IMG/VR virus record: IMGVR_UViG_2509276021_000001 | Location: 422-64,421 of that record | Length of the DNA: 64,000 nucleotides | Direction: 5' to 3' (one strand) | Origin: a virus | Part shown: positions 1 to 64,000 of the stretch, piece after piece | How positions within the stretch are numbered: position 1 is the stretch's first letter | Layout of the letters: each line of letters opens with the position of its first letter | Notes under the pieces: generated by a model | The model's database searches: none | What the model saw: the letters and a program-made list of their open reading frames with translations, nothing else | Told to the model about the DNA's origin: nothing | Translations under genes and position numbers: made by a program

Positions 1-2
1 AG

Positions 3-353
3 ATCCCCGAGCAGGCCAACAAATATCCGGGACAGCTTTCCGGCGGCCAGCAGCAGCGCGTAGCGATCGCCCGCTCGCTGTGCATGAACCCGAAGATCAT
101 GCTGTTCGACGAGCCGACCTCGGCGCTCGATCCCGAGATGATCAAGGAAGTGCTCGACACGATGGTGGGTCTCGCCGAAGAAGGCATGACCATGCTCTGC
201 GTCACCCATGAAATGGGCTTTGCCCGCCAGGTCGCCAACCGCGTCATCTTCATGGACCAGGGCCAGATCGTCGAGCAGAATTCGCCGGCCGAGTTCTTCG
301 ACAATCCGCAGCACGAACGCACCAAGCTGTTCCTCAGCCAGATTCTGCATTAG
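3..353 (+). CDS. aapP: Amino-acid ABC transporter ATP-binding subunit, 5'-truncated by the window edge
   Basis: Frame reads [45 protein letters not shown]...VTHEMGFA: ABC signature, Walker B, D-loop and H-loop of polar amino-acid transporters; C-terminus typical of rhizobial AapP. Confidence 0.88.
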
Positions 354-391
354 GCCAGATCCTGCATAGGCTTGGGAGCTGAAGCTATTTG

Positions 392-426
392 AGACCCGCC
401 GCGCCTTCCGGTTCGGCGGGTCTTTC
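392..426. terminator. Intrinsic terminator hairpin between convergent genes
   Basis: AGACCCGCCG...CGGCGGGTCT inverted repeat followed by TTT. Confidence 0.6.
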
Positions 427-430
427 ACGT

Positions 431-1003
431 TCAGCGCGAGGCTGACGCCTGCAGCAGGCTGCAGAGACCGGCAAGGCCGGAATCAGAACCACCTGAGGCC
501 GAGCCGCCAGGCGATGAGATATCAACGCAACGGACAAGCATCTTGCGTTGCTCATTGACCGGCCTCGACCGGAAGTCGTCCAGGATGCGGGCCTGGGATG
601 CGCTGAGGTTACCCTCAGTCGCGGATTTGTTGCTGCCCCCTGCCCCGCCGATGGCGAGATTGGCATCGACGCCGCTGCCGCGTCTGACCGAGGCCGTGGC
701 GTCGGTATCAAGCCCACCGGTGCTGCCGATGCGTGCATTGAGATCGGCATCAACGCCCCGCCCGCCGCCGGCATTGGCGGTCGCATTGGTGTTGACGCCG
801 CTCGAACCGCCGACGGAAGCATTGGCATCGGCGCTAATGCCACTGCCGCCGCCAAGCGATGCCCCGACATCGGCGCTGGCGGCATTGCCGGCATTTACCG
901 ATACGCCGACATCGATGGCATGTGCATCGCTTGCCGTCATGGCAAACAGGGCGCAGGTGGATACGAGCACCGCTATGGATAGTCTATTGTGATTATGGGT
1001 CAT
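431..1003 (-). CDS. Exported Gly/Ala/Ser-rich hypothetical protein (190 aa)
   Basis: Start moved to ATG 1003 (GGAGGAAAAC RBS); signal peptide ending AHA; repeated V/I-D-A-x-A/G beta-type motifs. Confidence 0.7.
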   Translation of the reverse strand: MTHNHNRLSIAVLVSTCALFAMTASDAHAIDVGVSVNAGNAASADVGASLGGGSGISADANASVGGSSGVNTNATANAGGGRGVDADLNARIGSTGGLDTDATASVRRGSGVDANLAIGGAGGSNKSATEGNLSASQARILDDFRSRPVNEQRKMLVRCVDISSPGGSASGGSDSGLAGLCSLLQASASR

Positions 1004-1504
1004 GTTTTCCTCCGTTTCCATTCGCCGGGCGATCTGCCCGGCAATCGAAAATCGAGGAACGCGCGTGCCTTCGATCGTCTGGACGCCTGCAACCTGCAGG
1101 ACATCCATTGCAAGGCAACGTGAAAAGATGACGAATGTTTCACAACCCGGCGCGGCAAGTCGGCTTCGTGGCGTGCAATGATCTTTCAGGGTTATTGAAA
1201 TGCGAATTACCGACCCGACTGTGCCGAAAGCGAACATGGCTTGCCGTCACTGGAACGCCGGCTGAGTATTTCCTTCCGAACTGCGTCGGGGATCTTCAGT
1301 GCGGCAAGCAAAAACGCAGTTGTCGATGCGATTGACGGCGATTGAACCTTAGGCAGTTTTGCAGATCGCCTGCGCCTTGCCTTGGAACTGGCTTCTCCAT
1401 CACTGATTGAGATAGCGAAAAATAACGCCCTTCCGTTCTGGATATATCAGGCAAGAAGTCCATGTTTCAGCATGTTCTCATCTAATGGAACTGGAGGTCC
1501 AAGA

Positions 1505-1945
1505 ATGGGCATTTTCGACAAGATCAAACATGCAATCTTCGGGGAAGCAAAAGCAGCCGAACCCGTTGCATCAGGCGCGCCGAAGGCGCCGCCCGCCCCG
1601 GCTCCCGTCTCGCCCTCGGCGGCGCCCAGTCCGGCACCGACCGCCTCTCCCGCTCAAAGCAAGCCGGCCACGGCCCCGGCCGCAGCAAATGTCGATATCG
1701 TCCCGATCCTCGACGCGGCGGTGAAAAAGAGCGGCCGGAAACTCGATTGGCGCCACTCGATCGTGGATTTGATGAAAGCGGTCGGGATGGATGCGAGCAT
1801 GGCTGAGCGCAAGGAGCTCGCCTCTGAACTCGGCTATACCGGCGACACCGGTGATTCCGCCAAAATGAATATGTGGCTGCACAAGGCACTGATGAAACGC
1901 CTGTCGGAAAATGGCGGCAAAGTACCCGCCGATCTCCTGGATTGA
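1505..1945 (+). CDS. DUF3597-family protein
   Basis: MGIFDKIKHAIFG start after GGAGG; Pro/Ala linker; C-terminal LDWRHSIVDLMKA...ERKELASELGY...SAKMNMWLHK motif. Confidence 0.85.
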   Translation: MGIFDKIKHAIFGEAKAAEPVASGAPKAPPAPAPVSPSAAPSPAPTASPAQSKPATAPAAANVDIVPILDAAVKKSGRKLDWRHSIVDLMKAVGMDASMAERKELASELGYTGDTGDSAKMNMWLHKALMKRLSENGGKVPADLLD

Positions 1946-2116
1946 TCGAAGAGCGCCCGGCGCTTCGCGATAGAGGCTCATCTGTCACGGAGCGTCGGCA
2001 ATCCAGGGCATGCGCCGCTCAGACCGCAGGCAACAAGTCCCCTTGCCCGCAGACGCTGGAACCAATATCGTTCCGCTCGATTACTTCGATAATCGATCAC
2101 GGGAGAAAGAAATCCA

Positions 2117-2428
2117 ATGAGATTGATGGCAGTCGTTGGCGTTGCGCTTAGCTTGGGCTGTATTTCGGCCGCGGAATCTCCTTCAAACTATCAATCCTAC
2201 AGCGGCATCCGGGTCGATACCGACCCGGTCCTCCTGGCTCGATACGACAAATCGCTGCGGTGGTGCGTGCCGGAGGCGGGCTCCTGGCGACGCGGCTCGC
2301 CGGATCCGCAAAGCCTGCATTACAATGCGGCGCTCAGAAACTGCCTCTACAGACACGGCTTCGTCGATAGAGGCGTCTACGCCTACCCGATCCCCGAGGT
2401 CTACTTCGAGCATTTCCTCGATCGCTAA
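2117..2428 (+). CDS. Small exported hypothetical protein
   Basis: GGGAG RBS, hydrophobic N-terminus, two Cys (WC, NCL). Confidence 0.65.
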   Translation: MRLMAVVGVALSLGCISAAESPSNYQSYSGIRVDTDPVLLARYDKSLRWCVPEAGSWRRGSPDPQSLHYNAALRNCLYRHGFVDRGVYAYPIPEVYFEHFLDR

Positions 2429-2476
2429 GAAGATCCGAGCAGCGCAGATCCGTCATGGACCTTCAAGGTAAAACAT

Positions 2477-2504
2477 CGGCCCGCCGTGTTGGCGGGCCGT
2501 TTCC
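2477..2504. terminator. Hairpin between convergent genes
   Basis: CGGCCCGCC-GTGTT-GGCGGGCCG followed by TTT. Confidence 0.5.
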
Positions 2505-2549
2505 GCTGCGACTGCCCACATGTCAGCAAGTTCCTCTCGAGCCGCGGCT

Positions 2550-2945
2550 TCAGCCGACCGTCGAGACCGCATGAACTTTCATATCATCGCGAACTTCGTA
2601 GAACTTGTCGCCGTCGATATAGATCGAATGGCAGCTCGGTTTTTCGCCCTTGCCATTGGAGCAAGCTTTATCGCCCTTGAATGTGAGTTTGGTTTTCACG
2701 TCGATCGTTTTGCCGCCGACATCAGCCTTACCGGTGATCGTGCCCTTCTTCCAGTTCCAGACCAGATCGGCGGTCACGGGCTTGTCCAGATCAACGATCT
2801 CCACCTTCACATGCTTGCCATCAGCAAATGCTTTAAACTCTTCCATCGTGACCTTCTTGGCGCCGGCCGGAAGATCGACGGCATAGGTGTTCACAGCCGA
2901 CAGCATGAAGGCCGCAGCGCCGACGCTGGATAGGATGGTTCTCAT
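2550..2945 (-). CDS. Exported hypothetical protein
   Basis: GAGG RBS, signal peptide ending TYA, beta-rich mature part, host-like codon usage. Confidence 0.75.
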   Translation of the reverse strand: MRTILSSVGAAAFMLSAVNTYAVDLPAGAKKVTMEEFKAFADGKHVKVEIVDLDKPVTADLVWNWKKGTITGKADVGGKTIDVKTKLTFKGDKACSNGKGEKPSCHSIYIDGDKFYEVRDDMKVHAVSTVG

Positions 2946-3166
2946 GTTCCGCCTCCTCAGGATTGGCGGCCAAATTACAACCCGTCGGGCGAAACAACAT
3001 CCCGCCTATTGTGATTAGGGCAGTATACTGCAGGCTGAACTGTCAAAATGCAGCAATTTTTCTTCTGGGCGACATCGCAATTTTTGCGCGTGGTCTTTCC
3101 TGCATCACACGAATCGAAATAAACACCAGAAACCGACCATCGGATATTTAAAGGAATAAGATAACA

Positions 3167-3499
3167 ATGCCTACTCGCACCATAATAGTATTGATTGCCA
3201 TGGCCTTGCTCGCTGCCTGCGTACCGACTCGCCAGGAATATGATTCCTTCGTTACTTTGACGCAGGGGAGTGCAAGAGCGAGAAATGAGGCTGTCAATAT
3301 TTGCGTGAAGAGCTTCGATGCAAATGCGCGCCGCAACGCTGGCATCGTGACAAACGCTTCGGACAAAGACGCTCCGCGCGTTGCCTGCAATCGGCTTCTA
3401 GCGGCGATGATTTCCGGTCGCGCCACCTACGATGATTTCGTTGCCATCAAAAGCCACAAGTTCACACCGAAGCTGATCAAGATTTTCCAAGGGCGTTAA
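3167..3499 (+). CDS. Putative lipoprotein
   Basis: Lipobox LLAAC after hydrophobic N-terminus; AAGGA RBS. Confidence 0.7.
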   Translation: MPTRTIIVLIAMALLAACVPTRQEYDSFVTLTQGSARARNEAVNICVKSFDANARRNAGIVTNASDKDAPRVACNRLLAAMISGRATYDDFVAIKSHKFTPKLIKIFQGR

Positions 3500-4261
3500 A
3501 CTGGATCAAGCGACGGCTTGCGGTCCCGACCCTCGCAAGCCGTCAATGGCCCGCTCGAAACGCGGTTGTCATTCAAACCTTAGGCACGGTTCATTACCGT
3601 TGTCGTATCGACGACAGCTTTGGCAAAGCCGATGTTTCAGTAACGGCTGACATTGCAATAGCCGTCGGAGCAAGCTCGATGTCATAGAGCGGGACTTCGC
3701 CGGAGTGTAGACGCGCTTCTTGCGGCATGCCTGCAGCGGCGTTCCGAGTACCTGAACGCTGCATCGGGATCAGAAAACGAGAGCTTTGCCTGATCGCCGA
3801 TCCGTTTGATGGGGGGCTTATTGTGAAGTCCGAAGTGCAGGCGATTCGACGGTCTTGCCTCCCCCAACCATCTCGATCAGCCCCCATTTTTAGGGCGATT
3901 CTGCTCAAAAATTGCTAAATTCAGAAAAAAATGTCGATTCCGCCTTTGGCGAGAGGAATCCAGTCACGCCGTCAAGTTTTTCTAATGTTTTCAATAGACG
4001 CATTTCGCTATAGTTGCAGAAAGAATAATTCGCGAAATGCGAGACATTTATACTGCCTCAATTTGGGCGACTCGAAATTCTACAAATATTTCAAAACGTA
4101 ACATCGAGGTGATTGGGATAATGTGGCAGCAATATGGCTATGTTTCTCAAGTACTTACCGTTGCGTTGCTGTTGCGCCCTCCAAAATGTCGCCCTATAAC
4201 CCCCCGCCGTAAGACATGATTAACCTAAAATATTAACGGGCAGGGGTTGAGGAACAAGACA

Positions 4262-6304
4262 ATGACAACATACTACGTAGCGACGACTGGCAGCAGCAGC
4301 GGTAACGGCAGTGCCTCCTCGCCTTTCCGCACGATCGGTGACGCGATGGCGTCGAACCTTAAGCCCGGCGACGAGGTCGTGGTGAAAGCGGGGACCTACA
4401 ACGAGTCCATCAACATCGACAAGGACGGCTCAGCGGCAGGCAACATCACGCTGCGCTCGGAAGTGCCCGGGGGGGCGCTGATCCGGCCGCCAGCGGGCTC
4501 ATACACCGGGATCAGTGTCAACGGCAACTACGTGGTCATCGACGGCTTTGACATCAAGGGCGGCACTGGCGACGGCATTGAAGCGAACAACGTCCACCAC
4601 ATCCAGATCCTCAACAATACTGTCCACGACAGCGGCGAGTCGGGCATTCAGTTCAACCAATCGGATTTCATCCGGGTCGAAGGGAACGAGACGTACAATA
4701 ACGCGTCGTCCGGCTGGTACTCGGGCATCTCGATCTACGAGAACCGGAACATTACCGGCGATACCTCGACGGACGGCTACCGGACGATCGTGCGGAACAA
4801 TATCTCACACGACAACGTCACGAAGGCGGGTGCACACACCGATGGCAATGGCATCATCATCGACGATTTCCAGAGCACGCAGTCGAGCGGTCATCCGAAC
4901 TACACATTCAAGACCCTGGTTGAGAACAACCTCGTCTACGAGAACGGTGGCAAGGGCATTCAGGTTACCTGGAGCGACTCTGTCACGGTGAAAAACAACA
5001 CCGCATACCACAACAATCAGGACAACGCGAACACCGGCACCTGGCGCGGCGAGCTCAGCAACTCCGCGTCGAACAACAACACCTGGGTCAACAACGTCGC
5101 CGTAGCGGACCCATCGGTGAACAAGAACAACACTGCGATCGATAACACGTCTACCAGTGGCGCCAACAGCAACGTCGTCTGGGCCAACAACATCACCTAC
5201 AACGGCACGGCCGGCCAGGCATCGGTCAAGACCGACGGCGGCAACGCGATGCCCAGCACGGCGAACGGCAATAAGCTCGGCGTCGACCCGACATTCGCGG
5301 GGGCAGCGAGCGACAACTTCCACCTCGGCTCCGGCTCGTCGGCGATCGACAGCGGAACCAGCAAATACGGTGTCGCATCGGTCGATCTGGACGGCCACGC
5401 TCGCGTCGTTGGAACTGTCGATATCGGTGCCTACGAATCGGGCTCCAGCTCGACCCCGGGAACGCCAACCACGCCGACAACGCCGACAACGCCGACGCAA
5501 CCGACAACGCCAACAACGCCAACCACCCCGACGCAACCGACAACGCCAACCGCGCCGACAAAGGAATTCGTCGGCACCAATGGCAACGATATCCTGCCAC
5601 ACACCGGTCAGTCGAACGGCGGCAACGAAACCTTCAAGGGTCTCGGTGGTAGTGATGTGTTGAAGGGCGGGGCCGGCGCGGACGCGCTCGACGGCGGTAC
5701 TGGCAACGACACCGCCAGCTATGCGGGCTCCGGCGCGGTCAACGTCAACTTGGCGACTAAGGTCGCATCGGGCGGCGAGGCGACCGGCGACAAGATCGCC
5801 AGTATCGAAAACTTGACCGGCTCAAGCTACAACGACGTACTGACCGGCGGCAACGGCGGCGGCAACGTTCTCACTGGCGGGGCTGGCGCGGACAAGCTGG
5901 ACGGCGGCGCCGGCAATGATGTCCTCATTGGTGGTGCCGGAAAGGACATTATGACCGGTGGCACCGGCGAGGATAAGTTTATCTTGAAAGCACCGACGGA
6001 AACCGGGTCCGGCTTGAACCGAGACGTCATCACCGACTTCCAGCACGGCATCGATAAGATCGACCTCTCGGCGATCGATGCGAATGGCTCTGCGGCGGGC
6101 AATGGAACCTTCCATTTTCAGGCACAGGAGAATGCCCTGTTCGACCACAAGGCTGGCGCGCTCGCTTGGCACTATGACGACCAGTCCGGAACCGCGAACG
6201 ATGTTACCGTTATCCAGGCCGACACGAACGGCGACGGTGTTCATGACTTCGAGGTTCAGCTGAAGGGCTTGGTCCACTTGGGGGCAGGCGATTTTCTCCT
6301 GTAA
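4262..6304 (+). CDS. Type I-secreted RTX Ca2+-binding protein with N-terminal right-handed parallel beta-helix, PT linker and serralysin-type C-terminal tail
   Basis: YYVATTGS..GNGSASSPFRTI and Asn-ladder repeats (beta-helix); GGxGxD nonapeptides; DVITDFQHGIDKIDLSAIDAN and DTNGDG..DFEVQL tail; no Sec signal. Start set at ATG 4262 after GAGGA. Confidence 0.88.
   Translation: MTTYYVATTGSSSGNGSASSPFRTIGDAMASNLKPGDEVVVKAGTYNESINIDKDGSAAGNITLRSEVPGGALIRPPAGSYTGISVNGNYVVIDGFDIKGGTGDGIEANNVHHIQILNNTVHDSGESGIQFNQSDFIRVEGNETYNNASSGWYSGISIYENRNITGDTSTDGYRTIVRNNISHDNVTKAGAHTDGNGIIIDDFQSTQSSGHPNYTFKTLVENNLVYENGGKGIQVTWSDSVTVKNNTAYHNNQDNANTGTWRGELSNSASNNNTWVNNVAVADPSVNKNNTAIDNTSTSGANSNVVWANNITYNGTAGQASVKTDGGNAMPSTANGNKLGVDPTFAGAASDNFHLGSGSSAIDSGTSKYGVASVDLDGHARVVGTVDIGAYESGSSSTPGTPTTPTTPTTPTQPTTPTTPTTPTQPTTPTAPTKEFVGTNGNDILPHTGQSNGGNETFKGLGGSDVLKGGAGADALDGGTGNDTASYAGSGAVNVNLATKVASGGEATGDKIASIENLTGSSYNDVLTGGNGGGNVLTGGAGADKLDGGAGNDVLIGGAGKDIMTGGTGEDKFILKAPTETGSGLNRDVITDFQHGIDKIDLSAIDANGSAAGNGTFHFQAQENALFDHKAGALAWHYDDQSGTANDVTVIQADTNGDGVHDFEVQLKGLVHLGAGDFLL
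5462..5560 (+). repeat. 9-bp degenerate tandem repeat encoding a (PTT)n linker
   Basis: ACGCCGACA-type units giving TPTTPTTPTTPTQPTTPTTPTTPTQPTTPTAPT. Confidence 0.9.
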
Positions 6305-6449
6305 TTGTCCCCGTTGTGGCGGTCGTCCGATCGCCACAACCATCGTGCTGATATCCGAGCGCCGATCAGGCGTTCGGACACCAAGGTCTCCGTCATCGTC
6401 GACGGAAGGTTGCTGGTGACTAACGTGGCACTCATGCATAAAACAAAGC

Positions 6450-6491
6450 TAAAGCGCGTCGCATCAATCAAGTTTGATGCGACGCGCTTTA
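6450..6491. repeat. 18-bp perfect palindrome, RIME-like rhizobial intergenic element
   Basis: TAAAGCGCGTCGCATCAA-TCAAGT-TTGATGCGACGCGCTTTA; resembles the repeated intergenic palindromes of Sinorhizobium (recalled, not searched). Confidence 0.7.
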
Positions 6492-6591
6492 TCTGTCTGT
6501 CATCCGTTTCCGGACGCAGTTGGCCGGCACCACGCCCGACAATGCGGGCCATGATGCGGCTGTCAAAGATGCAAGATATCGGGATATTGAA

Positions 6592-6638
6592 TGGTCGGAG
6601 TGGAGAGATTCGAACTCCCGACCCTCTGGTCCCAAACC
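6592..6638 (-). pseudogene. 3' fragment of tRNA-Pro(TGG), the prophage attachment-site core
   Basis: Minus strand GGTTTGGGACCAGAGGGTCGGGAGTTCGAATCTCTCCACTCCGACCA contains the anticodon loop, T-arm and CCA end; sequence 5' of it has no D-arm or acceptor 5' strand. Confidence 0.88.
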
Positions 6639-6765
6639 GGCGCGGAGAGCGGCGGCTGGGACCGCCTTCCCAGTAAAAGGGGGAAAAACGGTGAAGAACA
6701 TACGAGAACGGGTGGAGAACATTGGAAAGCTCCTCCCACGTTGCTCTCACAAAACGCGCACATCG

Positions 6766-6789
6766 AGGGGCGGTTTTTCCGCCCCTTTT
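6766..6789 (+). terminator. Terminator-like hairpin just inside att
   Basis: AGGGGCGG-TTTTT-CCGCCCCT followed by TTT; U-tract on the plus strand only. Confidence 0.55.
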
Positions 6790-6792
6790 CTA

Positions 6793-8151
6793 TCACTGCG
6801 CTGGGGGGCTTTGTCCGTCGACGAACAAAGATGCAATCCTCGAGAGGGCAATATTTCGATAGGTTGTAAGCTCGTACTTAGCGATTAACTCGTCGAGCTT
6901 GCCGTTGTCTATTGGGTTTTTTGCATAGAGCTCGTAGAGGAAGTTCGGCAATTCGTGACTCCCCTTGAGATCCGACCCGCCTCCAGATGCTGCGCGAAAA
7001 ATGTCGTCGATTTGTTCGGGTGACATGAACTGGGCCAGAGGTATTGCGCAAATTCGAGCTACAGCATTTGCGTCGGTCCAATTTGGACATTCGCAATAGA
7101 GAGCAACGGCACGAGCGAGAACCTCAGGAGGTGGCGGAAGGAATTGGCGCTGCATTTGCGCAGCCGTGAGTGATGATACTTTAGCCAACGCTTGCGCCCT
7201 CAGCCCGGAAATTTGAAGTGCAAGCGAAACCAGATTGGATGTGTACTCATCGTTGAGCTGCATTAGCCAAGCGGACAACGTAGCCAGTGAAACGGAGTCG
7301 ACCGAATTTCCGATGTCGGGAAAACGGACAGCCAAGTATGCGCCAAGATGAACAGAATCCCCATCCGTCCTTTTCAGGAGTTTTAAAACGTTTTCCCGAA
7401 TGCGGGACAGGGCGGGAGCCCTATGCAGGTGGGTGAGCGCTCCAAGGGCGGTCATAGCTGAAAATTGATGGTGAAACTCATGGCTCGGATCTGGCCAACC
7501 AAATGTTATCTCGTCAACCATTCCGTTGATCAGGGGAGTTCTCGCGTTCGCGATCTCGGATCCCTTCAAGCGCTCAATCGCCAACGCCTCGTCCGACGGA
7601 AAGAACTGAGACGTTATCAAGCTTTTCAGGCTCTGGATCGCGGCCCGACCATGTTTCGGGGGCTGCGCAAGAACAAACAATCCCGCGTTTCGAATATGCA
7701 ATCGCGCCAATTCTGGCGAGGGAACGTACGCGCCTCCTGTATCGAGAAAGGTTGGGTGCGCGCATCTGTTCCGATCGTCCCGCAGTCTAACGAGTTCGGT
7801 GTACTCGTGATTGTCCAGAAACTCGAAGTCCCTGTGGAAAAGCTCAATGAGCCCCCGCTCAAATTCCAGGATGTTCTTAATGACCTCCTGATTGCCGGCC
7901 CTAACCTGCTCGTTGAAGTTCTCGATCTTCCCGTATTCCTGCTTGGCCTTTCCATCTCCTAGTTCGGCCATGCTTTTCAGTTTGGCGACCAAATCAAAGC
8001 AGAGGGCAATATATGCGGAGACTATAGCAGCTCTTAAGGCTCCACTTTCATAACAGCGAACGGCCTCGGAAAAATGAGACTTCGACCCAGGGTCCGGGAT
8101 CGCGATCAAAATCTCTTCAAAGTTTGCCAGCACAGAAAAGCCTCGAATCAA
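6793..8151 (-). CDS. HEPN-domain protein with long helical C-terminus; candidate defence RNase
   Basis: EAVRCYESGALRAAIVSAY helix and RNRCAH (Rx4H) motif; atypical codon usage. True start may be GTG at 8133 (GAGG RBS). Confidence 0.7.
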   Translation of the reverse strand: MIRGFSVLANFEEILIAIPDPGSKSHFSEAVRCYESGALRAAIVSAYIALCFDLVAKLKSMAELGDGKAKQEYGKIENFNEQVRAGNQEVIKNILEFERGLIELFHRDFEFLDNHEYTELVRLRDDRNRCAHPTFLDTGGAYVPSPELARLHIRNAGLFVLAQPPKHGRAAIQSLKSLITSQFFPSDEALAIERLKGSEIANARTPLINGMVDEITFGWPDPSHEFHHQFSAMTALGALTHLHRAPALSRIRENVLKLLKRTDGDSVHLGAYLAVRFPDIGNSVDSVSLATLSAWLMQLNDEYTSNLVSLALQISGLRAQALAKVSSLTAAQMQRQFLPPPPEVLARAVALYCECPNWTDANAVARICAIPLAQFMSPEQIDDIFRAASGGGSDLKGSHELPNFLYELYAKNPIDNGKLDELIAKYELTTYRNIALSRIASLFVDGQSPPAQ

Positions 8152-8182
8152 ACTACATCACCGTTTTAGAGAACACGATTCC

Positions 8183-9229
8183 TCAAACCTCATACAGATC
8201 TGAATGGTCTGCGGGATCGCGGAGACCTTTATAAGATGCATGTCGAAGCTTCCCGTCATGGGTCCAGGCTCTGTATTCAATCTCGGCAACCAGCTTCGGA
8301 CGGACGAATACCGCGTTTCGCTTCCGTCCTATGTCGACGGCCGGCTTGCCGACGATCAATTCGTCCATCTGCTGCCGGAGCTCACCCGCGGAACGTTCGT
8401 TGAAGCCGGTTCCAACTCCCCCGACAAACACGAGGTCATTCCCTTTGCGCGCGGCGAGCAGCAGCCGGCCGATGCCCCCGAACGATGCCGTCGACTTCTC
8501 ATACCCGATGATCGCGAAGCCATCGCTCTGGACGCATTTGATCTTTACCCAATCGCCGAGGCGGCCACTGCGATACGGGCTGTTGCGGTCTTTCGCAATG
8601 ATACCTTCGAGCCCGTGCTCGCACGCGATGCGCAGAAGCTTTTCACCGTCCGCATCGATCTCTTCAGAAAGCCGTATGGCTTCCTCCCCGCCCGGCGGCA
8701 CCAGCCCCTCTAGGAGATGGCGCCGGGAGACGAGCTCGGTCCCGGTGATGTCGTGGCCGTCGAAATACAGAAGATCGAACGCCATGAAGATTGCGTCTCT
8801 CGACGTCCTCTTCCCGCCTCGCCCACCAAGGGACTGCTGAAGCATGCCGAAATCAGAACGGCCTTGCGCGTCGAGCACGACGGCTTCGCCATCCAATATA
8901 GCTGTTGAGACAGGAACTCGCTTGGCCTCCGCCAGGATCGCTGGAAAGCGCTCTGTCCAATCATGGCCGCCGCGGGTCAGGATACGAACGCCCGACGGTT
9001 CGATGTGGACGGCCAGCCGGTACCCATCCCACTTCACCTCGAATGTCCATTGCGGCCCTTTCGGCGGCCGCGACTTCAACAGCGCTAGGCATGGCTCGAT
9101 GCGCGCAGGCATGGGGTCAAGAAGGAGTTGGGACTGGGCGGGATCTCGACGGCGGCGAGCGCGGCTGCGAATTGGTGCGTCAACGTCACCGAGCAGCGGC
9201 TGTGAAGGTTTGCGAGGCGGCTTTGTCAT
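8183..9229 (-). CDS. ATP-dependent DNA ligase (LigD ligase domain only)
   Basis: Motif I EVKWDGYR, LDGEAV, AFDLLY, GLEGIIAK, WVKIK and OB-fold VGGVGTGF...LRHASYKGLR; no polymerase or phosphoesterase domain. Confidence 0.92.
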   Translation of the reverse strand: MTKPPRKPSQPLLGDVDAPIRSRARRRRDPAQSQLLLDPMPARIEPCLALLKSRPPKGPQWTFEVKWDGYRLAVHIEPSGVRILTRGGHDWTERFPAILAEAKRVPVSTAILDGEAVVLDAQGRSDFGMLQQSLGGRGGKRTSRDAIFMAFDLLYFDGHDITGTELVSRRHLLEGLVPPGGEEAIRLSEEIDADGEKLLRIACEHGLEGIIAKDRNSPYRSGRLGDWVKIKCVQSDGFAIIGYEKSTASFGGIGRLLLAARKGNDLVFVGGVGTGFNERSAGELRQQMDELIVGKPAVDIGRKRNAVFVRPKLVAEIEYRAWTHDGKLRHASYKGLRDPADHSDLYEV

Positions 9230-9299
9230 GCCGCGAGTTCATCAGCAATGCCTTAAAAAGCAATTGACCAAGATTGATTATTGACTCCCGACATGACGC

Positions 9300-9314
9300 G
9301 AACATAATAAGAAC
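9300..9314. promoter_or_regulatory. Alphaproteobacterial LexA (SOS) box overlapping a sigma70-like promoter
   Basis: GAAC-ATAATAA-GAAC matches GAAC-N7-GAAC; TTGACT at 9281 and CATAAT at 9303. Confidence 0.75.
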
Positions 9315-9363
9315 ATCGGCGAGGCGGCCGCCAATCTGGAAACAACGAATATGGAGCACGGAT

Positions 9364-9594
9364 ATGCGCGAGCAGCCGATCGGCGAAGCCGTGGATAGTG
9401 ACGAGCGGGGTCCAGGCGCGATGAACCGGCGCGAGATTGAAGCCGTCCTCGCCTATCACCATCAGGACGCCCAAGCAGCGATTGGCACACTGCTGGGGGA
9501 CATAAAGCACCTGCGGCGCCAGTTGGCCCTCGCCGAAGGCGTGATGAGCAAAGGCATGGTTCGCGGATGGCTGCCGGATTATGAGCGTCGATGA
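9364..9594 (+). CDS. Small hypothetical protein (76 aa)
   Basis: ATG 9364 after GGAG; helical IEAVLAYH..DAQAAIGTLL motif. Confidence 0.7.
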   Translation: MREQPIGEAVDSDERGPGAMNRREIEAVLAYHHQDAQAAIGTLLGDIKHLRRQLALAEGVMSKGMVRGWLPDYERR

Positions 9595-10090
9595 ATGGAA
9601 GCCATCCGACGCCGGCGCAGGCTTGAAATCATATGCCGGCAAGCGGGTTGGAGTGATTTGCGAGGAGTGCGAGATCCTGAAGTTCTTCGAAGGTGACGCC
9701 CTGATTGCCAAGCATGGCAACGTCCCAATGCCGACGCTCCTCGAGACACTCGCAAAAGAGAACCTGGGTTGTCAGCGAACCGAAAACAAATATTACGAAC
9801 GGTGCAAGCTCACCTATCACCACAGCCCGGAAGAATGGGCGCGGCGGCGCGGGTATGTGAAGCCGGAGGACGCACGCAAAGACGATAGAGCCATCGGCGA
9901 ACTGGCCGAGTGGGAGGGGATGGTGGCATTTTGCGGGGACCCGAAATGCAAGCGTAAGCAGCCGCTCGATCGGTGGGCGTTGCAGAAGCGGCTCGGCAAA
10001 CATACGAAGATTTCGACAATCGGCCCGCGACTTAAATGCAAGTGCGGTCACCGCGGCGCCAGAATCGTCATCGGCTATGTCTCGCGCTAA
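9581..10090 (+). CDS. Two-domain Zn-binding hypothetical protein
   Basis: CEEC...C...C and CGDPKC...CKC clusters in two similar halves. Confidence 0.75.
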   Translation: MSVDEWKPSDAGAGLKSYAGKRVGVICEECEILKFFEGDALIAKHGNVPMPTLLETLAKENLGCQRTENKYYERCKLTYHHSPEEWARRRGYVKPEDARKDDRAIGELAEWEGMVAFCGDPKCKRKQPLDRWALQKRLGKHTKISTIGPRLKCKCGHRGARIVIGYVSR

Positions 10091-10117
10091 GGCAGGATAC
10101 CTGAAGGGGAACATTGA

Positions 10118-10492
10118 ATGATTGCTGGACTGATCATCTGCGCATCGCTGACGGCGGTCGACGGTGACACCGTCAAATGCGACGGGCAGAACATGCGGCT
10201 GCTTGGGGAGGGTATTCCGTTCGTCTCGGGCATCGACACGCCGGAGATCGGATCGCACGCGAAGTGCATCAAGGAACGGAAGCTGGCGCTGATCGCCAAG
10301 GGAAGGCTGAAAGAGCTTTTGGCTGAAAAGGGATTGCGGATCGTGTCGAGCGGAGCGGTCGACCGGACGCCTTCGCACCGGCCGCTCGTTAACATCTATC
10401 GAACAAATGGGGAAGAGATCGGCATGAAGCTACTCAAGGAGGGTTTTGCGCGGACCTGGAGCCCGAAGCAGCGAAACGACTGGTGCGATTGA
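10118..10492 (+). CDS. Thermonuclease (SNase-like) family protein
   Basis: VDGDT, GIDTPEI, R-x-L and LLKEGFAR motifs; short hydrophobic N-terminus. Confidence 0.88.
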   Translation: MIAGLIICASLTAVDGDTVKCDGQNMRLLGEGIPFVSGIDTPEIGSHAKCIKERKLALIAKGRLKELLAEKGLRIVSSGAVDRTPSHRPLVNIYRTNGEEIGMKLLKEGFARTWSPKQRNDWCD

Positions 10493-10710
10493 TGTCGGCC
10501 GCCCAGCGTACAGGAGACACATTGCTTGGGGTAAGCAAATAATCGCCGAGCGGCCAGATGAAACAATAGGACATATTCCTTTCAGATCTAGTTGTCTTTT
10601 TCTTAAGTCGGAAACCGTACAATCACTTTTGTTTGACTCTAAACTTTTAAAACCAGAGTTTGCAAAAGTATTATTTATTGCAAAAATGGAAATGTAGTGC
10701 ATAATATTTG

Positions 10711-10780
10711 TGCAGCGCCTAGATGCGCATGCCTACGATAAACCCCACCATGCTCATCCTCGCCGTCGCGAGGATTTTTT
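10711..10780 (+). ncRNA. Candidate ~70-nt small RNA
   Basis: TTGCAA (10678) and CATAAT (10700) promoter; no RBS-led ORF; ends in ATCCTCGC-CGTC-GCGAGGAT-TTTTT terminator. Confidence 0.4.
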
Positions 10781-10824
10781 CCCAAAAGCAACGAACGACA
10801 TAAGAAACATGGTTTAGCTATTCT

Positions 10825-11031
10825 TTAGCCACTGCCGAAGTGGCGATACGATTGGTGCGGAACTGGACGGGAACCGCATCCTCGGCTGGTGGTTAAATGT
10901 TTGGATCGTTGGATAGCATCTGCCCGTCTGTTCGCGATCTGCCCCTTCAAAGGGGTTCGGGCCGCGCAGCGGGCAATGGTCCACTCCTTCTCCAGCCCTT
11001 CTGCGTGGCCCGTATATGGAGTAATGAACAA
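10825..11031 (-). CDS. 68-aa basic hypothetical protein
   Basis: TTG start preceded by GGAGA at good spacing. Confidence 0.5.
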   Translation of the reverse strand: MFITPYTGHAEGLEKEWTIARCAARTPLKGQIANRRADAIQRSKHLTTSRGCGSRPVPHQSYRHFGSG

Positions 11032-11064
11032 GGCATCTCCACGTCATCTCGAGTTTCCCCAACT

Positions 11065-11089
11065 GCCCTGCTTCGGCGGGGCTTTTTTT
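11065..11089 (+). terminator. Intrinsic terminator, antisense to the 5' end of the 68-aa ORF
   Basis: GCCCTGC-TTCG-GCGGGGC followed by T7. Confidence 0.85.
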
Positions 11090-11136
11090 ATTGTCAGCAA
11101 GCTTATGAAGGTTTTCGCCACTGGACGGGATAATAG

Positions 11137-11421
11137 TTGAATGAGGGAGGAGTGATGCGCTGGCGGTTTCCGGCAGTTAACGACATGACACCGCAGCTTG
11201 ATCGATGCAGCCGCGGCCACCGGCCGCAGGCCTTATACGGCGCCATCTCGATCATATCCTGCCCGACTTGCGGAGAGAAAATCACTGTCGAGACGTCGCC
11301 GCTTTTCAGCGACAACGCCAGGCAGCGCGAGCATGAGGCGTGGCGGGCAGTATTGGCGTGGAATGAAAGGCGCAGTCATCTATCCGCCGGTGGGTTGCGG
11401 CTGAAACCGGCGGGCCCGTAA
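11137..11421 (+). CDS. Zn-ribbon protein resembling the Lar restriction-alleviation family
   Basis: CPTCG knuckle and C-terminal AVLAWNERR, similar to the Lar-type AWNxR ending; start uncertain. Confidence 0.45.
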   Translation: MNEGGVMRWRFPAVNDMTPQLDRCSRGHRPQALYGAISIISCPTCGEKITVETSPLFSDNARQREHEAWRAVLAWNERRSHLSAGGLRLKPAGP

Positions 11422-11991
11422 ATCGTCGATCTCTTTCTTCATGTCCTGAATCACATCGCGGGTGCCATACACGGCTCCGACATCCTGCCGCAGTTCATCG
11501 ACGCGTCGGTTGAGCTCAAGAACTTCTTGATCGCGAGCCCTATTGCGCTCTGTCCATTCATTACGGCTAACGCTGTTGATGCGAAGATCTGTTAGCGCAT
11601 CGTCGCTTCGCTTTCGATCTTCCGATGATCGGGTCGAACGATATTCGAGATCCTTCTGCGTCACCGCGGTTTCCGCCATCCGTGACATTGCGTCCTCGAG
11701 ACGGGAATTGTTGTCCTTGATCGGTTGAAGGGCCATGAACCCCAGACCCGAAAGAATGACGACGCCGACGCCGATTGCCGACCAAATGACGGGCCACTGC
11801 GTCTTGCCGGAACTCCGCAGCTCGTTCGACAAGGCAGCCAAATTGGCATTGACGCCCTGAAAGCCTGTGTTCATGTTCGATCTGAGGTCGATGATATCCT
11901 TGCCTTGGTTCTCGACGCGCTCGGATAAGCGAGCCCATGAAGCCATTGGGTCAAAGGTGTTGCCGTTGCCGTTTACCATCTCATCCGCCAT
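11380..11991 (-). CDS. Single-pass membrane coiled-coil protein at the end of the lysis cassette
   Basis: One TM segment (WPVIWSAIGVGVVILSGLGFMAL) flanked by heptad-rich regions. Confidence 0.7.
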   Translation of the reverse strand: MADEMVNGNGNTFDPMASWARLSERVENQGKDIIDLRSNMNTGFQGVNANLAALSNELRSSGKTQWPVIWSAIGVGVVILSGLGFMALQPIKDNNSRLEDAMSRMAETAVTQKDLEYRSTRSSEDRKRSDDALTDLRINSVSRNEWTERNRARDQEVLELNRRVDELRQDVGAVYGTRDVIQDMKKEIDDLRARRFQPQPTGG

Positions 11992-12019
11992 TTAATTGCG
12001 CCCTGCCCTTGCCCTATGC

Positions 12020-12325
12020 TTATCGTGCGCCGAGGCGCGTCTGGATATCGTCGTAGAATTCGACTGTTCGTTGCTGTCGACTGTTCGCTCGATCGAGCGC
12101 CTGCCTCTCCCGCGCGAGGATTGAGATCAGCGGCTGACCTTCCATGATCGGCGCGTGAGTTTCTTGTTTGCGGAGATCGTCGGGAAGCGCCGGAAGCAGC
12201 ACACCGGCTTGCGCCTGCCCTTTGGCGGAAGCCGCACGGTTCAGCCGCTCAGTGGCGGAGCAGCCAGTCACGATCAGCAGCAGTGACAGCGCAAGCGCGG
12301 TTCTTCTCGGAGAGCTGGAGTTCAT
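12020..12325 (-). CDS. Outer-membrane spanin (Rz1-like lipoprotein)
   Basis: Lipobox LIVTGC; 5' end embedded out of frame in the i-spanin 3' end. Confidence 0.75.
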   Translation of the reverse strand: MNSSSPRRTALALSLLLIVTGCSATERLNRAASAKGQAQAGVLLPALPDDLRKQETHAPIMEGQPLISILARERQALDRANSRQQRTVEFYDDIQTRLGAR

Positions 12326-12614
12326 AGGATTGGATCTCGTTTTCGAGGGTGTCTTTGGCGGCCTGCTCCGATGCCTGGGCGGCCTCGAGGCGTTTCCGGT
12401 GTTCTTCGGTGGCCTGGGCAGCGGCGTTGCGCTGGCGCTCCATCTCGGCGGCGCGGGCGTCGGCGGCGGTTTTCTCAGCCAGGAACACGTAGCCCGCCCG
12501 CGCCTCGCGAGCAGCGGAAGGATAGCCGATGGCGACGGCGTAGACGTGATAAAGGAGGATGCCCGCCGCGACACCGGCGCCAAGCTTGGCATAATCGAGG
12601 ATCCCGAACATCAC
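12249..12614 (-). CDS. Inner-membrane spanin (Rz-like)
   Basis: N-terminal TM, Ala/Glu/Arg coiled coil, C-terminal Cys; follows the lysozyme. Confidence 0.75.
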   Translation of the reverse strand: MMFGILDYAKLGAGVAAGILLYHVYAVAIGYPSAAREARAGYVFLAEKTAADARAAEMERQRNAAAQATEEHRKRLEAAQASEQAAKDTLENEIQSYELQLSEKNRACAVTAADRDWLLRH

Positions 12615-13075
12615 AGGTCCTCAAGGCAGAATTGGCGTTCCTTTTGCCGGCGGCGGGTCAGGCCTGGGAAGACGATGCCGGCAGCTCGGTTCCACTTCAA
12701 CAGAGCCTCGCAGCCTTCGGCCGTCTTTCCCTGATTAATGAGCTTGACGGCACTCGATCCGCAGGCCGACTTGACCCCGACATTGTAGGCGAAGGAGGTC
12801 AGCGCCACGAAACGAGCATCCGGCAGGGGGACGATCACGCATTGGTCAATGCCGGCGGCGTACTTTTGGAGCTCGAGCGAGAGAAGCGCCTTGCACTGCT
12901 CGACCGTCTTAAAGTCGCCAGGCTTCACGCCATTGGTGCTGCCGTAGCAGATCGTCCACGGCTGCCCTTGCGTGGCCGGATCCGGATAGGCGTTCTGTCG
13001 AAGCCCCTCAAACGAGCCCACAAGCGCCACGGCCATAGCTGCAGCGGCACTACCTTTCTGAAGACGGTTTGCCAT
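12611..13075 (-). CDS. Endolysin, GH24 phage lysozyme
   Basis: FEGLRQNAYPD...WTICYGST catalytic E/D/T; ALTSFAYNVG; GLTRRRQKER; Ala-rich N-terminus suggests a SAR anchor. Confidence 0.93.
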   Translation of the reverse strand: MANRLQKGSAAAAMAVALVGSFEGLRQNAYPDPATQGQPWTICYGSTNGVKPGDFKTVEQCKALLSLELQKYAAGIDQCVIVPLPDARFVALTSFAYNVGVKSACGSSAVKLINQGKTAEGCEALLKWNRAAGIVFPGLTRRRQKERQFCLEDL

Positions 13076-13304
13076 TCAAATCCCCTGAGATTTTCTGTTG
13101 AAGAACAATGCGCGCAACGATCGCAGCGGCGGCAATGACGCCGGTGAACGCCGACATTCCGAGCCGGACATAGAAGCTCTTCGCCACCCATTCGGCCGCG
13201 AAGAACAAATAGACGGGCTCGGCTATGATGATGAGAAGCAGAAAGGTAAGCAGGCGCACCGACCAGGCGCGCTTAAGCACCTCGCGCCAGTTATGGACGA
13301 GCAT
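13050..13304 (-). CDS. Putative holin
   Basis: NWREVLKRAWSVR start, two TM helices, overlaps the lysozyme start. Confidence 0.75.
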   Translation of the reverse strand: MLVHNWREVLKRAWSVRLLTFLLLIIIAEPVYLFFAAEWVAKSFYVRLGMSAFTGVIAAAAIVARIVLQQKISGDLNGKPSSER

Positions 13305-13329
13305 GGGGAGTTCTCCGATTTTCGATCTG

Positions 13330-13352
13330 AAAATGCCGCCCGGAGGCGGCTT
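13330..13352 (-). terminator. Hairpin upstream of the holin
   Basis: Minus strand GCCGCC-TCCG-GGCGGC-ATTTT. Confidence 0.55.
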
Positions 13353-13460
13353 GGCTTTTTAGCGCGGCCGCGCATCAAATGATGTCAGGCAGGTGGGGTA
13401 GCCAACACTCGACATCTTCGCCCTTCGCCATATTTCCTTAACACCATCAAGGAGGGAAAT

Positions 13461-13721
13461 ATGTTTCGAGCACTAGCCGTTTCTCTATCTGTCAGCGCCA
13501 CAGCTATCCTGTGCCAGCCCGTTTTTGCAGCTGACATGATCGAGGGCTATCGCCCACCACCGGCTACGCGCCATGTCGTTTACCACCCTAAAAAGGTGTA
13601 TGTCAGGAAGTCTGTTCACGAGTGCGGTGAGCTATTGGTGGAGTACCGCCCGCCGTATCGTCCTCACACGGAGATTGTTACCATCTGCCATCCACGCAAG
13701 TATGTCCTTACCCGATACTGA
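13461..13721 (+). CDS. Small exported basic protein (moron, opposite strand)
   Basis: AAGGAGG RBS; signal peptide ending VFA; Pro/Arg/His/Tyr-rich mature part with two Cys. Confidence 0.7.
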   Translation: MFRALAVSLSVSATAILCQPVFAADMIEGYRPPPATRHVVYHPKKVYVRKSVHECGELLVEYRPPYRPHTEIVTICHPRKYVLTRY

Positions 13722-13868
13722 CGGCCGATATGTTTTCAGGAGGGCGGCAAAAAAATGCCGCTAGACGGCGGCATGGAAGCATGGCCGGAAAGGCCGGATC
13801 AGAGCTTAGATCCGCGATCCTTTCGTCTGGTCGCGGACGGCGCGGCGGCCGACTTCATGATGCGGTGG

Positions 13869-14984
13869 TCAAGTCGCCGTTGCGACGATCGGTCGACCAT
13901 CAGGCCGACGATCTGAGAAACGCGATTTAGCCCAGTCATTAATTGGCAGCTCGAAAAAGTTGTACGAGAGGGCCGCCAGGGCAATGGTCACCGGCAGGGC
14001 CAGCATTAGAAGAAGTGCGAAGATGACGCGCGACTGAGCGAACCCCATCTGCTGCAATTCGTATGCCCACAGAAGCAGCAGCGGTTGGTGGATCACGTAG
14101 AACCCATACGACCGCACTCCGAGGTAAACCAGAGCCGGCGCCTTCAGGACACGCCGCATGATCTGTGCTACCGGATTGCTCTCCCAGGCAACAGAAAGAA
14201 CTGCGATTGTCCAGATCGAAGCAGGAATGAGATCTCTCGACGAAGCCAGAAAGAGCGCGGCACCGACGAAGATGAGGCGCGGTTCTTTTCGAAGCTCATC
14301 GAGATAAAGCGCCGTCAGGATCCCAACCACGAACATCGAAAGTCTCATCGGAAGAAACGATGGGATCTGATCGAAGTGCCCCTGGAACAGGTTTGGGCCA
14401 AGAATGCCGAGCGTGACCAGAACAGCAGCGCTTACCCAACGCTTCTCTGGAGCGCGGCAGATGGCGACCATGATCGGGGCTACGAGATAGAACTGCCATT
14501 CGAGCGACAAGCTCCACAGAGGGCCGTTGAATGCAAGCGAGGCTCCATACAGAAATGTATCTGGAACCGCGCCGTGCAACAGCGTCAGGTGCGCTATCAA
14601 ATGAGAGTAAAACCCGATCTCCTCACCATCCGTTCTCATCAGGATACGCGCCAACGATGGCTGATCCGACCATGGCAGTTGCTGCATTACCAAGGGGAAC
14701 AGGTGAGAGGTTGAAATGCCAAGGATCAACGCAACGAGGTAGATCGGATAAATCCGAAAGAACCTTTTCGCCAAGTATCCAGCGTAGGTGCTTTGACTTC
14801 TAACAAGTGATGTGGTGATGGCGAAGCCGCTCAGCATGATGAAAACAGAAACGGCGTGACCACCCTGAGAGAGGAAGCCGAAGATCCTCCCTTCTCTTAA
14901 GCCTGCTAGAAAAAGAACATGCCCGATGAAAACCCACATAGCCATCAGCCACCTAAGTCCATCGAACTCTTTGACTACCTTCAT
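13869..14984 (-). CDS. Acyltransferase-3 family membrane O-acyltransferase (moron)
   Basis: FDGLR..MAMWVFIGH, AVSVFIMLSGFAI, RFFRIYP, WSLSLEWQFYL, SYGFYVIH, SYNFFELP motifs; about ten TM helices. Confidence 0.92.
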   Translation of the reverse strand: MKVVKEFDGLRWLMAMWVFIGHVLFLAGLREGRIFGFLSQGGHAVSVFIMLSGFAITTSLVRSQSTYAGYLAKRFFRIYPIYLVALILGISTSHLFPLVMQQLPWSDQPSLARILMRTDGEEIGFYSHLIAHLTLLHGAVPDTFLYGASLAFNGPLWSLSLEWQFYLVAPIMVAICRAPEKRWVSAAVLVTLGILGPNLFQGHFDQIPSFLPMRLSMFVVGILTALYLDELRKEPRLIFVGAALFLASSRDLIPASIWTIAVLSVAWESNPVAQIMRRVLKAPALVYLGVRSYGFYVIHQPLLLLWAYELQQMGFAQSRVIFALLLMLALPVTIALAALSYNFFELPINDWAKSRFSDRRPDGRPIVATAT

Positions 14985-15084
14985 CGCCCGACCCCAACGT
15001 TAATTAATGGTAATCTTAAAGACGGGGCGGAGGGATTTTTGCAAGTCCGATTTCTTGGGATGGCCTTCTTTCTCGGCGATTGTG

Positions 15085-17403
15085 TCAATTAGTCCACTTC
15101 GCCATAAGGTAGGCCTCTGCGACGCCGACCTTGCTGTCTGCTGACGTTACCGTGCCGTCCATCAGGAAGACCTCTCCATAGGCACCGCCGAAGGCAACGG
15201 CGGCGGTGTAGGCGTTCGTGCTGTCATCGTAGCGGCCGCCCAAGGACATCCGGTTGATCGTCATCGCAGGCCCATTCAGGGAACCTTGGTTCAGGACGAC
15301 AACGCCCTCGACCCGGATCGTCACCGTCTGGCCTTCGAATATCCACGCCACCGTGTACCAGTGATCAGCGGTCACCAGGCCATCGGCACTTTGGTTCTGG
15401 ACGAGCGTGTTGTTGACGTTGCGCCCAAAGCCGACGTTGTTTGTCCCGCCGAACGAGCCGCGAATGTAGTTGTTTATGGTCCCAGCATCCGGCGAGCAGG
15501 ACCAAGGGGTGCCCGAGACCGACGGGGTGCCTCGCTTCACTGCCGCTATGATGGTGAACGGGTTGTCGTCGCCCGTCATCTCGCTAACGACTGTGCTATT
15601 TGTGGTGAAAAGATAGTCGTTGTTCGCCGTGACGAATTTGATGCTCTTCTTGCCGTTGGCATCGGTGAGATATTCCGGTGTCTGGGCGCCGACGCTGTTG
15701 GCCAGAGCCGCACCGAGTTTTTTGCCGATGAATGCCTGCACAGACGACGAGCCGGCGACAGCCTGCGTGGTCGCTGCAGCATCGCTGAACACCGTAGCGT
15801 TGTCGTTCGCATCCCACCATTCGACAATTTTTGATTCCGTTGCCGGGTTAAAGGTGGCCGCAATTGTCTTGCTGGCCGACGCGGACTTGCTCTGCCCCAC
15901 CGAGTTGGTGACCGTGACCTGGACGGTATAGGTGCCGGCGACGGCTGTGCCGGTGATCCGGCCCGTCGCATCGTTGTACGAAAGACCTGAGCCAGTTAGG
16001 CCAGTGACAGCGATAGTTTTCGTCTTGGAAGCGCCATTGGTGACGAGGACACCGCAATCCTGCAGGGCGTAGAGGTCGATATTGACGCTTTCGCCCGCCA
16101 CGCCCAACTCGGGAACGACAGGGACCGGGCCAACGTTGACGGCGAAGCGGAGCGGGCGGCCAGCACAACCGGCCTTCCAGCCCGCCAAGACGAAATTCAG
16201 GCGCCCTGTCCTCCCAGAGGTGATGTTGACCGTGACCTCGCGCGTCCCGCTGTTGTAGCTGACTCCGGCCGGGAACTGCGAATAGATGGCCGCATGCGAG
16301 ACGCCTGGCTCGTTTTCTTCGTTGTAGACAACCTGCAGATATTCGCTGACAGAGGCGTCGCCCCAGATCGCCAGCGCGCTCGGGAGCGTGAATGTGACGC
16401 TCGATCCGTAATCGACATTGACGTCGTTGACGGAGATGATCGGCGCGAAACTCTGCTTGCCTGTGCGCGACCATACGCGGATCCAGTCGACATCGATCTG
16501 CGCCCCGTCGGCATCAGCATTCCATGCGGACTGGCTGTAGGTGTCGCCGTCGAAGGTCGGATTAAAGATGTGGCTGGAGATGATTGGATATTGCGGCTTG
16601 TCCTTGTCATTGCCGCCGTTCAGCGTGCCGTTCAGCACTCCGTCGATATAGCGCCGCGCGTTCGTCTTGTTGAAGATGAAGGAGATCGTGTGCCACTGGC
16701 CGTCATGGTCGAAGCGGGTGCCAGAGCTCGACGCGGTCGTTGACCCGCCCGTCCACAGGTTCTTATTGAATTTCGCGCCGAGGCTGGTCCCTTCGTGGTC
16801 GAATTCATCGGATTCAATCGGTTGGACCGGCGTCAGGGATTGCACCCATACCGTGGGATGCCAGCCAGCCGGCGCGCCGCTCGACATCCTCACCCTGGCC
16901 TCGAAGATGACATCCTCGGTTCCAGCCACGCCAGGATACCAGTACATGGCGCCGGCACCGGAGATCATCGCTGAAACTTCGTTGCGGACAACACCACTGG
17001 CAAGCGCCATATGAGCCTGCTCGCCAGAGGTTGCCTTTCGGGATTGCAGGGTGAGAACGCTCGCCGATAGCGACATATTGCTGAAGCCGGCCGGAACGCC
17101 CCGGTTGCTATCCATATGCCCAGTGAAAAGCGGGTCTGTATCGAACATCGTGCCGAGCGCGCCGTCAGAGCCTCGAGCCCCGGCGCCATAGGTGCGCGTC
17201 GGGAAATATTTGCCACGCGGCGCGGCCGGGCCAACTAGATCAAGCGCCGCGAACTCGTCACCGTCGTTGAGGGTATATCCCTCATAGATCGAACCGACAG
17301 CACCTACCGCGCCGACGGCAATGCCGCCGATCGTGCTGGCGGCGCGCGCGGCGCCCTTGGCGCTCGCAAGCATCGCGCGCATTTTCCGATTAGTCATTGC
17401 CAT
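15085..17403 (-). CDS. Putative virion protein: GH16 glycoside-hydrolase domain, Ig-like spacers and C-terminal LamG-type domain
   Basis: GWHPTVW, catalytic EFDHE (ExDxE, 16792-16806), WHTISF, YIDG and VDWIRVW match GH16; TGRITGT...YTVQVTVTNS Ig-like repeat; C-terminal lectin-like beta-sandwich. Confidence 0.78.
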   Translation of the reverse strand: MAMTNRKMRAMLASAKGAARAASTIGGIAVGAVGAVGSIYEGYTLNDGDEFAALDLVGPAAPRGKYFPTRTYGAGARGSDGALGTMFDTDPLFTGHMDSNRGVPAGFSNMSLSASVLTLQSRKATSGEQAHMALASGVVRNEVSAMISGAGAMYWYPGVAGTEDVIFEARVRMSSGAPAGWHPTVWVQSLTPVQPIESDEFDHEGTSLGAKFNKNLWTGGSTTASSSGTRFDHDGQWHTISFIFNKTNARRYIDGVLNGTLNGGNDKDKPQYPIISSHIFNPTFDGDTYSQSAWNADADGAQIDVDWIRVWSRTGKQSFAPIISVNDVNVDYGSSVTFTLPSALAIWGDASVSEYLQVVYNEENEPGVSHAAIYSQFPAGVSYNSGTREVTVNITSGRTGRLNFVLAGWKAGCAGRPLRFAVNVGPVPVVPELGVAGESVNIDLYALQDCGVLVTNGASKTKTIAVTGLTGSGLSYNDATGRITGTAVAGTYTVQVTVTNSVGQSKSASASKTIAATFNPATESKIVEWWDANDNATVFSDAAATTQAVAGSSSVQAFIGKKLGAALANSVGAQTPEYLTDANGKKSIKFVTANNDYLFTTNSTVVSEMTGDDNPFTIIAAVKRGTPSVSGTPWSCSPDAGTINNYIRGSFGGTNNVGFGRNVNNTLVQNQSADGLVTADHWYTVAWIFEGQTVTIRVEGVVVLNQGSLNGPAMTINRMSLGGRYDDSTNAYTAAVAFGGAYGEVFLMDGTVTSADSKVGVAEAYLMAKWTN

Positions 17404-17406
17404 CGA

Positions 17407-18054
17407 TTAGACCTCGACGCGGTGAAGGGAGACCTTGTAAACGGCCAGCGCGGTCGGCGTGTAGGCCGAGACTGCCTGCAGCACGCCAAAGACGTCGCCG
17501 CCTGTTACCCTGATCTGCTTGCCAACATTCGTGACCTCGGTCAGGGCAATCGAGCCGATATCGGTCGGTGCCGGAATGTCGATAAAGCCGAGATAAACGC
17601 TTCGGTCGCCACTCGGCACGTCGAAGGCGGCGGCATCCGCAGGTGCCGAGGGCGGCGTGGCGCTGTAGAGATGCAGGCGGAACGCAGTCCCCGGCGCGGT
17701 TGCGACATCGGCCTCGAGCTGGGCGCTGACGATCATGATCGAGGCGCCGCCGGACTTGCCAAGCCCGGTGAACTGAAGCGCAGCGGCCGCCGCACCAACA
17801 ACGGCGCCGGCGGCATAGGCCGTCGTGTTGTTCTGCCTGGTGAAGCTCTGAGAGACATCCGCCGCGGTCGAGACCTGGTTGACCGCCAGCGTGGTGCCGA
17901 GCGCCGTGGTGATCGCTTTGACGCGGTCGAGCAGTGTGTTGGCGGTCGGAGAGGCCTGCACCTCACCGACGAGCGCGATAAGCGCGGTAACGGTTGCGAC
18001 GTCAAGCGGATCGCCGTTGGCGTCGAGAACGGTAAGCTGCGGTACCTGTGCCAT
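17407..18054 (-). CDS. Putative structural adaptor/decoration protein
   Basis: Abuts both neighbours; GEVQASPTANTLLDR and FTRQNNTTAYAAGAVV motifs; beta-rich C-terminus. Confidence 0.6.
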   Translation of the reverse strand: MAQVPQLTVLDANGDPLDVATVTALIALVGEVQASPTANTLLDRVKAITTALGTTLAVNQVSTAADVSQSFTRQNNTTAYAAGAVVGAAAAALQFTGLGKSGGASIMIVSAQLEADVATAPGTAFRLHLYSATPPSAPADAAAFDVPSGDRSVYLGFIDIPAPTDIGSIALTEVTNVGKQIRVTGGDVFGVLQAVSAYTPTALAVYKVSLHRVEV

Positions 18055-19074
18055 TTAGATCACCTGTCCAATGTATTGAGAGTTGTCGGCGGAGCTGAAG
18101 TCGAGAGACGGGGCCGCCGGCGGACCGACGGGCGGGTTAATTCCGCCGAACGTCCGTGTGATCGCGATCGTCGCGGCGGACGTTTGGTCGAAAATTGCTG
18201 TGAACGGAACTTCCATGACGACGGCCCGGCCGTTGCCCGGGCCAACCGGCGAGCCGTTGGTCAACTTCACCTTCGGGATGCTGATATCGTAGGAGTTGCC
18301 GAGGCCGTCGCTCAGCGTTGCTGAGATCCCGATATCGGAGTGGTCGATGATCGCTTGATAGAGATCCGAGCTTTCGAAAACCGCCGTGAGGCTCCCCGTC
18401 ACATCGAAGATGCCAAGGCCGAAATCATAGACCTCATACTGGCCGACGATATCGACCGGGTAGAGGTTGTTGTTCACCCTGATCGAGAGCGCCTGGAGTT
18501 TCGGCGTGGTGGTGATGCCCGTGATCGAGAGGGATGCCACATTCAACGCGGCATTGAAAACCGGGGTCGTCGTGGCGCCGGCATAGGTCGATCCGGATAT
18601 CGCAGCGGCTGCCGGATTCGGGCTTCCAACTCCGAGAATTCCCCAATTCGCGGTGACGTTCTGCTTGGCATTCAGCTGCAGATCGAGAGTGTTGATCCTG
18701 CACCCGAGGTAGCGCGTGAACACATCGGCCACGCCCATTTCAAACCGCTTTTCGAAAGCAAATGTCTTTTGCAGGACACCGTTCTTCAGCGAAGACCCCG
18801 ACCAGGTCCCGCATAAGAGCGCGGCCAACCAATCATCGAAGGTGAAAAACGAGAAGAGCGTGTTGACCGGCCCGGTGACCTGGCGGCCGACGTCGGTGAC
18901 ATCAGTCCGGTTGCGATCATCCCGGACTTCGTCCGAGCTGACCGTCTGCTTGTCCAATGTCAGCCCCTCGCTCACGTAGCGGGCGATCTGCCAAGGCGGA
19001 TTTGCGGGGATAACGCCCGGCGTCGTCTCTTTGACGAACGCGAGCTGTGTCTGTGAGCCATGGGCTACAGTCAT
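18055..19074 (-). CDS. Second tail-tube protein paralog with C-terminal extension
   Basis: Hand alignment to 31125-32057 gives about 212/310 identities; extra tail GINPPVGPPAAPSLDFSSADNSQYIGQVI. Confidence 0.9.
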   Translation of the reverse strand: MTVAHGSQTQLAFVKETTPGVIPANPPWQIARYVSEGLTLDKQTVSSDEVRDDRNRTDVTDVGRQVTGPVNTLFSFFTFDDWLAALLCGTWSGSSLKNGVLQKTFAFEKRFEMGVADVFTRYLGCRINTLDLQLNAKQNVTANWGILGVGSPNPAAAAISGSTYAGATTTPVFNAALNVASLSITGITTTPKLQALSIRVNNNLYPVDIVGQYEVYDFGLGIFDVTGSLTAVFESSDLYQAIIDHSDIGISATLSDGLGNSYDISIPKVKLTNGSPVGPGNGRAVVMEVPFTAIFDQTSAATIAITRTFGGINPPVGPPAAPSLDFSSADNSQYIGQVI

Positions 19075-19169
19075 ATGGGGCTCCATCTAACGGGATTGCC
19101 CACGTCATCCGACGTTGGCGGACGAGCTTGCCTATGGCTCGAATTCAGGGCGCTTTGCTTATGGCGGCT

Positions 19170-19532
19170 TCATGCTTCGGGCGCGAGTAACTCTTGTGCC
19201 CGCTGCGGCGACAGGGTTGAAGAAATAAGGCTGAGCAACGTCGGCCAGAGATCATCATCCGATTGCAGGAACTGCGCCGCGTTGTAGATCGCCCGCAGGC
19301 GAGCCGGCGCGGCGTTCATTGCCGCTTCCATCTCTTCCGCCTCTTCGTCCGTCATGCGAAGCCAGGGAGTAGTTTTCGAAATCGTGTATGAGTCGCCGCC
19401 GGGTTTCCTGTTGAGGAATTCGACGACTTCGGCCGCCTGATCATCCATAGGGCTGAAGCCATCCATAGGGCCGGCCGACACCGCGTCAACCTTGCCGGTG
19501 GTTGCGTTCATGCGAACATAGACGGTGGTCAT
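19170..19532 (-). CDS. Putative tail-fibre assembly chaperone
   Basis: ATGA overlap with the fibre gene stop; size, position and helical C-terminus fit fibre chaperones. Confidence 0.6.
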   Translation of the reverse strand: MTTVYVRMNATTGKVDAVSAGPMDGFSPMDDQAAEVVEFLNRKPGGDSYTISKTTPWLRMTDEEAEEMEAAMNAAPARLRAIYNAAQFLQSDDDLWPTLLSLISSTLSPQRAQELLAPEA

Positions 19533-20671
19533 GCGGACCCTCCATTGCGTCTTGGGGCGAGATAATCCACGAAGCCATCCGTCTGAAGGATGTAAGCTGG
19601 GGAGCCAGCCGAGGAGGCGCACTGGAGGCGGATGAGCCCGGAGGCACTGCGTGTCTTCGATCGTTGCACAACCCAGTTAGCGCTTGCCGATGAGCCAGCA
19701 TTTACGTTCAGAGACGCCAACGGGGCCTCCCCGGCCTCGGCATAGATGTTAATGGTTCCCGCCTCGTTGGCGAATGACGCTACGTTCAGTAGCCAGATTC
19801 CCTCGGTGGAGATACCTGCGGGAACCCCCACACACTGTTTGTCCACCGTAGCGAGTGCCCCACCACTGTACTCGGTGACCTGAGCAGCAAGGCGGTACTC
19901 GTTGCCGTCCTGAATGGCTTGCCGGATGACGTTGCCAGACGTCGTCAAGACCACGTTCACCCGGCCTTGCACTTCCCATCCGGTCAGGTTTGCTATGTTG
20001 ACGAAGGTCGGGTCCGATTGCAGGCTTGCCACCCAGTCGCCAGCGCCTGTTGCAATGTTACGGACAGCGTGAATGAAATAGGTTTTGCTCGCCTGCATGA
20101 CGCCGGTATCAAGCATTCCGCCAGCATTGCCGGCTACAAACGTCGCATTCAGCGCCTTCGTCAATGCCGAGCTAAACGTGGTGCGCCGGCCATTGAAGAA
20201 GACATAGCCCGTCTTCATCTGAATGGTGGTGCCGCTGATATACAAAGTTTCACATCCAGAGATATTCGTCAGGCCGGAAACGGAGGCCAACCACGCACTC
20301 AGGTCATCGAGCCCGAGGCCTCTGGTGTCCCCGGAAACGCTATCCCACAAGCCGAGTTTATCGGCACCTGCCGGCACAGTCTTCGCGGCCGCGGCGGCAA
20401 TGGCCGCGCCGAGGCCGCTGAAAAACACGGCATCGGTCGCGGTGTCGAGCACCATCAGCAAGATGTCGTCGGACCCATCGTAGAGATAGAGCTTTCGTTG
20501 GCCCGCTGTGGCCGTCGACACCCAAAAGGTTCCGTCGACAGCATAGGACGGCCGCGAGGCACCGGAGTGACCGCTGAGGAGAGCCCGTAGGCTGTCGTCG
20601 GTCCGCGCCGCCATCGCTGATGGCGATGCTGGACCGACTACTGGGACGCTGAAGATTGCCGCCTGACTCAT
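19529..20671 (-). CDS. Tail fibre protein
   Basis: Follows TipJ; SGHSGASRPSYAVDGTFW anchor-type N-terminus; GGMLDTG...KTYFIHAV body. Confidence 0.75.
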   Translation of the reverse strand: MSQAAIFSVPVVGPASPSAMAARTDDSLRALLSGHSGASRPSYAVDGTFWVSTATAGQRKLYLYDGSDDILLMVLDTATDAVFFSGLGAAIAAAAAKTVPAGADKLGLWDSVSGDTRGLGLDDLSAWLASVSGLTNISGCETLYISGTTIQMKTGYVFFNGRRTTFSSALTKALNATFVAGNAGGMLDTGVMQASKTYFIHAVRNIATGAGDWVASLQSDPTFVNIANLTGWEVQGRVNVVLTTSGNVIRQAIQDGNEYRLAAQVTEYSGGALATVDKQCVGVPAGISTEGIWLLNVASFANEAGTINIYAEAGEAPLASLNVNAGSSASANWVVQRSKTRSASGLIRLQCASSAGSPAYILQTDGFVDYLAPRRNGGSA

Positions 20672-23600
20672 TGGACGTATCCGTATCCTTTTGCCACGTA
20701 GTCAAAGGTGCGCGCCACAGGCGCACCCGACGCATTTCGGAAGATGATCGTGAAGCCGGTCGAGGTCTTGCCGGTGATTTGGTAGTAGTCACCTGTCTGC
20801 ATGTTCTGGGCGGCGATCGAGACGCCGCTTAGGACGTAGTATGCCGGCAAGAAGCTGATCGAGAGACCGCTCGTCGACACGGCCAGGTCGTTCTCTGCGA
20901 TCACCCGATCGGCCATATCGACAGTTACGGCGAGCGCCTCGACTACCGGCGTCACATCGAATTGTAGAGACTGAAGCCGCGCTCGGAAACGGTAGGCTCG
21001 AGCCGACACATCCGATGTCGACAGCTCCGCCCAATCTGACCACGTCGGCGAGCCGGCGGGATTGTCCTCCGTCAAGGAGACCTCGACCCTCACGTTCCAA
21101 AGCGAGTCAGACGCCAACCCGAAATATTCCGGAACGCCGAACCAGTCCGAGCGGTCGAAGATGTCGAGGCTCGCAACTTCGCCAAAAGCGCCAATGCTTG
21201 CCGAAACGCGGGACGTGTAGGTCGCGCCGAGATCGATTATGTTGGCAAATTCGTAGATCCCCTCGCTCTCGAAGCCACCAACAGACAAGAAGAAATCATC
21301 AACAGCGAACCAATCGACGAGTTCGAAGACATTTGACGCCGTATCCAGCCGCAGCGATCCGGCTGCGAGAACCACGTCGGTCTTGCCACCAGAAAAGGCA
21401 GGATCTTCCTGCAATGCCTCGATCGCATTGAAAGCCGTCAACGGGTTGACCGTGCTGACCACCAGTGCAGCATTGACCGACATCAAACCGGCGTAATTCA
21501 CCGCCTTGACCAGATACGTTCCAACCATGGCCGGAACCTGTGCCTGTGATCCGATGACATTAGTCCGCAGTTGTGACGCAGTCTGCCATGTGGCACCGGT
21601 GACGGCTGGAGAGAACCTGATTTCGATGTGTGACAGGGCTTGGTCAGCCTGCAGCGTCCATTGCAGCATCGCGACGTCGCCACTGATGGCAATCCGAAAG
21701 TCCTGCACGTCCGGGGGATTGGAGGCGAAGATGCTGCAGGTGAATGACCCGACCAGAAAGCCGGATAGCTCGCCATTGACAAAAACCGCTCTGATCCGAA
21801 CATCATAGACGCCCGTCGCGAGGTCGACGAAGCGGATGCTCGGCGAGCTGACGCTCGATACTGTGATCCACTGCGCTTCGCCGTTCGGACGGTATTGCAC
21901 GATATAGGAGGCGGCACTCCCGGCATCCGGTGCCTGCCAAGCCATATCGATGGCCGATGTCGCAGGAGCCGTGGTCCAGACAGATTCAGCATAGCTTAGG
22001 CCTGTCGGGACCGAGGCCCGATAGTCCGGAATGGGGGCAATTCCCGTCTGGAACGGCGGGATCGTACCGGTATCGGCCTGCATAATGGCCGGGGCATCGT
22101 CCACCAGCTCCAGCCGCGCGGAAAGATCCTGCCGCGCCGAAATACTCTTGACGCGCAGCACCACGCTCTCGAGCCCATTTTCGCCGAATTGCGCCAGATC
22201 GCCAGGCTCTGGTAGATCGCCTTGATCGGAAAACTGAAATTCTTCAAACTCCCCGTCCACTCCGGTGATCGTCCTGACCAACGACGAGCCATCCGAGCTG
22301 CGGAACCGCATGGAGTAGATCTTGCCGGCCTGCATCGTCAGCAAGTCATCAAGAACAACGCCATCTGGTGACGATGTGACCGCGCGCACCCGGCCTGTTC
22401 CAGCGCCCCACATCACCACGTCATGGTTTACGCGCACGCGATCGCCGCGCGTGCAGACCAGATGCTCGAAATCGGTATCGAGCGAATGCGTCTCCCGCTG
22501 CAGCCGGAGCTGCGCGATGTGATACCGGCCATGCTTCCAAATCAGATCGGTATCGGTAACCCCGGAGAAGTCGACACCTTCTAACTTCGTGGCATTGCTC
22601 TCTGTATACCCGTCGTCATAGACAACCCGCTCATCGTTCAGGTAGCCATTATCGCGATTGACGAACTTCACCCGAAAGCCGTGCGGAAGATCCGCGAAGG
22701 CGCGCACGGTGGAAAAGTTGGCCGAGTTGCGCGCCGAAAAGTGCTGCACTATCGGCGAATCCGCAACATCCCAGACGACACCCCAGCGACCATCGCGATA
22801 TGAAACAGCGCCGCGGCCGGCTGCGGCGATCTCCGCCAACCGATCATATACCGACTTCTGTTCGCTCGCGACGAGATCGAAGGTGAAACCTTTCGCAACG
22901 CAGTAGGCGTGCCAGTCCTGCAGGCTCTCGAGATCGATCAAGGGCTCGTCGACTGGGCGCGCATTGGCATTGCCCTGTAGAACGTGCCGGAAGTGATCTG
23001 CCGGAACTCGCGTGGTCTGACCGGTCGACCACGTTGTCCCATTCCAGGCCCTGATCTTCGGACTGGCGATGCAGTTAAACGTGTTGACAGTGCCATTCAG
23101 CTGCCCCGTCGCCTTGATCCGCATCGCAATGAGCGTCAGCGGCTTCGGGAAGTTCACGACAGGCTCGTTCCGACGGCCGCGGACGGCGGTCCAATAGACC
23201 GTCTCCGAGACGGTGTCTTTGCCCGAATAATCCGGTGAGGACTTGCGAAGGCGGACGTCATATTTCCCACGAGCAACTGCACGGCTTTGCGTCCTGCGAA
23301 TGGCCTGGGGCGAGTTCGACGTCAGGTCGAACGTGCCGAACCCGAGCCAAGTGCTGCTTGTCGAGAGTTTGTACTGAATCTCGATTGTCACAGTGTAATT
23401 GACGCGGGAACCGTCTTTCGCCTTCAGGCGATAGGTCCCGTTTGGGGCGCTGACATCGACAGACAATTCATCGATATTGTCTGCTGTCGTGCGCTGAACC
23501 CAGCCGGAATCGTCATCGAGGATGGCTGAAACATCCTCCTGGAAAACAGGCTTCGTATAGAGGGTCACTGGTGTGACCGTATGGTCCTCGATGATTTCGA

Positions 23601-24306
23601 CGGTGGCTTCTTCGAACTTCGAGAGCGCCGTTTCACCAATCTTCAGATCAGACACCGCGATCGGGCCGTAGCCGACGACAAAAAGCATCCGGAGATATTG
23701 ATCATCGCCGACCAGTTCCGTGTAGGCGCCGGCGGCATAGGGCGGAGAAATCCGGTGGGTGCCGAAGATCTCGGGAATAGCGCCGTACTGCGCGGCCGTG
23801 TTCTGCGCGCCTCCGATGGAGTAAAGCGTTGTCGTAGACGGCACAGATGCCGGCTTCGCCACGGGGAACAGCGCATTGATAATCAGCGATCCGGCAATTG
23901 AGATGCCGGCGCCGATAAGCCCCGTCGCGACAGACGCCGCTGCACCAGTCAGCCCCGGAAGCAGCGCGCCGACCAGCCATGGAGCTGCGACCGCCGCAAC
24001 AAGGGCGACGACAAGTCCGGCGATAGCGCGCAACGCGCCTTTGCCTGGCACCTTGACAATGACAACGGAGAAACCTGGCTTGACGCGCACGCGTGCCCAG
24101 TTCCGCCGCTCTATTACATGGCCAGCGATAGACACATGCAGCCGCAGAGGCTCCAGGCCGCAGCACGCGATTATTTCGTCGATCGATAACCCTGCAGGCA
24201 CCGCGATATGCTCGCGCTGCTGTCGTAGAGGCGATCGACGGATATAGACGTCAATCCGCTCGTTAGGAGCTATAATTTGAGCATCCGCGTTGCGGACGGT
24301 CAGCAC
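20668..24306 (-). CDS. Central tail fibre / host-specificity protein (TipJ-like) with fused lambda-I-like N-terminus
   Basis: N-terminal ubiquitin-like segment and TM-like stretch; YGAIPEIFG, LRMLFVVGYGP, FN3-like repeats; 1212 aa. Confidence 0.88.
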   Translation of the reverse strand: MLTVRNADAQIIAPNERIDVYIRRSPLRQQREHIAVPAGLSIDEIIACCGLEPLRLHVSIAGHVIERRNWARVRVKPGFSVVIVKVPGKGALRAIAGLVVALVAAVAAPWLVGALLPGLTGAAASVATGLIGAGISIAGSLIINALFPVAKPASVPSTTTLYSIGGAQNTAAQYGAIPEIFGTHRISPPYAAGAYTELVGDDQYLRMLFVVGYGPIAVSDLKIGETALSKFEEATVEIIEDHTVTPVTLYTKPVFQEDVSAILDDDSGWVQRTTADNIDELSVDVSAPNGTYRLKAKDGSRVNYTVTIEIQYKLSTSSTWLGFGTFDLTSNSPQAIRRTQSRAVARGKYDVRLRKSSPDYSGKDTVSETVYWTAVRGRRNEPVVNFPKPLTLIAMRIKATGQLNGTVNTFNCIASPKIRAWNGTTWSTGQTTRVPADHFRHVLQGNANARPVDEPLIDLESLQDWHAYCVAKGFTFDLVASEQKSVYDRLAEIAAAGRGAVSYRDGRWGVVWDVADSPIVQHFSARNSANFSTVRAFADLPHGFRVKFVNRDNGYLNDERVVYDDGYTESNATKLEGVDFSGVTDTDLIWKHGRYHIAQLRLQRETHSLDTDFEHLVCTRGDRVRVNHDVVMWGAGTGRVRAVTSSPDGVVLDDLLTMQAGKIYSMRFRSSDGSSLVRTITGVDGEFEEFQFSDQGDLPEPGDLAQFGENGLESVVLRVKSISARQDLSARLELVDDAPAIMQADTGTIPPFQTGIAPIPDYRASVPTGLSYAESVWTTAPATSAIDMAWQAPDAGSAASYIVQYRPNGEAQWITVSSVSSPSIRFVDLATGVYDVRIRAVFVNGELSGFLVGSFTCSIFASNPPDVQDFRIAISGDVAMLQWTLQADQALSHIEIRFSPAVTGATWQTASQLRTNVIGSQAQVPAMVGTYLVKAVNYAGLMSVNAALVVSTVNPLTAFNAIEALQEDPAFSGGKTDVVLAAGSLRLDTASNVFELVDWFAVDDFFLSVGGFESEGIYEFANIIDLGATYTSRVSASIGAFGEVASLDIFDRSDWFGVPEYFGLASDSLWNVRVEVSLTEDNPAGSPTWSDWAELSTSDVSARAYRFRARLQSLQFDVTPVVEALAVTVDMADRVIAENDLAVSTSGLSISFLPAYYVLSGVSIAAQNMQTGDYYQITGKTSTGFTIIFRNASGAPVARTFDYVAKGYGYVQ

Positions 24307-24692
24307 GGGCGATACCTGAAATAACCGACTATGCGGCTGCGCCAGCGCATATCCCCCATGCGCTCAATCTGGGACGGATGCGGCCCCTCAGAATGCAGCA
24401 TCTGCCCGTTACCGATGAACACGCCGACGTGGCTTTCGTCACGGCCGACGCGCATCAGGATGGCATCGCCGGTATCGGGGCGGTCGACCTGATCCCAACC
24501 GTGATCTTTCTCCACCGCGACTAAAGGCGAGATGTTGTCGCGGCGGAATTCCTGACCCTCCATCTCATCGAGATAAGAAGGTAGCAGGATCCCGCGCACG
24601 TCCCGGTAATAGAGCCGAAAGACACCCCAGCAGTCCGCTGCATCATAAGTGCGTCCGAGGGGCACATAGGGGATGCCAACAAACCTCTCCAT
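24300..24692 (-). CDS. NlpC/P60 tail-tip protein (lambda K-like)
   Basis: DCWG catalytic Cys, HVGVFIG, MLHS. Confidence 0.9.
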   Translation of the reverse strand: MERFVGIPYVPLGRTYDAADCWGVFRLYYRDVRGILLPSYLDEMEGQEFRRDNISPLVAVEKDHGWDQVDRPDTGDAILMRVGRDESHVGVFIGNGQMLHSEGPHPSQIERMGDMRWRSRIVGYFRYRPC

Positions 24693-25195
24693 CAGAACAA
24701 CCCTGGAAAAGCGCCGGGCGTGAACCGCCCGGCCGGATGGGGTTCATTGATCAGGGAGTCGGCAACGAGGGTGATCGAAATAGTGTGATCTTCGAACGTC
24801 GCATCCGACATTTGAAGCACCGGCACTGTGATCTCCACCGTATCCGGGTCCGCGGCCAGAATGATTTCGAGTTTGATGCTCGGTGGCGTCGCGAAGGTGC
24901 GCAGCATCGACACCAGCGTCCGATCGATATTGTCCATCGTCAGCTGCACGCGCGGCGCGCTGTCGCTCTTGTCATCCGGCAGCGTGAATTCAAACGGCAG
25001 AAAGATATACTGCTCGCCGCGGCTCTCGGTCCCGTAGATCAGTGGATCGTCCGAAAGGCGTGTGCTTGGATCGCTGGAAATATAGATCGGCTCTTCCATG
25101 CTTTCGTGCGTGATGGTCAATAGGCAGATCGGGACCTCGTCCGTCTCCTGGGCGTAGACGGCTTCACGAAATCGATCGGTTACATCTCTGCTCAC
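24692..25195 (-). CDS. Minor tail protein (DUF1833 / lambda L-like position)
   Basis: LLTITHE, YIFLPFEFTLP, LTMDNIDR motifs; position in the tail-tip block. Confidence 0.8.
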   Translation of the reverse strand: MSRDVTDRFREAVYAQETDEVPICLLTITHESMEEPIYISSDPSTRLSDDPLIYGTESRGEQYIFLPFEFTLPDDKSDSAPRVQLTMDNIDRTLVSMLRTFATPPSIKLEIILAADPDTVEITVPVLQMSDATFEDHTISITLVADSLINEPHPAGRFTPGAFPGLF

Positions 25196-25545
25196 GGCAG
25201 CACCTCGAGACCAATTTGCACACGCCAGACAATTCCGATCGGCGTGTAGACCGCAGGTTGACGCATCCTGACCAGCAGCGGAGAGCCGCCGTGGGGATCA
25301 GGAAATGTGAAGGGTTTTGAACGGTCTTTAATGTCGTTCTTCACAAAGGACTTGAACGTCTGTCGCTGTGCACTGCTCATCTCCATGCTTCCCGTGATGG
25401 GCTCAACATTCGATGTCGTGCGCCGGCGGACCTTCGCCGGCCCAATCGACATGTTGCTCGCCAGCAGATTGTCGGCGTCCTCTTCAGAATAGCCGTCCTT
25501 CAGGAAGGCCTGCGGCAGCTCAGCCGGCCAGGATGGGACTGTCAT
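25192..25545 (-). CDS. Distal tail protein (lambda M-like position)
   Basis: WPAELP, GPAKVRRR, FTFPDP motifs; immediately after the tape measure gene. Confidence 0.75.
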   Translation of the reverse strand: MTVPSWPAELPQAFLKDGYSEEDADNLLASNMSIGPAKVRRRTTSNVEPITGSMEMSSAQRQTFKSFVKNDIKDRSKPFTFPDPHGGSPLLVRMRQPAVYTPIGIVWRVQIGLEVLP

Positions 25546-28500
25546 CGGCGGGCAAGGCCTTCCGACAAACCGAATTGCGATTTGGCTGCGCGGCGCGAGC
25601 TGGAGCCGGGTGTGTTTAGCTTAGCCGCCACCACTTCGTCGATGATCACATCGAACTGCGGACCGTCATTTGTATCGCGCCTCTGCGTCTTCACGTTCGA
25701 TCCGTTGTTATTGATGATATTGAATTTTACGTTCAGGTTCGCCGCAGATCTCGATGCGAGCAGCCCTTCGGTTACCTTGTTGGGAACGACCTGAGCGCCA
25801 CGCGGCAGGTTCACCAGCTCCCTGCCGTTTTCGCCGACCATGGCGACGCCGCCAGGCGCAGAATCGGTACCGCTGGCGTAACCGCGGACGAGGAAGCTGC
25901 CGAGGCTGGTGTTCGGCGTCCAGAGAGGGCTAGTGGGCGAGATGCCGCCGAACAGCCGCCCCAGGCCGCCGAGAAACCCGCCGGAAGGGTTATTGGTGCC
26001 GTTCGCCGCCGCCATGAGCTGTTGCGAGAATTGGCCAAGTCCGCCACCGAGGTTGGCAAGGCCTTGCGCCGTCGTGTTGACTGCGGGGGCGAGATTATTG
26101 AGGCCGCCGCCAAGCCCGTTGAGACCCTGCGTCGCGGTGCTGGCGGAAGAGCTCAGCTTGGTGACGGCGGCGGCGGCGCTATCCATGTCTGGAGCCTTGC
26201 CGATACCCTCCCAGTTGCTGACCCCGGCCTTTCCCGCGCCGTACCATGCACCCCAACCGTTCTTGGAAGCATTCTTCATGGCATAGTCGAAATACTGGGG
26301 CGCCGACGACGAATCCCGAGGGTCGAAGCCGGTGTCCGCCATGAAGGCGTTGCCCATCCCCTTGCCAAAGCCGGTGCCGCGTCCGCCGACAAGCATCTGC
26401 ATCGGGCCATAGGAGGGTTCGCGGATCCCTTGGGAGTTGCGGTAGTTGCTCTGGATCCAACTGGTGAGACCGCCTTCGGAGTTAGCGACCTTCACCGCAG
26501 TATCGGGATTGACGTTGTTGTTGGCGGCAGCGATGCGGAGCATCTGCTCATAGCTGCCAGACGGGGTTTGCTTGATCGCGGACTGGACGGCTTGGTCGAT
26601 AAGGCCGCCGCGGCGCCCCAGCGTCTCGATCGACGGCAGCACGGCGGAAGTCACCTTCCCGGTGACAACAGCCGGCAGGTTCTGGTTGGCTGCAGCCAGA
26701 TTGGTGCCGGCGGTCCCGCCGAGCAGACCGCCCAGAACGCCCGCCGTGCCGCCATTGACCACGACGGTACCGGCAGTGACGTTCATCGCAGCCACAGCGC
26801 GATCGCCGAGCACACCGCCTAGCGCCCCAGTCCCACCCTTCGTGAGATCAGAAAACGTGCCGAGGTTCGTTCCGAAAAGGCCGTTCTTCAGAGGGTTCGC
26901 CACGCCCAGCTCAAGCACCGTTTTCGTGACATCCTTCAGGACGCTGTTTAGGACGTCGATCGGCTTTTCGCCGTTGACGATCCCGTCGACGACGGTGTCG
27001 ATCGCGCTGGTGCCGGCGTTGCGATAAGTGTCCCAGGCATCCTTGCTGCGCTCGAGCGCGAGGTTCTGCTCGACGAGCGCGCGCGCTACCTCACGGATCG
27101 AAGCGGCCTGCTCGCCGCCGGCATCGATGCCCAGGTCGCGAATCTTCTTGTCTGCGTCGAAGCGCCCCAGCACTAGCGCCTGGTATGCCGGCGTTTCGCC
27201 AACGACGGCCTGCTGAACCCGCAAGCGCTCTAGAGCGTCGGTCTGGCTCCTGAGGAAATCGGTCGCCGAAGCGCGTTTCTGCTCATCTGCGAGCCCCTCA
27301 TAGGACTGGCGCAGATCATCCAGGATCTTCTTCAGCTGCGCCTTCTGCTCGCCTTCAGCAGAGTCGTAGGCCAGCACCAGCGGGCGAAGCGCCAGTTCTT
27401 CCTGGAGCTTTGACTGGGCTTCTCCGCGCGTGATGGTGCCAGCGGCGACTTGGTCATCCAGCTTCAGCCGGATCGCAAGCTCGGACTGCATGTCCGCGAT
27501 CTGCGACCGGTTGCCGGCGACAAACTCCTCGATCGCCATATTATAGGCGCGCTGCGCCGCCGCATTAGCCTCTGTGGAGTTCACCTCCTGCAGGCTCAGC
27601 TCCAGGCGCGTGCGGCGCTGGATCAGTTCGGCGCGCAGGATTGGGTTCCGCTCGTTGCTGGCCGCGATGTCAAGCTGCTCGATCTGCGTCAGGCGCGTCT
27701 GACGGCTGAGGAGCGCCTCAAGCAGCGTCTTTTTCGCTTCGAGGGCGGCGTTGATGCGCTCTTCCTGCTCAGCGCTTGTGCCGGCGCGTTGCGCCTGCAG
27801 CGTGGCGATCTGATTTTGCAATGTCTGGATCTGCATCAGGTTGCCGACGGCCGGCGACTGATCGGCAACTCCGACGGCAGCCACACCGGCATTGGACAGC
27901 CGGGCGGCTTCGCGATCACGCGCGTCCTGCTCGTCGCGGCGCCGCTTTTCCTCCTGCAGTTGCTGCAGCTTGGTGGCCTGCGAAAGATCTATGACCCCAG
28001 TCGGTGTCAGCAGCTGGAATAACCCGCTGAGCGGACTATTCTTCACACGATCTTGGGTCTTCTGAGCCTCAGCGATCTGCTCTTCCAGCGAAGGTCCGGA
28101 AATGGAGCGGTCGACAGCCTGGCCGAGCTTGTCATAAGCCCAACCAGCGAAGGTTCCCACGCTTTGCCATGCCCGGCCCAACGCAGTCGTTGCTTCCGCC
28201 GCCTTGGCAAGACGGTTCGGCAAGGCGTCCAGGAGGACGCTCTGCGCTTCGGTCAGACGATTCTGCCCAGAGAGGTTGGTCGCATATTCGGCGGTCTTGG
28301 CGTCAATCAGGCCGTATTGACGCGAAAGCGCCTCGGCGGCCGATGCAGGATCGGCAAACATTTGCGCCAGCGTTTCGCCAGCTTTCGCGGTATCCTGCCC
28401 GATGGTGACGCCGAAGTTCTTCGAGATGCCGATCAGGCGTTCGAAATTCTCCGACCCGATCTTGCCCGTGCGGAGGAACTGAACCTCCAATTCCCGAGCG

Positions 28501-30128
28501 GCCTTGATCGAGATGCCGGCTGCGGCGGCGCCGGCCTGCGCGGATGCTTCCATCTCGGAGCGGGATCCAGCAACGGCGCGGCCGAGGCCGCTGGCGGCGG
28601 TATCCACGGCTTTCACCGAGACGAGATAATCGTTCCAAGCCTTGGCCGCCGTGCCGAGAACGGCAACGGTTCCGGCGATCGCCAGGGTGGCCCCGCCGGC
28701 GGAAGTCACCAGACCTTTCAGCGCCGCACTGTCCGCGGCGAAGATCTGAGCGATCTGTGGGCCCTGCTGGAGGAAGATCTGGGTTGCCGGCATGCCGAGC
28801 GCGAGTGACTGCGCGACGTCGGTGCCCTGGTACAGAAGGTTCGTCAGCTGATAGCTCGGCAACCCGCCAACACCGCGCTTCTGCTGGCGCTGCATCTCCT
28901 GTGAATAGGCTTCGTAGCGCTGGCGGGCAACGACCTGAGCCTTGGCGAGTTCTCCCGTCGATATCGCCCCGCGGTCTGCCAACGTCTGATATTCAGCCAG
29001 CTCGCGGTTCAGGCGGTCCTGCGCAGCAGCCATCGGATCGATCTGGGCACGAACGGCGGCTACCTGCCGCTCAAGCTCCTCTGCCGCCCGGGCACTTTCC
29101 TCGAATACCGCTGCGGAAGAGCGCGCCGGTGTGCCGGAACCGTTGACGCCGAGACGCTGATTGAGGTCGGCCGTGAACGCGGCGCCCTGCTGCTGCCGGC
29201 GAAGCCTGTCCAGTTCGTCCTGCTGGTCGAACTGAGCCGAAAATACCGACGCGGAGTCGCGTGCCGATGTCCCTGTCATGCCGAAGAAGCGACGGTTCAG
29301 GTCGGCTGCGAAATTCTCTGCCTCCTGCTCCGCGCGCATGCGGGCAATTTCGAACTGACGCGTGAAGAAGGAGGCGGACTGGGCTGCGCTGTTGTCGTTC
29401 GCCGAGCCGACGCCGAGGCGCTGATTGAATGCAGACTGCGCGCGATCGGCGGCCTGCGCATCCCTCGCCTCCTGGGCAAGCCGTGCATATTCGTCGCGCT
29501 GCCGCTTGGCGGCGGCGGCAACCGCATCGTGCTTGACGACGAGTGCCTCGAGCGCACGTTCATAGCCGCCGGTGACCTGCACGCCGAGGCGCTCGGCTTC
29601 AGCCAGGTCATTGAGCTCGCTCGAAAGGCGCTGGGCGGCCACATAGGTCGGATCGAACTGCAGCCGCAGCTGCTCGATGCGCGCGGACATGGCCGTCGCG
29701 GTCTCAGCGAACGTGCTCTGGCTCAGCCGGGCGTTGACGTTCTCGATCGCCCTGCCGAGGCCGGTATAGCCACGCTCGATAAGCGTGCTGGCATCGGCAA
29801 CCAGGCCGAACCGCTTCTGCAAGCCGGAGTAGATCAGCTCGAGATGCTCGACCGAGGCCGCGTTCGTATCCTGCGAACGAGCAAGGCGGACAAGCTCGCT
29901 GTTGAACTTCGCGGCGTTGCCGTAGCCGTCGACATAGGTCCGGCTGAGGCGCTCGAGCAGCGGCACCGCCGACGAGACCTTGATGGTCAGACCCTCGACA
30001 GCTTGCCCGGCGGCCTTGCTCGACTCCGTGCCCGCGCGATCGGCGGCAACCTTCTGGTTCATGCCGGCGACATACCGCCCGGCATCGAAGTCAGACGTCA
30101 CGCGCAGAGTGCGCAACTCTACAGCCAT
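25542..30128 (-). CDS. Tape measure protein with lysozyme-like (lytic transglycosylase) domain
   Basis: 1528 aa helical; QGTDVAQSLALG...QQGPQI motif; SEGG...SYGPMQM...WGAWYG muralytic-type domain at about 26235-26553. Confidence 0.93.
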   Translation of the reverse strand: MAVELRTLRVTSDFDAGRYVAGMNQKVAADRAGTESSKAAGQAVEGLTIKVSSAVPLLERLSRTYVDGYGNAAKFNSELVRLARSQDTNAASVEHLELIYSGLQKRFGLVADASTLIERGYTGLGRAIENVNARLSQSTFAETATAMSARIEQLRLQFDPTYVAAQRLSSELNDLAEAERLGVQVTGGYERALEALVVKHDAVAAAAKRQRDEYARLAQEARDAQAADRAQSAFNQRLGVGSANDNSAAQSASFFTRQFEIARMRAEQEAENFAADLNRRFFGMTGTSARDSASVFSAQFDQQDELDRLRRQQQGAAFTADLNQRLGVNGSGTPARSSAAVFEESARAAEELERQVAAVRAQIDPMAAAQDRLNRELAEYQTLADRGAISTGELAKAQVVARQRYEAYSQEMQRQQKRGVGGLPSYQLTNLLYQGTDVAQSLALGMPATQIFLQQGPQIAQIFAADSAALKGLVTSAGGATLAIAGTVAVLGTAAKAWNDYLVSVKAVDTAASGLGRAVAGSRSEMEASAQAGAAAAGISIKAARELEVQFLRTGKIGSENFERLIGISKNFGVTIGQDTAKAGETLAQMFADPASAAEALSRQYGLIDAKTAEYATNLSGQNRLTEAQSVLLDALPNRLAKAAEATTALGRAWQSVGTFAGWAYDKLGQAVDRSISGPSLEEQIAEAQKTQDRVKNSPLSGLFQLLTPTGVIDLSQATKLQQLQEEKRRRDEQDARDREAARLSNAGVAAVGVADQSPAVGNLMQIQTLQNQIATLQAQRAGTSAEQEERINAALEAKKTLLEALLSRQTRLTQIEQLDIAASNERNPILRAELIQRRTRLELSLQEVNSTEANAAAQRAYNMAIEEFVAGNRSQIADMQSELAIRLKLDDQVAAGTITRGEAQSKLQEELALRPLVLAYDSAEGEQKAQLKKILDDLRQSYEGLADEQKRASATDFLRSQTDALERLRVQQAVVGETPAYQALVLGRFDADKKIRDLGIDAGGEQAASIREVARALVEQNLALERSKDAWDTYRNAGTSAIDTVVDGIVNGEKPIDVLNSVLKDVTKTVLELGVANPLKNGLFGTNLGTFSDLTKGGTGALGGVLGDRAVAAMNVTAGTVVVNGGTAGVLGGLLGGTAGTNLAAANQNLPAVVTGKVTSAVLPSIETLGRRGGLIDQAVQSAIKQTPSGSYEQMLRIAAANNNVNPDTAVKVANSEGGLTSWIQSNYRNSQGIREPSYGPMQMLVGGRGTGFGKGMGNAFMADTGFDPRDSSSAPQYFDYAMKNASKNGWGAWYGAGKAGVSNWEGIGKAPDMDSAAAAVTKLSSSASTATQGLNGLGGGLNNLAPAVNTTAQGLANLGGGLGQFSQQLMAAANGTNNPSGGFLGGLGRLFGGISPTSPLWTPNTSLGSFLVRGYASGTDSAPGGVAMVGENGRELVNLPRGAQVVPNKVTEGLLASRSAANLNVKFNIINNNGSNVKTQRRDTNDGPQFDVIIDEVVAAKLNTPGSSSRRAAKSQFGLSEGLARR

Positions 30129-30177
30129 TTGTCGATCCTTCGATGCGGGGATGATGATCAGGCGCTAAGGCGCGCCG

Positions 30178-30546
30178 TTACGGTTTGTCGTTTTCCTTCG
30201 TCCGCTCCGCCTCGATCTCGAGGAAAACTCGATCGAGTTCGTACATGGTTTGGAGAAACCGGCCGAAGTCGTTCCCGGTTATGCCGTGGTCACGGGCATA
30301 GGTGCTCAGGGCAACGTAGGAGATGGGCGTTTGCCCTCCGAACGCTCCATAAAAGCGATCGTATCGGAGGGCGTCGAAGGCTCGGAAGTAGAGGTCATGC
30401 CAGGGTCGCGACGTGAAGCCGCGATCCGCACTCGACTGAAGCCAGGCCTCTTCCGGATTTTCCTCCGCAATCTCGCGGAGCCATTCCGATATTTCAGCCG
30501 CCTCCTCGCGTCCTAGCCGGTGACGGAAGGCGGCGAGGAGTTTCCC
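30178..30546 (-). CDS. Tail assembly chaperone GT extension, reached by -1 frameshift
   Basis: The -1 frame opens as GKLLAAFRHRL at the slippery site and runs to the stop at 30178. Confidence 0.8.
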   Translation of the reverse strand, partial: GKLLAAFRHRLGREEAAEISEWLREIAEENPEEAWLQSSADRGFTSRPWHDLYFRAFDALRYDRFYGAFGGQTPISYVALSTYARDHGITGNDFGRFLQTMYELDRVFLEIEAERTKENDKP

Positions 30547-30941
30547 CCTTCGGCCGCGGTGTATTTCGCCTCGATCTGGCTGATCTTCGCCGCGCACCAT
30601 CCGACGGCCTGCACCACAACCCGATATTCGGGATTGCTGAGCGTCGCGAGCGCGTGTTCCGGCGAATATTCTTCGTCCAGCCCTTCCCATCCGTGCAGGA
30701 TGTGCTCGGCGTAAAGCTGGCCGAGTTCAGCATTGAGGACTTCCGTGGGGACCGGCGCATCGCCGTAAGTCTTTTGGAGACGCTGGAACATCAGGCCCCT
30801 GGCAGTCTCGTATTCCGGCAACGTCAAAGCGGAGACGTTGAATTTGACCCCTTCCCAGTCGGGAAACGGGATCCAGTCACCCTTTTTTTCCCGGTCCAGG
30901 TCAGCCTTGAGGCTTGTCAGAATGACTTTCTTCGCTGTCAT
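30513..30941 (-). CDS. Tail assembly chaperone G
   Basis: Between tube and tape measure genes; HILHGWEGL motif; slippery heptamer near the 3' end. Confidence 0.85.
   Translation of the reverse strand: MTAKKVILTSLKADLDREKKGDWIPFPDWEGVKFNVSALTLPEYETARGLMFQRLQKTYGDAPVPTEVLNAELGQLYAEHILHGWEGLDEEYSPEHALATLSNPEYRVVVQAVGWCAAKISQIEAKYTAAEGGNSSPPSVTG
30540..30548 (-). promoter_or_regulatory. Programmed -1 ribosomal frameshift site
   Basis: GGG GGA AAC gives G-GGA-AAC (X XXY YYZ) in the G reading frame. Confidence 0.85.
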
Positions 30942-31125
30942 TGGTGGTGCTTTCTTCCTCGGTTACCGGGGCATCGTCGGTGAGCCCCTTGGCGCGCATG
31001 AGCTTGATGAACTCCGCCGGCATCGGCGCGCTTTCCACGCCGGCGGTGAAATGGGTTTTGACGTCGTTGGGAAATCCCGTGAACGACACTGCAGGAATGA
31101 AGGTGCCTTTGTACTTGCCAGCCAT
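30901..31125 (-). CDS. 74-aa hypothetical protein
   Basis: TGATG coupling to the tube gene stop; acidic tail. Confidence 0.6.
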   Translation of the reverse strand: MAGKYKGTFIPAVSFTGFPNDVKTHFTAGVESAPMPAEFIKLMRAKGLTDDAPVTEEESTTNDSEESHSDKPQG

Positions 31126-32057
31126 CACGCCACCGCCCTTGTTATGACCAGAGATGCTGCCGCGGTCGCGTCGATGATGGCCGTGAAGGGGCACTCCATC
31201 ACCACGGCGCGTCCGTTTCCGGGACCGACGGGCGAGCCGTTGGTCAGTTTCAGTTTCGGAACCGAGAACGTGTACTTATTGCCGGTGCTGGCGCCGATCG
31301 TGAAGTTCAGCGTCAAGTCGCTGTGATTGATGACCGCGTCGAACAGATCCTTGCTCTCGAAGACCGCGGTCATCGTCCCGGAAACCTCGAAGAGGCCAAG
31401 ACCGAAGTCATAGGTCTCATACTGACCCAGAACATCCACGGCGTAGATGTTGTTGGTGATGCGCAGCGACAGCGCTTGCAGCTTCGGGCTTGCCGTTACG
31501 CCCGTCATCACGAGCGAACCGACGTTCAGTGCTGCGTTAAGGACCGGCGTGGTGGTCGGATCGGTATAGGTTGCCCCGGTGACAATCGCAGTGTCAGGAT
31601 TCGGGCTGCCGATGCCCATAACACCCCAGTTGGCCGTAACGTTCTGCTTAGCATTCAGCTGCAGATCCAGCGTGTTCATCCTGCAGCCGCGGTAGCGGGC
31701 ATAAACGTCGGTGGCCCCGAGCTCGAAGGTCTTTTCGAACGCCAGCGTCTTCACGACATTGCCGTTCTTCAGGACGTTGGTCGCCCAGTCGTTCGCGAGC
31801 AAGGCACTTAGCCAATCGTCGAACGTGCCGTATGACAACAGCGTATTGATCGGGCCAGTTACCTGGCGCCCGACGTCGGTCACGTCGCTGCGGTTCCTGT
31901 CCGGCCGAACTTCGTCAGACGACACGGTCTGCTTGTCGAGCGTGAGGCCTTCGGTCACGTAACGCGCTATTTTCCAGGTCGGTGTCGCCGGGATCGTGCC
32001 CGGCACCGTCTCCATCACGTACGCAAGGCGTGTCTGTGAGCCGTGAGCTACAGCCAT
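31125..32057 (-). CDS. Major tail tube protein
   Basis: Canonical position between terminator and chaperones; beta-rich 310 aa; GGAG RBS. Confidence 0.9.
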   Translation of the reverse strand: MAVAHGSQTRLAYVMETVPGTIPATPTWKIARYVTEGLTLDKQTVSSDEVRPDRNRSDVTDVGRQVTGPINTLLSYGTFDDWLSALLANDWATNVLKNGNVVKTLAFEKTFELGATDVYARYRGCRMNTLDLQLNAKQNVTANWGVMGIGSPNPDTAIVTGATYTDPTTTPVLNAALNVGSLVMTGVTASPKLQALSLRITNNIYAVDVLGQYETYDFGLGLFEVSGTMTAVFESKDLFDAVINHSDLTLNFTIGASTGNKYTFSVPKLKLTNGSPVGPGNGRAVVMECPFTAIIDATAAASLVITRAVA

Positions 32058-32152
32058 GATAAGGGCTCCATCTATGGGAAGGGCGCGTCGTCACGACGGG
32101 CCAGTGCGCGCTTGCCGAAGGCGCGTGTCGGCGTCCGGACGGACCGGAAGTG

Positions 32153-32569
32153 TTATGAACCTGTGGTATCGCGCCGATCGAAGCCGATCGTCAGCGTCAT
32201 CGCGAAGAAATTCGGGAAGTCCCTGCCCGGCTCGCCGCTGCCGATCGACATCCGCTGAAAGTTCATGGAGTCGACCGGCCGCTCTCTGAAGAGGTTCGAA
32301 AGGCGCTTGGCGATCGCCCTGGCCTCACGAGATCCGGTACCGTTAGGCACCATCACGTGGAAGTAAGCCGCGCCATCCTCAACCCACTCGTTTTGTCCCG
32401 GCGCTCCAAAGGTGTCCTGCTCAAGCTGATCGCCGACGACCTCGATGTAGATGAACGGTTCCTGCGTATCGGGATCCTGAAGCGTGTCGTTCTCATAGAT
32501 GACGATCGTCTCAGCCCATCCATTGAAGAGTACCTCGTTAATCGCGTCGAAAGCTTCAGGACTGGACAT
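32153..32569 (-). CDS. Tail terminator-like protein
   Basis: IYEN...FIYIEV and G..YFHVMVPNGTG motifs; position before the tube gene. Confidence 0.75.
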   Translation of the reverse strand: MSSPEAFDAINEVLFNGWAETIVIYENDTLQDPDTQEPFIYIEVVGDQLEQDTFGAPGQNEWVEDGAAYFHVMVPNGTGSREARAIAKRLSNLFRERPVDSMNFQRMSIGSGEPGRDFPNFFAMTLTIGFDRRDTTGS

Positions 32570-33219
32570 TAAAGCACCATGGACATGATTACGGCGGGAT
32601 AGCTGATCGGCATGCCCGCCTGCCGGTCTCTTCGGCGGCCTTGGCTATGCTTCAGCACGTAAGGAATTTCCGGATGGACACCGGCATTGATGTTCAGCCA
32701 TTTCGTCTCAAACAGATACCCGGCACCTGTCCGCCCTTCATTGCCAAAGCGGCGCGCGAGCGCTCGCTTTGTGCCGTCGAAAATGGCAAACCGCTTGGTG
32801 CCGAGCAGGCCTGCCTCCGCCTTGCGGATATAGGGCTGAAAGTTCGTGACAATGACTTCTGAAGCTGCCGCCACGTCGGTATCGTGCGGCACGACATCCC
32901 CATTGACGATGACGATAAACGAATTGCGAAAACGGCCGCTGCGCACCGGAGAGCGGCGCTGCAGCTCAGAGATGGCATAAGCGATAATCTCAGCCCATAG
33001 CGAGAACTGGTAGACAATCGGGCCGGGCGCGACCACTTCGTCTTCAGACAGTGCGAGGCGGCCATTAACATACAGCTGATAGCTCTTGCTGGCGCCGCCT
33101 GATATTGCCCGCTGCAGTTCCGATCGGGCGAAGTCAGCGAGCGCCTTGTTGACGGCCGCCGGCGCTATGCCTGCGGTCGCCAGCTGGATCTCGCGCTCGA
33201 AACTTTCGAAGGTCGCCAT
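32569..33219 (-). CDS. Neck / tail-completion protein (HK97 gp10-like)
   Basis: Start moved to ATG 33219 (TGATG coupling); SPVRSGRFRNS motif. Confidence 0.75.
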   Translation of the reverse strand: MATFESFEREIQLATAGIAPAAVNKALADFARSELQRAISGGASKSYQLYVNGRLALSEDEVVAPGPIVYQFSLWAEIIAYAISELQRRSPVRSGRFRNSFIVIVNGDVVPHDTDVAAASEVIVTNFQPYIRKAEAGLLGTKRFAIFDGTKRALARRFGNEGRTGAGYLFETKWLNINAGVHPEIPYVLKHSQGRRRDRQAGMPISYPAVIMSMVL

Positions 33220-33563
33220 CAGCCGCCTATCATCAGCTTCATGCGGACGAGAACGCCCTTCATTTTGTAGCGCTTCGGCAGTTCGACGTTCCGCTCTTTG
33301 CCGTCGATCACGATCTTGTCGCCCTTCACGATCGGCAGGAAGCCGCCGACATTCGTGGGGCTGATGATGACGTTCGAAAACGTGCTGTCGATATCGCCCG
33401 CAAGCTCCTCCGCTTCGAGCGGCCGGACAAATGCCGGGATCGATGCCTCGATTTTCGGCCGCGGCGAACCGGCCGGAGCCGTATATCGCCGGAGAATGAC
33501 CGTTTCCCCCGACTCGTCGATCGCTCGATCGAGTTGGGCGATCGCGTCGGCGGGCGTGATCAT
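33219..33563 (-). CDS. Head-closure / stopper protein
   Basis: GETVILRR, VKGDKIVIDG motifs; position. Confidence 0.7.
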   Translation of the reverse strand: MITPADAIAQLDRAIDESGETVILRRYTAPAGSPRPKIEASIPAFVRPLEAEELAGDIDSTFSNVIISPTNVGGFLPIVKGDKIVIDGKERNVELPKRYKMKGVLVRMKLMIGG

Positions 33564-34216
33564 GCGACCACCACATTCCGGTAAGCGCCGAGACGGGCGA
33601 GAAGATCGGGCGGGACCGGTGAAAGTTCGGTGCCGGGGATGGCGCCGATCCAGAAATCGAGCCGTCGCGTCTGCACGTCGGGGACTTCTATGCTTTCGGA
33701 CTTCACCAGCGGGTCCCGGGCGGCCGACGACAGCCTCAGACGAGCAAGGTCAGATGCCACGCCGACCAGATCCGCAGGCACTTTGTCGTCGGAAAAGCCT
33801 GCGACATAAGTGACCTCAATCGTCCCGACCTGCCAGCGCCACGGGCGGCCGCTGTTCGCTCTCGACAGAATGCCGGCAGCGCGGTTGATGAAGAAATCGC
33901 CGCTCGCGACGGAGGTGGACAGCTCGAGGACAGTCGCGGAAGAGATGAAGCCGCGCGCGAGCAGAAGCTCGCCGTCGCAGTCCTCATTCCAGATCGTTTC
34001 GGCAATGGTTTCTGCCTTCAGCGACGGAACATTCATCCCATCGGAGGCGACGTTGCATGCGACCGCGATCTCGGCGGAGATCTGCAGGCCGAGCTGCGCA
34101 AGATCGATGTCCTGGGAGGTGTCGCCGGGCGCAAGGCCAGCGACGGCACGCAGTTGCGGGAGAGTGAGCAAGGAAGGGCTCGTCGTCGGCACGGTAACGG
34201 TGAAGTTCTGGCGCAT
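33560..34216 (-). CDS. Head-tail connector (gp6/gp15-like adaptor)
   Basis: LLTLPQL, EVTYVAGF...VPADL, VKSES motifs; position. Confidence 0.75.
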   Translation of the reverse strand: MRQNFTVTVPTTSPSLLTLPQLRAVAGLAPGDTSQDIDLAQLGLQISAEIAVACNVASDGMNVPSLKAETIAETIWNEDCDGELLLARGFISSATVLELSTSVASGDFFINRAAGILSRANSGRPWRWQVGTIEVTYVAGFSDDKVPADLVGVASDLARLRLSSAARDPLVKSESIEVPDVQTRRLDFWIGAIPGTELSPVPPDLLARLGAYRNVVVA

Positions 34217-34234
34217 CGGAGCCCTTCCAGCAGG

Positions 34235-34259
34235 AAAATAAGCGGCGCCGGAGCGCCGC
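34235..34259 (-). terminator. Terminator after the head genes
   Basis: Minus strand GCGGCGC-TCCG-GCGCCGC-TTATTTT. Confidence 0.7.
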
Positions 34260-34266
34260 CGTGGCG

Positions 34267-34986
34267 TTACTCAGCCGTCTTCGGCTTCAGGGCCTCGACA
34301 TATTCCGGCTTGGTCTTCAGGCCGGTCAGGTCGACCTTCTTTTCTGCCGCATAGGTTTCGAGGTCGGCCTTGTTCATGGTGTTGAGCTCGGCCTCCGACT
34401 TCCAGTCCGACTTTGACGCGTCCGGAAGCTTCTCATCGAACTGGTTGGTGACCTCGTTCTTGCCGCCCTGGTTGGCGTCGTTCTGATTTGCTTCATTCTG
34501 CTGCTGGGCTGCAGCGTCAGCAGCTGCCTGCTGCTGCGCAACGGCCGCCGCGGCCGATGGAGGCGTTGCCTGGCCGGGCGCGGAAAGAGGCTGCTCGGTA
34601 ATGCCGGAGTTCGGGTCGACCATGGTGACCGGCGCATGACCTTCGAGTTCGGCCAGCATTTGAGACTTGGCCTCGCCGACGAGGACGGCATGGACCATGT
34701 TGCCGCTGAAGGGCGTGCCACGGCGGGCGATCACGGCCTTTAGCTCTTCGTCCGACATGGCGCTGAGCTTCTTGTCGAGCGCATCGATGATGCGGCGATT
34801 AAGCTCCTCATCCGCCGGAAGAGCGCTTTCTTCAGTCGCCTCGATGAATCCGGCAGCGGCAAGGCCTTCGAACGTCTTGTCCTGTACCGAGTAGCCGGCC
34901 GGCGGGAAGTCGGTGCCGGCACCAATCTGCGTGATGTTGATCCCGTCCAGCGCGAACGGGAAGTTCTTCTTGACGACGCCCTTCAT
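34267..34986 (-). CDS. Head-region protein with C-terminal HeH/LEM-like domain
   Basis: Gln/Ala linker then ELNTMNKADLETYAAEKKVDLTGLKTKPEYVEAL; strongly biased codons. Confidence 0.65.
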   Translation of the reverse strand: MKGVVKKNFPFALDGINITQIGAGTDFPPAGYSVQDKTFEGLAAAGFIEATEESALPADEELNRRIIDALDKKLSAMSDEELKAVIARRGTPFSGNMVHAVLVGEAKSQMLAELEGHAPVTMVDPNSGITEQPLSAPGQATPPSAAAAVAQQQAAADAAAQQQNEANQNDANQGGKNEVTNQFDEKLPDASKSDWKSEAELNTMNKADLETYAAEKKVDLTGLKTKPEYVEALKPKTAE

Positions 34987-35075
34987 GGCGGATGTCCTTC
35001 TGGGTTTGTGGTTGAGAAAACCGACGCGGCAGCGCGTCGGCCAATTTCATCCGCCCTTTGCGCCCCCTATGCTGG

Positions 35076-35501
35076 TTAGACCGGCGGGTTGGCCGTCGGG
35101 CGCATGTTGTTCTTGCCGAGAATCCACACCGCCGACAGGAAGACGTTGCCGGCGTTGTTCGACGGCGTGATTGTCGCGCGCACGTAGCGCTTGCCGCCGA
35201 GGTAGCCGAGCTTGCGGATCAGGTTGTCGGCATTGAAGTCGAAACCTGCCAGCGTCAGGGTGCCGTTCATCTGATCCGCTGGCACTGCCGCAGCATCGGA
35301 GAGGTTGGCAACATCACCGTGATCAAGGGTCACGGCAAAGGTGGCGTCGGCATCGGCGATCGCGCCGAGGATGATCGCCAAAGCGACTGATTCCGCGCCC
35401 ATGCGATCGAGGATCTGCGAGACGAACGGCGTGTTGTCGGCGACTGCAGCGGCGGGGGAAATCGCCCGCTTCAGGTCGATGTTGTTGATCAGGTCCCGCA
35501 T
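35076..35501 (-). CDS. Putative capsid decoration protein
   Basis: Directly after the capsid gene; AISP, GYLGGKRYVRATIT motifs; start ATG 35501 after GGAGG. Confidence 0.7.
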   Translation of the reverse strand: MRDLINNIDLKRAISPAAAVADNTPFVSQILDRMGAESVALAIILGAIADADATFAVTLDHGDVANLSDAAAVPADQMNGTLTLAGFDFNADNLIRKLGYLGGKRYVRATITPSNNAGNVFLSAVWILGKNNMRPTANPPV

Positions 35502-35586
35502 GGGAGCCTCCATGAAGACCGGCGCGCTGCGCGCTTACCGGATGGTGTAGGGAAAGGCGCGGCCGAAGCCGCGCCGAGCGAAGCGA

Positions 35587-36966
35587 TCAGGTGGAGACCA
35601 CCTGGAGGGCGAAGGCCTCGAAGTCGACGACGTCACCGCCCACACGCTGGCGCGTGTAGAATTCGACGAAGGGCTTCGAGGAATAGGGATCGCGCAGGGT
35701 GCGGATGCCGAGGCGGTCGACGACGGTATAACCGGCGCGGAAGTCGCCGAAGGCCACCGGCAGCGCGCCGGCACCGACCGACGGCATGTCGTCGGCACGG
35801 CGGATGCTGTAGCCCAGCAGCATGGACGGCCTTCCGGCTTCGAGGCCCGGCCGCCAGATGTACTGGCCCTGGGTGTCCTTGAAGAGCATCACCGAAGCGA
35901 CGGAACCGCGCTTCATCAGCCAGTTCGCATTCGCCAGATATTTATCCTTCAGCGCAAAGGTCAGCTGGATCAGGCCGTCCGGTGTCAGCAGCGTGGCGTT
36001 GCCCGAGGCGACCTGTGCGATCGTACCACGCACGCCCGTGCTGCCTGCCGGATAGGTCAGGATGCCGCGCGGCTTCTTGATGCCGTTGCCCGAGATGAAC
36101 GCCAAGGCGCGCATACGGGCAAACTTTTCCGAAACCTTCCGCTCGAGCCAGGCCTCGATGTCGATGCCGGCATCTTCGAGCAGCTGCTGCGTTGCCTTCG
36201 GCTTCGCATAGATCTCGAAGACCGGAATGCGTTGCGTGCCGACTTGCGGGGTCGACGTTTCGGGACGCGCTTCCGTTTCACCGACCCAGCCGGCGCCAGC
36301 TTCGTCCGTGTCGATCGGGATTTCGATCGCGTCGGTCGTGATGGTCTCGTGATAGGCAAGCTCATCGATGGGCGATGTCTCGTAGACCTTGGTGATGATC
36401 CGCGAGCTGGTCGCCGTCGGCACCAAATAGCCGCCGTCCGGATTGGAGCCGACCATCATTGCCTTCTGCTCTTCGGTGGAGAGCATATTCACTTCCCGGC
36501 GAAGGGACATTTTGAAGGCGTCTTGGTAGGCCTTGTACTCGTCGACGTTGGTGTCTTCGGGCTTCAGGCTGGTGTGGAACTTCAGCTCGCCGCGACGGGA
36601 CATCGCGGTGCGCTTGAATTCCGTCGCCTCGGTGATGAGCTTGCCCTCATCGGTGGCGCCGGCGGCACCGGGCCGGTTCAGCTTCTTCTCGATTTCGAGA
36701 ATCGCCTTGGCTTCGGTCTCGGCCCTAGCGAGGATCTCGGCGACCTTCTTCTCGATCGCCTCATGCTTGGCCTCGACGCCCTTGGTCAGGGCTTCGAGAT
36801 CCGACTTGAGCTGGGTGCCGTCGCCGGCCGATTTGCCAGCCTTTTCGGCAAGTTCGCGGACCTCCTTGAGGTCCTTTTCCATGCTCGTCTGCAGCGACTT
36901 ATAGTCGTCGCCGACTCGCTTCACTTCCTTCTGAACGTCTTCCAGGACGTCCTTCAACTCGGGCAT
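35587..36966 (-). CDS. Major capsid protein, HK97 fold
   Basis: Coiled-coil delta domain; DGGYLVP, GWVGE, FISGNG..KPRGIL, FGDFRAGY.VVDR motifs; GGAGG RBS. Confidence 0.96.
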   Translation of the reverse strand: MPELKDVLEDVQKEVKRVGDDYKSLQTSMEKDLKEVRELAEKAGKSAGDGTQLKSDLEALTKGVEAKHEAIEKKVAEILARAETEAKAILEIEKKLNRPGAAGATDEGKLITEATEFKRTAMSRRGELKFHTSLKPEDTNVDEYKAYQDAFKMSLRREVNMLSTEEQKAMMVGSNPDGGYLVPTATSSRIITKVYETSPIDELAYHETITTDAIEIPIDTDEAGAGWVGETEARPETSTPQVGTQRIPVFEIYAKPKATQQLLEDAGIDIEAWLERKVSEKFARMRALAFISGNGIKKPRGILTYPAGSTGVRGTIAQVASGNATLLTPDGLIQLTFALKDKYLANANWLMKRGSVASVMLFKDTQGQYIWRPGLEAGRPSMLLGYSIRRADDMPSVGAGALPVAFGDFRAGYTVVDRLGIRTLRDPYSSKPFVEFYTRQRVGGDVVDFEAFALQVVST

Positions 36967-36993
36967 ATTGCCCTCCAACGATGAGGATGTTGA

Positions 36994-37692
36994 TCAAGCC
37001 ACCCGGAGCGCTTTCACGGCTTCGAGCAGTTCCATCGCGGCTTCCTCATCACGAGAAGACGACGTGGTATGGCCTTCAACTTCACGCTGAAGGTGCTTTT
37101 TGACGATGGCGACGGCCTTCACGGCGTCAGCACCGGACAAAATGGATTTCAGATCGCGCTCAAGCTCGCGCGGATTGAACAGGTCGAGAGCCTTCACCTG
37201 GCTGACAAGCGCCTTGTCGTTCGATCCCCACAGCACGACGCTGACTTCGAGGAGATCGACATCTTCAAGCGTCCGGTAAGGCTCGGTTGGCTTGGTGCCG
37301 AGAGTGTACTTCTTGGCCCGATACCCGATCGACAGGCCGTCGAGCTCTCCGCTCTTCATGCCCTCGTAGATCAAGCCGCCGCGGTCAGTGTTGAGGCCGA
37401 ACAGCTCGCCCTCAACCTTCAGGCCCTTGCTGTTTTCCTCCATGGAGGTCCACTTGCCGATCGGCAACATGTCGTCGACGGGACCGTAGAAGCCGCCGTG
37501 CTGAAGCAGCATCTTCGGCAGCTTGCTCTTCCCTTCCCATTCGCGAAGGGTGCGAGTGAAGGCGCCTTTCTGAACGACATCACCGTGGGAGTCGATGTTG
37601 CCGAAGATCGAGCCATACCCGGAAAATGTGCCTTCCTTGGCGCCACCGCTGGCGAACTTGACGTCAATGAGTCCAGCTGCGAGGTGATCCAT
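36994..37692 (-). CDS. HK97-family prohead protease
   Basis: FSGYGSIFGNIDSHGD, LLQH, GLSIGY, LLEVSVV motifs; start moved to 37692. Confidence 0.93.
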   Translation of the reverse strand: MDHLAAGLIDVKFASGGAKEGTFSGYGSIFGNIDSHGDVVQKGAFTRTLREWEGKSKLPKMLLQHGGFYGPVDDMLPIGKWTSMEENSKGLKVEGELFGLNTDRGGLIYEGMKSGELDGLSIGYRAKKYTLGTKPTEPYRTLEDVDLLEVSVVLWGSNDKALVSQVKALDLFNPRELERDLKSILSGADAVKAVAIVKKHLQREVEGHTTSSSRDEEAAMELLEAVKALRVA

Positions 37693-37694
37693 TC

Positions 37695-39005
37695 CTATTC
37701 TCCAGATGGCGTCGTTTGCGTCGGCCCGGCCGGCGGCGTGAGAAGTATCGGCTTCCCGGTTTCGTCCAGGGCGACCATGTTCGCCGGCACATAGAGCCGA
37801 TCGCCACCTGTAATCGGCGGCAACTCGTCCCATGCCCGGACTTCGTTCGGCGTTACCCAGCCTGCGCTGCTGTTGCCGAGGGCTTTCTGATTGTATTCGC
37901 CCTTGTCCTTGATGGCCGGGCTGAGGAAATCGGCGTCGACGAATCCGGTGTAGAAACCCTGCTGCCGCTGCTCTTTCTTCAACAGAAACAGGTCGGCAGA
38001 ACCGCCGAAACGCCGATGAATCGGCCGGACGCAATGAACAAGGTGAGCGATAAACATCTGCTCCGCCGACGCGAACGTCGCGTTCTTGTCTCCGGAGAAG
38101 CCGATCATGATCGGCATCACGCGCAGGACCTCGCAGATCCGCTCGACCTGGAATTTTCTGGTTTCGATATGCTGTGAATCCACACCGGTCATGGAAACCG
38201 GAGTGAACTTCGCGCCCCGGTCCACCACCATGATCTTGCCGGTATTTTCGGCGCCGCCGAAATGCCGGCGCACCCAGGCCGCCAGCTTGATCAATCCCGG
38301 CTCCCCAATGGAACCGTCCGCAGACAGCACGCCGCTCGGTCTGGCCCCATTGCGGTGGAACCGCGCGTGGCTCTCTTCCGTTGCCAGCGCCAGACCGATG
38401 GCCTCGGCAGCGTAGCGCACGATGTTCAGACCCTCGATCGTATCCCACGACGGGCCTTTCACATGCCAGATGACGTCGCTGGAGACAGTCTGCGTGCTGC
38501 CGTCCAATCCGGTCAGGGTATAGACCCTGGAGTAATCAGGGTTCGTCTTGCCCTTCACCCGGCCCGGGTCGAGGAGGATCATCTCCACGATCTCGCCACG
38601 GACCTTGTTGAGGAAGGCGTAGGCGTTACCGCCCAAATCAACATGGAAGCTCTGGGTTTCGCGAAACTCCAGGCTCGTCATCCATTCGTTCGGAGCGGTT
38701 GCAAGCAGATCGTACAGCGGTAGGTCGCGAGCTTCCTTGCGGTCGACTACCGTTTTGCCGTTCACGGATTTCTCGGTGCGCTGGTAGATCTTCCAGGGCA
38801 CCGTCGCGAGACCGTCGGCGCGGACGCGGCAGCATGCCAGCACAGTCGTCACGCTGAGGGCAGACTTCCAGTTGACCGATATGCCGGTCTTCGATGTCGC
38901 AAAGCCGCCGAAGAAGTCGGCCCACATCTGGTCGACGATGCCGTACCGCGTGTCTTCCTTGCCAGAACCACCGCCTCTGAAGACCGAGCCGAAAAAGCCC
39001 CTCAT
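37695..39005 (-). CDS. Portal protein (HK97 family)
   Basis: LYDLL..APNEWMT..EFRE, LGGNAY, F.RNGARPSGVL, TPNEVRAWDELPP motifs; start moved to 39005. Confidence 0.95.
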   Translation of the reverse strand: MRGFFGSVFRGGGSGKEDTRYGIVDQMWADFFGGFATSKTGISVNWKSALSVTTVLACCRVRADGLATVPWKIYQRTEKSVNGKTVVDRKEARDLPLYDLLATAPNEWMTSLEFRETQSFHVDLGGNAYAFLNKVRGEIVEMILLDPGRVKGKTNPDYSRVYTLTGLDGSTQTVSSDVIWHVKGPSWDTIEGLNIVRYAAEAIGLALATEESHARFHRNGARPSGVLSADGSIGEPGLIKLAAWVRRHFGGAENTGKIMVVDRGAKFTPVSMTGVDSQHIETRKFQVERICEVLRVMPIMIGFSGDKNATFASAEQMFIAHLVHCVRPIHRRFGGSADLFLLKKEQRQQGFYTGFVDADFLSPAIKDKGEYNQKALGNSSAGWVTPNEVRAWDELPPITGGDRLYVPANMVALDETGKPILLTPPAGPTQTTPSGE

Positions 39006-39217
39006 GCTTGTGACCTCGGCGCTGTCAGAATCGCAAAGAGGATCAGCAGAACGCCGGCGACGATGTATCCGGCCGGAACATAGACCAGCCAAGAACCATA
39101 GGCGATCGCCGCGGCTCCCAAGAGGCCGACGGCATCACGCACAAGCGCCGGGATGACGCCGACAGCAATCGAAACTACCGACCGCACGACGCGACCGGCG
39201 AACCTGAGGAAGCGCAT
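39002..39217 (-). CDS. Small membrane protein between terminase and portal
   Basis: Two hydrophobic helices; GTGA/ATG overlap with the portal start. Confidence 0.7.
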   Translation of the reverse strand: MRFLRFAGRVVRSVVSIAVGVIPALVRDAVGLLGAAAIAYGSWLVYVPAGYIVAGVLLILFAILTAPRSQA

Positions 39218-39231
39218 GTGGTTGCTCCAAA

Positions 39232-41094
39232 TCAAAAAACGTTCGCCATCGCCTCTTCGAGCGCGGCCATTTCGGCCTCGATCTTCGCTTCGAGCGCGTC
39301 GAGATCCTCTTCAGAGTCCCAGGGCGACTGCTCGCTTGGCTCGACCAGGTCGACCGCACCGGAAAGCATCGCGAGCACCGTCATGCCGTCGATGCGGCCG
39401 CGCTGGTGCTTCTTGATGAAGAAGCGGTTGTTCTGGGCGTCGGGCTGGATAGCAGCGTTGCCCGAGCACCACTTCGTAATCGGGCTCTCGTCGATGACGA
39501 TCTTGCGCTGCAGGATCCTGTCCTCGAATTTCTGCAGCGATCGCGGCATCCAGAGCGCCTTCTTCGACTGCATGCCGAGGCGGCCCTGTCCGTGGATCAT
39601 GATCTTGAGGCCGGAACCGACATCCTCGTCCGGATCCCAGACCCAAGTGTCGAGGCCGATATTGTCGCAGGCTTTGCGGAAATCGGTCAGGTAGGCGGGG
39701 TCGACGACAAGCGCCGGGACATTGTAGGTCGCGACCAGCTTCTTGATCAGCACCGCGATAAACTCGTATTCGATGGACCGGCCCGGCACCAGGTTGAGCA
39801 GCGGCGGCACGGCGGCTGCCCACTCGACATACTGGGCGTGATCTTCCTCGGACTTTTCCTTCAGCTTCTCTGTCGGCTTCCAATATTGGACGGCTGCATG
39901 CAGGACGCCCTTGGCATCTTGCCAGCCCATGCCGACGGCGGTCAGGTCGTTTTTCTTCGACAAGTCGAGCGTCAGGTAGACGTCGGCGGTGCCGGCGTCG
40001 GCGATATCGACATTGCCCTGCACCGCCTCCCAGAAATCGAGATCGATCCAGTATTCGGACGAACCGACCGGAACGCCGAAATAGAGGCGCTCGGTGCTCA
40101 GGCGCATGCCGACCGAGTTGCGGGCGGAATTCACCTCGATTCGGACGTTTTCGATCGGGAACGTGATGCCGAGGCAAGGCATCGACTTCTGCCAGCAGAT
40201 CTCGTCCTCGAACGGCTTATCGCCCGGATCGATGCGAGCGATGAAGGCGAACGCTGAATCATCCTCCGCCTCGCCGCGCAGGATGCGCTGGTGCAGATGG
40301 CTCCATTCGGTCGCGACCGGCTGGTCGGCTGCCGGCGTGTTCGTCGACATCCACAGCAGGAAGTCGCCGGGCATCTTGGCGCCGGCCGACTTCCACGTTT
40401 TCAAGGCGCCGTCCGATTTCCACTCGTGGATCTCGTCGGCCGCCACATATGTCGGGCGCGGACCGTTGACCTTCTCGTCACCAGCAAGCGACCGGAACTT
40501 CGAACCGCTCTCCGGATGCTCGAGCATCCAGATCATGTCGCCGGTACCGCGCGTCAGGATCGTTCCGCGCGACACCAGGCTTTCGCCGTCGAACTCGGCA
40601 TCAGGCATTTCGGCCAGCGCCATGGCGGCCGCATCGCCGAAAAGAACGTTCGCCTGGTTGCGGTCCTTCGCGATCGCGTAACATTCGGCGCGCGGGATAC
40701 CGCGAAAGCCCATGTTGTAGAGGCCGAGCGCGGCGGCAACCGGCGACTTGATCTGGCCCTTGCCCGTCTCGATCCAGGATGAGCGGAAGCGCAAGCGGCC
40801 GCTGTCCTTGCGGTACCAGCCGTAGAGCGAGCCGACAACGAACTTCGTATAGCTCGGGAGGTTGAACGGTTCGCCGGCTTTCGCGCCGGCGGTCACCATC
40901 AGCACCGAAGGAAAAAACTTTAGCGCCCTGTTGGCGGCTTCAGGCCGCCATTCGAGCCCACGGGCTGGGCCATACTTCAGATCGTTCAGATGCCGCTGGC
41001 AGGCCAGCCGGCCGTATTGCCCCGAGGTGATCCAGCCGTCGACAACCTCTTGGGCCCAGTCCGTGACCGGGTCACTTATTTCCAAGGTAGTCAT
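39232..41094 (-). CDS. terL: Terminase large subunit
   Basis: ETGKGQIKS Walker A, AADEIHE Walker B, LDLSKKNDLTA nuclease, RIDG. Confidence 0.96.
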   Translation of the reverse strand: MTTLEISDPVTDWAQEVVDGWITSGQYGRLACQRHLNDLKYGPARGLEWRPEAANRALKFFPSVLMVTAGAKAGEPFNLPSYTKFVVGSLYGWYRKDSGRLRFRSSWIETGKGQIKSPVAAALGLYNMGFRGIPRAECYAIAKDRNQANVLFGDAAAMALAEMPDAEFDGESLVSRGTILTRGTGDMIWMLEHPESGSKFRSLAGDEKVNGPRPTYVAADEIHEWKSDGALKTWKSAGAKMPGDFLLWMSTNTPAADQPVATEWSHLHQRILRGEAEDDSAFAFIARIDPGDKPFEDEICWQKSMPCLGITFPIENVRIEVNSARNSVGMRLSTERLYFGVPVGSSEYWIDLDFWEAVQGNVDIADAGTADVYLTLDLSKKNDLTAVGMGWQDAKGVLHAAVQYWKPTEKLKEKSEEDHAQYVEWAAAVPPLLNLVPGRSIEYEFIAVLIKKLVATYNVPALVVDPAYLTDFRKACDNIGLDTWVWDPDEDVGSGLKIMIHGQGRLGMQSKKALWMPRSLQKFEDRILQRKIVIDESPITKWCSGNAAIQPDAQNNRFFIKKHQRGRIDGMTVLAMLSGAVDLVEPSEQSPWDSEEDLDALEAKIEAEMAALEEAMANVF

Positions 41095-41560
41095 CGGCGG
41101 CGCGCTTCTTCCTTCCGGATCTCGGCGGCGCCTTCTCGGCCCGGCCGCGCTCGACAGGCGGGATGCCCAGTTCGCGCTCGGCGGCCATGACGCGCTTCAT
41201 CGCAGCGTCGGCGATCGCCTTGTAGGGGTTGTGCATCATGACCTTGGTTTTCGGTGCCTGTGTCATGACGCCGTATCGCGCGACATGGGCCTCTGCGAGT
41301 TTCCAGTCGGCATAGGCGCCGGCAGCCATTTCGATGAGGACATCGTTATCGATGTCTAGCAGCCCCTTGCGGGAAAGGCTTTGCGTAAGGGTCTTCCAGC
41401 GCTCGCTCGCGATGTTCGCGCGGCGCTTGCCCCATTCCTTGACGTTCATCGTGAGGAGCCAGTTAGGCTCCTCGATCTCGACGACAACGTGCTCGGCGCC
41501 CGGAAATGCGCCCTGCACCACATTTGATACCGGGGTGGGGTTCGGTTTTCTGCCTCTCAT
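41072..41560 (-). CDS. terS: Terminase small subunit (P27 family)
   Basis: MRGRKPNPT, HNPY, ELGIPP.ER motifs. Confidence 0.9.
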   Translation of the reverse strand: MRGRKPNPTPVSNVVQGAFPGAEHVVVEIEEPNWLLTMNVKEWGKRRANIASERWKTLTQSLSRKGLLDIDNDVLIEMAAGAYADWKLAEAHVARYGVMTQAPKTKVMMHNPYKAIADAAMKRVMAAERELGIPPVERGRAEKAPPRSGRKKRAADDYLGNK

Positions 41561-41674
41561 GTCTCAGGTCGCTCTGATAGCTTGTGCAGAAAGCAGGAAG
41601 ATCCCTGACTCTCCCTTGCCGACTCGGCATGTGCATGATTTCGTCATTCGACAACCAGTGATGGAGAAAGAGCG

Positions 41675-41848
41675 ATGGCATTAAAGGTCGGCGACTTAGT
41701 TCAGCTGAAGTCCGGAGGTCCCAAGATGACGGTGAACCAGGTTTCAGGCGACACTATCTGGACGTCTTGGTTTGCCGGCGCAAAGCATGAGCGAGCGAAC
41801 TTCTATAAAGACGCACTCAAAGAGTACGTCGAGGAAGACAAGAAGTGA
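41675..41848 (+). CDS. YodC/DUF2158-family small protein (57 aa, absent from the ORF track)
   Basis: MALKVGDLVQLKSGGPKMTV...WF; GGAGA RBS; GTGA overlap with the next gene. Confidence 0.85.
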   Translation: MALKVGDLVQLKSGGPKMTVNQVSGDTIWTSWFAGAKHERANFYKDALKEYVEEDKK

Positions 41849-42108
41849 GCAATGCCGAGAGCGCCGCCAACTGGATGGCGGACGCGTTGCGCAAAGACGG
41901 CACCCTTTACCAAGACGTTGCGGTCACTCATTTGGAAGCTGAGTTCGGACTGTCCGTGGTCACGACTAATGCGAGTGGCAACTTAGCTGTCAAAAGGCAA
42001 GTGTTGGACATCTTCAATAAGCTGACCCCAGATGCGGTTTGGATACGGTCGGGTCGATATTGGCGTGCGCGAGAAGAATTCGATCTTCCGGGACGTCAAC
42101 AGTCATAG
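41845..42108 (+). CDS. Hypothetical protein (DUF6953-like by recollection)
   Basis: AANWM..L...G.LYQ, NASGNLAV, VW....YWR.R motifs. Confidence 0.65.
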   Translation: MSNAESAANWMADALRKDGTLYQDVAVTHLEAEFGLSVVTTNASGNLAVKRQVLDIFNKLTPDAVWIRSGRYWRAREEFDLPGRQQS

Positions 42109-42119
42109 AGATCTCAGCT

Positions 42120-42506
42120 ATGCCCTTTTTTGGACCGATTGCCACAGCTCTAAAAGAGCAGATGAGCGCCACCATATCGAGGTCGGATGTACTAAAGCCT
42201 CTAGCTTGGCTGGTTGGTATTTTGGTCACTGCAACCGTCGCATTGGCGGCAACGAGCGCACCAGCGCTTGCAACTTACCTGTGCCTGGCCTTCACGGGAT
42301 GTACTGTCGGACTATATTTTTTTTCTTACACGTACTGTTTGCTAAAGGACCCCGACGCGCTGCGTTCAGAGAAGTATTCATTGAACAAAATGGCGATCGA
42401 GCACGGTTTGTTAGGCGACAGCACGTCGGGCCTTTTCGAACCCGATCAACAATTATCACGAAAACCGCGATCCAAATCTTCTCCTAGGATTGAGCACAAA
42501 CCATGA
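42120..42506 (+). CDS. Two-TM membrane protein
   Basis: Two hydrophobic helices then DPDALRSEKY; start 42120 or 42162. Confidence 0.7.
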   Translation: MPFFGPIATALKEQMSATISRSDVLKPLAWLVGILVTATVALAATSAPALATYLCLAFTGCTVGLYFFSYTYCLLKDPDALRSEKYSLNKMAIEHGLLGDSTSGLFEPDQQLSRKPRSKSSPRIEHKP

Positions 42507-42808
42507 GACGGCGTTTTATCATAGCCACTCAAGATTATGACGCCGACGAGAGCAAGAGAGTGACCGACTTCCTCAGCAAGCACGGAGCCTGGTGGCATTG
42601 GATAAGCAATTTTTGGCTGTTTACCACGACGACGTCTGACATTAGCTGTGAGAAGATTGGAAAGCATATCTCATCGATTAATGATCGCAATCGAGCCCTT
42701 GTGATGGAAGTCCCTGAAGACGTTGATTGGTCGGTGTTTGGGGCCAAGAACGCAAAAGGACAGTCGATGGCAACTTGGCTCTCAAACACCTGGGCTAAAC
42801 AGGATTAA
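42503..42808 (+). CDS. Small alpha/beta protein, possibly Cas2/VapD-like ferredoxin fold
   Basis: FIIATQD start, WWHWISNFWL, terminal LVMEV strand; ATGA overlap with the membrane gene. Confidence 0.55.
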   Translation: MRRRFIIATQDYDADESKRVTDFLSKHGAWWHWISNFWLFTTTTSDISCEKIGKHISSINDRNRALVMEVPEDVDWSVFGAKNAKGQSMATWLSNTWAKQD

Positions 42809-42851
42809 GACCTTCAAGTGATGCTTGGCTTCCCACAAACCAGAGGCTGAA

Positions 42852-43208
42852 ATGGACTTCCACGATCAAAACGGCCGCGCCACTCACTACATCGACCAGG
42901 GCGGGGTCCTTTATACCTGGGCTGGAATGGCGGTCGGCGTTCTGTATGGCTCAGACCTATACGATAATCAGGGGAACCAAATTGGGATTGTCGAAAGCGG
43001 GTGGATCCGTGATCTTTCAGGTGACGCGGTCGCTTTCGCGAGAGGGGCATCTGGTGGCCCGCTCCCGCCCGTCACGAAAGTACAACCTGTAAAAGGCGTG
43101 CCTGAAGTTCCCCCCGTACCGGCAGTCCCTGCCATTCCGCAAGTCCGCGCCGTCCCTTCCCTGAGATGGAGTGGGTATTCGTTGGATGACATTCTGCACG
43201 TTCGCTAG
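42852..43208 (+). CDS. Short beta-hairpin-repeat protein resembling the '4-fold beta flower' family
   Basis: Repeated (F/L)(H/Y)DxxG units, GWIRDLSGDAVAF, Pro-rich tail ending W. Confidence 0.6.
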   Translation: MDFHDQNGRATHYIDQGGVLYTWAGMAVGVLYGSDLYDNQGNQIGIVESGWIRDLSGDAVAFARGASGGPLPPVTKVQPVKGVPEVPPVPAVPAIPQVRAVPSLRWSGYSLDDILHVR

Positions 43209-43318
43209 GGTGATGCGGAAACCGATCCCGAAAAGTTTTCGGCGGAACCGGCCATCGCCCATTTAGGTACACGACTCCACGGCGCTTGCCATCAAATCTG
43301 AGTCCGATCTTCAAGAAA

Positions 43319-43412
43319 GGGGGGGCGCGTATTTTGCTCTCACTGCGAACGAAGGCCCCGGACGGTGGCGCCCCCCCACCGCTCCAGACATTCGACCGCC
43401 CCCCCCCCGGGG
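43319..43412. other. Probable cos region
   Basis: G/C homopolymer tracts (minus strand GGGGGGGGGGCGGTCGAATGTCTGGAG) just downstream of the HNH gene, the usual cos location in HNH/P27-terminase phages; exact cut site not determined. Confidence 0.5.
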
Positions 43413-43558
43413 TCACCCTTTCCGCTCGATCTGCCGCCGATCAATCGCGTTTGCGACCGGCCCCCGATCAACAGCAGCTTCTTTGCCCTTGCCGGATGGA
43501 ACCGCTGTCTGAGCGCCCTTGCGAACGTCCGGCTTAGTATCTCTGCGCATGTCATCGC

Positions 43559-43888
43559 TCATGACTTGCTCCTATGCCAAGGGTGGCGAGGGTCGAGGGG
43601 CGAGCCGTCCACGGCGCAGCCCTGCACCATCAGCTTGCCGCTTCGTCGGCGAGCTCCGCCACGCTGCTCTTTTACCTGCCGGTCATGATGGCCGCAGAGT
43701 GTGCGCGTGTTGCCGATCACATCTAGTGCCGTGGGATGGTCTACATTTGGACGGGTGACGACGTGGTCACAGACAAGGCGGTCAGTGCGACCACAGCCAG
43801 GCACAACGCAACGCCAGCCATCGCGCTCATGGGTGGCGCGCTTGAGCGCCTTCCAGTGCGGAGAATCGTAGTAGCGATTCCGGGACAT
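43559..43888 (-). CDS. Packaging-associated HNH endonuclease
   Basis: Y....WKALK...RDGWRC..PGC, DHV, NTRTLCGHHD, G.PLDPRHPW. Confidence 0.9.
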   Translation of the reverse strand: MSRNRYYDSPHWKALKRATHERDGWRCVVPGCGRTDRLVCDHVVTRPNVDHPTALDVIGNTRTLCGHHDRQVKEQRGGARRRSGKLMVQGCAVDGSPLDPRHPWHRSKS

Positions 43889-44055
43889 TGATCATCACCA
43901 ACTTGTGATATGCGCGAAACGCACATGGATTCGCTTTAGGATTCACACTTGGCGTGCCGAACCACAACTGACAAACACTCAGCCACTTGCGTTCGAACCA
44001 CATGCGCGCATAGTGCGCAGCAGGCAGCACCGCTTTTTTTGGTGAGAGGTGCGCC

Positions 44056-44178
44056 ATGCAATCCGACAGTCTAACGATTTCCGTTCTCGGAATGAACGCC
44101 ACAGCGAGCGGGCAATTTGCCATCCTCGCCCTGGTGGCGATCTTTGCGACCGTGGCGCTACTGCGATTGCGGAAATGA
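44056..44178 (+). CDS. 40-aa membrane peptide (absent from the ORF track)
   Basis: GAGAGG RBS; MQSDSLTISVLGMNATASGQFAILALVAIFATVALLRLRK; followed by an AGGCGG...CCGCCT hairpin. Confidence 0.55.
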   Translation: MQSDSLTISVLGMNATASGQFAILALVAIFATVALLRLRK

Positions 44179-44240
44179 AAAGGCGGCCAACCCGGAAGGG
44201 CGACCGCCTGTCTTTGGACGCAAATCAAGCATCCGCATCC

Positions 44241-44269
44241 AAATGACTCGTTTTGCGCTCGCCTGTCAA
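44241..44269 (-). promoter_or_regulatory. Candidate late promoter
   Basis: Minus strand TTGACA-N17-TCATTT pointing toward HNH and terminase; weak -10. Confidence 0.4.
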
Positions 44270-44415
44270 CAGGACTGCCATCCGCTGGCCTCGCTTCCCC
44301 ACGCCTCGCGAATCTCAATCTATGAACCTGATTGGAGAAGGGAGAAGGGCCTTAAAGGCCCTCTCCATCAGAGATATAAAATAAAAATCCGCGCGCGCAC
44401 GCGTGAGGCTGCGCC

Positions 44416-44555
44416 AATTTTCCGCGCTTTTTCCGCCGATCTTCCGCAGGCCGGTTTCCACATCCCTTGTGCGGCTTGCAACCATGAAGGTAACGCGGCG
44501 GATTTTCCGCAGTTCTTCCGCAGATTTTCCGCATTCCTTCCGCGAAGCGTCCGCG
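44416..44555. repeat. Eight 11-bp phased direct repeats (core TTCCGC) in two blocks
   Basis: TTCCGC at 44420, 44431, 44442, 44505, 44516, 44527, 44538 and GTCCGC at 44549. Confidence 0.85.
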
Positions 44556-44854
44556 CGAGCGCTCTTTATATTTGGGCCGATTTCAACCGCTGGTCCGACC
44601 GGCAAAAAATATTTTCGAATGGCGGGATTTCGGGCAGGAAAATGCGCGCTGAGACGGTCGGAAACGATGCCAGCGGCGACGAATTCCGAATCAATTGACG
44701 CTGGCGACCGCGCGCCAAAACCGAAATAAACGCGGTTTCGCATCTACCGAACAGTCAAAACGAAAATTAATGCGCTTTCAAATCAAAGCGTTAGCGTTTT
44801 GACGTCTGACATCTTGCAAAACCGTATTGTAAAACGAAATGAAATCGATATTCT

Positions 44855-45464
44855 CTCAATTACCGAAGCGAAAACGAAATCACTTCGGGATTGAGCGGCG
44901 ATTTTATTGCCTCTCAGCGTTCTTTGAAAAGCTGGCGAAGGTCCGATCATCGGCCCCAAGGTTTAGGCGACAACCTCGCGAAAGCGGGCAAAGCTTCGAT
45001 TGTAAGGCGGACGGTAGGGGCGAGCATATCAGCGGAATAGGGCGACCCAATGCGCAAAGCATTACCGGCATGACAAAGCCGGGTTTGGGGAAGGACGCGC
45101 GGCAAGCGGGAGGGAAACAAGCCCCTCATGCGGACATCAAATGACTTGCCTCTGTGAAGGTTCCGACCGAAGCGACCCTGATGCGAAGCGAAAGCCGAGT
45201 GTGTCAGATCATCGTTAGGCGGCGGGAAGATAGCAGGCAACCCAGATAACCGCGTCCGCAGACTGGGCAAGAGCTGCACCCCTCAACCGCTAACAGGCCT
45301 GGGTTCCCCTAGCACAAGATCACAACGGAAAATCTGAAGGGCAAGCAACACCTTGCCCCTCATTCCACATGCGAGGCAAGCGCCGCCGACTGGCTGGCGC
45401 TTTCCCGGCATTTGGCCGTCAACCCGCCCCTGCGCGAGGGGCACTCAATCAGGAGAATACGACA
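44855..45464 (+). ncRNA. Candidate large structured leader RNA
   Basis: About 600 nt without a credible ORF; at least 15 stems found by eye, nested long-range pairings and many GNRA-type loops. Confidence 0.5.
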
Positions 45465-46064
45465 ATGGCACAGTTCGCAATCATCACCGGCAAGGCACTC
45501 AAGAACGCAATCGCCGGCCGCGGCCAGCAGATCGCCACCTTCACCCAGCGCGAGCACCAGCTCGCCGTCTCCGCGCTCGCCCACCTCGGCGAACACAACG
45601 ACGTTATCTATGTCCAGGCGCTCTATGACATGAGCCCGGCTAACTACCAGCGCGGCCTGCGCCTGTGGTTCCTCGAATTCGGCAAGTGCACGTTCAAGGC
45701 CAACGAGACCGGCAAGGGCGGCGCGTTCATCTATGCCAAGTCCAAGGCCAGCGACATCGAGGGCGCGATGAAGGTCGCCCCGGCCAACTTCGAGAAGGAA
45801 GGCAAGGAGTCGACCACGGAAGCCAAGGCGTTCAGCGTGACCGAATATCTCGCCAAGGTCGTCAAGAAGCTGACCGACGAAGGCGCCGACGTGCGTGTGA
45901 TCCGTGCCATCGAAGGTGCGCAGAAGGTCGCCGCTGGCCCGGTCGTGGTCGTCCGCAACCAGAAGCCCCTGCCGGCAGCCGCCGAAAAGGCTGCAGCGCC
46001 GAAGCGCGCCGCCAAGAAGGCCGACCCGATGCAGGCACCGGCAGCAAACGCCGTCGCCGCCTAA
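45465..46064 (+). CDS. First gene of the plus-strand operon; 199-aa hypothetical with Ala/Lys tail
   Basis: AGGAGA RBS, ATG 45465, extreme optimal-codon bias. Confidence 0.85.
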   Translation: MAQFAIITGKALKNAIAGRGQQIATFTQREHQLAVSALAHLGEHNDVIYVQALYDMSPANYQRGLRLWFLEFGKCTFKANETGKGGAFIYAKSKASDIEGAMKVAPANFEKEGKESTTEAKAFSVTEYLAKVVKKLTDEGADVRVIRAIEGAQKVAAGPVVVVRNQKPLPAAAEKAAAPKRAAKKADPMQAPAANAVAA

Positions 46065-46120
46065 CCCCGCGAGGCATCGGCCCGGTTCGCCGGGCCATCC
46101 TCCCAACATAGGGATTTCGA

Positions 46121-46357
46121 ATGGCAATCGCCTTTGATACACTCGGCTATGCGAAACGCCTGCGCGAAGCAGGCGTTAATCAGAAGACGGCGGAAGCTCA
46201 CGCGGAAGCCGCGCGGGATTTCATCATGGCCGAGCTCGTCACGAAAACGGATCTTGCGGCAGCGCTCGACACTCTCACGCTCCGGCTGACCACCCGCCTT
46301 GGCGGAATCATGGTCGCGGGTGTCGGCGCGCTGGCGCTGATCATCAAGCTGACCTAA
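46121..46357 (+). CDS. DUF1640/CCDC90-like coiled-coil membrane protein
   Basis: FDTLGYAKRLREAG...AEA, LVTKTDL, C-terminal TM. Confidence 0.8.
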   Translation: MAIAFDTLGYAKRLREAGVNQKTAEAHAEAARDFIMAELVTKTDLAAALDTLTLRLTTRLGGIMVAGVGALALIIKLT

Positions 46358-46383
46358 CCACCCACCACAATCCAGACGCTGCA

Positions 46384-46409
46384 AGCCCGGCCATCGTGCC
46401 GGGCTTTTT
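46384..46409 (+). terminator. Intrinsic terminator
   Basis: AGCCCGGC-CATCGT-GCCGGGCT-TTTT. Confidence 0.8.
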
Positions 46410-46437
46410 GCGTTTCCAGCCATAAGGAACCGGCTCA

Positions 46438-47319
46438 ATGAACATGATTTATGCCCCGAATACGGCTCGCTTCGACCACACCGCGCGCGCCATGACCGAA
46501 GACGAGATGCGCCGTGTCGCGCCTTCAATCTTCGCGGTCGATGCCCACGAAAGCCGGTCGGAGCGGTTTCAGCCAATCCCCACGATCGACGTGCTTCGTG
46601 GGCTTTTGCGCGAAGGCTTCATGCCGGTAGGCGCTCGCCAGGCTCGCACCCGCGACGAAGGCCGCAAGGATTTCACCAAGCACATGATCAGGATGCGCCG
46701 CCTCGACGACGGCAAGGATTACACCGTCGGCGATACGGTTTTCGAGATCATCCTGAAAAACGCCAATGACGGAACCGCCGCCTATGATCTTATGGCCGGC
46801 CTCTTCCGCATCGTGTGCAAAAATTCGCTGGTCAGTCAGACCGGCACCTTGGACAGCCTGAAAGTGCGCCACAGCGGCACGCCTGAATCAGTACAGAGCA
46901 AGGTGATCGAGGGCACATACGAAGTCTTGCGAAACTCGGAGGCCGCGCTTGCTGCGCCCTCCGATTGGAGCCGGATCCAGCTCGACAAAGACGAGAAGAT
47001 GATCATCGCCGAGGCGGCGCATGTGCTGCGCTTCGACGATCAGGATAGCAACCTCGCCCAAGCGATCGATCCTTCGCGGTTCCTCACCACGAAGCGCGTG
47101 GCCGACCGATCCAATGACCTTTGGACACAGTTCAATGTGGTCCAGGAAAACATCATTCGCGGCGGCTTGCACGGCACCACCCGTGACGATCAGGGCCGCC
47201 GCCGCAACGTTTCCACGCGCGCCGTCAAAGGTATCGACCAAGACGTCAAGCTCAACAAAGCGCTGTGGCTGGTGGCCAGCCGTATGGCCGAACTCAAAGG
47301 CGTCAAGGCCGACGCCTGA
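46438..47319 (+). CDS. DUF932 (YfjQ/YafZ-like) protein
   Basis: APSIFA...HESRSERF..IPTIDVL, FTKHMIRMR, NANDGT.AY.LMAGLFRIVC.N, LW..FNVVQEN.IRGG motifs. Confidence 0.9.
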   Translation: MNMIYAPNTARFDHTARAMTEDEMRRVAPSIFAVDAHESRSERFQPIPTIDVLRGLLREGFMPVGARQARTRDEGRKDFTKHMIRMRRLDDGKDYTVGDTVFEIILKNANDGTAAYDLMAGLFRIVCKNSLVSQTGTLDSLKVRHSGTPESVQSKVIEGTYEVLRNSEAALAAPSDWSRIQLDKDEKMIIAEAAHVLRFDDQDSNLAQAIDPSRFLTTKRVADRSNDLWTQFNVVQENIIRGGLHGTTRDDQGRRRNVSTRAVKGIDQDVKLNKALWLVASRMAELKGVKADA

Positions 47320-47330
47320 ACCTCGCACGT

Positions 47331-47360
47331 AGCCCGGCCTCGAGCCGGGCTTTTGCTTTT
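47331..47360 (+). terminator. Intrinsic terminator
   Basis: AGCCCGGC-CTCGA-GCCGGGCT-TTTGCTTTT; stem identical to that at 46384. Confidence 0.8.
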
Positions 47361-47381
47361 CATCCCATTGGAGAAACGGCA

Positions 47382-47567
47382 ATGCCAAGTCAGCATTCCA
47401 GCCGCATGCGCTTGCCAGCTGATTGGGAAACAGCCCGCCAGCGCCAGCAGCGCCAAGCCGCCGATGAACTGGCGGCATATCTCGCCCGTGCAGCCCTGCT
47501 GCGCGCCCGCATCGCCACCGCAAGAATTCTAATCTCCGAGCCGGTCACCCCTCCATCCGGCCGGTGA
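47382..47567 (+). CDS. 61-aa helical hypothetical protein
   Basis: GGAGA RBS before ATG 47382. Confidence 0.5.
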   Translation: MPSQHSSRMRLPADWETARQRQQRQAADELAAYLARAALLRARIATARILISEPVTPPSGR

Positions 47568-47659
47568 GCGCAAGCAAGTCCCCCATGTCGCTTGCGCGGC
47601 CGCACGCTCCTGCCCTGGCGTGCGGCCTTCCGGCGACATGAGCCCTGAGAGGAATCCCA

Positions 47660-47758
47660 ATGTTGAGTTTCAAGGATTCGCTCGCCTTCGTGGCGATCTG
47701 CGTTTTCGTCACCACCGTTTCAATCTGGGGGTCCGTCATCGCGGCCCTCATCCACTAA
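47660..47758 (+). CDS. 32-aa hydrophobic peptide (absent from the ORF track)
   Basis: GAGAGGA RBS; MLSFKDSLAFVAICVFVTTVSIWGSVIAALIH. Confidence 0.6.
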   Translation: MLSFKDSLAFVAICVFVTTVSIWGSVIAALIH

Positions 47759-47774
47759 GCGAGGATATTTAAAC

Positions 47775-48098
47775 ATGATCACCAGAGAACGCGCCGCCAG
47801 CGTAGACAATTTTGTTCGCCAGTTCGCCACGGGTCGCGAGCATCAAGGCGCCGACAAGATCGCCGCCGAGATCATCGGCAGCATCCTGCATTGGGTTATG
47901 CGCAATGCTGAAATGGTCGGCGAGGATGGCCGAAAGCCTGCCCTGGGCGTCGCCCGGGTCGGCCTTTCTTCGTTCATTAGCGACGTGCACCGCATCGAGG
48001 GCGACCCAAAGGCTCCTGAGACCTACACCCTCATAACAGTCCGGACCGAAGAAGGCCTTTGGGTGTCCGAAACCGGCCATGAGGAGATGGTGGAGTAA
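47775..48098 (+). CDS. Hypothetical protein
   Basis: GAGGA RBS, phage-like codon usage. Confidence 0.7.
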   Translation: MITRERAASVDNFVRQFATGREHQGADKIAAEIIGSILHWVMRNAEMVGEDGRKPALGVARVGLSSFISDVHRIEGDPKAPETYTLITVRTEEGLWVSETGHEEMVE

Positions 48099-48127
48099 AT
48101 TCAGTGATAAGGTGGTAGAAGTCAGAA

Positions 48128-49066
48128 TTAGTTATTGGACCAATCCTTCTGCGTAAGCGCAACGTTTTGCACACCGGGCAAGCTCCAGAATACCGTCTCA
48201 TAATCTTTCTGGTCAAAGAGCCACTGCCCGTAACGATCATACGAGGTTGAACTCCCGATGACCTCCAAACTAATCGCAGGACGAGCCTTATCGCCAAGTT
48301 TCTTGTAGTCGGTCTCTGGGATTATGATCCAAATGGTGGCACGGGGGCTGCCGAAAGAGCAAGAGGTAGCACCACACGTATTGAGGCGAAACCCCCTAGA
48401 CTGCAGGTGCTCTTTGATAAATGCCGGGAACCTTCCCTCCGCCCGTATTCGCGGAAGCATCTCGGGGGGAACTTCCATCGTGATTGTCCAACGATAGCCA
48501 TCCCTCTGCGAGAAGATATCGTTTTTGCCGCCGAACGCTGGGTATGCGTTAACAGACCAAATGTCCCGTTTGGTTTCTTGCCAAAGTGCAGTCGATAGTT
48601 TGTTCCATCTGGTCGCGTCGGAGGTGCTCGTGCTTAGAATCACGTATGTTATGCTCATCATGCTTTGAATGCAGCGCACCTGGATATCGAATTCGCCGTC
48701 TGAATAATTCGCGACGGAATCGCGAACGTTGGACATGTTCAGGGATTCGGTTTCAGTGTGACCGACGTCATAGGGAACCTCCTCCCAATCTTTGATCAGC
48801 TTGAAATTCTTGTTTGCTAACCACGACTTCATGTGTCCGGCGCATGCTTCTGAACTGAGGAACGGCAACGGAGCCCATGCCGTTTGAATAACCTCTTCCG
48901 TCGCGTACCAATTTGCAATGCGGTGGGTCCCTAATCCTAAGAAATATACGGCTGTGGCGGCAGCAACACCGACGACAATTCGGAAAATGGTATGCTTTAA
49001 GAGGAGACGAAAATTTGTGAAATATTTCCACATTATTGGAGGTTCCGGTTCAGAAGAATCCATCAT
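48128..49066 (-). CDS. Membrane-anchored, probably periplasmic, hypothetical protein (moron)
   Basis: N-terminal TM, four Cys, visibly lower GC; antisense to the flanking operon. Confidence 0.7.
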   Translation of the reverse strand: MMDSSEPEPPIMWKYFTNFRLLLKHTIFRIVVGVAAATAVYFLGLGTHRIANWYATEEVIQTAWAPLPFLSSEACAGHMKSWLANKNFKLIKDWEEVPYDVGHTETESLNMSNVRDSVANYSDGEFDIQVRCIQSMMSITYVILSTSTSDATRWNKLSTALWQETKRDIWSVNAYPAFGGKNDIFSQRDGYRWTITMEVPPEMLPRIRAEGRFPAFIKEHLQSRGFRLNTCGATSCSFGSPRATIWIIIPETDYKKLGDKARPAISLEVIGSSTSYDRYGQWLFDQKDYETVFWSLPGVQNVALTQKDWSNN

Positions 49067-49100
49067 ATTGGGAACTAAGGTCAGCGTGCAACGCCCAAGG

Positions 49101-49718
49101 TCAGTGGTATTGGCACTGTCCCATGAAAAGCTTCACCGGCCCCCCGCTGCGATCCATCAGTTGGTTTCCGTCGAGCCTGTAATCTGAACCTTGCTCACCG
49201 CCCCATTCGTATATGTACCTCTCGCCCGATTTCCCAGCCATTAGCCTGTCCGGGCTGATCCTCACAACGATCGCGTCGAATTGCTTGCTTCCGCGTCGAA
49301 TATCGATTTTGCGACCGTCTGAGAATGAGCACTGAACGATGATCGGTAGTTTAGGAAAATCGCTGGCCAGCTCTGCCTTCTCCGCGATCTCAGCGGCAGC
49401 AACCCTTTTTTTCTGCAGTACCGCGAGCTCCTGCTGAAAGCAGTCCTGGATCGCTGCGAAATCGTACTCACTTGCTACAGCACTCCTGCAGGCTTGATAT
49501 GCCGCTTCGAGCTCGACATCGCCCCTTGGTGGGCGCAGCGATTGCAGGGCATGACGTTGCAGACCGATGCAATCATCCTGGCCCGGCCAGTCGTCGGGAT
49601 TGCGCTGCTCGCATAGCGTGGAGATCTGACGATCTACAGTATCTCGGTCCCACGCATTCGCGTGGCCGGAGGTGGTGGCAATCAAGGCAAGAGCGATTAA
49701 GGGTAGCAATCCGCGCAT
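49101..49718 (-). CDS. Exported Cys-containing hypothetical protein (moron)
   Basis: Start moved to MRGLLP; signal peptide ending HANA; helical Cys-paired domain plus a beta domain. Confidence 0.7.
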   Translation of the reverse strand: MRGLLPLIALALIATTSGHANAWDRDTVDRQISTLCEQRNPDDWPGQDDCIGLQRHALQSLRPPRGDVELEAAYQACRSAVASEYDFAAIQDCFQQELAVLQKKRVAAAEIAEKAELASDFPKLPIIVQCSFSDGRKIDIRRGSKQFDAIVVRISPDRLMAGKSGERYIYEWGGEQGSDYRLDGNQLMDRSGGPVKLFMGQCQYH

Positions 49719-49851
49719 GTTGATTCCGCTAAACTCGATGTTGAGAGCCCAATATGCCAGCTTGGGAGTAGTGGCAACGGCAATGCCGGGAAGTTCAATG
49801 GCCAAACCTAAATTGCGAATGGCACGGAATTATACTTCCTATCAGAAACAA

Positions 49852-50748
49852 TCAGAAAATTGTCGAGAAGATCGACTTCACTCCCGATACGACGAGGCTG
49901 GTGACAATGCCGCCCAACAGAAGCCTGTGACGCGTTGCGCTGTCCTTGTTTTCTTCCAAAACATTTACCGGAAAGGCCCATTTCAGATACCCGAATAGCG
50001 CGCGGTAGGTGATCAGGCTTAAGATCAAGCCATAGATATAAAAGGCAATGCGAAAGCTTGAATGGGGGCTGGTAGGTGGCAGTAGATAGTCACAGTAGAC
50101 GGTCACCCAATAGAGGGCATAGGGGAATGCAACGAACCACAGCCCGACATCGTAGGCGAATTTCCAATGAATGAAGCTGTCCCATTTCTTCTTCGAAAGT
50201 ATTTTGTTTGTTACGATCCTTTGTATTGCCCTGAAAAAAGTCACATCGTCGGAATGGATTTCCATGCGGCTATTATTAACGGTTGGCTCCGAAAGCACGG
50301 CGCTTGCGTCGAACAACGGCGGTTTATCGAAGCTCATCCATATGGAGAACCGGTTTCGAGGTTCGTTGTCATTTGCGTTGCGCCTAAAGGCGGTTGTGTT
50401 CGTGAAGAAAACGGTTCGGATAGGGAACGGCAAGTCCTTAGAATCAAAGATGCTCTCTGTCTCGCCATAGGCTGTTTCGCCATCAACGCCCATTACCGAC
50501 ACAGTCAAGCGGAACGCGTCGCCCTTTAAGAACGCGACTCTTGTCGACCATTCTTCATCGGAGAGATCCTTGGGCTTGACCAAAGCGTTTACTAACGGCT
50601 CGCCCGCCTTGCGATTCAGGGCAGAGAGCTCGCGATATGCTGCTTTAATTTGCGGCAGGCTCAGATGGCACCCGCGAATTTCAATGACATCCTCATACCA
50701 CTGAAGGTCAGAGGTCGTTTTCTCTTTGGCTAATTCATCATCTGGCAT
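49852..50748 (-). CDS. Protein with soluble N-terminal domain and C-terminal TM helices (moron)
   Basis: GAGGA RBS; two to three hydrophobic helices after residue 195; lower GC. Confidence 0.75.
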   Translation of the reverse strand: MPDDELAKEKTTSDLQWYEDVIEIRGCHLSLPQIKAAYRELSALNRKAGEPLVNALVKPKDLSDEEWSTRVAFLKGDAFRLTVSVMGVDGETAYGETESIFDSKDLPFPIRTVFFTNTTAFRRNANDNEPRNRFSIWMSFDKPPLFDASAVLSEPTVNNSRMEIHSDDVTFFRAIQRIVTNKILSKKKWDSFIHWKFAYDVGLWFVAFPYALYWVTVYCDYLLPPTSPHSSFRIAFYIYGLILSLITYRALFGYLKWAFPVNVLEENKDSATRHRLLLGGIVTSLVVSGVKSIFSTIF

Positions 50749-50855
50749 GTTGGACCGTCCTCACATCGCGCGGTGAAGTTGTAGCTGATTCGCAGATAGC
50801 TATTCGTCCGCGACATTTTTGATCCCCTGAAAAGAACTATGAAGAGAGCGATCGA

Positions 50856-51161
50856 ATGAGAACAAGTTTCCCATGGTTTCGGCATGGCCGGATCCTCGTC
50901 GGCGCGAAGAACGGCGTACCCGATCTCAAGCGGTTGGTGGCCACGTTCGTCAACGAAGACGACGCAAAGACGATCTCTGATCTCCTCGCCATGCGCGACG
51001 AGCTGCTCACCACGCTTCGTGTTGATCTACAATTGCTCGAAGACGAGCTGAAGAATCTGCGCTTCTCCGGCGTGCCTCAATACATCGAACCGGTGGAGAC
51101 GGCCGTAAAAAGGACGATAAAGGCGATCGCTCTGGCTGAAGGCTGGGGCTCCGCCCCTTAA
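50856..51161 (+). CDS. Hypothetical protein with coiled coil
   Basis: GAGAG RBS; VATFVNEDDA...LLAMRDELL. Confidence 0.6.
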   Translation: MRTSFPWFRHGRILVGAKNGVPDLKRLVATFVNEDDAKTISDLLAMRDELLTTLRVDLQLLEDELKNLRFSGVPQYIEPVETAVKRTIKAIALAEGWGSAP

Positions 51162-51619
51162 AGTCGTCTGACTGGATCCAACACGAAATTCCTCTGAACC
51201 CCGTACGTTTCAGCCAATCGATATCCCATGAGGCGGTACCATCGCTCGATCTCAGGATGCACACCATAACACATCGAGACAACGGGGAGATTATCGAACT
51301 CAGTCTGCATCTTGCGCATAAATTTTCGGCCGAACCGCACAGAAGGGACGGCGGGGTCGAAAAATTTTGCTTTGCCGACGAAGAACGTTGCCAAGACCGG
51401 CACCCCGACGTCGATCTCGTCCCTCTGGAAACCAATCAGCCCAATTGGCTCACCATGAAAATCTAACGCCCAGAGATTCCCCAACTTCCAGATGCCGCGG
51501 AACGCCTCTTTCGCTTCCGCCAAGGTGTAATCGGCCAGATCAATCTCCTCGATGCACCGCTGCGCGAGATTGCCAAACACTGTTCTCAAATCCTGCGGTT
51601 TGGCTTTCCGAACCTGCAT
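51158..51619 (-). CDS. GNAT-fold protein (T7 gp13/DUF2833-like pattern)
   Basis: VRKAKPQD, GEPIGLIG, HPEIERWYRLMGY (acetyl-CoA-site helix); start moved to 51619. Confidence 0.6.
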   Translation of the reverse strand: MQVRKAKPQDLRTVFGNLAQRCIEEIDLADYTLAEAKEAFRGIWKLGNLWALDFHGEPIGLIGFQRDEIDVGVPVLATFFVGKAKFFDPAVPSVRFGRKFMRKMQTEFDNLPVVSMCYGVHPEIERWYRLMGYRLAETYGVQRNFVLDPVRRL

Positions 51620-51705
51620 CAGAGTCCCCTGTTCACTCAGATTGCTTAGCAGCGCTGCGATAGCTCTACCAGCGCTCAATCGCGGCAGTTGCGAAACGAG
51701 GTAAC

Positions 51706-52494
51706 GTGACCCGCCAAAATATCGTGAATATCTTGAAGCTCTTTCAGTCGTGCCGATATCGGCACGACCTTTATACCGTTTTCTCCGATTGGTGCGAGTG
51801 TGCCGCAATATCCATCAGCAGTTCGATGGACGTCAGGCAACGGGAGAAGCGCGAAGCCCGTTATATGAAAATCATTGGCCGCTATGAGCGCGAGGTGGTC
51901 GAGACGTTCCCGAAGATCCTCGGCGAAGTGGTCATGGCGCTTGAGACAGCGCCCCAAGACGTCCTCGGCAGCACGTTCCACGAGCTGGAGCTGCACAACA
52001 AGGCGCGCGGACAGTTCTTCACGCCGTACGCCCTGTGCCAGACGATGGCACTTATGACCATCAGTGGCGATGATCTGCATAAGAACATCGAAGAGCGCGG
52101 CTACATCACGGCGCACGAGCCGGCCGTCGGCGCCGGCGCCACCATCATCGCGCTCGCTGAAGCGCTGAAGGATGCCGGCATAAACTACCAGCAGCATCTG
52201 CATGTGAAGGCGGTCGATATCGACCCACGTGCCGTGCACATGGCCTATGTCCAGTTCTCGCTGTTGCATATCCCAGCACAAGCGATCGTCGGCGATACGC
52301 TCCGGCTCGAATTCCGCGAGGACTGGTTCACTCCGGCCCACGTCATGGGGTTCTGGTCGGGGCGGCTCGCCGCCGATCGGCGCCGGCAGCAGATGCCCAT
52401 CGAGGTGCCAGTCGCCGAAGCTCCACCACCCGAGATCGCCAAGCCTCCTCCCCGATCGGCCATGGGCCTACCTCTTTTCGATTTCGGTCAGTGA
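51706..52494 (+). CDS. HsdM-like (N-6 DNA methylase family) protein lacking motif IV
   Basis: GQFFTP, HEPAVGAG (motif I), VDID, GDTL present; no NPPY/F-like motif follows. Confidence 0.8.
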   Translation: MTRQNIVNILKLFQSCRYRHDLYTVFSDWCECAAISISSSMDVRQREKREARYMKIIGRYEREVVETFPKILGEVVMALETAPQDVLGSTFHELELHNKARGQFFTPYALCQTMALMTISGDDLHKNIEERGYITAHEPAVGAGATIIALAEALKDAGINYQQHLHVKAVDIDPRAVHMAYVQFSLLHIPAQAIVGDTLRLEFREDWFTPAHVMGFWSGRLAADRRRQQMPIEVPVAEAPPPEIAKPPPRSAMGLPLFDFGQ

Positions 52495-52503
52495 CCGATC
52501 CAC

Positions 52504-52526
52504 CCGCCGCCGACAGGCGGTTTTTT
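52504..52526 (+). terminator. Intrinsic terminator
   Basis: CCGCC-GCCGACA-GGCGG-TTTTTT. Confidence 0.7.
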
Positions 52527-52549
52527 ATGCCAACCTCAGGAGAACCCGC

Positions 52550-53734
52550 ATGCAATCCGATAACATCGTCCAGCTTTTCACCTCTGGAAACCCTTCCGCG
52601 CTCATCGAGCGCACCGAGTTGACCGAATGCACCGCGCTGCTCGCCAAGCTGTGCAGCGGCAAGCAATCCATGCCCATCCTCAACCATATCCGCTTCGCCT
52701 CCGAACAGGGCGGCGTGGCGCTGACGGCGACGAACCTCGATATCCAGGCGGAGACGTCGATTGCCGCCGACGTCGATGCCCGCTTCTCGGCCGCCCTGCC
52801 CGCCGCCGCGCTGCTCAAGCTGATGAAGAAAGGCACGACCAGCACGACCACCATCCTTGAGCTGCTCGCGGACGAAGCTGATCCGGATGCCGATCGCATC
52901 GTCGCCAGCAAGTGCGCGATCCAGCTTGCCAGCACCAGGTTCGTTCTCGATGCCATGCCGACCGACGACTTTCCCGACCTGATCCGCCACGCTGAAGGCG
53001 ATAAGGTGCATCGCTTCTCGATCGGCAGTGCGATCCTCTGGAATGCCATCGATGGGACAGTCGACGCGGCCTCGACAGAACCGACGCGCTACTACCTGAA
53101 CGGCGTCTACATCCATACCCACAACAGTCACCTCCGCTTCGTCAGCACGGACGGCCACCGGCTCTATATCCAGGAGACCAATATCCAGACTGGAAAGCAC
53201 GAGATCGGCGCCATCCTACCGACCGAGGCGGCGAAGTTCGTTGCGAACCTGCTCGACGGCTACGCCGGCGCCGATCCGGTCAAGGTCGAAATCTCGAAGG
53301 GCGTTGCCGTGTTCATCTTCCGCGACGTCGCCGTCACCGCAAAGCTGATCGACGGTACGTTTCCGGATTACCAGCGCGTCATCCCTGCTGAGCCAGACAA
53401 GACGGCAACGATCGCCGGCGGTGATCTGTCGGCGCGCGTTGCCTCCCTCGTCGAATGCACGGGAGCGACAACCGTCCACCTGAAATTCGGTGGCGAGCAG
53501 CTCGTCATCAACGCAAGCGGCGCGTCTGGCGCCGGCACGACGGGAATGGATTGCGACTATCGGGGCGAGGAGCTGGAGATCGCATTCGACGCCGGCTACC
53601 TGCGCTCGGCAATCGAAGCGGCCAGCCCCGACGGCCGCAACATGCGGATCCGCATGGCCGACGCTCTCTCGCCCGCCATCGTGACCGGCTCGATCGGCGG
53701 ATGGTCCGGCGTCCTCATGCCGACCAAAGCCTAG
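52550..53734 (+). CDS. dnaN: Phage-encoded DNA polymerase III beta sliding clamp
   Basis: MPILNHI, LTATNLDI, DFP, TRYYLNGVY, VSTDGHRL, KLIDGTFPDYQRVIP, IAFDAGYL, VLMP; start ATG 52550 after AGGAG. Confidence 0.93.
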   Translation: MQSDNIVQLFTSGNPSALIERTELTECTALLAKLCSGKQSMPILNHIRFASEQGGVALTATNLDIQAETSIAADVDARFSAALPAAALLKLMKKGTTSTTTILELLADEADPDADRIVASKCAIQLASTRFVLDAMPTDDFPDLIRHAEGDKVHRFSIGSAILWNAIDGTVDAASTEPTRYYLNGVYIHTHNSHLRFVSTDGHRLYIQETNIQTGKHEIGAILPTEAAKFVANLLDGYAGADPVKVEISKGVAVFIFRDVAVTAKLIDGTFPDYQRVIPAEPDKTATIAGGDLSARVASLVECTGATTVHLKFGGEQLVINASGASGAGTTGMDCDYRGEELEIAFDAGYLRSAIEAASPDGRNMRIRMADALSPAIVTGSIGGWSGVLMPTKA

Positions 53735-53801
53735 TTCATCCGACCAACCCAACCACGGGCCGCCTCGCGCGGCCCTATTCTGTTCAAGAAGGAGAAGCTC
53801 T

Positions 53802-54410
53802 GTGAAGCCCAAGGATCCAGCATCCGCCGACGTCCGGGTCGGCATGAATATCCGCCAGCTGCGCCTGCGCAGCGGAATGAGCCAGGAAGCGCTTGCCGAT
53901 AAGATCGGCGTGACCTTCCAGCAGGTGCAGAAATACGAGAAGGGCGCGAACCGCGTCAGCGCCAGCCGCCTCGCGGCTGTCTTCGACGCTCCGATCGAAA
54001 CCCTATTCTCTGGCGCGACCGCCGATCTCGATAGCCCGGCCGATGCCCTGCCCGCAATGAGCCGAGATGCGCTGTCTGTCGCCCAGGACTTTGACGCGAT
54101 CGAGAACCCCGCCGTGCGGCTGACAATCCGCGGCTTGGTCAAATCGCTCAGCAAGCAGCCGCCCATGCAGCCTGATAGCGCCCGCCGCCGGCGGCGCTCG
54201 AGCCGCCCTTCCTTTCACCGCTACCCCGCTACCCAACTCAAGAGGTTTTACCGACATGGAACAACTGTCGCTCACTGCCGATCGGCTCGTGCTGGATCCG
54301 AACAACGCCCGCAAGATGCGGGACAAGGACTCGCTGGTTTCCCTCAAGGCGTCCATCCTCGCCCACGGCATCATCCAGCCGATCACCGTTCGGCCGCCCG
54401 CCGCGGCTGA
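53802..54410 (+). CDS. XRE-family HTH regulator, probably degenerate
   Basis: GMSQEALADKIGVTFQQVQKYEKGANRVSASRL; about 3 residues look deleted after SRL; the ORF runs 155 nt into parB past an out-of-frame TGATAG. Confidence 0.75.
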   Translation: MKPKDPASADVRVGMNIRQLRLRSGMSQEALADKIGVTFQQVQKYEKGANRVSASRLAAVFDAPIETLFSGATADLDSPADALPAMSRDALSVAQDFDAIENPAVRLTIRGLVKSLSKQPPMQPDSARRRRRSSRPSFHRYPATQLKRFYRHGTTVAHCRSARAGSEQRPQDAGQGLAGFPQGVHPRPRHHPADHRSAARRG

Positions 54411-56019
54411 TCGGGATCTGCAGGGCGATCGCTACCAGGTCTTTGCCGGCGGCCGACGCCTGTCTGCCGTGACGGAGCTGATCTTCGAAGGAAAGCTGCC
54501 GGCTGACTACGAGCTGCCGGCACTGGTCAAGGAGGTCGACGACAACAGCGCCGACGAGATGAGCTTGGCCGAGAACATCTTGCGCCGCGAGATGCGCCCA
54601 GTCGACGAGTTCAAGGCGTTCTCTCGCCTTGCTGACGAAGGGGTTGCGGCGGACGATATCGCCCTTCGCTTCGGCCAGAGCCTGCGTTTCGTGCAGGGGC
54701 GCATGGCTCTCGGCCGTCTTCACCCGGTCCTGCTGGAAATGCTCGACCTGAATGAGATCGATTTCAGGACGGCCAGCTCCTACACGCTGGAGCCGGATCC
54801 AGAACGTCAGCTCGAGATTTACAACAATCTTCCCGGCTGGCAGAAAACCTCCCAGTCCCACATCAAGGAAGCGATCGCCGGTACTGGCACCAAATCCAAC
54901 GGTGGGTTGGCCCAGTTCATCGGCGACACCCGCTATATCCTCGCTGGCGGCAAGGTCACCCACGATCTATTCGAGGATCACAGCTTTTGGATTAGCACAG
55001 ACATCGTCGAGAAGCTGAGGGCCGAGAGAATCGAAGAAACCAAACAGGAGCTTCTGGCTGAAGGCTGGGCATGGGTGAAGACGGCTGAAGAAGTGGGCAA
55101 TGACGTCTGGTATATGGAAACGCTTCGTCCGGAGGAGACGGGGTTGCCTGTCGAGCAAAAGGAGCGAATGGAGGAGGTGCAGGCGCAGATCGGGGAGTTC
55201 AATGAAGTCGACATCGACGAGCTTCCAGAAGATGAGCAGGAACGCTATCGCCTGCTCGAGGCGGAGTTGGCCGAGTTCACCAAGCTGGCAAAAGGCCAGC
55301 ACTCCGCTGAGCAGCGCGCCGGCTCTGGTGTCATCATCCGGACCGATCGAGATTACAGCCTCGATTACGGCAGGGTGTCGCCACGCCGCTCGAATTCCTC
55401 AAGCAGCTCCTCAGCTAAACCCGAAAAGGATCCTCTCGCTATCTCGGCGCCGACGTTGAGCGAACTCGGAAAGACGGCAACGACCGCGCTGGCCCAGGCG
55501 GTGGAAGCGCAGCCTGACAAGGCTCTCGCCATGTTGGCCGCGCTCCTCGAGCTAGGCCCCACATCGCCATGGCAGCAACACCGACCAGGACGCATCAGTG
55601 TTTCCGCGCCGGGGGTCACGGCCGGCGGCTACCAAGGCGCGACAGCGAAGCGCTCCTTCAGCGCAGCATTCGAGGAATACTCAGGGATGAAGCCGGTCGA
55701 TCTGAAGAAGGCGCTCGCCCGGCTCGTCGCTGGCGCTGTCGATATCAGTCAGGAATGGCTCTCATCGAACGCTGAAATGCGCAAGGCAACACTCGAAACC
55801 TTCGGTGTAGACCCCACCCCGCATTTTGACGTCGACAGCTTCTTCACCGCAGCCCGCAAGCCGATCATCGTGGCGGCCTATAAGGAGATGACCGGCACCG
55901 ACCTGAAGGACGGCAAGAAAGGCGACATGGTGGCGATCGCCGTCGACGCCGCGAAGAAGACGGGGTGGCTGCCCGAATATCTGCGCACGGCAATATACAC
56001 GCCGAAGAAGTCGAAATGA
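54256..56019 (+). CDS. Long ParB/RepB/Spo0J-like protein (mobile-element type)
   Basis: NNARK, SILAHGIIQPITV, AGGRRL, SLAENILR..MRPVDEFKAF; acidic coiled coil and extended C-terminus; no parA nearby. Confidence 0.9.
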   Translation: MEQLSLTADRLVLDPNNARKMRDKDSLVSLKASILAHGIIQPITVRPPAAADRDLQGDRYQVFAGGRRLSAVTELIFEGKLPADYELPALVKEVDDNSADEMSLAENILRREMRPVDEFKAFSRLADEGVAADDIALRFGQSLRFVQGRMALGRLHPVLLEMLDLNEIDFRTASSYTLEPDPERQLEIYNNLPGWQKTSQSHIKEAIAGTGTKSNGGLAQFIGDTRYILAGGKVTHDLFEDHSFWISTDIVEKLRAERIEETKQELLAEGWAWVKTAEEVGNDVWYMETLRPEETGLPVEQKERMEEVQAQIGEFNEVDIDELPEDEQERYRLLEAELAEFTKLAKGQHSAEQRAGSGVIIRTDRDYSLDYGRVSPRRSNSSSSSSAKPEKDPLAISAPTLSELGKTATTALAQAVEAQPDKALAMLAALLELGPTSPWQQHRPGRISVSAPGVTAGGYQGATAKRSFSAAFEEYSGMKPVDLKKALARLVAGAVDISQEWLSSNAEMRKATLETFGVDPTPHFDVDSFFTAARKPIIVAAYKEMTGTDLKDGKKGDMVAIAVDAAKKTGWLPEYLRTAIYTPKKSK

Positions 56020-56088
56020 GATGCGGCGCTTCGGCGCCGCTCTACTCCGAATCGTATATAGACAGGGACATAAACCGCCACCACAGAG

Positions 56089-56541
56089 GTGCCGACAGTG
56101 GCCGACGAAGAAAGCAATGATTTCCGCTCCTGGATGAAGTCCATGGGCTACAACGCGAAGCAGGTGTCTGTCGCTGGTGAGGTTCTCGGGATGTCACCGT
56201 CCCTCGCTGGACATTCCAGCCGTGGGCTTCGTGAGCTGACAAAGACCGAACGGCTGGCCATGGCAGCAGCTACGACGGGCATTCCGGAATGGTCTCCGGC
56301 CAACGAGCCTGAATTGATGGCTGTGCGAATGCTCTACACCATCTTAACTGACGAAATTCAACGGGTTGCCGTTGGATCCGATCCTGAGATGGAGGCCCTT
56401 CGAGCCATCCGAGCCGTCATTCGCTCTGAGGCTTATCGCCTTGCGACGGAGTCCCGGCTTGAGCCGTCTCCAGATCCGGAGACTGACAAGGCGATTCTGG
56501 ATGTTCTGCGCGCGGCGATGCGGGGTACCAGCGGGCATTAA
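56089..56541 (+). CDS. HTH-containing hypothetical protein
   Basis: DFRSWMKSMGY...AGEVLGMS...SRG N-terminal HTH-like segment; AGAGG RBS. Confidence 0.65.
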   Translation: MPTVADEESNDFRSWMKSMGYNAKQVSVAGEVLGMSPSLAGHSSRGLRELTKTERLAMAAATTGIPEWSPANEPELMAVRMLYTILTDEIQRVAVGSDPEMEALRAIRAVIRSEAYRLATESRLEPSPDPETDKAILDVLRAAMRGTSGH

Positions 56542-57238
56542 AATCCCGCATCGTCATCATGTGGAAGCGCACCGACAGATCGTCGAGCGCTTTCAGCAGC
56601 TTCAGGATGACACGGTCCCGCCGATCGGCGCGGACCTTCTCCCAAAGCCAGACGTCGTGAAAGACGACGTCTTCGACCATAGAGAACTCCGATTGCTCCA
56701 AGCCCGGCGTCTTATTGCTGCCGCGCAGGTAGCTGAGCCAGCGGATGCAGTCCATCTTATATTCGCCCGGCAGCCGGCCGGGCACGCCCCCACCGCTTGA
56801 ACCTTCCAGGTTCGCCGCCTTCAGACCCGAGATCTGTGCGCCCTCCCAGATGCTGCGCAGCCGCTGGCCGGCATTCAGCCGGCGATGGGCCGCGCCTGGT
56901 GCATCGTTCTTGCCCTGCAGCCATCCCTTGCTGAACAGGTATTCGAGCGGCGCGCTGTTGGTGATGATAGGCGTGGCGCGCTCCCGGCCGATGCTGGCGA
57001 TCTCCGCCTTGCGGCCATCCCGCCCGGCCATGGCGACGGGTGGCGAGACGGAATGCCTCGAGCCGATCTTCCATTCCTCCCATCCGTACGCCTTCGCCAT
57101 AGCCGCGTAGAATACAGCCCGCCGATGCTCGAAGTCGTCATCCCGGCCGTAGTGCGCGACCAGCGGCAGGACGCGCTTGCGGATCTGCGCCTTCTCCAGG
57201 CGCTTCGCTTCCAGCCGTTCCTTGAAGCTCTTCGTCAC
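56417..57238 (-). CDS. Putative late-gene transcription regulator
   Basis: Last gene of the minus-strand early/replication run; RLNAGQRLRSIW...GSSGGG motif; function inferred from position only. Confidence 0.5.
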   Translation of the reverse strand: MTKSFKERLEAKRLEKAQIRKRVLPLVAHYGRDDDFEHRRAVFYAAMAKAYGWEEWKIGSRHSVSPPVAMAGRDGRKAEIASIGRERATPIITNSAPLEYLFSKGWLQGKNDAPGAAHRRLNAGQRLRSIWEGAQISGLKAANLEGSSGGGVPGRLPGEYKMDCIRWLSYLRGSNKTPGLEQSEFSMVEDVVFHDVWLWEKVRADRRDRVILKLLKALDDLSVRFHMMTMRDFNARWYPASPRAEHPESPCQSPDLETAQAGTPSQGDKPQSE

Positions 57239-57558
57239 ATGCGCCTCCGGAGGGGGCCGGGCTTGCCCGTCGCGCCGATCGGCAGAATAGAAAACGGCAC
57301 ACGATCGAGCATCCCGTCGTCGATAGGCTCACCTTGATCGAGCCGAATTTCTTCCAGTTCCTTCAGCTTTTCCTTCCGCTCCTGATCGGTCATGTGCGAC
57401 CGGCCGGAATATTCGCTGCGGTGGATGATCCCAGCCACCTGCTTGGTGCGCAGGCTGAGAGCGAGCGCGATCGCCCTCTCTGGATATCCGATCAGCCAGA
57501 GCACATAGGCGACATATTTCACCCGGTCGCCGTGGTGGCTACGAATCTTCGTTCTCAA
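57235..57558 (-). CDS. Small HTH-like protein
   Basis: LWLIGYPERAIALAL...QVAGII; GTGA/ATGA-type coupling to both neighbours. Confidence 0.65.
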   Translation of the reverse strand: MRTKIRSHHGDRVKYVAYVLWLIGYPERAIALALSLRTKQVAGIIHRSEYSGRSHMTDQERKEKLKELEEIRLDQGEPIDDGMLDRVPFSILPIGATGKPGPLRRRM

Positions 57559-59804
57559 AATGGCACCTCTACTTCCCCCCGCCGGAAGGCATCGATTTCA
57601 GGATCATCAGTCTCGTTGAAGATTTCCGCTTGGCGCTGCGGATCCGCGACCTTCTTCGGGAAAGTCCGGGCGAAACCACGGATCGGTTTGCCTGTCCACC
57701 ACATAAACGGGGTGTCATAGCCCATGATCCCGTACTTCTGCAGACCGTCGCGAGCGGCAGCGACCGACTTGCGGACGCGCTCGCGGGCCTTCTTCTTGTC
57801 CGACTCCTCGACCATCTTCGAAACGACGAGGTCGGCATAATCGGAATAGCTGACGATGGTCTTTCCGAGCGCTGCAGGTGGTCCGTCCATCCGATCGGCG
57901 ACGAGCTTGCCGTGCTTGTCCATTGCCTCGAAGAAGTTGATGAGGAACCGGCGTTCGGATGGGTTGACCGAGAAGCCCTCGGCCTGCTGCAACTTCTTCA
58001 GCCGCTCCTTCTCGTTTACCGACAGCACCACGCATGAGGTGATATCGCGCTCATTCACGTCGTCGTAACCGACGATGACCTGGGCGAGAGAGAAATCGAT
58101 CTTCACCCCATCCTCGTCATCTTTCTGCTTGGAGAGCACCAGCGTCCGGACCTTGGTGACTTCGTCGTTGGTGACGGTGAGGACCTGGTCGACGTCGGCA
58201 TAGAGCGAGGTATGGCCACGTAACTTTTTGCCGTCAGCATTGAGGTGGTGAACGATCATGACGTGAGAACCGCATTCGCTGGCGATCCGGTCGACGTTCT
58301 CCATGATGATCGAGATATCCTTGCCGCTGTTTTCATCGGCGCCGGCGGTGGCTTTCGAGAAGGTGTCGATGACGACGAGGCGCAGCGGCTGGCTCATCAC
58401 CAGTTTCCAGGCATTGATCTCGTCGATCAGCTTCTGCGTGTCACCATCCTTCGAGAACAGGTCGACGCGCGAGGGCATCAGGTAGAACGGCACCTCTTCG
58501 GATTCCGGCACCGTGAAATGTGTGCGGTAGGCTTTCGCCCGCTTCTTCAGACCGCGCGATCCCTCGCCCACCTGATAGATCACGCCGCCCTGCTGGACTG
58601 GCCGGCCGAGGAACTCCTGCCCACGGGCGACGCACATGGCGAGGTGCAGGGTGAGAAAGGTCTTCCCGGATCCGGACGGTCCGGCGACAACAGAGCGATC
58701 GCCGACAGTCAGCATGCCGTGGACTAGATATTCGAGGTCCTGCCCGGGCTGGTCCAGGTCGCGCCACGACATGACGCCGAACTGCGAACGTGGCGGCTCC
58801 GGCGACCAGGCCGGCGCTTTCTCAAGAAGGGCGCTCAGCCGATCGGCACTGCCGCCGCCCCTCTCCTTCCAGTCGGTGATATCCTCCTTCGGACCGCATT
58901 CCGGCCAGTGCATCGCGATGTCGAGCACCCGCACGCTGAAGGCCTTGCCACGGAGGGTGGCCGCTCGCGCCTGTGCACGGTTCCGGCCGGTATCGTCGTT
59001 GTCGTTGCAGACCACGACATCGAGGCCGGCGAACTCGTCGTCGAATTCAGGCTCCCAGTATTTGGCGCCGCCGACGTTTGTGGTGCCGACGAATCCCCAG
59101 TCGGTCACAGTGTCGGCGTCCTTCTCCCCTTCCATGAGGAGAACGGTACCGCCGCCTGCCTTTTTCATCCTGCGGATCTCGGCAAGATTGTAGAGGAACC
59201 GACGCGCGTCGGGGAACTCTTCCTCCTCCTCGTATTTCCGGTCTTCCTTGACCTTCCACCAATTGGCGATCTCGCCCTTCTTGACCTTCGATCTTCCGTA
59301 ACGTCCGGCCTGCAGGCCCCACACCCACCCGCCCTTCGGATACGGGCGGCGCTGCATAAAGCGGCGCGGCGCCGACTTCGGGAACTTCAGAACCTGGTAG
59401 GCGAGCTTGCCGGCATCGTCAAAATATTCATAGAAGGCGATCGGCTTGGGATCCATGAAGTCGGGGAAGCCGCCCGGCACGTCGACGGGAGCATGCTGCT
59501 TGGCGACAGGATTCTCCCGGCTCTCCAGATATCCGTTGTCGACGAGCCACTCGACTGCCTCGCCCTTGCTCAACCCCTTAAAGGCGCGGAGCAGATCGAG
59601 GACGCCGCCGCCCATCTGATCTTCGTGATCGTACCAGTTAGATTTTTCCAGATCGACCGAGATCGAGCCGTTCTTTCCCCAGCGTAGCTCGGAGCGCGTC
59701 GACAGATGTTTATTAGGATCACCTATCGTTTCTCCGAGGATCCGGCGAGCGACCGGCTCCATGATGGCTGCGAATTCTGCATTATCAGTCACGGTCCGCA
59801 CCAC
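57555..59804 (-). CDS. Primase-helicase (TOPRIM plus AAA_25/RepA-like SF4 helicase)
   Basis: LMEGEKDAD and NDNDDTG (TOPRIM); GPSGSGKT, VVIDTF, MIVHH, RGHTSL (helicase). Confidence 0.93.
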   Translation of the reverse strand: MVRTVTDNAEFAAIMEPVARRILGETIGDPNKHLSTRSELRWGKNGSISVDLEKSNWYDHEDQMGGGVLDLLRAFKGLSKGEAVEWLVDNGYLESRENPVAKQHAPVDVPGGFPDFMDPKPIAFYEYFDDAGKLAYQVLKFPKSAPRRFMQRRPYPKGGWVWGLQAGRYGRSKVKKGEIANWWKVKEDRKYEEEEEFPDARRFLYNLAEIRRMKKAGGGTVLLMEGEKDADTVTDWGFVGTTNVGGAKYWEPEFDDEFAGLDVVVCNDNDDTGRNRAQARAATLRGKAFSVRVLDIAMHWPECGPKEDITDWKERGGGSADRLSALLEKAPAWSPEPPRSQFGVMSWRDLDQPGQDLEYLVHGMLTVGDRSVVAGPSGSGKTFLTLHLAMCVARGQEFLGRPVQQGGVIYQVGEGSRGLKKRAKAYRTHFTVPESEEVPFYLMPSRVDLFSKDGDTQKLIDEINAWKLVMSQPLRLVVIDTFSKATAGADENSGKDISIIMENVDRIASECGSHVMIVHHLNADGKKLRGHTSLYADVDQVLTVTNDEVTKVRTLVLSKQKDDEDGVKIDFSLAQVIVGYDDVNERDITSCVVLSVNEKERLKKLQQAEGFSVNPSERRFLINFFEAMDKHGKLVADRMDGPPAALGKTIVSYSDYADLVVSKMVEESDKKKARERVRKSVAAARDGLQKYGIMGYDTPFMWWTGKPIRGFARTFPKKVADPQRQAEIFNETDDPEIDAFRRGEVEVPF

Positions 59805-60102
59805 TCCCGACCCTGCGAACTTCGATCACTTTGCCGCCCTTGCGAAACAGGCGCTCGGCCTTCTCCCGCCGTGCAACGAAGATGGAGCTGCCGCCGATTT
59901 CGCCGGAGCTGACCAGGTGGCCGTTGAAATATGCGAGGACATGCCGAAGAGCCGCGGTGGTCGCGGTCAGCTCGTCCTTGAACCATTCCGGATCGCCACC
60001 CTTGTTCAGCAGGGGCTTTGCCTCGGCATCACGCGCGAAGCGAAGCATCGCGCGATATCCGCCGCCACGGATTGGGTGCGCATAGGCATCAAACTGGTTC
60101 AT
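59785..60102 (-). CDS. Hypothetical protein
   Basis: Coupled to neighbours; GYRAMLRFARD motif. Confidence 0.65.
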   Translation of the reverse strand: MNQFDAYAHPIRGGGYRAMLRFARDAEAKPLLNKGGDPEWFKDELTATTAALRHVLAYFNGHLVSSGEIGGSSIFVARREKAERLFRKGGKVIEVRRVGSGADRD

Positions 60103-60755
60103 GCTTGAAGCCTCTCAAGGCGATAGCCTTCGCCCCGTGAAGCCTTGATGGTCCAGCCGTGGGGCTTCAAAACGTCCCGCCTCATCAGGGACACGTTGTT
60201 GTGCACGATGCCATCGGCATCATCAGGCCCACCGTCGGGGTGGTCTTCGAATAGCTTTCCGACGATCCGTTCCATCGGGACGAACGCACCGGGCGCTCTC
60301 ACCAGCACTTCCAGAACGATGCGGTAGCGCTTTCGCATGTCCAGCTTCAGCAGATCCTCCATGGCGAGTGCTTCATTGAGGCTCTCGACCTGGGTGTCGT
60401 TCGTGCTGACAGCCTGCCGAGGAGCGGCGTCCGCACCCGCCCGGTAGATCTTCCAGGCCTCCAGCATCTTGACGACGGTCGGCTCGGAGACGCCGAGCGA
60501 TTTTGCGAGCGTCGCGGTATCCCACTTCTCCTTCGCGCGCAGCAGCAGCACGGCGCCGACAATGGCGTCGAGGTCGCCGTCAGATACCGGCATGCTCTTT
60601 TCGCGTCCGCAGACCGCCGCGAAACCCATGTCGAACAACTGGCCGGCCCACATGCTGGAAGCGATCTTCCGCTCCTGAGCCTGCCGATCGAGCGTGGCTT
60701 TGGCACGCTCGGAAACCGTGATCTGGATCGTCACCATCTTCGATCGGAAGGTCAT
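60099..60755 (-). CDS. DNA-binding protein with C-terminal OmpR-type winged helix
   Basis: IVLEVLVRAPG..V..E.IV..L...DGGPD...V...MRR..L...G..I....GEGYRL; N-terminal RHH-like segment; no receiver domain. Confidence 0.75.
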   Translation of the reverse strand: MTFRSKMVTIQITVSERAKATLDRQAQERKIASSMWAGQLFDMGFAAVCGREKSMPVSDGDLDAIVGAVLLLRAKEKWDTATLAKSLGVSEPTVVKMLEAWKIYRAGADAAPRQAVSTNDTQVESLNEALAMEDLLKLDMRKRYRIVLEVLVRAPGAFVPMERIVGKLFEDHPDGGPDDADGIVHNNVSLMRRDVLKPHGWTIKASRGEGYRLERLQA

Positions 60756-61078
60756 GCCTTCACCTCGCGCTCATCGAGGATTCCGAGGGCCATCGAAAAC
60801 ATGATGACTGCCGCCGCCAGCTTCCTGCCGGATTCTCTATCGTCCTTGATCGAAGGGTCGCTTGAGAATGCCTTGCATGCCGTCTCGATCACGCTGTCCA
60901 TCGTGAAGGTGCAGTCGGCTTCCACAGGGCGATTCGGGAATTGCTGGGTGACGGCCGGCCGCACAAGGCAGATCGACCAGCGACCGTCGCCATGCTCAAT
61001 CAGTATTCTTGACAGGCCTGGCTCCGCAAAGATGGGCAAGCCGAATTTGCATTCTCCGGACGCTCGGTTCTTATCCAT
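60752..61078 (-). CDS. Hypothetical protein
   Basis: ATG 61078 after AGGA; overlaps the MTase stop. Confidence 0.6.
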   Translation of the reverse strand: MDKNRASGECKFGLPIFAEPGLSRILIEHGDGRWSICLVRPAVTQQFPNRPVEADCTFTMDSVIETACKAFSSDPSIKDDRESGRKLAAAVIMFSMALGILDEREVKA

Positions 61079-61658
61079 TGAATTTTCCTTTCTCGTCTCC
61101 CCACGTTTCCCAACCTGCGCGATCGGTACGGCTGAACAGCTCGAGGCGTCGGCGGGCATGGGGCATAAGCTTCTCGGCCACAGCGAAACCCTCTTCCGGC
61201 TTGCGAGAATGCTCGCGCGCGCGGCCGAAGAAGACTGACCGGATAGACCTGCTGGTTTTCGGATTGCCGCGCGTTCCGATAAGGACCGGCTCGGAAGCGG
61301 AGCGCAAAATATAGCCGGTACCGAAGGCAAGCTTCCCGTGAACCGTGGTCTTTATCCACGTGCCGGCAGTCTTGAACTGAAATCCCCAGGCCTTCATCGT
61401 GTCGATCTGCTGATCGAGCATGGGGTTAGTCCCATACATCCACAGCAGCGTGTCCGGAGCGGCCAACTCTGCTACGGGGAATGCTTTGATCTCAGCGAGC
61501 GGCAGGCACCGATAGTGCGCCTTTGCATTCTTCCTCTCGCCCTTGCCCGACCAGTTGGAAAAGTCCCATGGAGGATCAGCCATGATCAGGTCGTAGGCCG
61601 CTGGCTCCAAGCCGGGGAACTGCCAGTTCACGCCGTAATGTGAAAAGAGAGTGTTCAT
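61071..61658 (-). CDS. MT-A70-family adenine methyltransferase
   Basis: IMADPPW, LWMYGT, WGFQFKT..WIK, GTGY.LRSASE, REHSRKPE, LELFSR, WGDE. Confidence 0.93.
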   Translation of the reverse strand: MNTLFSHYGVNWQFPGLEPAAYDLIMADPPWDFSNWSGKGERKNAKAHYRCLPLAEIKAFPVAELAAPDTLLWMYGTNPMLDQQIDTMKAWGFQFKTAGTWIKTTVHGKLAFGTGYILRSASEPVLIGTRGNPKTSRSIRSVFFGRAREHSRKPEEGFAVAEKLMPHARRRLELFSRTDRAGWETWGDEKGKFNG

Positions 61659-61661
61659 CGA

Positions 61662-61793
61662 TCACGGCACCCTGTGAAAGGTGGGGTGGCTGCCGCTCAA
61701 GTGTTTGCTGGCGTGCTGGAAAAGTCCGTAAAAGCCGAGGCCCAGGAACGTCGTCATAAGCACAGTCAGTAGAACGGTCGTGCAATAGCGCAT
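61662..61793 (-). CDS. 43-aa single-TM peptide (absent from the ORF track)
   Basis: GGAG RBS; MRYCTTVLLTVLMTTFLGLGFYGLFQHASKH... Confidence 0.55.
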   Translation of the reverse strand: MRYCTTVLLTVLMTTFLGLGFYGLFQHASKHLSGSHPTFHRVP

Positions 61794-61804
61794 GGCGGTC
61801 TCCA

Positions 61805-62398
61805 TCAGAAAGGCACTTTTCTGGAAGCTGCTTTTAGGAACAGATCGTCGATGGGCTGGGCCAACTTCGGCGCCAGCTTTGCTTCAGCCCACGACCAGAT
61901 CGCGAGCGCGTCCGAGCGGTCGTGCGATAGATCTTCATCGCCGGCTTCGATCCAGCCGAGCGCCATGCACTTCCTGAAAACGATCGGCTTTGCGTCCTCG
62001 CCCTTCATCCCGCCGTTGCCGATGAAGTGCTTGCGGACCGTCGACGGGGTCGCATATTCCCACTCGTAGACACCAAGCCCGTAAGCCATGCCGCGCACCG
62101 CGGCCGGCAGCCCGTAGAGGATTTCAAACGCCGCAGTGGAGGTCTGGCCCTGCTTTGACGATGGAGCGATCGGCATCTCGCAAACGATGTTCGTCGGCTG
62201 ATACTCCTGGATCGCCCAGGAGATGAAGCGCATGGCGTTCCAGAACTTGGCGCCATTCGAGATCGGGCCGCCCTTCGGCGCGCTGCCATCCCGGGTGAAA
62301 TAGCGAGAGCCGGATATCGGTCTGGTGCCGGCTGCACCGAAACCCCAGCCGAAACGGGAGGCGAGATCGAGCGTCAGAATACGTGGAGCGTTGGACAT
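61805..62398 (-). CDS. RuvC-like Holliday junction resolvase
   Basis: ILTLDLASRFGWG, VCE, TVRKHFIG, HDRSDALAIW acidic catalytic positions. Confidence 0.85.
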   Translation of the reverse strand: MSNAPRILTLDLASRFGWGFGAAGTRPISGSRYFTRDGSAPKGGPISNGAKFWNAMRFISWAIQEYQPTNIVCEMPIAPSSKQGQTSTAAFEILYGLPAAVRGMAYGLGVYEWEYATPSTVRKHFIGNGGMKGEDAKPIVFRKCMALGWIEAGDEDLSHDRSDALAIWSWAEAKLAPKLAQPIDDLFLKAASRKVPF

Positions 62399-62539
62399 CG
62401 CTGGCTTCTTTTTTCGGTGGAAGCGATCGCTTTAGGAAGCCCGACCCGCTGACTAGTTCGGGTCGGGCTCCGACATGCCGAGGTTGCGCGAAGGCATGTC
62501 GCCGGCGCTCAGGAGAGGGCGCCGTCCAATCTTGGGATT

Positions 62540-63016
62540 TTAGTGAACTTTGGCAGCAGCCTTTTCGGCGGCCGGTGCAGCCGCCTCCCAAGCGCTCTGC
62601 TCATCTTCGGTCATGTCGGTCTTCACGGCATCAACGATCGCAGCCGTGCGATCGTCATCGGAGGTATCTTCTCGCTCGACGGCCGCGGCACCGAGGGGAA
62701 GATCGGCGAAGTCGCCAAGGGCCTCGCGGATATCTTTGAAGACCTGCTGAGCATCATCCTCGAGCGCTTCCATGATGCTCTCGGCTTTGCGCTCCAGGTC
62801 GCGCGCCTTGACGACGGCCTTCAGCACATTTTTCGGCAGGCCCTGCGACTTCGCATCATCGGCCAGATCAGCCTGCTCTTTGCGGATGCGCCGGCAGCGC
62901 TCCATGTAGCTCATCTTCTCGCGAAGGATTTCCTTCTCGAGTTCCTCGAACTTGTCGATGAAGGACGCCATCTCGCTCGGATTTGCGCGGTTCCTGCCTT
63001 CAAGTACCCTTGCCAT
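62540..63016 (-). CDS. GapR/DUF2312-like nucleoid-associated protein
   Basis: FIDKFEELEKE...ADDAKSQGLPKNVLKAVVKAR pattern plus acidic tail; start moved to 63016. Confidence 0.65.
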   Translation of the reverse strand: MARVLEGRNRANPSEMASFIDKFEELEKEILREKMSYMERCRRIRKEQADLADDAKSQGLPKNVLKAVVKARDLERKAESIMEALEDDAQQVFKDIREALGDFADLPLGAAAVEREDTSDDDRTAAIVDAVKTDMTEDEQSAWEAAAPAAEKAAAKVH

Positions 63017-63026
63017 CGTCAGCTCC

Positions 63027-63488
63027 TCAGTGCCCATGCGGTGAGTAGGCCAGCCGGGTATGGCTGGCGCAGTAGAGATTGGATGCGGCGCCGCCGCAGA
63101 AGATCGGCTCGTGGCCATTGAAGCCGTTCACCGGCCAATGGCACTGGCGAGCACCGAGGTTCTCGAGAGAGACGGGCGTGACACCCTCGATAGGGTCGAA
63201 GGCGCGTCTCTTGGCGATGGGTCCAAGGGCAATGATGTCGGGAGCCGGCTTTTTCTTCTCCCGATCCACCTTGGGAGCGACGCCGACGACAGGCTTCTTC
63301 GCCGGACTGCGCTGTCCTTTACCGAGGACAATATCGTTCCGCGTGCAGTAGCCGATTATCGCGTTCCTGGTGACACCTCTGAACCTGTTCGCGATCACAG
63401 TTGCCGACAAACCGCTGGCGGCCAAAGGGCGGATGGCGGCAACACGCTGTTGCTTATCGAGGCTCGACCATTCGGGATAAGCGTTCAT
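63027..63488 (-). CDS. gcrA: GcrA-family regulator
   Basis: GLSATVIA..F.GVTRNAIIG and LENL...QCHWP...FCG...YCASH...AY. Confidence 0.88.
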   Translation of the reverse strand: MNAYPEWSSLDKQQRVAAIRPLAASGLSATVIANRFRGVTRNAIIGYCTRNDIVLGKGQRSPAKKPVVGVAPKVDREKKKPAPDIIALGPIAKRRAFDPIEGVTPVSLENLGARQCHWPVNGFNGHEPIFCGGAASNLYCASHTRLAYSPHGH

Positions 63489-63946
63489 GCTGCCACCTCG
63501 GCCGAGAGAGATTGAACAATTCGGTGCTGATTTTCAGAAAGAGGCACACCATGCTCTGACAGCTTCTTCACCATCTCTGCAGCTGCGCGCGCGAAATCGC
63601 GCCGCGCCTTGGCGTTGCGCCGATCGGACAGAGCCAGGCGGATCGCCATAGCCTCGTCATCCCACAGCCGCGATACCTCGCCGTTAAAGATCGAACGGAC
63701 ACGGCGCAGTGAGATATCGGGGGAGAACTTGCGGAGATCGGTAGCGATCAGCGGATAAAGGACTTTGGCGGGCTGGCTGTCGGCGATCAACTTGCCGAGC
63801 TCACGCAGCATCGCCTGCGGGGGAGACACGCCGTACTCAGCCTCCCCCGCGTCGCCTTGGGAGGCAGCCCGTGAATTATCGTTGCTGGAAAGACTTTCCA
63901 GTCTGCCGGTCAATGTTTCCGGCACTTTGGAAACAAGACTTGGCAC
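63485..63946 (-). CDS. Early regulatory protein (CII-like position)
   Basis: HTH-like ISLRRVRSIFNGE segment; ends EVAA coupled to gcrA; function by position only. Confidence 0.55.
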   Translation of the reverse strand: MPSLVSKVPETLTGRLESLSSNDNSRAASQGDAGEAEYGVSPPQAMLRELGKLIADSQPAKVLYPLIATDLRKFSPDISLRRVRSIFNGEVSRLWDDEAMAIRLALSDRRNAKARRDFARAAAEMVKKLSEHGVPLSENQHRIVQSLSAEVAA

Positions 63947-64000
63947 TCTCTTCGCATGAACCTGCGATGGAGAAGATGATGATACGAAGTCGAAAGCGAG

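What the first reader, a model, noticed from the sequence alone, without database searches (positions are those of the whole stretch)
15085..19086. Duplicated tail-tube gene heading a three-gene accessory virion module
Seen: 18055-19074 aligns end to end with the major tube gene at about 68% identity (212/310, hand count). It shares the upstream 12-mer TAGATGGAGCCC, so the RBS was duplicated too. It has no stops and gained a Pro linker plus an LDFSSADNSQY tail. It lies 12 kb away, after the fibre chaperone, and abuts a 215-aa beta protein and the GH16/Ig/LamG protein. Siphophages normally have one tube gene. Inference: a minor tube subunit co-assembles into the tail and its tail peptide docks the adaptor and glycanase along the shaft, or the trio builds a separate appendage. 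I know of no description of this arrangement.
Basis: partly seen in the sequence, partly recalled or inferred. Interest (0 to 1): 0.82.

Follow-up and report, generated by a model that had tools for sequence, protein, structure and literature searches.

The report
Tail-tube copy carrying a fibre-docking tag
A Rhizobium prophage keeps a second, intact copy of its tail-tube gene ending in a short conserved peptide; in other phages the same peptide ends head-closure and other proteins, always just before a matching adaptor gene, so it looks like a portable plug that mounts swappable sugar-cutting enzymes on the virus particle.

Summary
The window's minus strand carries a second tube gene (18055-19074, 339 aa). 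It is 69% identical (212/307, no gaps) to the major tube gene at 31125-32057. Both share the leader and ribosome-binding site.

The copy is not decaying. dN/dS among its orthologs is 0.085-0.12, the same range as the major tube. It keeps 74-82 of 84 family-conserved tube positions.

The main new result concerns its last about 18 residues (PSLDFSS..NSQYIGQVI). This is a portable tag. Every true match in two collection scans (14) sits at the exact C-terminus of its protein. The carriers are very different: tube copies, head-closure proteins, Ig/FN3-like proteins and mini-proteins of about 46-60 aa. Where downstream sequence is held, the next gene starts within one base (91 bases in one context-lookup locus) and encodes an adaptor with a conserved N-terminus.

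The 215-aa protein is such an adaptor: a hairpin, a helix and a jelly-roll knob. When the knob is of this type, the third gene starts with a conserved basic helix (11 of 11 against 0 of 5). That third gene is a swappable enzyme: GH16 here, SGNH or SASA esterases or a beta-helix elsewhere.

The tube part of the tagged copy arose twice, each time from the resident tube.

Best reading: a tube subunit built into the tail that displays a docking tag. The closest known case is T5 p140 with the p132 collar. Two earlier notes of this scan described tube copies anchoring fibres in E. coli prophages. No virion data exist.

The parts
18145..19074 (-). Tube domain of the second tube gene (T2), residues 1-310. 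Double tube-domain fold of the T5 pb6/p140 and P74-26 class.
   Evidence: 69% identical to the major tube. PF18906 E 1.7e-44. AF2 pLDDT above 90 over most of residues 1-310. Foldseek: 8xan TM 0.84, P74-26 tube, T5 p140 and pb6. Keeps 78 of 84 family-conserved positions.
18112..18144 (-). Gly/Pro-rich flexible linker of T2 (residues 311-321, FGGINPPVGPP).
   Evidence: Absent from the major tube. pLDDT below 50 in the model. Length varies between lineages; it is shorter in ZK1 and L026.
18058..18111 (-). C-terminal docking tag of T2 (residues 322-339, AAPSLDFSSADNSQYIGQVI region). The stop codon is at 18055-18057.
   Evidence: 15 of 18 identical to the ZK1 T2 tag, while the tube domains are 56% identical. 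The same tag ends head-closure, Ig/FN3-like and mini proteins in other phages.
19075..19169 (-). Leader of T2. It has a conserved GGCAAGC box, a hairpin and a GGAG ribosome-binding site, and is shared with the major tube gene.
   Evidence: The intergenic gap is 95 nt, the same as before the major tube. See the alignment of nine leaders and the hairpins with different sequences in the two leader types. Fold z-scores are not significant.
17407..18054 (-). Adaptor, 215 aa. It has a conserved N-terminal hairpin and helix (socket for the tag), a short helical stalk and a C-terminal jelly-roll knob.
   Evidence: Its start codon follows the T2 stop directly, in all four lineages checked. Family alignment. 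3862 representative relatives, mostly of the knob. AF2 pLDDT 88. Jelly-roll matches. No Pfam, PHROG or NCBIfam match.
15085..17403 (-). Cargo enzyme, 772 aa. It has an N-terminal basic helix (MAMTNRKMRAML), a Gly/Ala-rich segment, a GH16-like glycanase with the EFDHE motif at residue 200, a He_PIG Ig domain and a C-terminal LamG-like domain.
   Evidence: Pfam GH16 at 33.1 bits (cut-off 22), He_PIG and LamG. phrog_9750 E 3.8e-84. The ExDxE motif is kept in 45 of 54 homologs. The N-terminal helix is shared with the cargo genes of other modules.
31125..32057 (-). Major tube gene (T1), the parent-type copy. It lies upstream of the tail chaperones and the tape-measure gene.
   Evidence: The gene order is the same in related prophages.
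32058..32152 (-). Leader of T1, homologous to the T2 leader.

Best explanation
The second tube gene encodes a functional tube subunit (T2). I propose that it is built into the resident tail tube together with the major tube protein, and that it displays a flexible Gly/Pro linker ending in an 18-residue docking tag on the outer surface.

The tag would plug into the conserved N-terminal hairpin and helix of the 215-aa adaptor, which is probably a trimer with a short stalk and a jelly-roll knob. The knob would in turn hold the conserved basic N-terminal helix of the 772-aa GH16 glycanase. The tail would then carry an enzyme that cuts host surface polysaccharide, most likely Rhizobium exopolysaccharide or capsule, and helps the phage reach its receptor.

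Shown here:
- the duplication
- purifying selection on the copy
- the tag-adaptor-cargo gene syntax across many phages
- the swapping of carriers and cargoes
- the two separate origins of the tube part

Inferred:
- the physical contacts
- incorporation into virions
- the trimer state of the adaptor
- the substrate

It is open whether T2 forms one special ring (as T5 p140 does) or is scattered along the shaft.
For: 1. T2 is a sound tube protein. It is 69% identical to T1 without gaps. It has a confident tube fold that matches 8xan, P74-26, T5 pb6 and p140. It keeps 74-82 of 84 family-conserved positions. dN/dS among T2 orthologs is 0.085-0.12, against 0.079-0.117 for T1.

2. The tube part follows the resident tube. 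In ZK1, T2 is 84% identical to its own T1 but 53-56% identical to other T2 copies. The tree forces two origins, and one origin appears in 0% of bootstrap trees. The two T2 lineages changed at overlapping positions: 14 against 6.5 expected, p 0.0015, with 5 identical replacements.

3. The tag is portable. It ends tube copies (window, L004, L005, L009, L010, L026, L080). It also ends head-closure PF05521 proteins (L025, L034), a cadherin-like protein (L029), FN3 and Ig-like proteins (L020, L021), a 417-aa protein (L022), 130-aa proteins (L024, and L028 = phage PPF1) and mini proteins of 46-60 aa (L018, L041, L070).

It is always at the exact C-terminus. Where downstream sequence is held, the next gene starts within -1 to +1 nt, with one 91-nt exception (L020), and encodes M-A-Q/E-V...V-K/L-D-A-x-G...D/E-V-A/P-T. 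Pattern scans gave 8 true matches of 11 and 6 of 54. None of the chance matches had these features.

4. Knob and cargo are paired. A P0003-type knob goes with a cargo N-terminus of the form MAxxxR/KxxRxxL in 11 of 11 loci. Other knobs do so in 0 of 5.

5. Cargoes are typical virion polysaccharide enzymes and are swapped between modules: GH16 with an intact ExDxE motif, GDSL/SGNH, SASA and beta-helix.

6. The three genes are tightly coupled (0 and 3 nt apart), lie at the end of the tail operon before lysis, and T2 keeps T1's leader and RBS.

7. The C-terminus of this tube class points outward. In T5, the pb6 Ig domain is external and the p140 C-terminus touches the collar (PMC10038345).
Against: - There are no proteomic, structural or expression data. 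No RNA run was listed.
- Tag-to-adaptor and knob-to-cargo binding rest on gene syntax and co-occurrence in related, non-independent loci. No complex prediction could be run.
- Some carriers are only 46-60 aa, and it is hard to see how these would anchor on a virion.
- The N4-like phage RHph_I1_6 has the adaptor and cargo but no tagged gene directly upstream.
- The jelly-roll matches are generic, with Z at most 7.5.
- A related phage (G002) does without the module. The module is therefore accessory, and T2 is not needed to build a tail.
Confidence: 0.68

Rival explanations
1. T2 forms a single specialised ring at one end of the tube, next to the gpM-like distal tail protein, as T5 p140 does. 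That ring alone carries the appendages. This refines the best explanation rather than opposing it.
For: T5 offers a precedent. The T2 model matches p140 over its full length (TM by target 0.71). The stem of the leguminosarum T2 clade is long (0.22 against 0.006). The two T2 lineages show parallel replacements. Both observations fit a changed ring interface.
Against: The young ZK1 and L026 copy is still 84% identical to its T1, so a fresh duplicate seems to work without a special interface. T2 lies after the fibre genes, not among the tip genes. No p132-like Ig collar gene is present; the adaptor is a jelly roll. T2 keeps the leader and RBS of the abundant T1.
Confidence: 0.3
2. The three proteins build a separate structure that is not part of the tail tube. 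It could be a free or capsid-bound appendage, or a released enzyme complex with T2 as a scaffold ring.
For: The module is accessory and self-contained. The same tag sits on non-tube carriers, including head-closure proteins and tiny proteins.
Against: The module holds no second tape measure, chaperone or initiator gene. The tube domain tracks the resident tube in two independent lineages and keeps the family-conserved positions. A free scaffold would have no need of either. The other identifiable carriers are ring proteins of the virion.
Confidence: 0.1
3. T2 is a non-structural duplicate. It could be a decoy for host defences that sense tube proteins, or a leftover of recombination with another prophage, and the downstream genes would be unrelated morons.
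For: The site between the fibre and lysis genes is a usual place for morons. An O-acetyltransferase gene lies next door.
Against: Selection is purifying. The tag is better conserved than the tube domain and is always coupled to the adaptor gene. The same tube-tag-adaptor-cargo order holds in five prophage lineages with swapped cargo. No frameshift or stop is present.
Confidence: 0.05

Closest known systems
Phage T5 p140 (baseplate tube protein) with the p132 collar and pb1 side fibres (Linares et al. 2023, PMC10038345)
   Same: It is a paralog of the major tube protein with the same double tube-domain fold. It sits in the tube, and its C-terminus contacts the structure that holds the side fibres. 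The T2 model matches p140 and pb6 by fold.
   Different: p140 is 9% identical to pb6, whereas T2 is 69-84% identical to its T1. p140 has no tag. The fibres bind through a dodecameric Ig-like collar (p132), which has no counterpart here. The p140 gene lies among the tip genes, whereas T2 lies after the fibre genes. The T5 paper calls p140 and p132 a landmark of T5-like phages only.
Tube-protein extensions made by recoding: SPP1 gp17.1*, lactococcal MTP extensions, and the lambda gpV Ig domain (own knowledge; lambda gpV in PMC12617516)
   Same: A fraction or all of the tube subunits carry an outward C-terminal add-on that decorates the shaft and can bind sugars.
   Different: Those add-ons are folded domains on the same gene product, sometimes reached by a frameshift. 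Here a separate gene copy carries a short peptide that recruits two further proteins.
Ur-lambda side tail fibre collar (PMC12617516)
   Same: It is a lambda-type tail tip with side fibres anchored on the tube near the junction of the tube and the distal tail protein.
   Different: In lambda the N-terminal domains of twelve Stf chains form the collar themselves. No tube paralog and no tag are involved.
Adaptor-based tailspike branching: G7C gp66/gp63.1, CBA120 TSPs, K1-5 gp37 (own knowledge)
   Same: It is a layered plug-in design in which a conserved N-terminal module on an enzyme binds an adaptor, so that enzymes can be swapped.
   Different: The folds and sequences differ, and those systems belong to podophage or myophage baseplates. 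No portable C-terminal peptide tag on ring proteins is known there.

Membership tests
Pfam PF18906 Phage_tube_2 (double-domain tail tube proteins; solved relatives 8xan, P74-26, T5 pb6) | HMM match above the curated cut-off over the whole domain | tested here: met
   152.9 bits against a cut-off of 27, covering profile positions 1-265 of 266.
Pfam PF18906 Phage_tube_2 (double-domain tail tube proteins; solved relatives 8xan, P74-26, T5 pb6) | Tube fold | tested here: met
   AF2 pLDDT 88. Foldseek 8xan E 3.5e-28 and TM 0.84/0.93; P74-26 E 3e-16; T5 pb6 and p140 E about 1e-12. phmmer against 8xan gives E 9e-45.
Pfam PF18906 Phage_tube_2 (double-domain tail tube proteins; solved relatives 8xan, P74-26, T5 pb6) | Polymerises into the tail tube of the virion | not testable with these tools
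   Only indirect evidence exists: conserved positions are kept, selection is purifying, and the domain tracks the resident tube.
T5 p140-type baseplate tube protein | Paralog of the major tube protein encoded in the same genome | tested here: met
T5 p140-type baseplate tube protein | Surrounded by a p132-like Ig-fold collar protein encoded nearby | tested here: not met
   The neighbouring 215-aa protein folds as a hairpin, a helix and a jelly roll, not an Ig domain. It has no Pfam or PHROG match.
T5 p140-type baseplate tube protein | Gene placed among the tail tip genes | tested here: not met
   T2 lies after the gpJ-like gene, the fibre gene and the 150-aa gene, 12 kb from T1.
T5 p140-type baseplate tube protein | Forms exactly one ring between the tube and the distal tail protein | not testable with these tools
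   This needs cryo-EM or copy-number proteomics.
Glycoside hydrolase family 16 (the 772-aa cargo) | Pfam GH16 match above the cut-off | tested here: met
   33.1 bits against a cut-off of 22, residues 169-308.
Glycoside hydrolase family 16 (the 772-aa cargo) | Catalytic ExDx(x)E motif | tested here: met
   EFDHE at residue 200. An equivalent motif is present in 45 of 54 homologs.
Glycoside hydrolase family 16 (the 772-aa cargo) | Hydrolytic activity on a beta-glycan | not testable with these tools
   This needs an enzyme assay on Rhizobium exopolysaccharide or lipopolysaccharide.
Recoded tube extensions (SPP1 gp17.1* type) | The extension is reached from the major tube gene itself by a frameshift or readthrough | tested here: not met
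   The tagged form is a separate gene 12 kb away. T1 ends ...TRAVA with no extension. The spacing between the tag gene and the adaptor gene is in frame in some loci but 1 nt or 91 nt in others, so readthrough is not the rule.

The most novel reading that the evidence does not exclude
The C-terminal peptide (P/A)-S-L-x-F-x4-N-S-Q-Y-I-G-Q-V-I is a general, portable plug. Phages of all three tail types graft it onto any ring-forming or surface virion protein: tube copies, head-closure proteins, Ig/FN3 decorations and tiny anchor peptides.

It mates with a conserved socket at the N-terminus of a family of coiled-coil and knob adaptors. The knob in turn holds a conserved N-terminal helix of exchangeable depolymerases and esterases.

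This would be a three-tier plug-and-socket standard for mounting host-range enzymes anywhere on a virion. In siphophages, a fresh duplicate of the tube gene is repeatedly recruited as the carrier.
Probability: 0.5. Interest if true: 0.85.

Novelty: new variant of a known kind. Interest (0 to 1): 0.72.

Why it matters
How side fibres and depolymerases are fixed to flexible tails is known for very few siphophages. T5 uses a collar around a tube paralog. Lambda uses a collar made by the fibre itself.

This locus points to a third solution: a tube copy that carries a short docking peptide. It also points to a modular tag, adaptor and cargo grammar shared by sipho-, myo- and possibly podophages.

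If the contacts are real, three things follow:
- They give a simple rule for reading which unknown genes are virion appendages.
- They explain how enzyme specificities are swapped between phages.
- They offer a small defined peptide and socket pair that could be studied as a way to attach proteins to phage particles.

The idea is directly testable with an available isolate, vB_RleM_PPF1, and with Rhizobium lysogens.

Tried and rejected
- tblastn of the GH16 protein against isolated phages found nothing, although phrog_9750 matches it well. The family seems confined to prophages and metagenomes.
- Pattern-based locus searches with the adaptor alignment were saturated by chance matches and returned one locus each.
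- Stop-codon readthrough that would fuse T2 to the adaptor was considered, because the two genes are in frame in four prophages. I rejected it as a general rule. Other loci have a 1-nt or 91-nt spacing, and the stop codon is TAA.
- The leader hairpins were tested for unusual stability. The z-scores ran from -1.1 to +0.9, which is not significant. RNAalifold did not recover a common structure because the two leader types are out of register. There was no Rfam match.
- Fold searches with the adaptor gave only generic jelly-roll matches (phage cement proteins, TNF-like proteins, small-virus capsids, CBMs), with Z at most 7.5. No specific family can be named.
- No RNA sequencing run was listed for the stretch, so expression and the T2:T1 ratio could not be estimated.
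- No paper contains the tag sequence, and no paper was found for PDB entry 8xan.
- The decoy, pseudogene and recombination-leftover readings were rejected on selection and syntax.


Full report
**What is there.** The window is part of a 76.7-kb provirus record. Its closest protein relatives carry Rhizobium names, mostly R. leguminosarum.

The minus strand holds a lambda-like tail operon. It starts with the major tube gene T1 (31125-32057, 310 aa), the chaperones and a 1528-aa tape measure. Three small tip genes follow (117, 167 and 130 aa). In related prophages the corresponding genes are an unassigned 117-aa gene, a DUF1833 gene and an NlpC/P60 gene. Next comes a 1212-aa gpJ-like protein, a 380-aa fibre protein (phrog_19294) and a 150-aa protein of unknown family.

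After these lie the three genes of the finding: T2 (18055-19074), a 215-aa gene (17407-18054) and a 772-aa gene (15085-17403). An acyltransferase-3 gene follows them.

**Check of the observation.** T2 and T1 align without gaps at 212/307 identities. Both are PF18906 tube proteins, and they are the only two in the record.

Both genes are preceded by a 95-nt intergenic leader with a GGCAAGC box, a hairpin and the GGAG site. The start at 19074 is the true one.

T2 adds 29 residues to the tube domain: a Gly/Pro linker and the tail ...PSLDFSSADNSQYIGQVI.

**T2 is a working gene.** Tagged tube copies of 333-343 aa occur in other Rhizobium prophages at 87%, 78% and 55% identity. Each of these genomes also holds a normal 310-aa tube gene.

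dN/dS among T2 orthologs is 0.085-0.12, against 0.079-0.117 for T1. T2 keeps 74-82 of the 84 positions that are at least 90% conserved in 39 ordinary tube proteins, and most replacements are conservative.

The AF2 model is confident through residue 310 and disordered after it. It superposes on the solved tube of an Acinetobacter phage (8xan, TM 0.84), on the P74-26 tube, and on T5 pb6 and p140. This tube class therefore has two tube domains per chain and, as shown for T5 (PMC10038345), builds rings of three chains.

**The tube part arose twice.** In Rhizobium sp. ZK1, T2 is 84% identical to its own T1 but only 53-56% identical to the leguminosarum T2 copies.

In a maximum-likelihood tree of 58 tube domains, the ZK1 and L026 T2 pair is sister to ZK1 T1. 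The five leguminosarum T2 rows form a clade that is sister to their 23 T1 rows. Starred branches force two changes, and no bootstrap tree has one origin.

Whether this reflects two duplications or gene conversion, the tube part of the tagged copy follows the resident tube. That is expected if the two must fit into one lattice.

The two T2 lineages also changed at overlapping positions: 14 shared against 6.5 expected (p 0.0015), with five identical replacements. The stem of the older T2 clade is long (0.22).

**The tag is portable.** Between the window and ZK1, the last 18 residues are 15/18 identical. The tube domains are 56% identical and the downstream proteins 60%.

Looking at distant relatives of the 215-aa protein, I found the same ending on quite different upstream proteins:
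- a 46-aa protein in a P2-like myophage
- an FN3 protein
- an Ig-like protein
- a 417-aa protein

A degenerate DNA pattern for NSQYIGQ was then scanned through two collections. It gave 8 true matches of 11 in viral contigs and 6 of 54 in metagenomes.

Every true match is at the exact C-terminus, with two residues after GQ. Wherever downstream sequence is held, it is followed within -1 to +1 nt by a gene that begins M-A-Q/E-V...V-K/L-D-A-x-G...D/E-V-A/P-T. The chance matches show none of this.

Among the carriers are two head-closure proteins (PF05521, phrog_25). These sit among head and connector genes, which implies neck fibres. phrog_10356, an 852-position family that starts with a head-closure domain, suggests that the same anchoring also exists as a direct fusion.

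One tagged locus is the isolated temperate myophage vB_RleM_PPF1 (PPF1_30/31/32, all annotated hypothetical or SGNH).

**The 215-aa protein is an adaptor.** Its family has three parts:
- a conserved N-terminal 30 residues
- a middle part of very variable length, built in longer members from exact heptads such as SVDAVKA (a coiled coil)
- a C-terminal domain of about 150 residues

A profile search found 3862 representative relatives of that C-terminal domain. Many have other N-termini and some have signal peptides. No Pfam, PHROG or NCBIfam model covers it.

The AF2 model (pLDDT 88) shows a hairpin, helices and an eight-stranded jelly roll. The best fold matches are trimeric phage cement proteins, TNF-like trimers and small-virus capsids, all at generic scores.

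**Knob and cargo.** Where the adaptor ends in this jelly roll, the next gene begins with a basic helix of the form MA-x3-R/K-x2-R-x-L. This holds for the window, G001/L080, L009, ZK1, L026, PPF1, L018, L021, L041 and RHph_I1_6. Where the adaptor has another C-terminal domain, the next gene does not (L020, L024, L029, L034, L070). The count is 11 of 11 against 0 of 5. The loci are related, so this is a pattern and not a clean statistic.

The cargoes differ between modules:
- GH16 here
- GDSL/SGNH esterases in G001, L009 and PPF1
- a SASA acetylesterase in ZK1
- a beta-helix protein in L020
- proteins with no assigned family elsewhere

The GH16 domain has the catalytic-type motif EFDHE, which is kept in 45 of 54 homologs. 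The N-termini of those homologs vary freely ahead of a conserved IGGxAxG...YEGYTL segment. This is the usual sign of swapped anchor modules.

**Mechanism proposed.** T2 enters the tube lattice. Its C-terminus points outward, as do the pb6 Ig domain and the p140 C-terminus in T5. The linker lets the tag reach the adaptor's N-terminal hairpin. The adaptor stalk and knob then hold the enzyme by its N-terminal helix.

The enzyme would cut or, in sister modules, deacetylate surface polysaccharide. Acyltransferase genes lie beside the module here and in L009. This fits a receptor whose acetylation matters, but I did not test it.

I cannot say whether T2 makes one ring or many. The young, 84%-identical ZK1 copy and the shared leader argue for free mixing with T1. 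The long stem branch, the parallel changes and the T5 precedent argue for a special ring.

**Comparison with what is known.** The nearest case is T5 p140, a tube paralog whose ring is wrapped by the p132 collar that holds the side fibres. The authors call this pair a landmark of T5-like phages and expect other anchoring in lambdoid phages (PMC10038345).

Ur-lambda anchors its side fibres through a collar made by the fibre N-termini (PMC12617516). Tube decorations by recoding (SPP1, lactococcal phages) and adaptor-based tailspike branching are related ideas, known to me from memory.

I found none that uses a short C-terminal peptide shared among tube, connector and decoration proteins. No paper in the library holds the tag sequence.

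Two earlier notes of this scan (e1-1922260, e1-371606) describe tube paralogs that seem to anchor fibres in E. coli prophages. I did not check them. They suggest the theme is wider than Rhizobium.

**Limits.** All contacts are inferred from gene order, conservation and co-occurrence. The sample of about 20 loci is not phylogenetically independent. Mini-carriers of 46-60 aa and the untagged N4-like case are not explained. No expression or particle data exist.

Noticed in passing
window 19075-19169 and 32058-32152 (minus strand); L004, L007, L009, L010, L017, L006 and L026 upstream of their tube genes: T1 and T2 share a 95-nt leader with an invariant GGCAAGC box in the loop of a small stem, where CGCGC/GCGCG is replaced by CGAGC/GCTCG or TGCGC/GCGCA. 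A second 9-bp hairpin has quite different sequences in the two leader types. This may be a regulatory or stabilising RNA element of tube genes. The fold z-scores are not significant and there is no Rfam match.
   Followed up: partly
L025 53-478 (minus); L034 4869-5318 (plus): Head-closure (PF05521, phrog_25) proteins end in the same docking tag and precede an adaptor gene among head and connector genes. This implies neck fibres anchored on the connector. phrog_10356 looks like the fused version.
   Followed up: partly
L089 (phage vB_RleM_PPF1) 9497-10714: The annotated start of PPF1_32 (SGNH hydrolase) is probably 111 nt too far downstream. An ATG one base after PPF1_31 gives the conserved cargo N-terminus MAVSRATRRLLLSKRG.
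   Followed up: partly
window 17407-17860 (adaptor residues 65-215): The jelly-roll domain of the adaptor belongs to a very large family without any Pfam, PHROG or NCBIfam model: 3862 representatives at E <= 0.001. It includes bacterial proteins with signal peptides and phage proteins with other N-termini such as MADNVAITAGSG...
   Followed up: partly
L018 3779-3919; L041; L070: Mini-carriers of about 46-60 aa consist of little more than the docking tag. One lies in a P2-like myophage after the lysis genes. How such a small protein would be fixed to a virion is unclear.
   Followed up: no
window 13869-14984 (minus); L009 13156-14151: An acyltransferase-3 (O-antigen acetylase-like) gene lies next to the module in two lineages, on the same strand here and the opposite strand in L009. 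Sister modules carry acetylesterases. This hints at a receptor acetylation theme.
   Followed up: no
L014 (G002) 10666-13272: A related provirus with a 79%-identical tube gene has no T2 module. After its gpJ-like gene it carries a single 868-aa protein instead.
   Followed up: no
L090 (phage RHph_I1_6) 6579-8318: An N4-like Rhizobium phage has the adaptor (gp035) and a cargo with the basic N-terminal helix (gp036, annotated minor tail protein). The gene upstream (gp034) lacks the tag and is 146 nt away. The carrier is therefore elsewhere, or the socket binds something else.
   Followed up: no
window 15085-17403: phrog_9750 (846 profile positions) matches the GH16 protein only from position 347 on. 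Members of that family therefore carry about 346 extra N-terminal residues of unknown nature.
   Followed up: no

What the first reader, a model, noticed from the sequence alone, without database searches (positions are those of the whole stretch)
44855..45464. About 600-nt densely structured non-coding leader: candidate novel large phage RNA
Seen by eye: 5' hairpin CTCAAT/ATTGAG enclosing CCGAAG/CTTCGG. CCCCAA (44954) with TTGGGG (45085) closes a junction with AGGTT/AACCT, CGC-GAAA-GCG, GG-GCGA-CC, AATGC/GCATT and CCGGC/GCCGG. Then GAGGG/CCCTC and CTGATGC/GTGTCAG. GTTAGGCGG (45214) with CCGCTAAC (45287) encloses GCAG/CTGC and CCCAG/CTGGG. Then GGGCAAG/CTTGCCC, AGCGCC/GGCGCT and GCCCCT/AGGGGC before the RBS. 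About ten GAAA/GCAA/GCGA motifs occur. Known: nested junctions with GNRA loops typify large ncRNAs, and HK022 put RNA antiterminates in cis. Inference: a processive antiterminator for the terminator-rich operon downstream (no N-like gene seen), or an independent large ncRNA.
Basis: partly seen in the sequence, partly recalled or inferred. Interest (0 to 1): 0.82.

Follow-up and report, generated by a model that had tools for sequence, protein, structure and literature searches.

The report
BoxA-led structured early leader RNA
The 600 gene-free bases in front of this rhizobial phage's first early operon encode a conserved, intricately folded RNA that starts with a copy of the host's ribosomal-RNA anti-termination signal (boxA), so it is a real and undescribed phage RNA whose most likely job is to keep host RNA polymerase transcribing into the early genes.

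Summary
Window 44855-45464 is non-coding and conserved, and it folds. I collected about 20 distinct homologous leaders from Rhizobiaceae prophages and three IMG/VR contigs. Their alignment folds far better than column shuffles (-252.8 against -150 +/- 6.6 kcal/mol). It has 48 base pairs with compensatory changes, against 23 in shuffled controls. No Rfam family matches.

Four long-range pairings are wrong and are replaced by better-supported ones.

The main new point is an rrn-type anti-termination signal. Directly after the second hairpin lies a near-invariant GGTTCTTTGAAAA, read CGTTCTTTGAAAA in the window at 44918-44930. This is the boxA of the hosts' own rRNA leaders. It is identical in one host and matches 11 of 13 positions in another. 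In the hosts it also follows a hairpin, about 200 nt before each 16S gene examined.

The leader therefore most likely loads NusB/S10-type factors, so that host RNA polymerase resists Rho across the long untranslated fold and into an early operon that contains strong terminators. Phage T7 places a boxA behind its early promoters in the same way.

What the roughly 480-nt fold itself does is unknown. It has an exchangeable central domain. This scan has noted the same design (boxA followed by a large fold) in phiEco32-like coliphages, and a look-alike leader in one other genome.

The parts
44827..44854 (+). Predicted sigma-70-type promoter: -35 TTGTAA, 16-nt spacer, -10 TATTCT. The predicted start is about 44859-44862.
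   Evidence: Sequence. The -35 TTGYAA and the spacer are conserved in 14 of 16 aligned leaders. The tool's strict consensus scan did not list it, so this is a prediction only.
44859..44891 (+). Hairpin P1. The stem is CCGAAG/CTTCGG plus outer AAU/AUU. The loop carries an AAAACGAAAT motif that also occurs twice upstream.
   Evidence: RNAalifold on 12 and on 17 leaders. Nearly invariant, with few informative changes. The repeat family is D2.
44892..44917 (+). Hairpin P2, in the position of a boxB-like hairpin. It ends 0-1 nt before boxA.
   Evidence: A hairpin abuts boxA in all 20 leaders. C-G to A-U and other compensated versions are seen. Host rrn leaders have the same hairpin-then-boxA order.
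44918..44930 (+). boxA-like element, CGTTCTTTGAAAA (family consensus GGTTCTTTGAAAA).
   Evidence: Near-invariant in 20 leaders. Identical (13/13) to the rrn-leader boxA of host G305 and 11/13 to that of G283, G473 and G002. Fits GYTCTTTAANA of PMC5725501 except at one position, which the host rrn boxA shares. It is the only match with 2 or fewer mismatches in the 64-kb window.
44931..45033 (+). Long irregular arm (helices 44931-38/45022-33, 44941-44/45017-20, 44953-55/45006-08, 44960-68/44993-45001) capped by CUCGC-GAAA-GCGGG at 44975-44988.
   Evidence: RNAalifold on 17 leaders. The GAAA hairpin has C-G, U-G and U-A versions at 44979:44984 and an A-U version at 44975:44988.
45049..45081 (+). 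Two hairpins: 45049-53/45058-62, and 45065-69/45078-81 with the conserved loop AUGACAAA.
   Evidence: First stem: AATGC, AAGAC, AAAAC and AAGAGGT versions. Second stem: CCGGC, CCCGG, CCGGCC, CTGCTG and GCCAG versions, each with its complement.
45082..45288 (+). Central domain closed by the long-range helix 45082-90/45279-88. Inside it are 45093-99/45251-57, 45101-08/45142-50 (with an optional hairpin at 45112-24), 45151-55/45233-37 and 45161-65/45223-27 (with a variable insert), and CCCAG/CTGGG at 45241-45/45264-68.
   Evidence: GCAAG/CUUGC has 5 of 5 pairs with double changes, UCUGU/GCAGG has 4 of 5, and 45086:45283 is U-A in 5 and A-U in 4 leaders. This domain, together with the hairpins from 45035 and the tail to 45313, is replaced by a different, equally hairpin-rich module in five leaders (type B).
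45316..45358 (+). Most conserved block, GATCACAACGGAAAATCTGAAGGGCA, running into hairpin 45339-45/45352-58.
   Evidence: Near-invariant in 15 of 16 leaders, including type B, and recognisable in the distant relatives G148, L044 and L057. Unique in the window. The hairpin is compensated in L057 and L042.
45375..45442 (+). Three 3' hairpins: 45375-87/45392-45405 (terminator-like, followed by TTTCCC), 45406-09/45415-18 and 45426-31/45437-42.
   Evidence: Covariation (for example G-C to U-A at 45380:45400, C-G to U-A at 45406:45418 and C-G to U-A at 45427:45441). At the equivalent place G305 and G076 carry canonical intrinsic terminators.
45451..45467 (+). Shine-Dalgarno AGGAGA and the ATG of the first early gene.
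   Evidence: Sequence. Conserved in the alignments. No supported pairing sequesters it.
45465..46064 (+). First gene of the operon: 199 aa, phrog_1448, function unknown. It follows the leader in every relative, except that G305 has one small ORF in between.
   Evidence: No informative fold match. Homologs sit among the first early genes of T7-like phages.
46383..46406 (+). Strong intrinsic terminator inside the operon. A second copy lies at 47331-47351.
   Evidence: The same AGCCCGGCC...GCCGGGCT-TTTT terminator follows gene 1 or gene 2 in L041, L043, L047 and L056.

Best explanation
The region is the roughly 600-nt untranslated leader of the first early, rightward operon of a family of temperate cos-type phages of Rhizobiaceae. 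It is transcribed on the + strand by host RNA polymerase.

Proposed mechanism:
- The first 75 nt copy the host rRNA-operon antitermination signal: a hairpin followed directly by boxA.
- NusB-S10, and with them NusA, NusG and SuhB, are proposed to load on the nascent RNA.
- This would make the elongation complex resistant to Rho, and perhaps help against intrinsic terminators.
- The polymerase can then cross about 500 nt of untranslated RNA and continue through an operon punctuated by terminators.

The rest of the leader is a conserved, covarying multi-domain fold: a long GAAA-capped arm, an exchangeable central domain closed by a long-range helix, and a 3' block of hairpins.

Shown: conservation, non-coding status, covariation, boxA identity with host rrn leaders, and terminators in the operon.
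Inferred: the transcription start, Nus-factor binding, antitermination, and any role of the fold. In this reading the fold stays part of the mRNA and tunes or stabilises the antiterminated complex or the message.
For: - Conserved gene-free gap of 0.7-2 kb before the same gene in every relative.
- About 20 homologous leaders.
- Non-coding.
- Alignment fold and covariation far above the controls.
- boxA: 13/13 identity with the G305 rrn leader and 11/13 with G283, where the motif lies 199 nt upstream of all three 16S genes and directly after a hairpin.
- A hairpin abuts boxA in 20 of 20 leaders.
- The chance of a match with 2 or fewer mismatches in a 600-nt stretch is about 0.005, scaled.
- Strong intrinsic terminators after gene 1 or 2, conserved in several relatives.
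- HNH, TerS and TerL run the other way from the same gap, so the operon probably sits at a genome end.
- T7 has a boxA antitermination element downstream of its early host promoters (PMC3709561, read).
- No terminator with a proper U-tract separates the fold from the gene in the window.
Against: - No transcript data for this phage. The promoter and start site are predictions, and the strict promoter scan did not list the site.
- By established knowledge of E. coli, rrn-type boxA complexes act mainly against Rho and only weakly against intrinsic terminators. boxA alone therefore may not explain read-through of the operon terminators.
- A boxA needs only about 40 nt. It does not explain why 480 further nucleotides are conserved with covariation, nor why the central domain comes in at least two exchangeable versions.
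- L005, L041, L042 and L044 carry substitutions inside boxA.
- The wobble-pair strand test is not decisive: 33 G-U against 22 A-C cells in helices shared by both strand folds.
Confidence: 0.55

Rival explanations
1. The fold is an RNA in its own right: a roughly 450-550-nt phage ncRNA made first in infection. It might be processed or terminated before the gene and act in trans, for instance as a decoy or sponge for a host factor or defence, an RNA polymerase or ribosome modifier, or a partner of the gene-1 protein. In this reading boxA is there only to let a long untranslated, highly structured RNA be made and folded, as for rRNA. This does not exclude the best explanation.
For: - The size and depth of conservation are far beyond what a Nus loading site needs.
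- The 25-nt near-invariant block at 45316-45341 and the conserved AUGACAAA loop suggest specific contacts.
- The central domain is exchanged as a unit between phages whatever the similarity of gene 1.
- The distant relatives G305 and G076 have canonical intrinsic terminators at the end of the fold, before the gene.
- A rice-paddy metatranscriptome holds a 172-nt contig of the type-B central domain but nothing of the flanking gene.
- Earlier notes of this scan report the same layout (boxA followed by a large fold) in phiEco32-like coliphages.
Against: - In the window and its close relatives no good terminator or known processing site separates the fold from the gene.
- The RNA is always directly upstream of the same gene family.
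- The metatranscriptome contig is a single low-depth record, and DNA carry-over is not excluded.
- No partner or target was identified, and no similarity to any Rfam family was found.
- Later checks of the analogous coliphage claim, as reported in the scan's notes, priced this reading at only 9-15 in 100 (not verified here).
Confidence: 0.25
2. The fold is a sensor: a riboswitch-like or protein-binding attenuator. It would bind a host metabolite, a tRNA or the gene-1 protein and decide between termination at the 3' hairpins and read-through, or control translation, so gating the early operon.
For: - It is a multi-junction fold with conserved unpaired nucleotides in a 5' leader.
- There are terminator-like hairpins at the 3' end, which are canonical terminators in G305 and G076.
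- The RNA is tightly linked to one gene family across deep divergence, down to 42-48% protein identity.
Against: - I found no mutually exclusive terminator/antiterminator pairing with covariation.
- The Shine-Dalgarno sequence is not sequestered in the supported structure.
- No known aptamer matches.
- Two or more non-alignable central modules are hard to reconcile with one ligand.
- At about 600 nt it is far larger than known riboswitches.
Confidence: 0.1
3. The conservation reflects a DNA-level function of the gap: an origin of replication, a cos or packaging region, or an RNA primer or R-loop for replication. The hairpins would then be incidental, or would form in single-stranded DNA.
For: - The leader lies next to a phased 11-bp repeat array (44406-44555) and an AT-rich tract.
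- It lies next to the HNH/terminase side of the genome.
- The RNA is purine-rich (AT skew +0.16 to +0.34 and GC skew up to +0.17), which favours RNA-DNA hybrids.
Against: - The compensatory changes preserve pairing rather than sequence.
- Many invariant G-U pairs, and C-G to U-A transitions through U-G, fit RNA on the + strand.
- Hairpin loops are GNRA on the + strand (GAAA, GCAA, GCGA, GGAA, GUGA) and would be meaningless on the other strand.
- boxA and the promoter point the same way.
Confidence: 0.05

Closest known systems
rRNA operon leader antitermination signal (boxB hairpin, boxA, boxC; NusA/B/E/G, SuhB, S4 complex)
   Same: A hairpin is followed directly by boxA on the nascent RNA, downstream of a host promoter. 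The boxA sequence equals that of the hosts' own rrn leaders. It is followed by a long, untranslated, highly structured RNA.
   Different: No boxC was recognised. The downstream RNA is a phage fold of about 480 nt that runs into protein-coding genes. There is a single promoter and a single boxA. Nus binding was not tested.
Phage T7 early control region (host promoters A0-A3, boxA, then the first early genes at the first-injected end)
   Same: Host-polymerase early promoters are followed by a boxA antitermination element (PMC3709561), in front of the first early, host-takeover genes. Homologs of this phage's gene 1 sit among the first early genes of T7-like phages.
   Different: T7 is lytic and has no comparable 500-nt conserved fold between boxA and the first gene. 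No boxA-like motif was found before the gene-1 homologs of the two T7-like phages I looked at.
Lambda nutL/nutR (boxA plus boxB, with N protein)
   Same: boxA lies next to a hairpin in the leader of an early operon of a temperate phage. Terminators lie downstream.
   Different: The order is hairpin then boxA, as in rrn operons, not boxA then boxB. No N-like arginine-rich protein was found. Gene 1 is a folded helical protein of unknown function.
HK022 putL/putR RNA
   Same: It is a cis-acting RNA in an early leader of a temperate phage that lacks an N-like protein.
   Different: put RNA is about 70 nt, with two stem-loops, and needs no Nus factors. Here there is a boxA and a fold of about 480 nt. 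No sequence or structure relation was tested or seen.
Large ornate phage-associated ncRNAs (GOLLD, ROOL) and the boxA-guarded large RNA of phiEco32-like coliphages noted earlier in this scan
   Same: A large RNA of several hundred nucleotides, rich in covariation and GNRA loops, carried by phages and of unknown function. According to the scan's notes the coliphage case also has boxA in front and one conserved gene behind.
   Different: No Rfam match to GOLLD, ROOL, OLE, HEARO or raiA. No sequence relation to the coliphage RNA is claimed. That case is an unverified AI note, not a publication.

Membership tests
boxA-type Nus-factor antitermination site (rrn / nut / T7 type) | A boxA sequence that matches the host's functional rrn boxA | tested here: met
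   The family consensus GGTTCTTTGAAAA is identical to the rrn-leader boxA of G305. It is 11/13 to GGTTATTTGACAA, found 199 nt upstream of all three 16S genes of G283. The window copy differs from the consensus at one base.
boxA-type Nus-factor antitermination site (rrn / nut / T7 type) | Lies on the transcribed strand shortly downstream of a promoter, with an adjacent hairpin (boxB position) | tested here: met
   It lies about 60 nt downstream of the conserved -35/-10. A hairpin ends 0-1 nt before it in 20 of 20 leaders. The promoter is a prediction only.
boxA-type Nus-factor antitermination site (rrn / nut / T7 type) | Binds NusB-S10 and confers Rho or terminator resistance | not testable with these tools
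   Needs binding assays and reporter assays.
boxA-type Nus-factor antitermination site (rrn / nut / T7 type) | boxC or an N-like protein partner | tested here: inconclusive
   No boxC consensus for these hosts is at hand. A UGUGUG run occurs only in some leaders. No N-like gene was recognised.
HK022 put RNA | About 70 nt, two stem-loops, acts on RNA polymerase without Nus factors | not tested
   No model of put RNA was available to me. The size and the presence of boxA differ. This is an analogy only.
Known large ncRNA families in Rfam (GOLLD, ROOL, OLE, HEARO, raiA, group I/II introns, RNase P, 6S, tmRNA) | Covariance-model match at the gathering score | tested here: not met
   No match at gathering score in the window or in eight relatives' loci. 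The best sub-threshold hit is 17 bits against a cut-off of 40. ARAGORN finds nothing.
Riboswitch / attenuator leader | A known aptamer, or alternative terminator/antiterminator pairings supported by covariation | tested here: not met
   No Rfam aptamer matches. No supported alternative pairing over the 3' hairpins or the Shine-Dalgarno sequence. An unknown aptamer is not excluded.
Protein-coding gene | A conserved open frame with codon-periodic substitution | tested here: not met
   Substitutions by codon position are 391/435/414. Frame-breaking indels occur. There are no family hits.

The most novel reading that the evidence does not exclude
Temperate rhizobial phages (here) and, according to this scan's earlier notes, lytic phiEco32-like coliphages have independently evolved the same device. 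A host rRNA-type boxA drives synthesis of a large (0.5-0.9 kb), elaborately folded RNA as the very first product of infection. This RNA would be a new class of phage ncRNA that works as an RNA, for instance as an RNA-polymerase-bound processive antiterminator far larger than put, or as a decoy for a host factor or defence. Its exchangeable central domain would set its specificity.
Probability: 0.2. Interest if true: 0.85.

Novelty: new variant of a known kind. Interest (0 to 1): 0.6.

Why it matters
- It adds a well-supported new structured-RNA family of about 600 nt, with roughly 20 members, clear covariation and no Rfam entry.
- As far as I could find, it gives the first case of a host-type boxA in a phage of alphaproteobacteria.
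- It extends the T7/lambda/rrn logic to rhizobial prophages. These phages appear to borrow the host's rRNA antitermination machinery for the first transcript they make.
- If the fold has a function of its own, the two exchangeable central domains offer a natural experiment on specificity.
- The recurrence of the same layout in unrelated coliphages would point to a general early-infection strategy.
- In practice, the 0.7-2-kb gene-free gaps that gene callers leave in these prophages can now be annotated.

Tried and rejected
- Rfam at gathering score and at E <= 10 on the window and on eight relatives' loci: nothing. ARAGORN: nothing.
- BLAST of type-A and type-B leaders against cultured phages: no match.
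- BLAST against plasmids: only a 187-nt piece (window 44975-45161) on pRL11-type chromids. I first took it for an independent RNA gene. I rejected that because the piece lacks the partner strands of three long-range helices and is further truncated in G473. It is a recombination relic.
- Exact-pattern scans of IMG/VR found only three related contigs; the other hits were coding look-alikes. Two metagenome scans found nothing.
- nhmmer on the upstream regions of the distant protein homologs found nothing. Reading them by eye and by motif then showed that they do carry boxA, the hairpins and the 3' block. An interim conclusion that distant relatives lack the leader was therefore withdrawn.
- Strand test by G-U against A-C counts: not decisive.
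- Similarity of the leader to host 16S or rrn sequence beyond boxA: only 12-15-nt matches in single leaders, judged to be chance.
- A second boxA elsewhere in the window: none.
- Gene-1 protein fold: pLDDT 69, with no informative PDB, VIA or Atlas match.
- RNA-seq for the window: none listed.
- A boxA before the gene-1 homologs of two T7-like phages: none.
- I did not use the count of structure pairs or build a covariance model. The first would have needed a long typed structure string and the second a long calibration. The equivalent statistics were computed in Python.

Full report
WHAT IS THERE. Window 44855-45464 lies between a conserved promoter-like site and the Shine-Dalgarno/ATG of a 199-aa gene at 45465-46064. 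The promoter-like site has TTGTAA at 44827-44832, a 16-nt spacer and TATTCT at 44849-44854. The gene is phrog_1448, of unknown function, and is followed by a DUF932 gene and more + strand genes. The window is part of a 76.7-kb virus record. To the left, on the other strand, lie an HNH endonuclease (43559-43888), a small terminase (41072-41560) and a large terminase (39232-41094). The leader therefore heads the operon that runs away from the packaging side of the genome.

HOMOLOGS. Cultured phages give no match. I found homologous leaders in these places:
- the provirus G001;
- two further IMG/VR contigs;
- the Rhizobiaceae genomes G002, G283, G050 and G305;
- upstream of homologs of the 199-aa protein fetched from public assemblies.

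In every such locus the gene callers left a gap of 0.7-2 kb before this gene. After removing duplicates there are 17 alignable leaders. Three more distant ones (G148, G076, L044) were recognised by motif.

Occurrence is rare. The DNA was found in 4-5 of 401 sampled genomes of the family and 3 of 173 of the genus. The protein was found in 6 of 401.

NON-CODING. Substitutions show no codon periodicity (391/435/414). Homologs differ by many 1- and 2-nt indels. The longest open frames are not conserved. The two internal ORFs of the window hit no family. The in-frame ATG at 45369 is not conserved.

STRUCTURE. The alignment does:
- RNAalifold energy is -252.8 kcal/mol, against -150.3 +/- 6.6 for column shuffles.
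- 48 pairs have compensatory double changes, against 22.6 (maximum 29) in shuffles and 10-23 with slid partners.
- 89.6% of cells are paired, against 34-46% when slid.

The best-supported helices, in window coordinates:
- 44975-79/44984-88, capped by GAAA;
- 45049-53/45058-62;
- 45065-69/45078-81, with the conserved loop AUGACAAA and at least five different compensated stems;
- 45101-08/45142-50;
- 45151-55/45233-37;
- 45161-65/45223-27;
- the long-range closing helix 45082-90/45279-88;
- 45339-45/45352-58;
- 45375-87/45392-45405;
- 45406-09/45415-18;
- 45426-31/45437-42.

They are CCCCAA/TTGGGG, AGGTT/AACCT, GCAG/CTGC and GTTAGGCGG/CCGCTAAC.

CCCAG/CTGGG (45241-45/45264-68) is compensated in L042. 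It would cross helix 45093-99/45251-57, so a pseudoknot or an alternative fold is possible.

STRAND. Wobble counting does not decide the strand: in helices common to both strand folds there are 33 G-U and 22 A-C cells. The + strand is favoured for four reasons:
- a lower alignment energy (-252.8 against -238.3);
- C-G to U-A changes that pass through U-G;
- hairpin loops that are GNRA only on the + strand;
- the orientation of the promoter, boxA and the downstream gene.

THE boxA. Directly after the second hairpin every leader carries GGTTCTTTGAAAA or a close variant. The window has CGTTCTTTGAAAA at 44918-44930. I searched the complete host genome G283 for this motif and for its 16S genes. GGTTATTTGACAA lies 199 nt upstream of each of the three 16S genes, directly after a hairpin. 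The rrn leaders of G473 and G002 have the same element. G305 has GGTTCTTTGAAAA, which is identical to the phage consensus.

The published gammaproteobacterial boxA consensus is GYTCTTTAANA (PMC5725501). The phage and host motifs fit it except for G in place of A at one position, and both share that difference. It is the only match with 2 or fewer mismatches in the 64-kb window, where about one is expected by chance. The expectation for the 600-nt leader alone is therefore about 0.005. The weight of the argument comes from four things together: the position, the adjoining hairpin, near-invariance across 20 leaders, and identity with the host rrn element.

I reached this before reading the scan's earlier notes. 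Those notes then showed that the same layout had been reported for phiEco32-like coliphages, and they pointed to T7. I checked the T7 statement myself. PMC3709561 describes a boxA antitermination element downstream of the early T7 promoters, citing Savalia et al. 2010.

CONTEXT THAT FITS ANTITERMINATION. Strong intrinsic terminators lie inside the operon at 46383-46406 and 47331-47351. The same terminator follows gene 1 or gene 2 in L041, L043, L047 and L056, though not in all relatives. Because the packaging genes run leftward from the same gap, the operon probably sits at the end of the virion DNA that enters first. This is an inference from lambda-type packaging polarity. If so, no phage protein is available when the operon is first transcribed. 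Homologs of gene 1 are among the first early genes of T7-like phages such as Acinetobacter phage Aristophanes.

MODULARITY. The 5' part (44855-45034) and the 3' part (45314-45464) are shared by all close leaders. The roughly 280 nt between them come in two versions that do not align. Type A is the window's version. Type B occurs in L036, L038, L043, L047 and L053. Both are hairpin- and GNRA-rich, and both are closed by a long-range helix whose 3' strand reads CCUCAA (the type-B helix was read by eye). The distribution of the two types does not follow the similarity of gene 1.

One contig in a wastewater run joins the conserved flanks through 293 other letters, which hints at a third version.

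The 187-nt piece on pRL11-type chromids, and its shorter copy in G473, lack the partners of the long-range helices. I read them as relics.

The distant members G305 and G076 carry canonical intrinsic terminators at the end of the fold, before the gene. In the window the equivalent hairpin (45375-45405) is followed only by TTTCCC.

EXPRESSION. No RNA run is listed for the window. For the type-B leader of G283, a rice-paddy metatranscriptome holds one 172-nt contig of the central domain and nothing of the adjoining gene. This is weak and is only a hint.

HOW IT MOST LIKELY WORKS. Best-supported model (0.55): host RNA polymerase starts near 44860. The nascent hairpin-boxA recruits NusB-S10 and the other Nus factors, as at rrn operons. 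The modified complex escapes Rho on the long untranslated leader and carries on into the early operon. The fold remains part of the message.

This model does not explain why 480 nt of fold are conserved and modular. By established knowledge of E. coli it also does not explain read-through of intrinsic terminators.

It holds that the fold is a functional RNA in its own right and that boxA serves its synthesis. A sensor or attenuator (0.10) and a DNA-level role (0.05) are less likely, for the reasons given in their entries.

KNOWN AND NEW. The boxA part is a new member of a known kind (rrn, lambda nut, T7). The fold matches no described family. The combination is a new variant, and as far as I could find it is not described for rhizobial phages. 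The scan has noted a look-alike leader in one other genome and an analogous design in coliphages. Those are unverified notes and are not independent evidence.

Noticed in passing
window 44406-44555: Two blocks (three and five copies) of an 11-bp phased TTCCGC-type repeat, conserved in G001. They lie in the same gene-free gap, upstream of the leader promoter. Possibly terminase (cosB-like), origin or regulator binding sites.
   Followed up: partly
window 44001-44448 and ORFs 43827-44318(-), 44315-44743(-): The gap between the HNH gene and gene 1 is about 1.58 kb and is conserved at DNA level in the relatives. The two long minus-strand ORFs in it hit no family and are not called in the relatives, so they are probably not genes.
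   Followed up: partly
window 44718-44892: An AAAACGAAAT-type motif occurs three times in the same orientation: about 90-140 nt upstream of the start, in the promoter spacer, and in the loop of hairpin P1. Together with the inverted repeat CGCTTTCAAATCAAAGCG at 44773-44790, this looks like an operator set for a repressor.
   Followed up: no
window 46383-46406 and 47331-47351; L041, L043, L047, L056: The same strong terminator (AGCCCGGCC...GCCGGGCT followed by TTTT) recurs after gene 1 or gene 2 in several relatives and twice in the window.
   Followed up: partly
L001:4001-4181, L002:4001-4176, L059 near 1501: A 187-nt fragment of the leader (window 44975-45161) sits just after a dual-specificity phosphatase gene on pRL11-type chromids of R. 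leguminosarum and R. ruizarguesonis. A shorter copy lies at the orthologous place in G473. It looks like a relic of recombination with such a phage.
   Followed up: yes
L036:1623-2216 (run X4, record 5): A 1774-nt contig of a wastewater run matches the conserved flanks of the leader but has 293 other letters in place of the 522-nt middle. This suggests a third version of the central domain.
   Followed up: no
L031:1819-2019: In G305 a small ORF of 66 aa lies between the leader (which ends there in a canonical terminator) and the gene-1 homolog.
   Followed up: no
L091:1-1700 and L092:294-1615: Homologs of gene 1 in T7-like phages (Acinetobacter phage Aristophanes, Pseudomonas phage C171) also follow gene-free stretches of 1.2-1.3 kb. 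I found no boxA-like motif there.
   Followed up: partly
L057:970-1206: One relative carries an Acb2/Tad1-type (anti-CBASS or anti-Thoeris sponge) gene just across the gap from the leader. This fits an anti-defence neighbourhood.
   Followed up: no

What the first reader, a model, noticed from the sequence alone, without database searches (positions are those of the whole stretch)
45465..56541. Plasmid-leading-region-like operon at the predicted first-injected end of the phage
Seen: an 11-kb plus-strand run, opposite to all other core genes, starts about 2 kb from the presumed cos on the HNH side and reads inward. It carries DUF932, an HsdM-like protein, beta-clamp, XRE, a long ParB-like protein and many tiny ORFs. 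Known: DUF932, methylase-like and ParB-like genes are typical of conjugative leading regions rich in anti-defence genes, and lambda ejects the end packaged last (here the HNH side) first. Inference: an immediate-early anti-defence and takeover module analogous to T7 class I or T5 pre-early genes, in a temperate phage.
Basis: partly seen in the sequence, partly recalled or inferred. Interest (0 to 1): 0.7.

Follow-up and report, generated by a model that had tools for sequence, protein, structure and literature searches.

The report
Plasmid leading-region genes in a prophage
A Rhizobium prophage carries, next to its predicted packaging end, a conserved gene block with true relatives of three proteins that conjugative plasmids keep in their first-entering region, but the block is several transcription units with an embedded defence-gene slot, not one operon, and no anti-defence role is shown.

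Summary
The named genes are at the stated coordinates. The "plasmid leading-region-like" label holds by homology, not only by domain names.

- **Homology.** The 587-aa ParB-like protein matches the F/IncI leading-region protein YfjB/HerB end to end (hhalign 99.9%, all four domains, CTP-binding residues kept). The DUF932 protein and a methylase-like protein that lacks the catalytic motif also have plasmid relatives. All three families lie together beside oriT in a Klebsiella IncF plasmid.
- **Position.** A conserved non-coding block beside the HNH gene marks the likely cos, about 2.1 kb before the module. Three other phage lineages start a related block beside their packaging genes, reading away from them.
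- **What fails.** It is not an 11-kb plus-strand operon. About 3.3 kb is minus-strand cargo, and three strong terminators (plus a weaker one) split the rest. The main cargo slot holds a complete Septu defence system in a relative. No known anti-defence gene was found. HerB's published role is host reprogramming. Expression timing and the virion ends are untested.
- **Verdict.** This is a new phage variant of a known kind of establishment gene set.

This scan has already reported HerB-like clamps in prophages on other DNA.

The parts
43292..43404 (.). Conserved non-coding block between HNH and the variable cassette upstream of terS; candidate cos site
   Evidence: 91-92% identical in two relatives, while the rest of the HNH-terS interval is not conserved. 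In phage VarioGold the annotated cosR lies next to an HNH gene. The physical ends were not mapped.
43559..43888 (-). HNH endonuclease, same strand as terS and terL
   Evidence: CxxC...DH...N...CxxH motifs in the translation; PHROG HNH families at 2e-9; Pfam PF01844 did not detect it.
44406..44555 (+). Two arrays (3 and 5 copies) of an 11-bp repeat, core ATTTTCCGC; one inverted copy at 45325-45336
   Evidence: Conserved in L021, L027 and G001; replaced by other repeats in G002. The binding protein is unknown.
44855..45464 (+). Conserved untranslated leader of about 600 nt before the first module gene; a possible promoter (TTGTAA-16 nt-TATTCT) lies just upstream at about 44.83-44.86 kb
   Evidence: More conserved than the adjacent coding DNA in three relatives; recognisable in G002. 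RNAalifold predicts 120 pairs, 41 of them with a compensatory change in at least one of 5 sequences. No Rfam family reached its gathering score anywhere in 43200-57000. The promoter is read by eye (8 of 12 consensus positions) and was not reported by the scan.
45465..46064 (+). p199, first gene of the module; phage-only family of unknown function
   Evidence: phrog_1448 at 1.3e-18; start at 45465 from the public gene call and a conserved ribosome-binding site; 26 clusters, all Rhizobiaceae-type; Atlas neighbours are viral with no Pfam family. AF2 model pLDDT 70; weak, non-significant winged-helix-like Foldseek hits.
46121..46357 (+). p78, small conserved ORF
   Evidence: 96% identical in L021, 76% in L005 and in G002; phrog_17872 at 2e-5.
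46383..46406 (+). Intrinsic terminator before DUF932
   Evidence: 9-bp stem with 7 GC pairs plus a T-run.
46438..47319 (+). DUF932 protein, a terminator-flanked cassette shared with plasmid leading regions
   Evidence: Pfam 2.9e-36. At least 5000 plasmid records match, 4319 of them conjugative. It lies next to oriT in IncF plasmids. It is absent from relative G001, which keeps the rest of the module. AF2 model pLDDT 83 has no solved-fold match. The tree mixes viral and plasmid rows.
47331..47351 (+). Intrinsic terminator after DUF932
   Evidence: 8-bp stem with 7 GC pairs plus a T-run.
47775..48098 (+). p107, conserved left border of the variable slot
   Evidence: 57-82% identical in L003, L004 and L067; no family hit.
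48128..50748 (-). Three lower-GC minus-strand cargo genes (312, 234 and 298 aa) with a TM helix, a signal peptide and C-terminal TM helices; function unknown
   Evidence: GC 50-56% and codon-position bias fit the minus strand. They are called in the public annotation. No Pfam, PHROG or PADLOC hit. The 298-aa protein has 82 homologue clusters. The same slot holds Septu PtuA/PtuB in L067.
50856..51161 (+). p101, conserved right border of the variable slot
   Evidence: Conserved in L003, L004 and L067.
51158..51619 (-). 153-aa minus-strand ORF in a second variable slot
   Evidence: Called in the public annotation. Only a weak phrog_308 hit at 0.005; no Pfam or PADLOC hit. Relatives carry a HerA-like ATPase or a PAPS-reductase-like gene in this slot.
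51706..52494 (+). Methyltransferase-like protein with motifs X, I, II and III but no NPPY/F catalytic motif
   Evidence: Pfam N6_Mtase covers only profile positions 22-116 of 311; phrog_5696 at 1e-72. The sequence and a nine-row family alignment show no motif IV. 2126 plasmid records match, 1480 of them conjugative. A relative lies in the pKP914 leading region and next to HerB-like genes in L073, L074, L077 and L085.
52506..52521 (+). Intrinsic terminator after the methylase-like gene
   Evidence: Stem plus TTTTTT.
52550..53734 (+). Phage-encoded DNA polymerase III beta sliding clamp (394 aa)
   Evidence: All three Pfam clamp domains; phrog_947 at 7e-55; start from the public call; conserved in L003, L004, L067 and L068.
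53802..54410 (+). XRE-family HTH regulator; the ORF's tail overlaps the next gene and is probably shorter in reality
   Evidence: HTH_3 at 2e-11 over residues 17-60. In relatives the C-terminal match falls in another frame over the ParB-like start.
54256..56019 (+). HerB/YfjB-family ParB-like CTPase clamp (587 aa)
   Evidence: ParB_N at 1.1e-13. hhalign against the IncI HerB orthologue: 99.9%, E 2.4e-36, profile columns 3-586 against residues 32-633 of 652. 2583 plasmid records match over at least 80% of its length. GGRR (R68) and E106 are invariant in its family. The N-terminal half matches Spo0J and Noc structures.
56098..56541 (+). p147, last gene of the module; overlaps the end of the convergent replication operon
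   Evidence: 54-66% identical in relatives; no family hit.

Best explanation
The region is a conserved accessory module of a temperate HK97-like Rhizobium phage. Its core genes come from the gene pool that conjugative plasmids keep in their leading (first-entering) region.

Shown:
- The module holds a HerB/YfjB-type ParB-like CTP clamp, a DUF932 protein and a SAM-binding methylase-like protein without the catalytic motif. It also holds a phage beta-clamp, an XRE regulator and small phage-specific genes.
- It starts about 2 kb from the likely cos, on the HNH side. It lies behind a conserved 1.5-kb control region with 11-bp repeats and a structured leader of about 600 nt. It reads inward until it meets the replication operon head-on.
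- It consists of several transcription units separated by terminators. It has two swap-in slots that carry prophage cargo on the other strand; one slot holds a Septu defence system in a relative.

Inferred:
- After DNA entry, and after induction, the module is transcribed from its own promoter, independently of the cI/cro switch.
- By analogy with F HerB, the clamp binds CTP, loads on DNA and changes transcription so that the cell accommodates the incoming element.
- The beta-clamp supports replication.
- DUF932 and the methylase-like protein serve an unknown establishment or counter-defence role shared with plasmids.
For: Homology:
- The ParB-like protein matches HerB end to end, with the CTP-binding residues kept.
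- DUF932 and the methylase-like family are abundant on conjugative plasmids.
- All three families lie within about 9 kb beside oriT in pKP914. A HerB-like gene and DUF932 lie about 3 kb apart on a Roseibium repABC plasmid.

Linkage in phages:
- DUF932 and a HerB-like gene are adjacent in L075.
- A HerB-like gene and a methylase-like gene are adjacent in L073, L074, L077 and L085.
- Clamp, XRE and HerB-like genes occur together in L068.

Topology:
- The module lies beside the packaging genes and reads away from them in the window family, L075, L028 and G002.
- A candidate cos block is conserved.

Regulation:
- The cI/cro operators (TTGCGA-N3-TCGCGA) occur at 64.25-64.33 kb and 65.64-65.69 kb. 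They are not found upstream of the module beyond chance.
- The leader and the repeats are conserved.

Published function: HerB is made right after plasmid entry, binds the chromosome and reprograms transcription (PMC13370423).
Against: - No expression data exist; early timing is inferred.
- The virion ends are unmapped.
- Lambda-type ejection is fast and continuous (my own knowledge), so position at the entering end may matter little.
- In five other phage contigs the HerB-like gene reads toward HNH and terL, not inward.
- DUF932 is dispensable: it is absent from relative G001.
- Strong terminators and antisense inserts argue against co-transcription.
- Of the three HerB HTH residues shown to matter, only the first is kept, so the DNA targets may differ.
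- No known anti-defence family was detected.
Confidence: 0.5

Rival explanations
1. It is an ordinary accessory or 'nin-like' region between the replication and packaging modules. On this reading it is a mosaic of replication helpers (clamp, ParB-like DNA-binding protein), a regulator and morons. Its likeness to leading regions only reflects the common gene pool of mobile elements, and its position relative to the entering end has no functional meaning.
For: - Gene content varies between close relatives: DUF932 or the methylase-like gene can be missing, and the slots differ.
- Terminators flank individual genes.
- HerB-like genes occur in other places and orientations in other phages: in the PL-type arm of VarioGold and reading toward HNH in five contigs.
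- The DUF932 tree shows repeated moves between viral and plasmid contexts.
Against: - Three families that co-occur in plasmid leading regions also co-occur here and are pairwise linked in several phage lineages.
- The same divergent placement beside packaging genes recurs with unrelated terminases and replication genes.
- A dedicated, highly conserved control region and leader precede the module.
Confidence: 0.27
2. The ParB-like clamp acts in cis on the phage genome, like BisD of ICEclc or KorB of RK2. It would load at the 11-bp repeats (or another site) between the late operon and the module, then slide to activate or silence phage promoters. The module would then be a phage-internal regulatory hub, not a host-directed one.
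For: - The repeat arrays and an inverted copy lie exactly between the divergent HNH/late genes and the module, and are conserved in close relatives.
- ParB-like CTP clamps regulate transcription on mobile elements (BisD, PMC12409273).
- The HTH recognition residues differ from those of F HerB.
Against: - The repeats are direct 11-bp units, not a parS-like palindrome.
- They stay the same although the clamp diverges to 62% identity.
- F HerB showed no enrichment on its own plasmid.
- A 12-bp palindrome, CGCCGATCGGCG, recurs but is not clearly above chance: 4 against 1.4 expected.
Confidence: 0.13
3. It is a plasmid-type maintenance or partition module (a ParB plus a repeat centromere) that lets the phage genome persist or segregate extrachromosomally.
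For: - A ParB_N protein and tandem repeats are present.
- DUF932 and ParB-like genes occur on repABC plasmids.
Against: - No ParA-type family was reported by the Pfam scans of the module's larger ORFs.
- The element is integrated, with a weak tyrosine-recombinase match near its right end and a cI/cro switch.
- The protein belongs to the HerB family, which does not segregate its plasmid (PMC13370423).
Confidence: 0.05
4. It is a prophage-expressed (lysogenic conversion) block. The module would be transcribed in the lysogen and would reprogram or protect the host together with the defence cargo.
For: - No cI operator was found upstream.
- Defence cargo lies inside it (Septu in L067).
- It has its own XRE regulator.
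Against: - The cargo lies on the opposite strand, with lower GC, and is evidently separate from the conserved plus-strand genes.
- A constitutively expressed extra beta-clamp and DNA clamp would probably be costly (inference).
Confidence: 0.05

Closest known systems
Leading region of IncF/IncI conjugative plasmids (ssb, yfjA, yfjB/herB, psiB, psiA, hok, methylases, DUF932, oriT)
   Same: - Three shared protein families: a HerB-type clamp, DUF932 and a truncated N6-methylase-like protein.
- The genes lie at the DNA end predicted to enter the new cell first.
- The content is mosaic and island-like.
   Different: - No oriT or relaxase, and no ssb, psiB, ardA or klcA were found among the ORFs scanned.
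- The DNA enters double-stranded, so single-strand promoters are irrelevant.
- The genes read away from the entering end, whereas plasmid leading genes read toward oriT.
- A beta-clamp, an XRE regulator and phage-only genes are added.
HerB (YfjB) of plasmid F, the ParB-like host expression reprogrammer (PMC13370423)
   Same: - End-to-end profile match over domains D1-D4.
- Box II arginine and Box III glutamate are kept.
- No partner ParA.
   Different: - 26-29% identity.
- 587 against 652 residues.
- Two of the three HTH contact residues differ.
- Encoded by an integrated temperate phage. The preprint found only three phage homologues, all in cyanophages.
BisD of ICEclc and KorB of RK2 (ParB-like CTP clamps that regulate promoters of their own element)
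   Same: A ParB-like CTPase on a mobile element, with possible loading sites close to divergent promoters.
   Different: Sequence kinship to BisD or KorB was not tested. No BisC-like partner was looked for. The repeats here are direct, not parS-like.
T7 class I genes and T5 pre-early genes
   Same: Predicted location at the first-entering end, oriented inward.
   Different: - No evidence of stepwise or transcription-driven DNA entry.
- No Ocr, A1 or A2 homologues were found.
- The phage is temperate.
- The module is split by terminators and antisense genes.
Prophage defence hotspots flanked by conserved genes (as in P2/P4-type and other phage hotspots)
   Same: The slot between p107 and p101 holds different low-GC cargo in each relative, including a complete Septu system.
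   Different: The slot lies inside the plus-strand module, not at an attachment site or next to the late genes.

Membership tests
HerB/YfjB family of ParB-like CTPase clamps | N-terminal ParB/Srx CTP-binding domain with the Box II GxxR arginine and the Box III glutamate | tested here: met
   ParB_N at 1.1e-13. GGRR with R68 aligned to HerB R94, and E106 aligned to E130; both are invariant in 21 family members.
HerB/YfjB family of ParB-like CTPase clamps | HTH DNA-binding domain D2 following D1 | tested here: met
   phmmer aligns residues 14-181 to Spo0J, including its HTH region; hhalign covers D2. Only the first of the HerB contact residues R168, R172 and K175 is kept.
HerB/YfjB family of ParB-like CTPase clamps | HerB-specific D3 and D4 (C-terminal dimerisation core), each at least 80% covered | tested here: met
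   hhalign 99.9%, 548 aligned columns reaching residue 633 of 652 in the IncI orthologue. tblastn covers residues 2-576 in 2583 plasmid records.
HerB/YfjB family of ParB-like CTPase clamps | CTP binding, nucleoid foci and transcription reprogramming right after entry | not testable with these tools
   Needs biochemistry, ChIP-seq and RNA-seq.
Conjugative-plasmid leading region | Lies next to oriT, on the side transferred first, with a relaxase system | tested here: not met
   The element is a prophage with terminase, portal, capsid and a cI/cro switch, plus a weak integrase-like match. No transfer genes were seen in the public gene calls.
Conjugative-plasmid leading region | Carries gene families enriched in leading regions | tested here: met
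   HerB-like, DUF932 and methylase-like families are present. ssb, psiB, ardA and klcA were not found among the ORFs scanned.
Conjugative-plasmid leading region | First DNA to enter the recipient | tested here: inconclusive
   Inferred from HNH/cos/terS synteny, a conserved block at 43292-43404 and lambda's known polarity. The virion ends were not mapped.
Single early operon (T7 class I / T5 pre-early type) | Uninterrupted co-oriented genes without internal terminators | tested here: not met
   Four minus-strand genes and terminators at 46383, 47331 and 52506.
Single early operon (T7 class I / T5 pre-early type) | Contains a known anti-restriction or host shut-off gene | tested here: not met
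   No such family in the Pfam, PHROG or PADLOC scans of the module ORFs.
Septu defence system (in relative L067 only) | Adjacent PtuA ATPase and PtuB HNH nuclease | tested here: met
   PtuA at 2e-124 and PtuB at 1.1e-84, adjacent on the minus strand in the p107-p101 slot of L067. The window's own three genes match no PADLOC model.

The most novel reading that the evidence does not exclude
Cos-type temperate phages of alphaproteobacteria have a true counterpart of the plasmid leading region. It would be a dedicated establishment module at the last-packaged, first-ejected end, built around a HerB-type CTP clamp, DUF932 and a catalytically dead methylase. It would be driven independently of the cI switch from a promoter followed by a structured RNA of about 600 nt. 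That RNA would let transcription run through the terminators that separate swappable cassettes.
Probability: 0.2. Interest if true: 0.8.

Novelty: new variant of a known kind. Interest (0 to 1): 0.55.

Why it matters
HerB was described only in July 2026 as a plasmid protein that eases establishment in a new host. Its authors found three phage homologues and called their meaning unclear.

Here a HerB-type clamp travels in temperate phages together with two more leading-region families, and lies beside the genome end that should enter first. If this holds, plasmids and phages share a toolkit for the first minutes in a new cell. DUF932 and the truncated methylase, both very common on resistance plasmids and both uncharacterised, could then be studied in a simple phage system.

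The embedded slot, which holds Septu in one relative, also marks three unknown membrane-associated genes as candidates for a new prophage-encoded defence or exclusion function.

Tried and rejected
- **DNA searches against isolated phages.** The megablast search gave no match, and the distant search found only short HTH-gene stretches.
- **Pfam HNH model PF01844.** It missed the HNH gene; PHROGs and the motifs found it.
- **DUF932 fold.** The AF2 model is good (pLDDT 83), but Foldseek found nothing at E <= 0.001 and VIA-align gave Z <= 6.6, within the noise range. Function stays unknown.
- **p199 fold.** The model is mediocre (pLDDT 70). Foldseek gave only non-significant winged-helix-like rows, and the Atlas gave only unnamed viral clusters.
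- **Methylase-like protein against solved structures.** No meaningful hit.
- **cI/cro operators upstream of the module.** None beyond chance.
- **A parS-like palindrome for the clamp.** No perfect palindrome with half-sites of 6 bases or more recurs. CGCCGATCGGCG occurs 4 times against 1.4 expected, which is not convincing.
- **Rfam.** Only three sub-threshold hits in the stretch searched, at 47.3, 47.6 and 52.7 kb; none in the leader.
- **Viral relatives of the 298-aa cargo protein.** None found.
- **Partition-module reading.** Rejected: no ParA-type family among the module ORFs scanned, the element is integrated, and the protein is HerB-type.

Full report
**What the window is.** The window is bases 422-64421 of a 76.7-kb provirus record. 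The same DNA lies in a 6.66-Mb scaffold of a public genome assembly.

Public gene calls with Pfam hits, my own scans and a codon-position profile give this map, in window coordinates:
- Host ABC-transporter genes lie at the left edge.
- A cargo zone follows, up to about 13 kb.
- Lysis, tail and head genes run on the minus strand up to terL (39232-41094) and terS (41072-41560).
- A small plus-strand cassette lies at 41675-43208.
- An HNH gene lies at 43559-43888 on the minus strand.
- 1.5 kb of non-coding DNA follows.
- The block in question lies at 45465-56541.
- A minus-strand early operon lies at 64248 to 56417. It encodes a cro-like protein, a GcrA-like protein, an MT-A70 methylase, a winged-helix protein and a 749-aa AAA_25 replication protein.
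- A plus-strand arm begins at 64341. It encodes an S24 cI-type repressor, YqaJ, RecT, an RNase_T exonuclease and a helicase. A weak tyrosine-recombinase match lies near the right end.

**The observation.** All the named genes are present:
- DUF932 (2.9e-36).
- An N6_Mtase-like protein.
- A complete three-domain beta-clamp, starting at 52550 in the public call.
- An XRE HTH protein.
- A 587-aa ParB_N protein.

The small ORFs p78, p107, p101 and p147 are conserved at 54-96% identity in related proviruses.

The run is not continuous, however. Three lower-GC genes on the minus strand fill 48128-50748, and a fourth lies at 51158-51619. Strong intrinsic terminators follow p78 (46383), DUF932 (47331) and the methylase-like gene (52506), and a weaker one follows the clamp. 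The block is therefore several transcription units, unless some antitermination device exists.

**Position relative to the genome end.**
- The 109-aa minus-strand ORF has the CxxC/DH/N/CxxH signature and matches PHROG HNH families.
- In HK97-like cos phages the HNH gene lies just before cos, with terS just after it. Phage VarioGold, with an annotated cosR next to its HNH gene, shows this.
- Between HNH and terS only one stretch, 43292-43404, is conserved (91-92%) in two relatives. The rest is variable cargo.
- I take that stretch as the candidate cos. The module's first start codon is then 2.1 kb away.
- That the HNH side is packaged last and ejected first follows from lambda's known polarity. 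This is my own knowledge and was not tested here.

**Is the layout conserved?**
- Two close relatives (L003/L027 and L004/L021) and a third (L067/L097) share the order HNH, non-coding region, p199, (DUF932), p107, slot, p101, slot, (methylase-like), clamp, XRE, ParB-like, p147. In all of them the block converges on the replication operon.
- More distant lineages repeat the topology with different neighbours:
  - In L075, terL and terS lie on one strand, and DUF932 followed directly by a HerB-like gene lie on the other.
  - In L028, HNH lies on one strand. A 255-aa gene, DUF932 and small ORFs lie on the other, converging on a PolA/primase operon.
  - In G002 (L096), the p199 homologue diverges across a 1.5-kb non-coding region from a different packaging module.
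- Against a universal rule, five contigs have an MT-A70 gene, a HerB-like gene, HNH and terL all on one strand.

**Kinship with plasmid leading regions.** This is the main result.

The ParB-like protein:
- It aligns to an IncFIA plasmid between ssb and psiB.
- It aligns over at least 80% of its length to 2583 plasmid records. Of the 5000 best-scoring plasmid records, 3963 are conjugative.
- In an IncI plasmid the match is the 652-aa gene between ssb/DUF905 and psiB.
- A 21-sequence profile of the phage family matches that protein at 99.9% probability (E 2.4e-36). The alignment spans profile columns 3-586 against residues 32-633.
- That gene is yfjB, renamed HerB in a July 2026 preprint (PMC13370423). 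HerB is a CTP-binding ParB-like clamp with a new dimerisation domain. It is made right after plasmid entry, binds the chromosome and reprograms transcription.
- The Box II arginine and the Box III glutamate are invariant in the phage family.
- The preprint found only three phage homologues, all in cyanophages. My tblastn search also picked up Synechococcus and Microcystis phages.
- A profile scan of viral contigs gave about twenty further full-length relatives, several of them beside terminase, portal and capsid genes.

The DUF932 protein:
- It matches at least 5000 plasmid records, 4319 of them conjugative.
- In IncF plasmids it is the gene next to the SLT gene and oriT.
- It is 66% identical to a gene on a Roseibium repABC plasmid, where it sits with a HerB-like gene, DUF3560 and a methyltransferase.

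The methylase-like protein:
- It has motifs X, I, II and III but no NPPY/F, and this holds across its family.
- It matches 2126 plasmid records, 1480 of them conjugative.

In Klebsiella plasmid pKP914 the order is DUF3560, methyltransferase, ssb, DUF905, HerB, psiB, psiA, small genes, this methylase-like gene, DUF932, DUF5983, SLT and traM. All three families therefore lie together in one leading region.

A DUF932 tree places the window's clade next to alphaproteobacterial plasmid-type rows. This node has moderate support and is not starred in the tree output. Well-supported branches force at least seven switches of the 'viral' label. The gene has evidently moved repeatedly between phage and plasmid contexts.

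**Control region.**
- The 1.5 kb before the module is more conserved than the neighbouring genes.
- It holds 3 + 5 copies of an 11-bp repeat with core ATTTTCCGC, plus an inverted copy 130 bp before the first start codon.
- It also holds a leader of about 600 nt that is recognisable even in G002.
- RNAalifold predicts 120 pairs for the leader, 41 with compensatory changes. Only five sequences were available.
- The cI/cro operators have the form TTGCGA-N3-TCGCGA. They occur at the switch and again before the recombination arm, but not before the module.
- I infer an independent promoter near 44.83-44.86 kb. It is read by eye and was not reported by the scan.

**Variable slots.**
- Between p107 and p101 every relative carries different low-GC genes, mostly on the minus strand.
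- In L067 these are PtuA (2e-124) and PtuB (1.1e-84), a complete Septu system.
- In L027 one of the slot genes is a DUF3885 protein.
- The window's three genes match nothing in Pfam, PHROGs or PADLOC. They do have membrane or export signals, and one belongs to a family of 82 clusters.
- The second slot holds a HerA-like ATPase or a PAPS-reductase-like gene in relatives.

**What remains unknown.**
- DUF932 gave a confident model with no solved-fold match.
- p199 gave only weak winged-helix-like hits.
- No known anti-defence family was found.
- One preprint reports mutations in a DUF932 gene of an integrated plasmid after phage exposure. This does not show an anti-defence role.

**Verdict.**
The leading-region kinship and the end-proximal, inward-reading placement hold. 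The single operon, the anti-defence function and the immediate-early timing are not shown.
- The best reading is a phage version of a plasmid-type establishment gene set built around a HerB-like clamp, with an embedded defence hotspot.
- Earlier notes of this scan report HerB-like clamps in prophages on other DNA. This case adds the three-family linkage and the recurrent position beside the packaging end.

Noticed in passing
window 48128-50748 (minus strand); L067:1872-3829: The slot between the conserved genes p107 and p101 is a cargo hotspot. Relative L067 carries a complete Septu system (PtuA/PtuB) there. The window carries three unknown genes with a TM helix, a signal peptide and C-terminal TM helices, which makes them candidates for a new defence or exclusion function.
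   Followed up: partly
window 44855-45464: A non-coding leader of about 600 nt before the module is conserved in five phage genomes, including a distant one (G002). RNAalifold predicts many compensatory pairs. No Rfam family matches it. It may control read-through of the downstream terminators.
   Followed up: partly
window 44406-44555 and 45325-45336: Arrays of 3 and 5 phased 11-bp repeats (ATTTTCCGC core), plus one inverted copy near the first start codon, are conserved in close relatives. The binding protein is unknown. p199, with a weak winged-helix-like model, and the XRE protein are candidates.
   Followed up: partly
window 51706-52494; L073, L074, L077, L085; plasmid L090:11815-12648: A family of methyltransferase-like proteins of about 250-280 aa keeps the SAM-binding motifs but lacks motif IV in all nine rows aligned. 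It is common on conjugative plasmids and often lies next to HerB-like genes in phages.
   Followed up: partly
window 41675-43208: The interval between the candidate cos and terS is a second variable slot. It measures 1.7 kb here, against 0.6 and 0.9 kb in two relatives. Here it holds a plus-strand cassette with DUF2158, DUF6953 and beta-flower proteins.
   Followed up: no
window 61071-61658 and 63027-63488: The early-right operon encodes an MT-A70 methylase and a GcrA-like protein. In five other phage contigs an MT-A70 gene lies just upstream of the HerB-like gene.
   Followed up: no
window 52371, 56619; G000 beyond the window at window-equivalent 69594 and 73055: The perfect 12-bp palindrome CGCCGATCGGCG recurs in the early regions. 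Inside the window it occurs 4 times (allowing one mismatch) against 1.4 expected, so the excess is not convincing.
   Followed up: partly
L021:15400-16698 and L067:4224-5522, 6265-7416: In the second slot, relatives carry a HerA-like ATPase (DUF87). In L067 a PAPS-reductase-like domain lies directly before the methylase-like gene, which recalls ParB-like/PAPS-reductase pairs such as IbrAB or DndBC.
   Followed up: no
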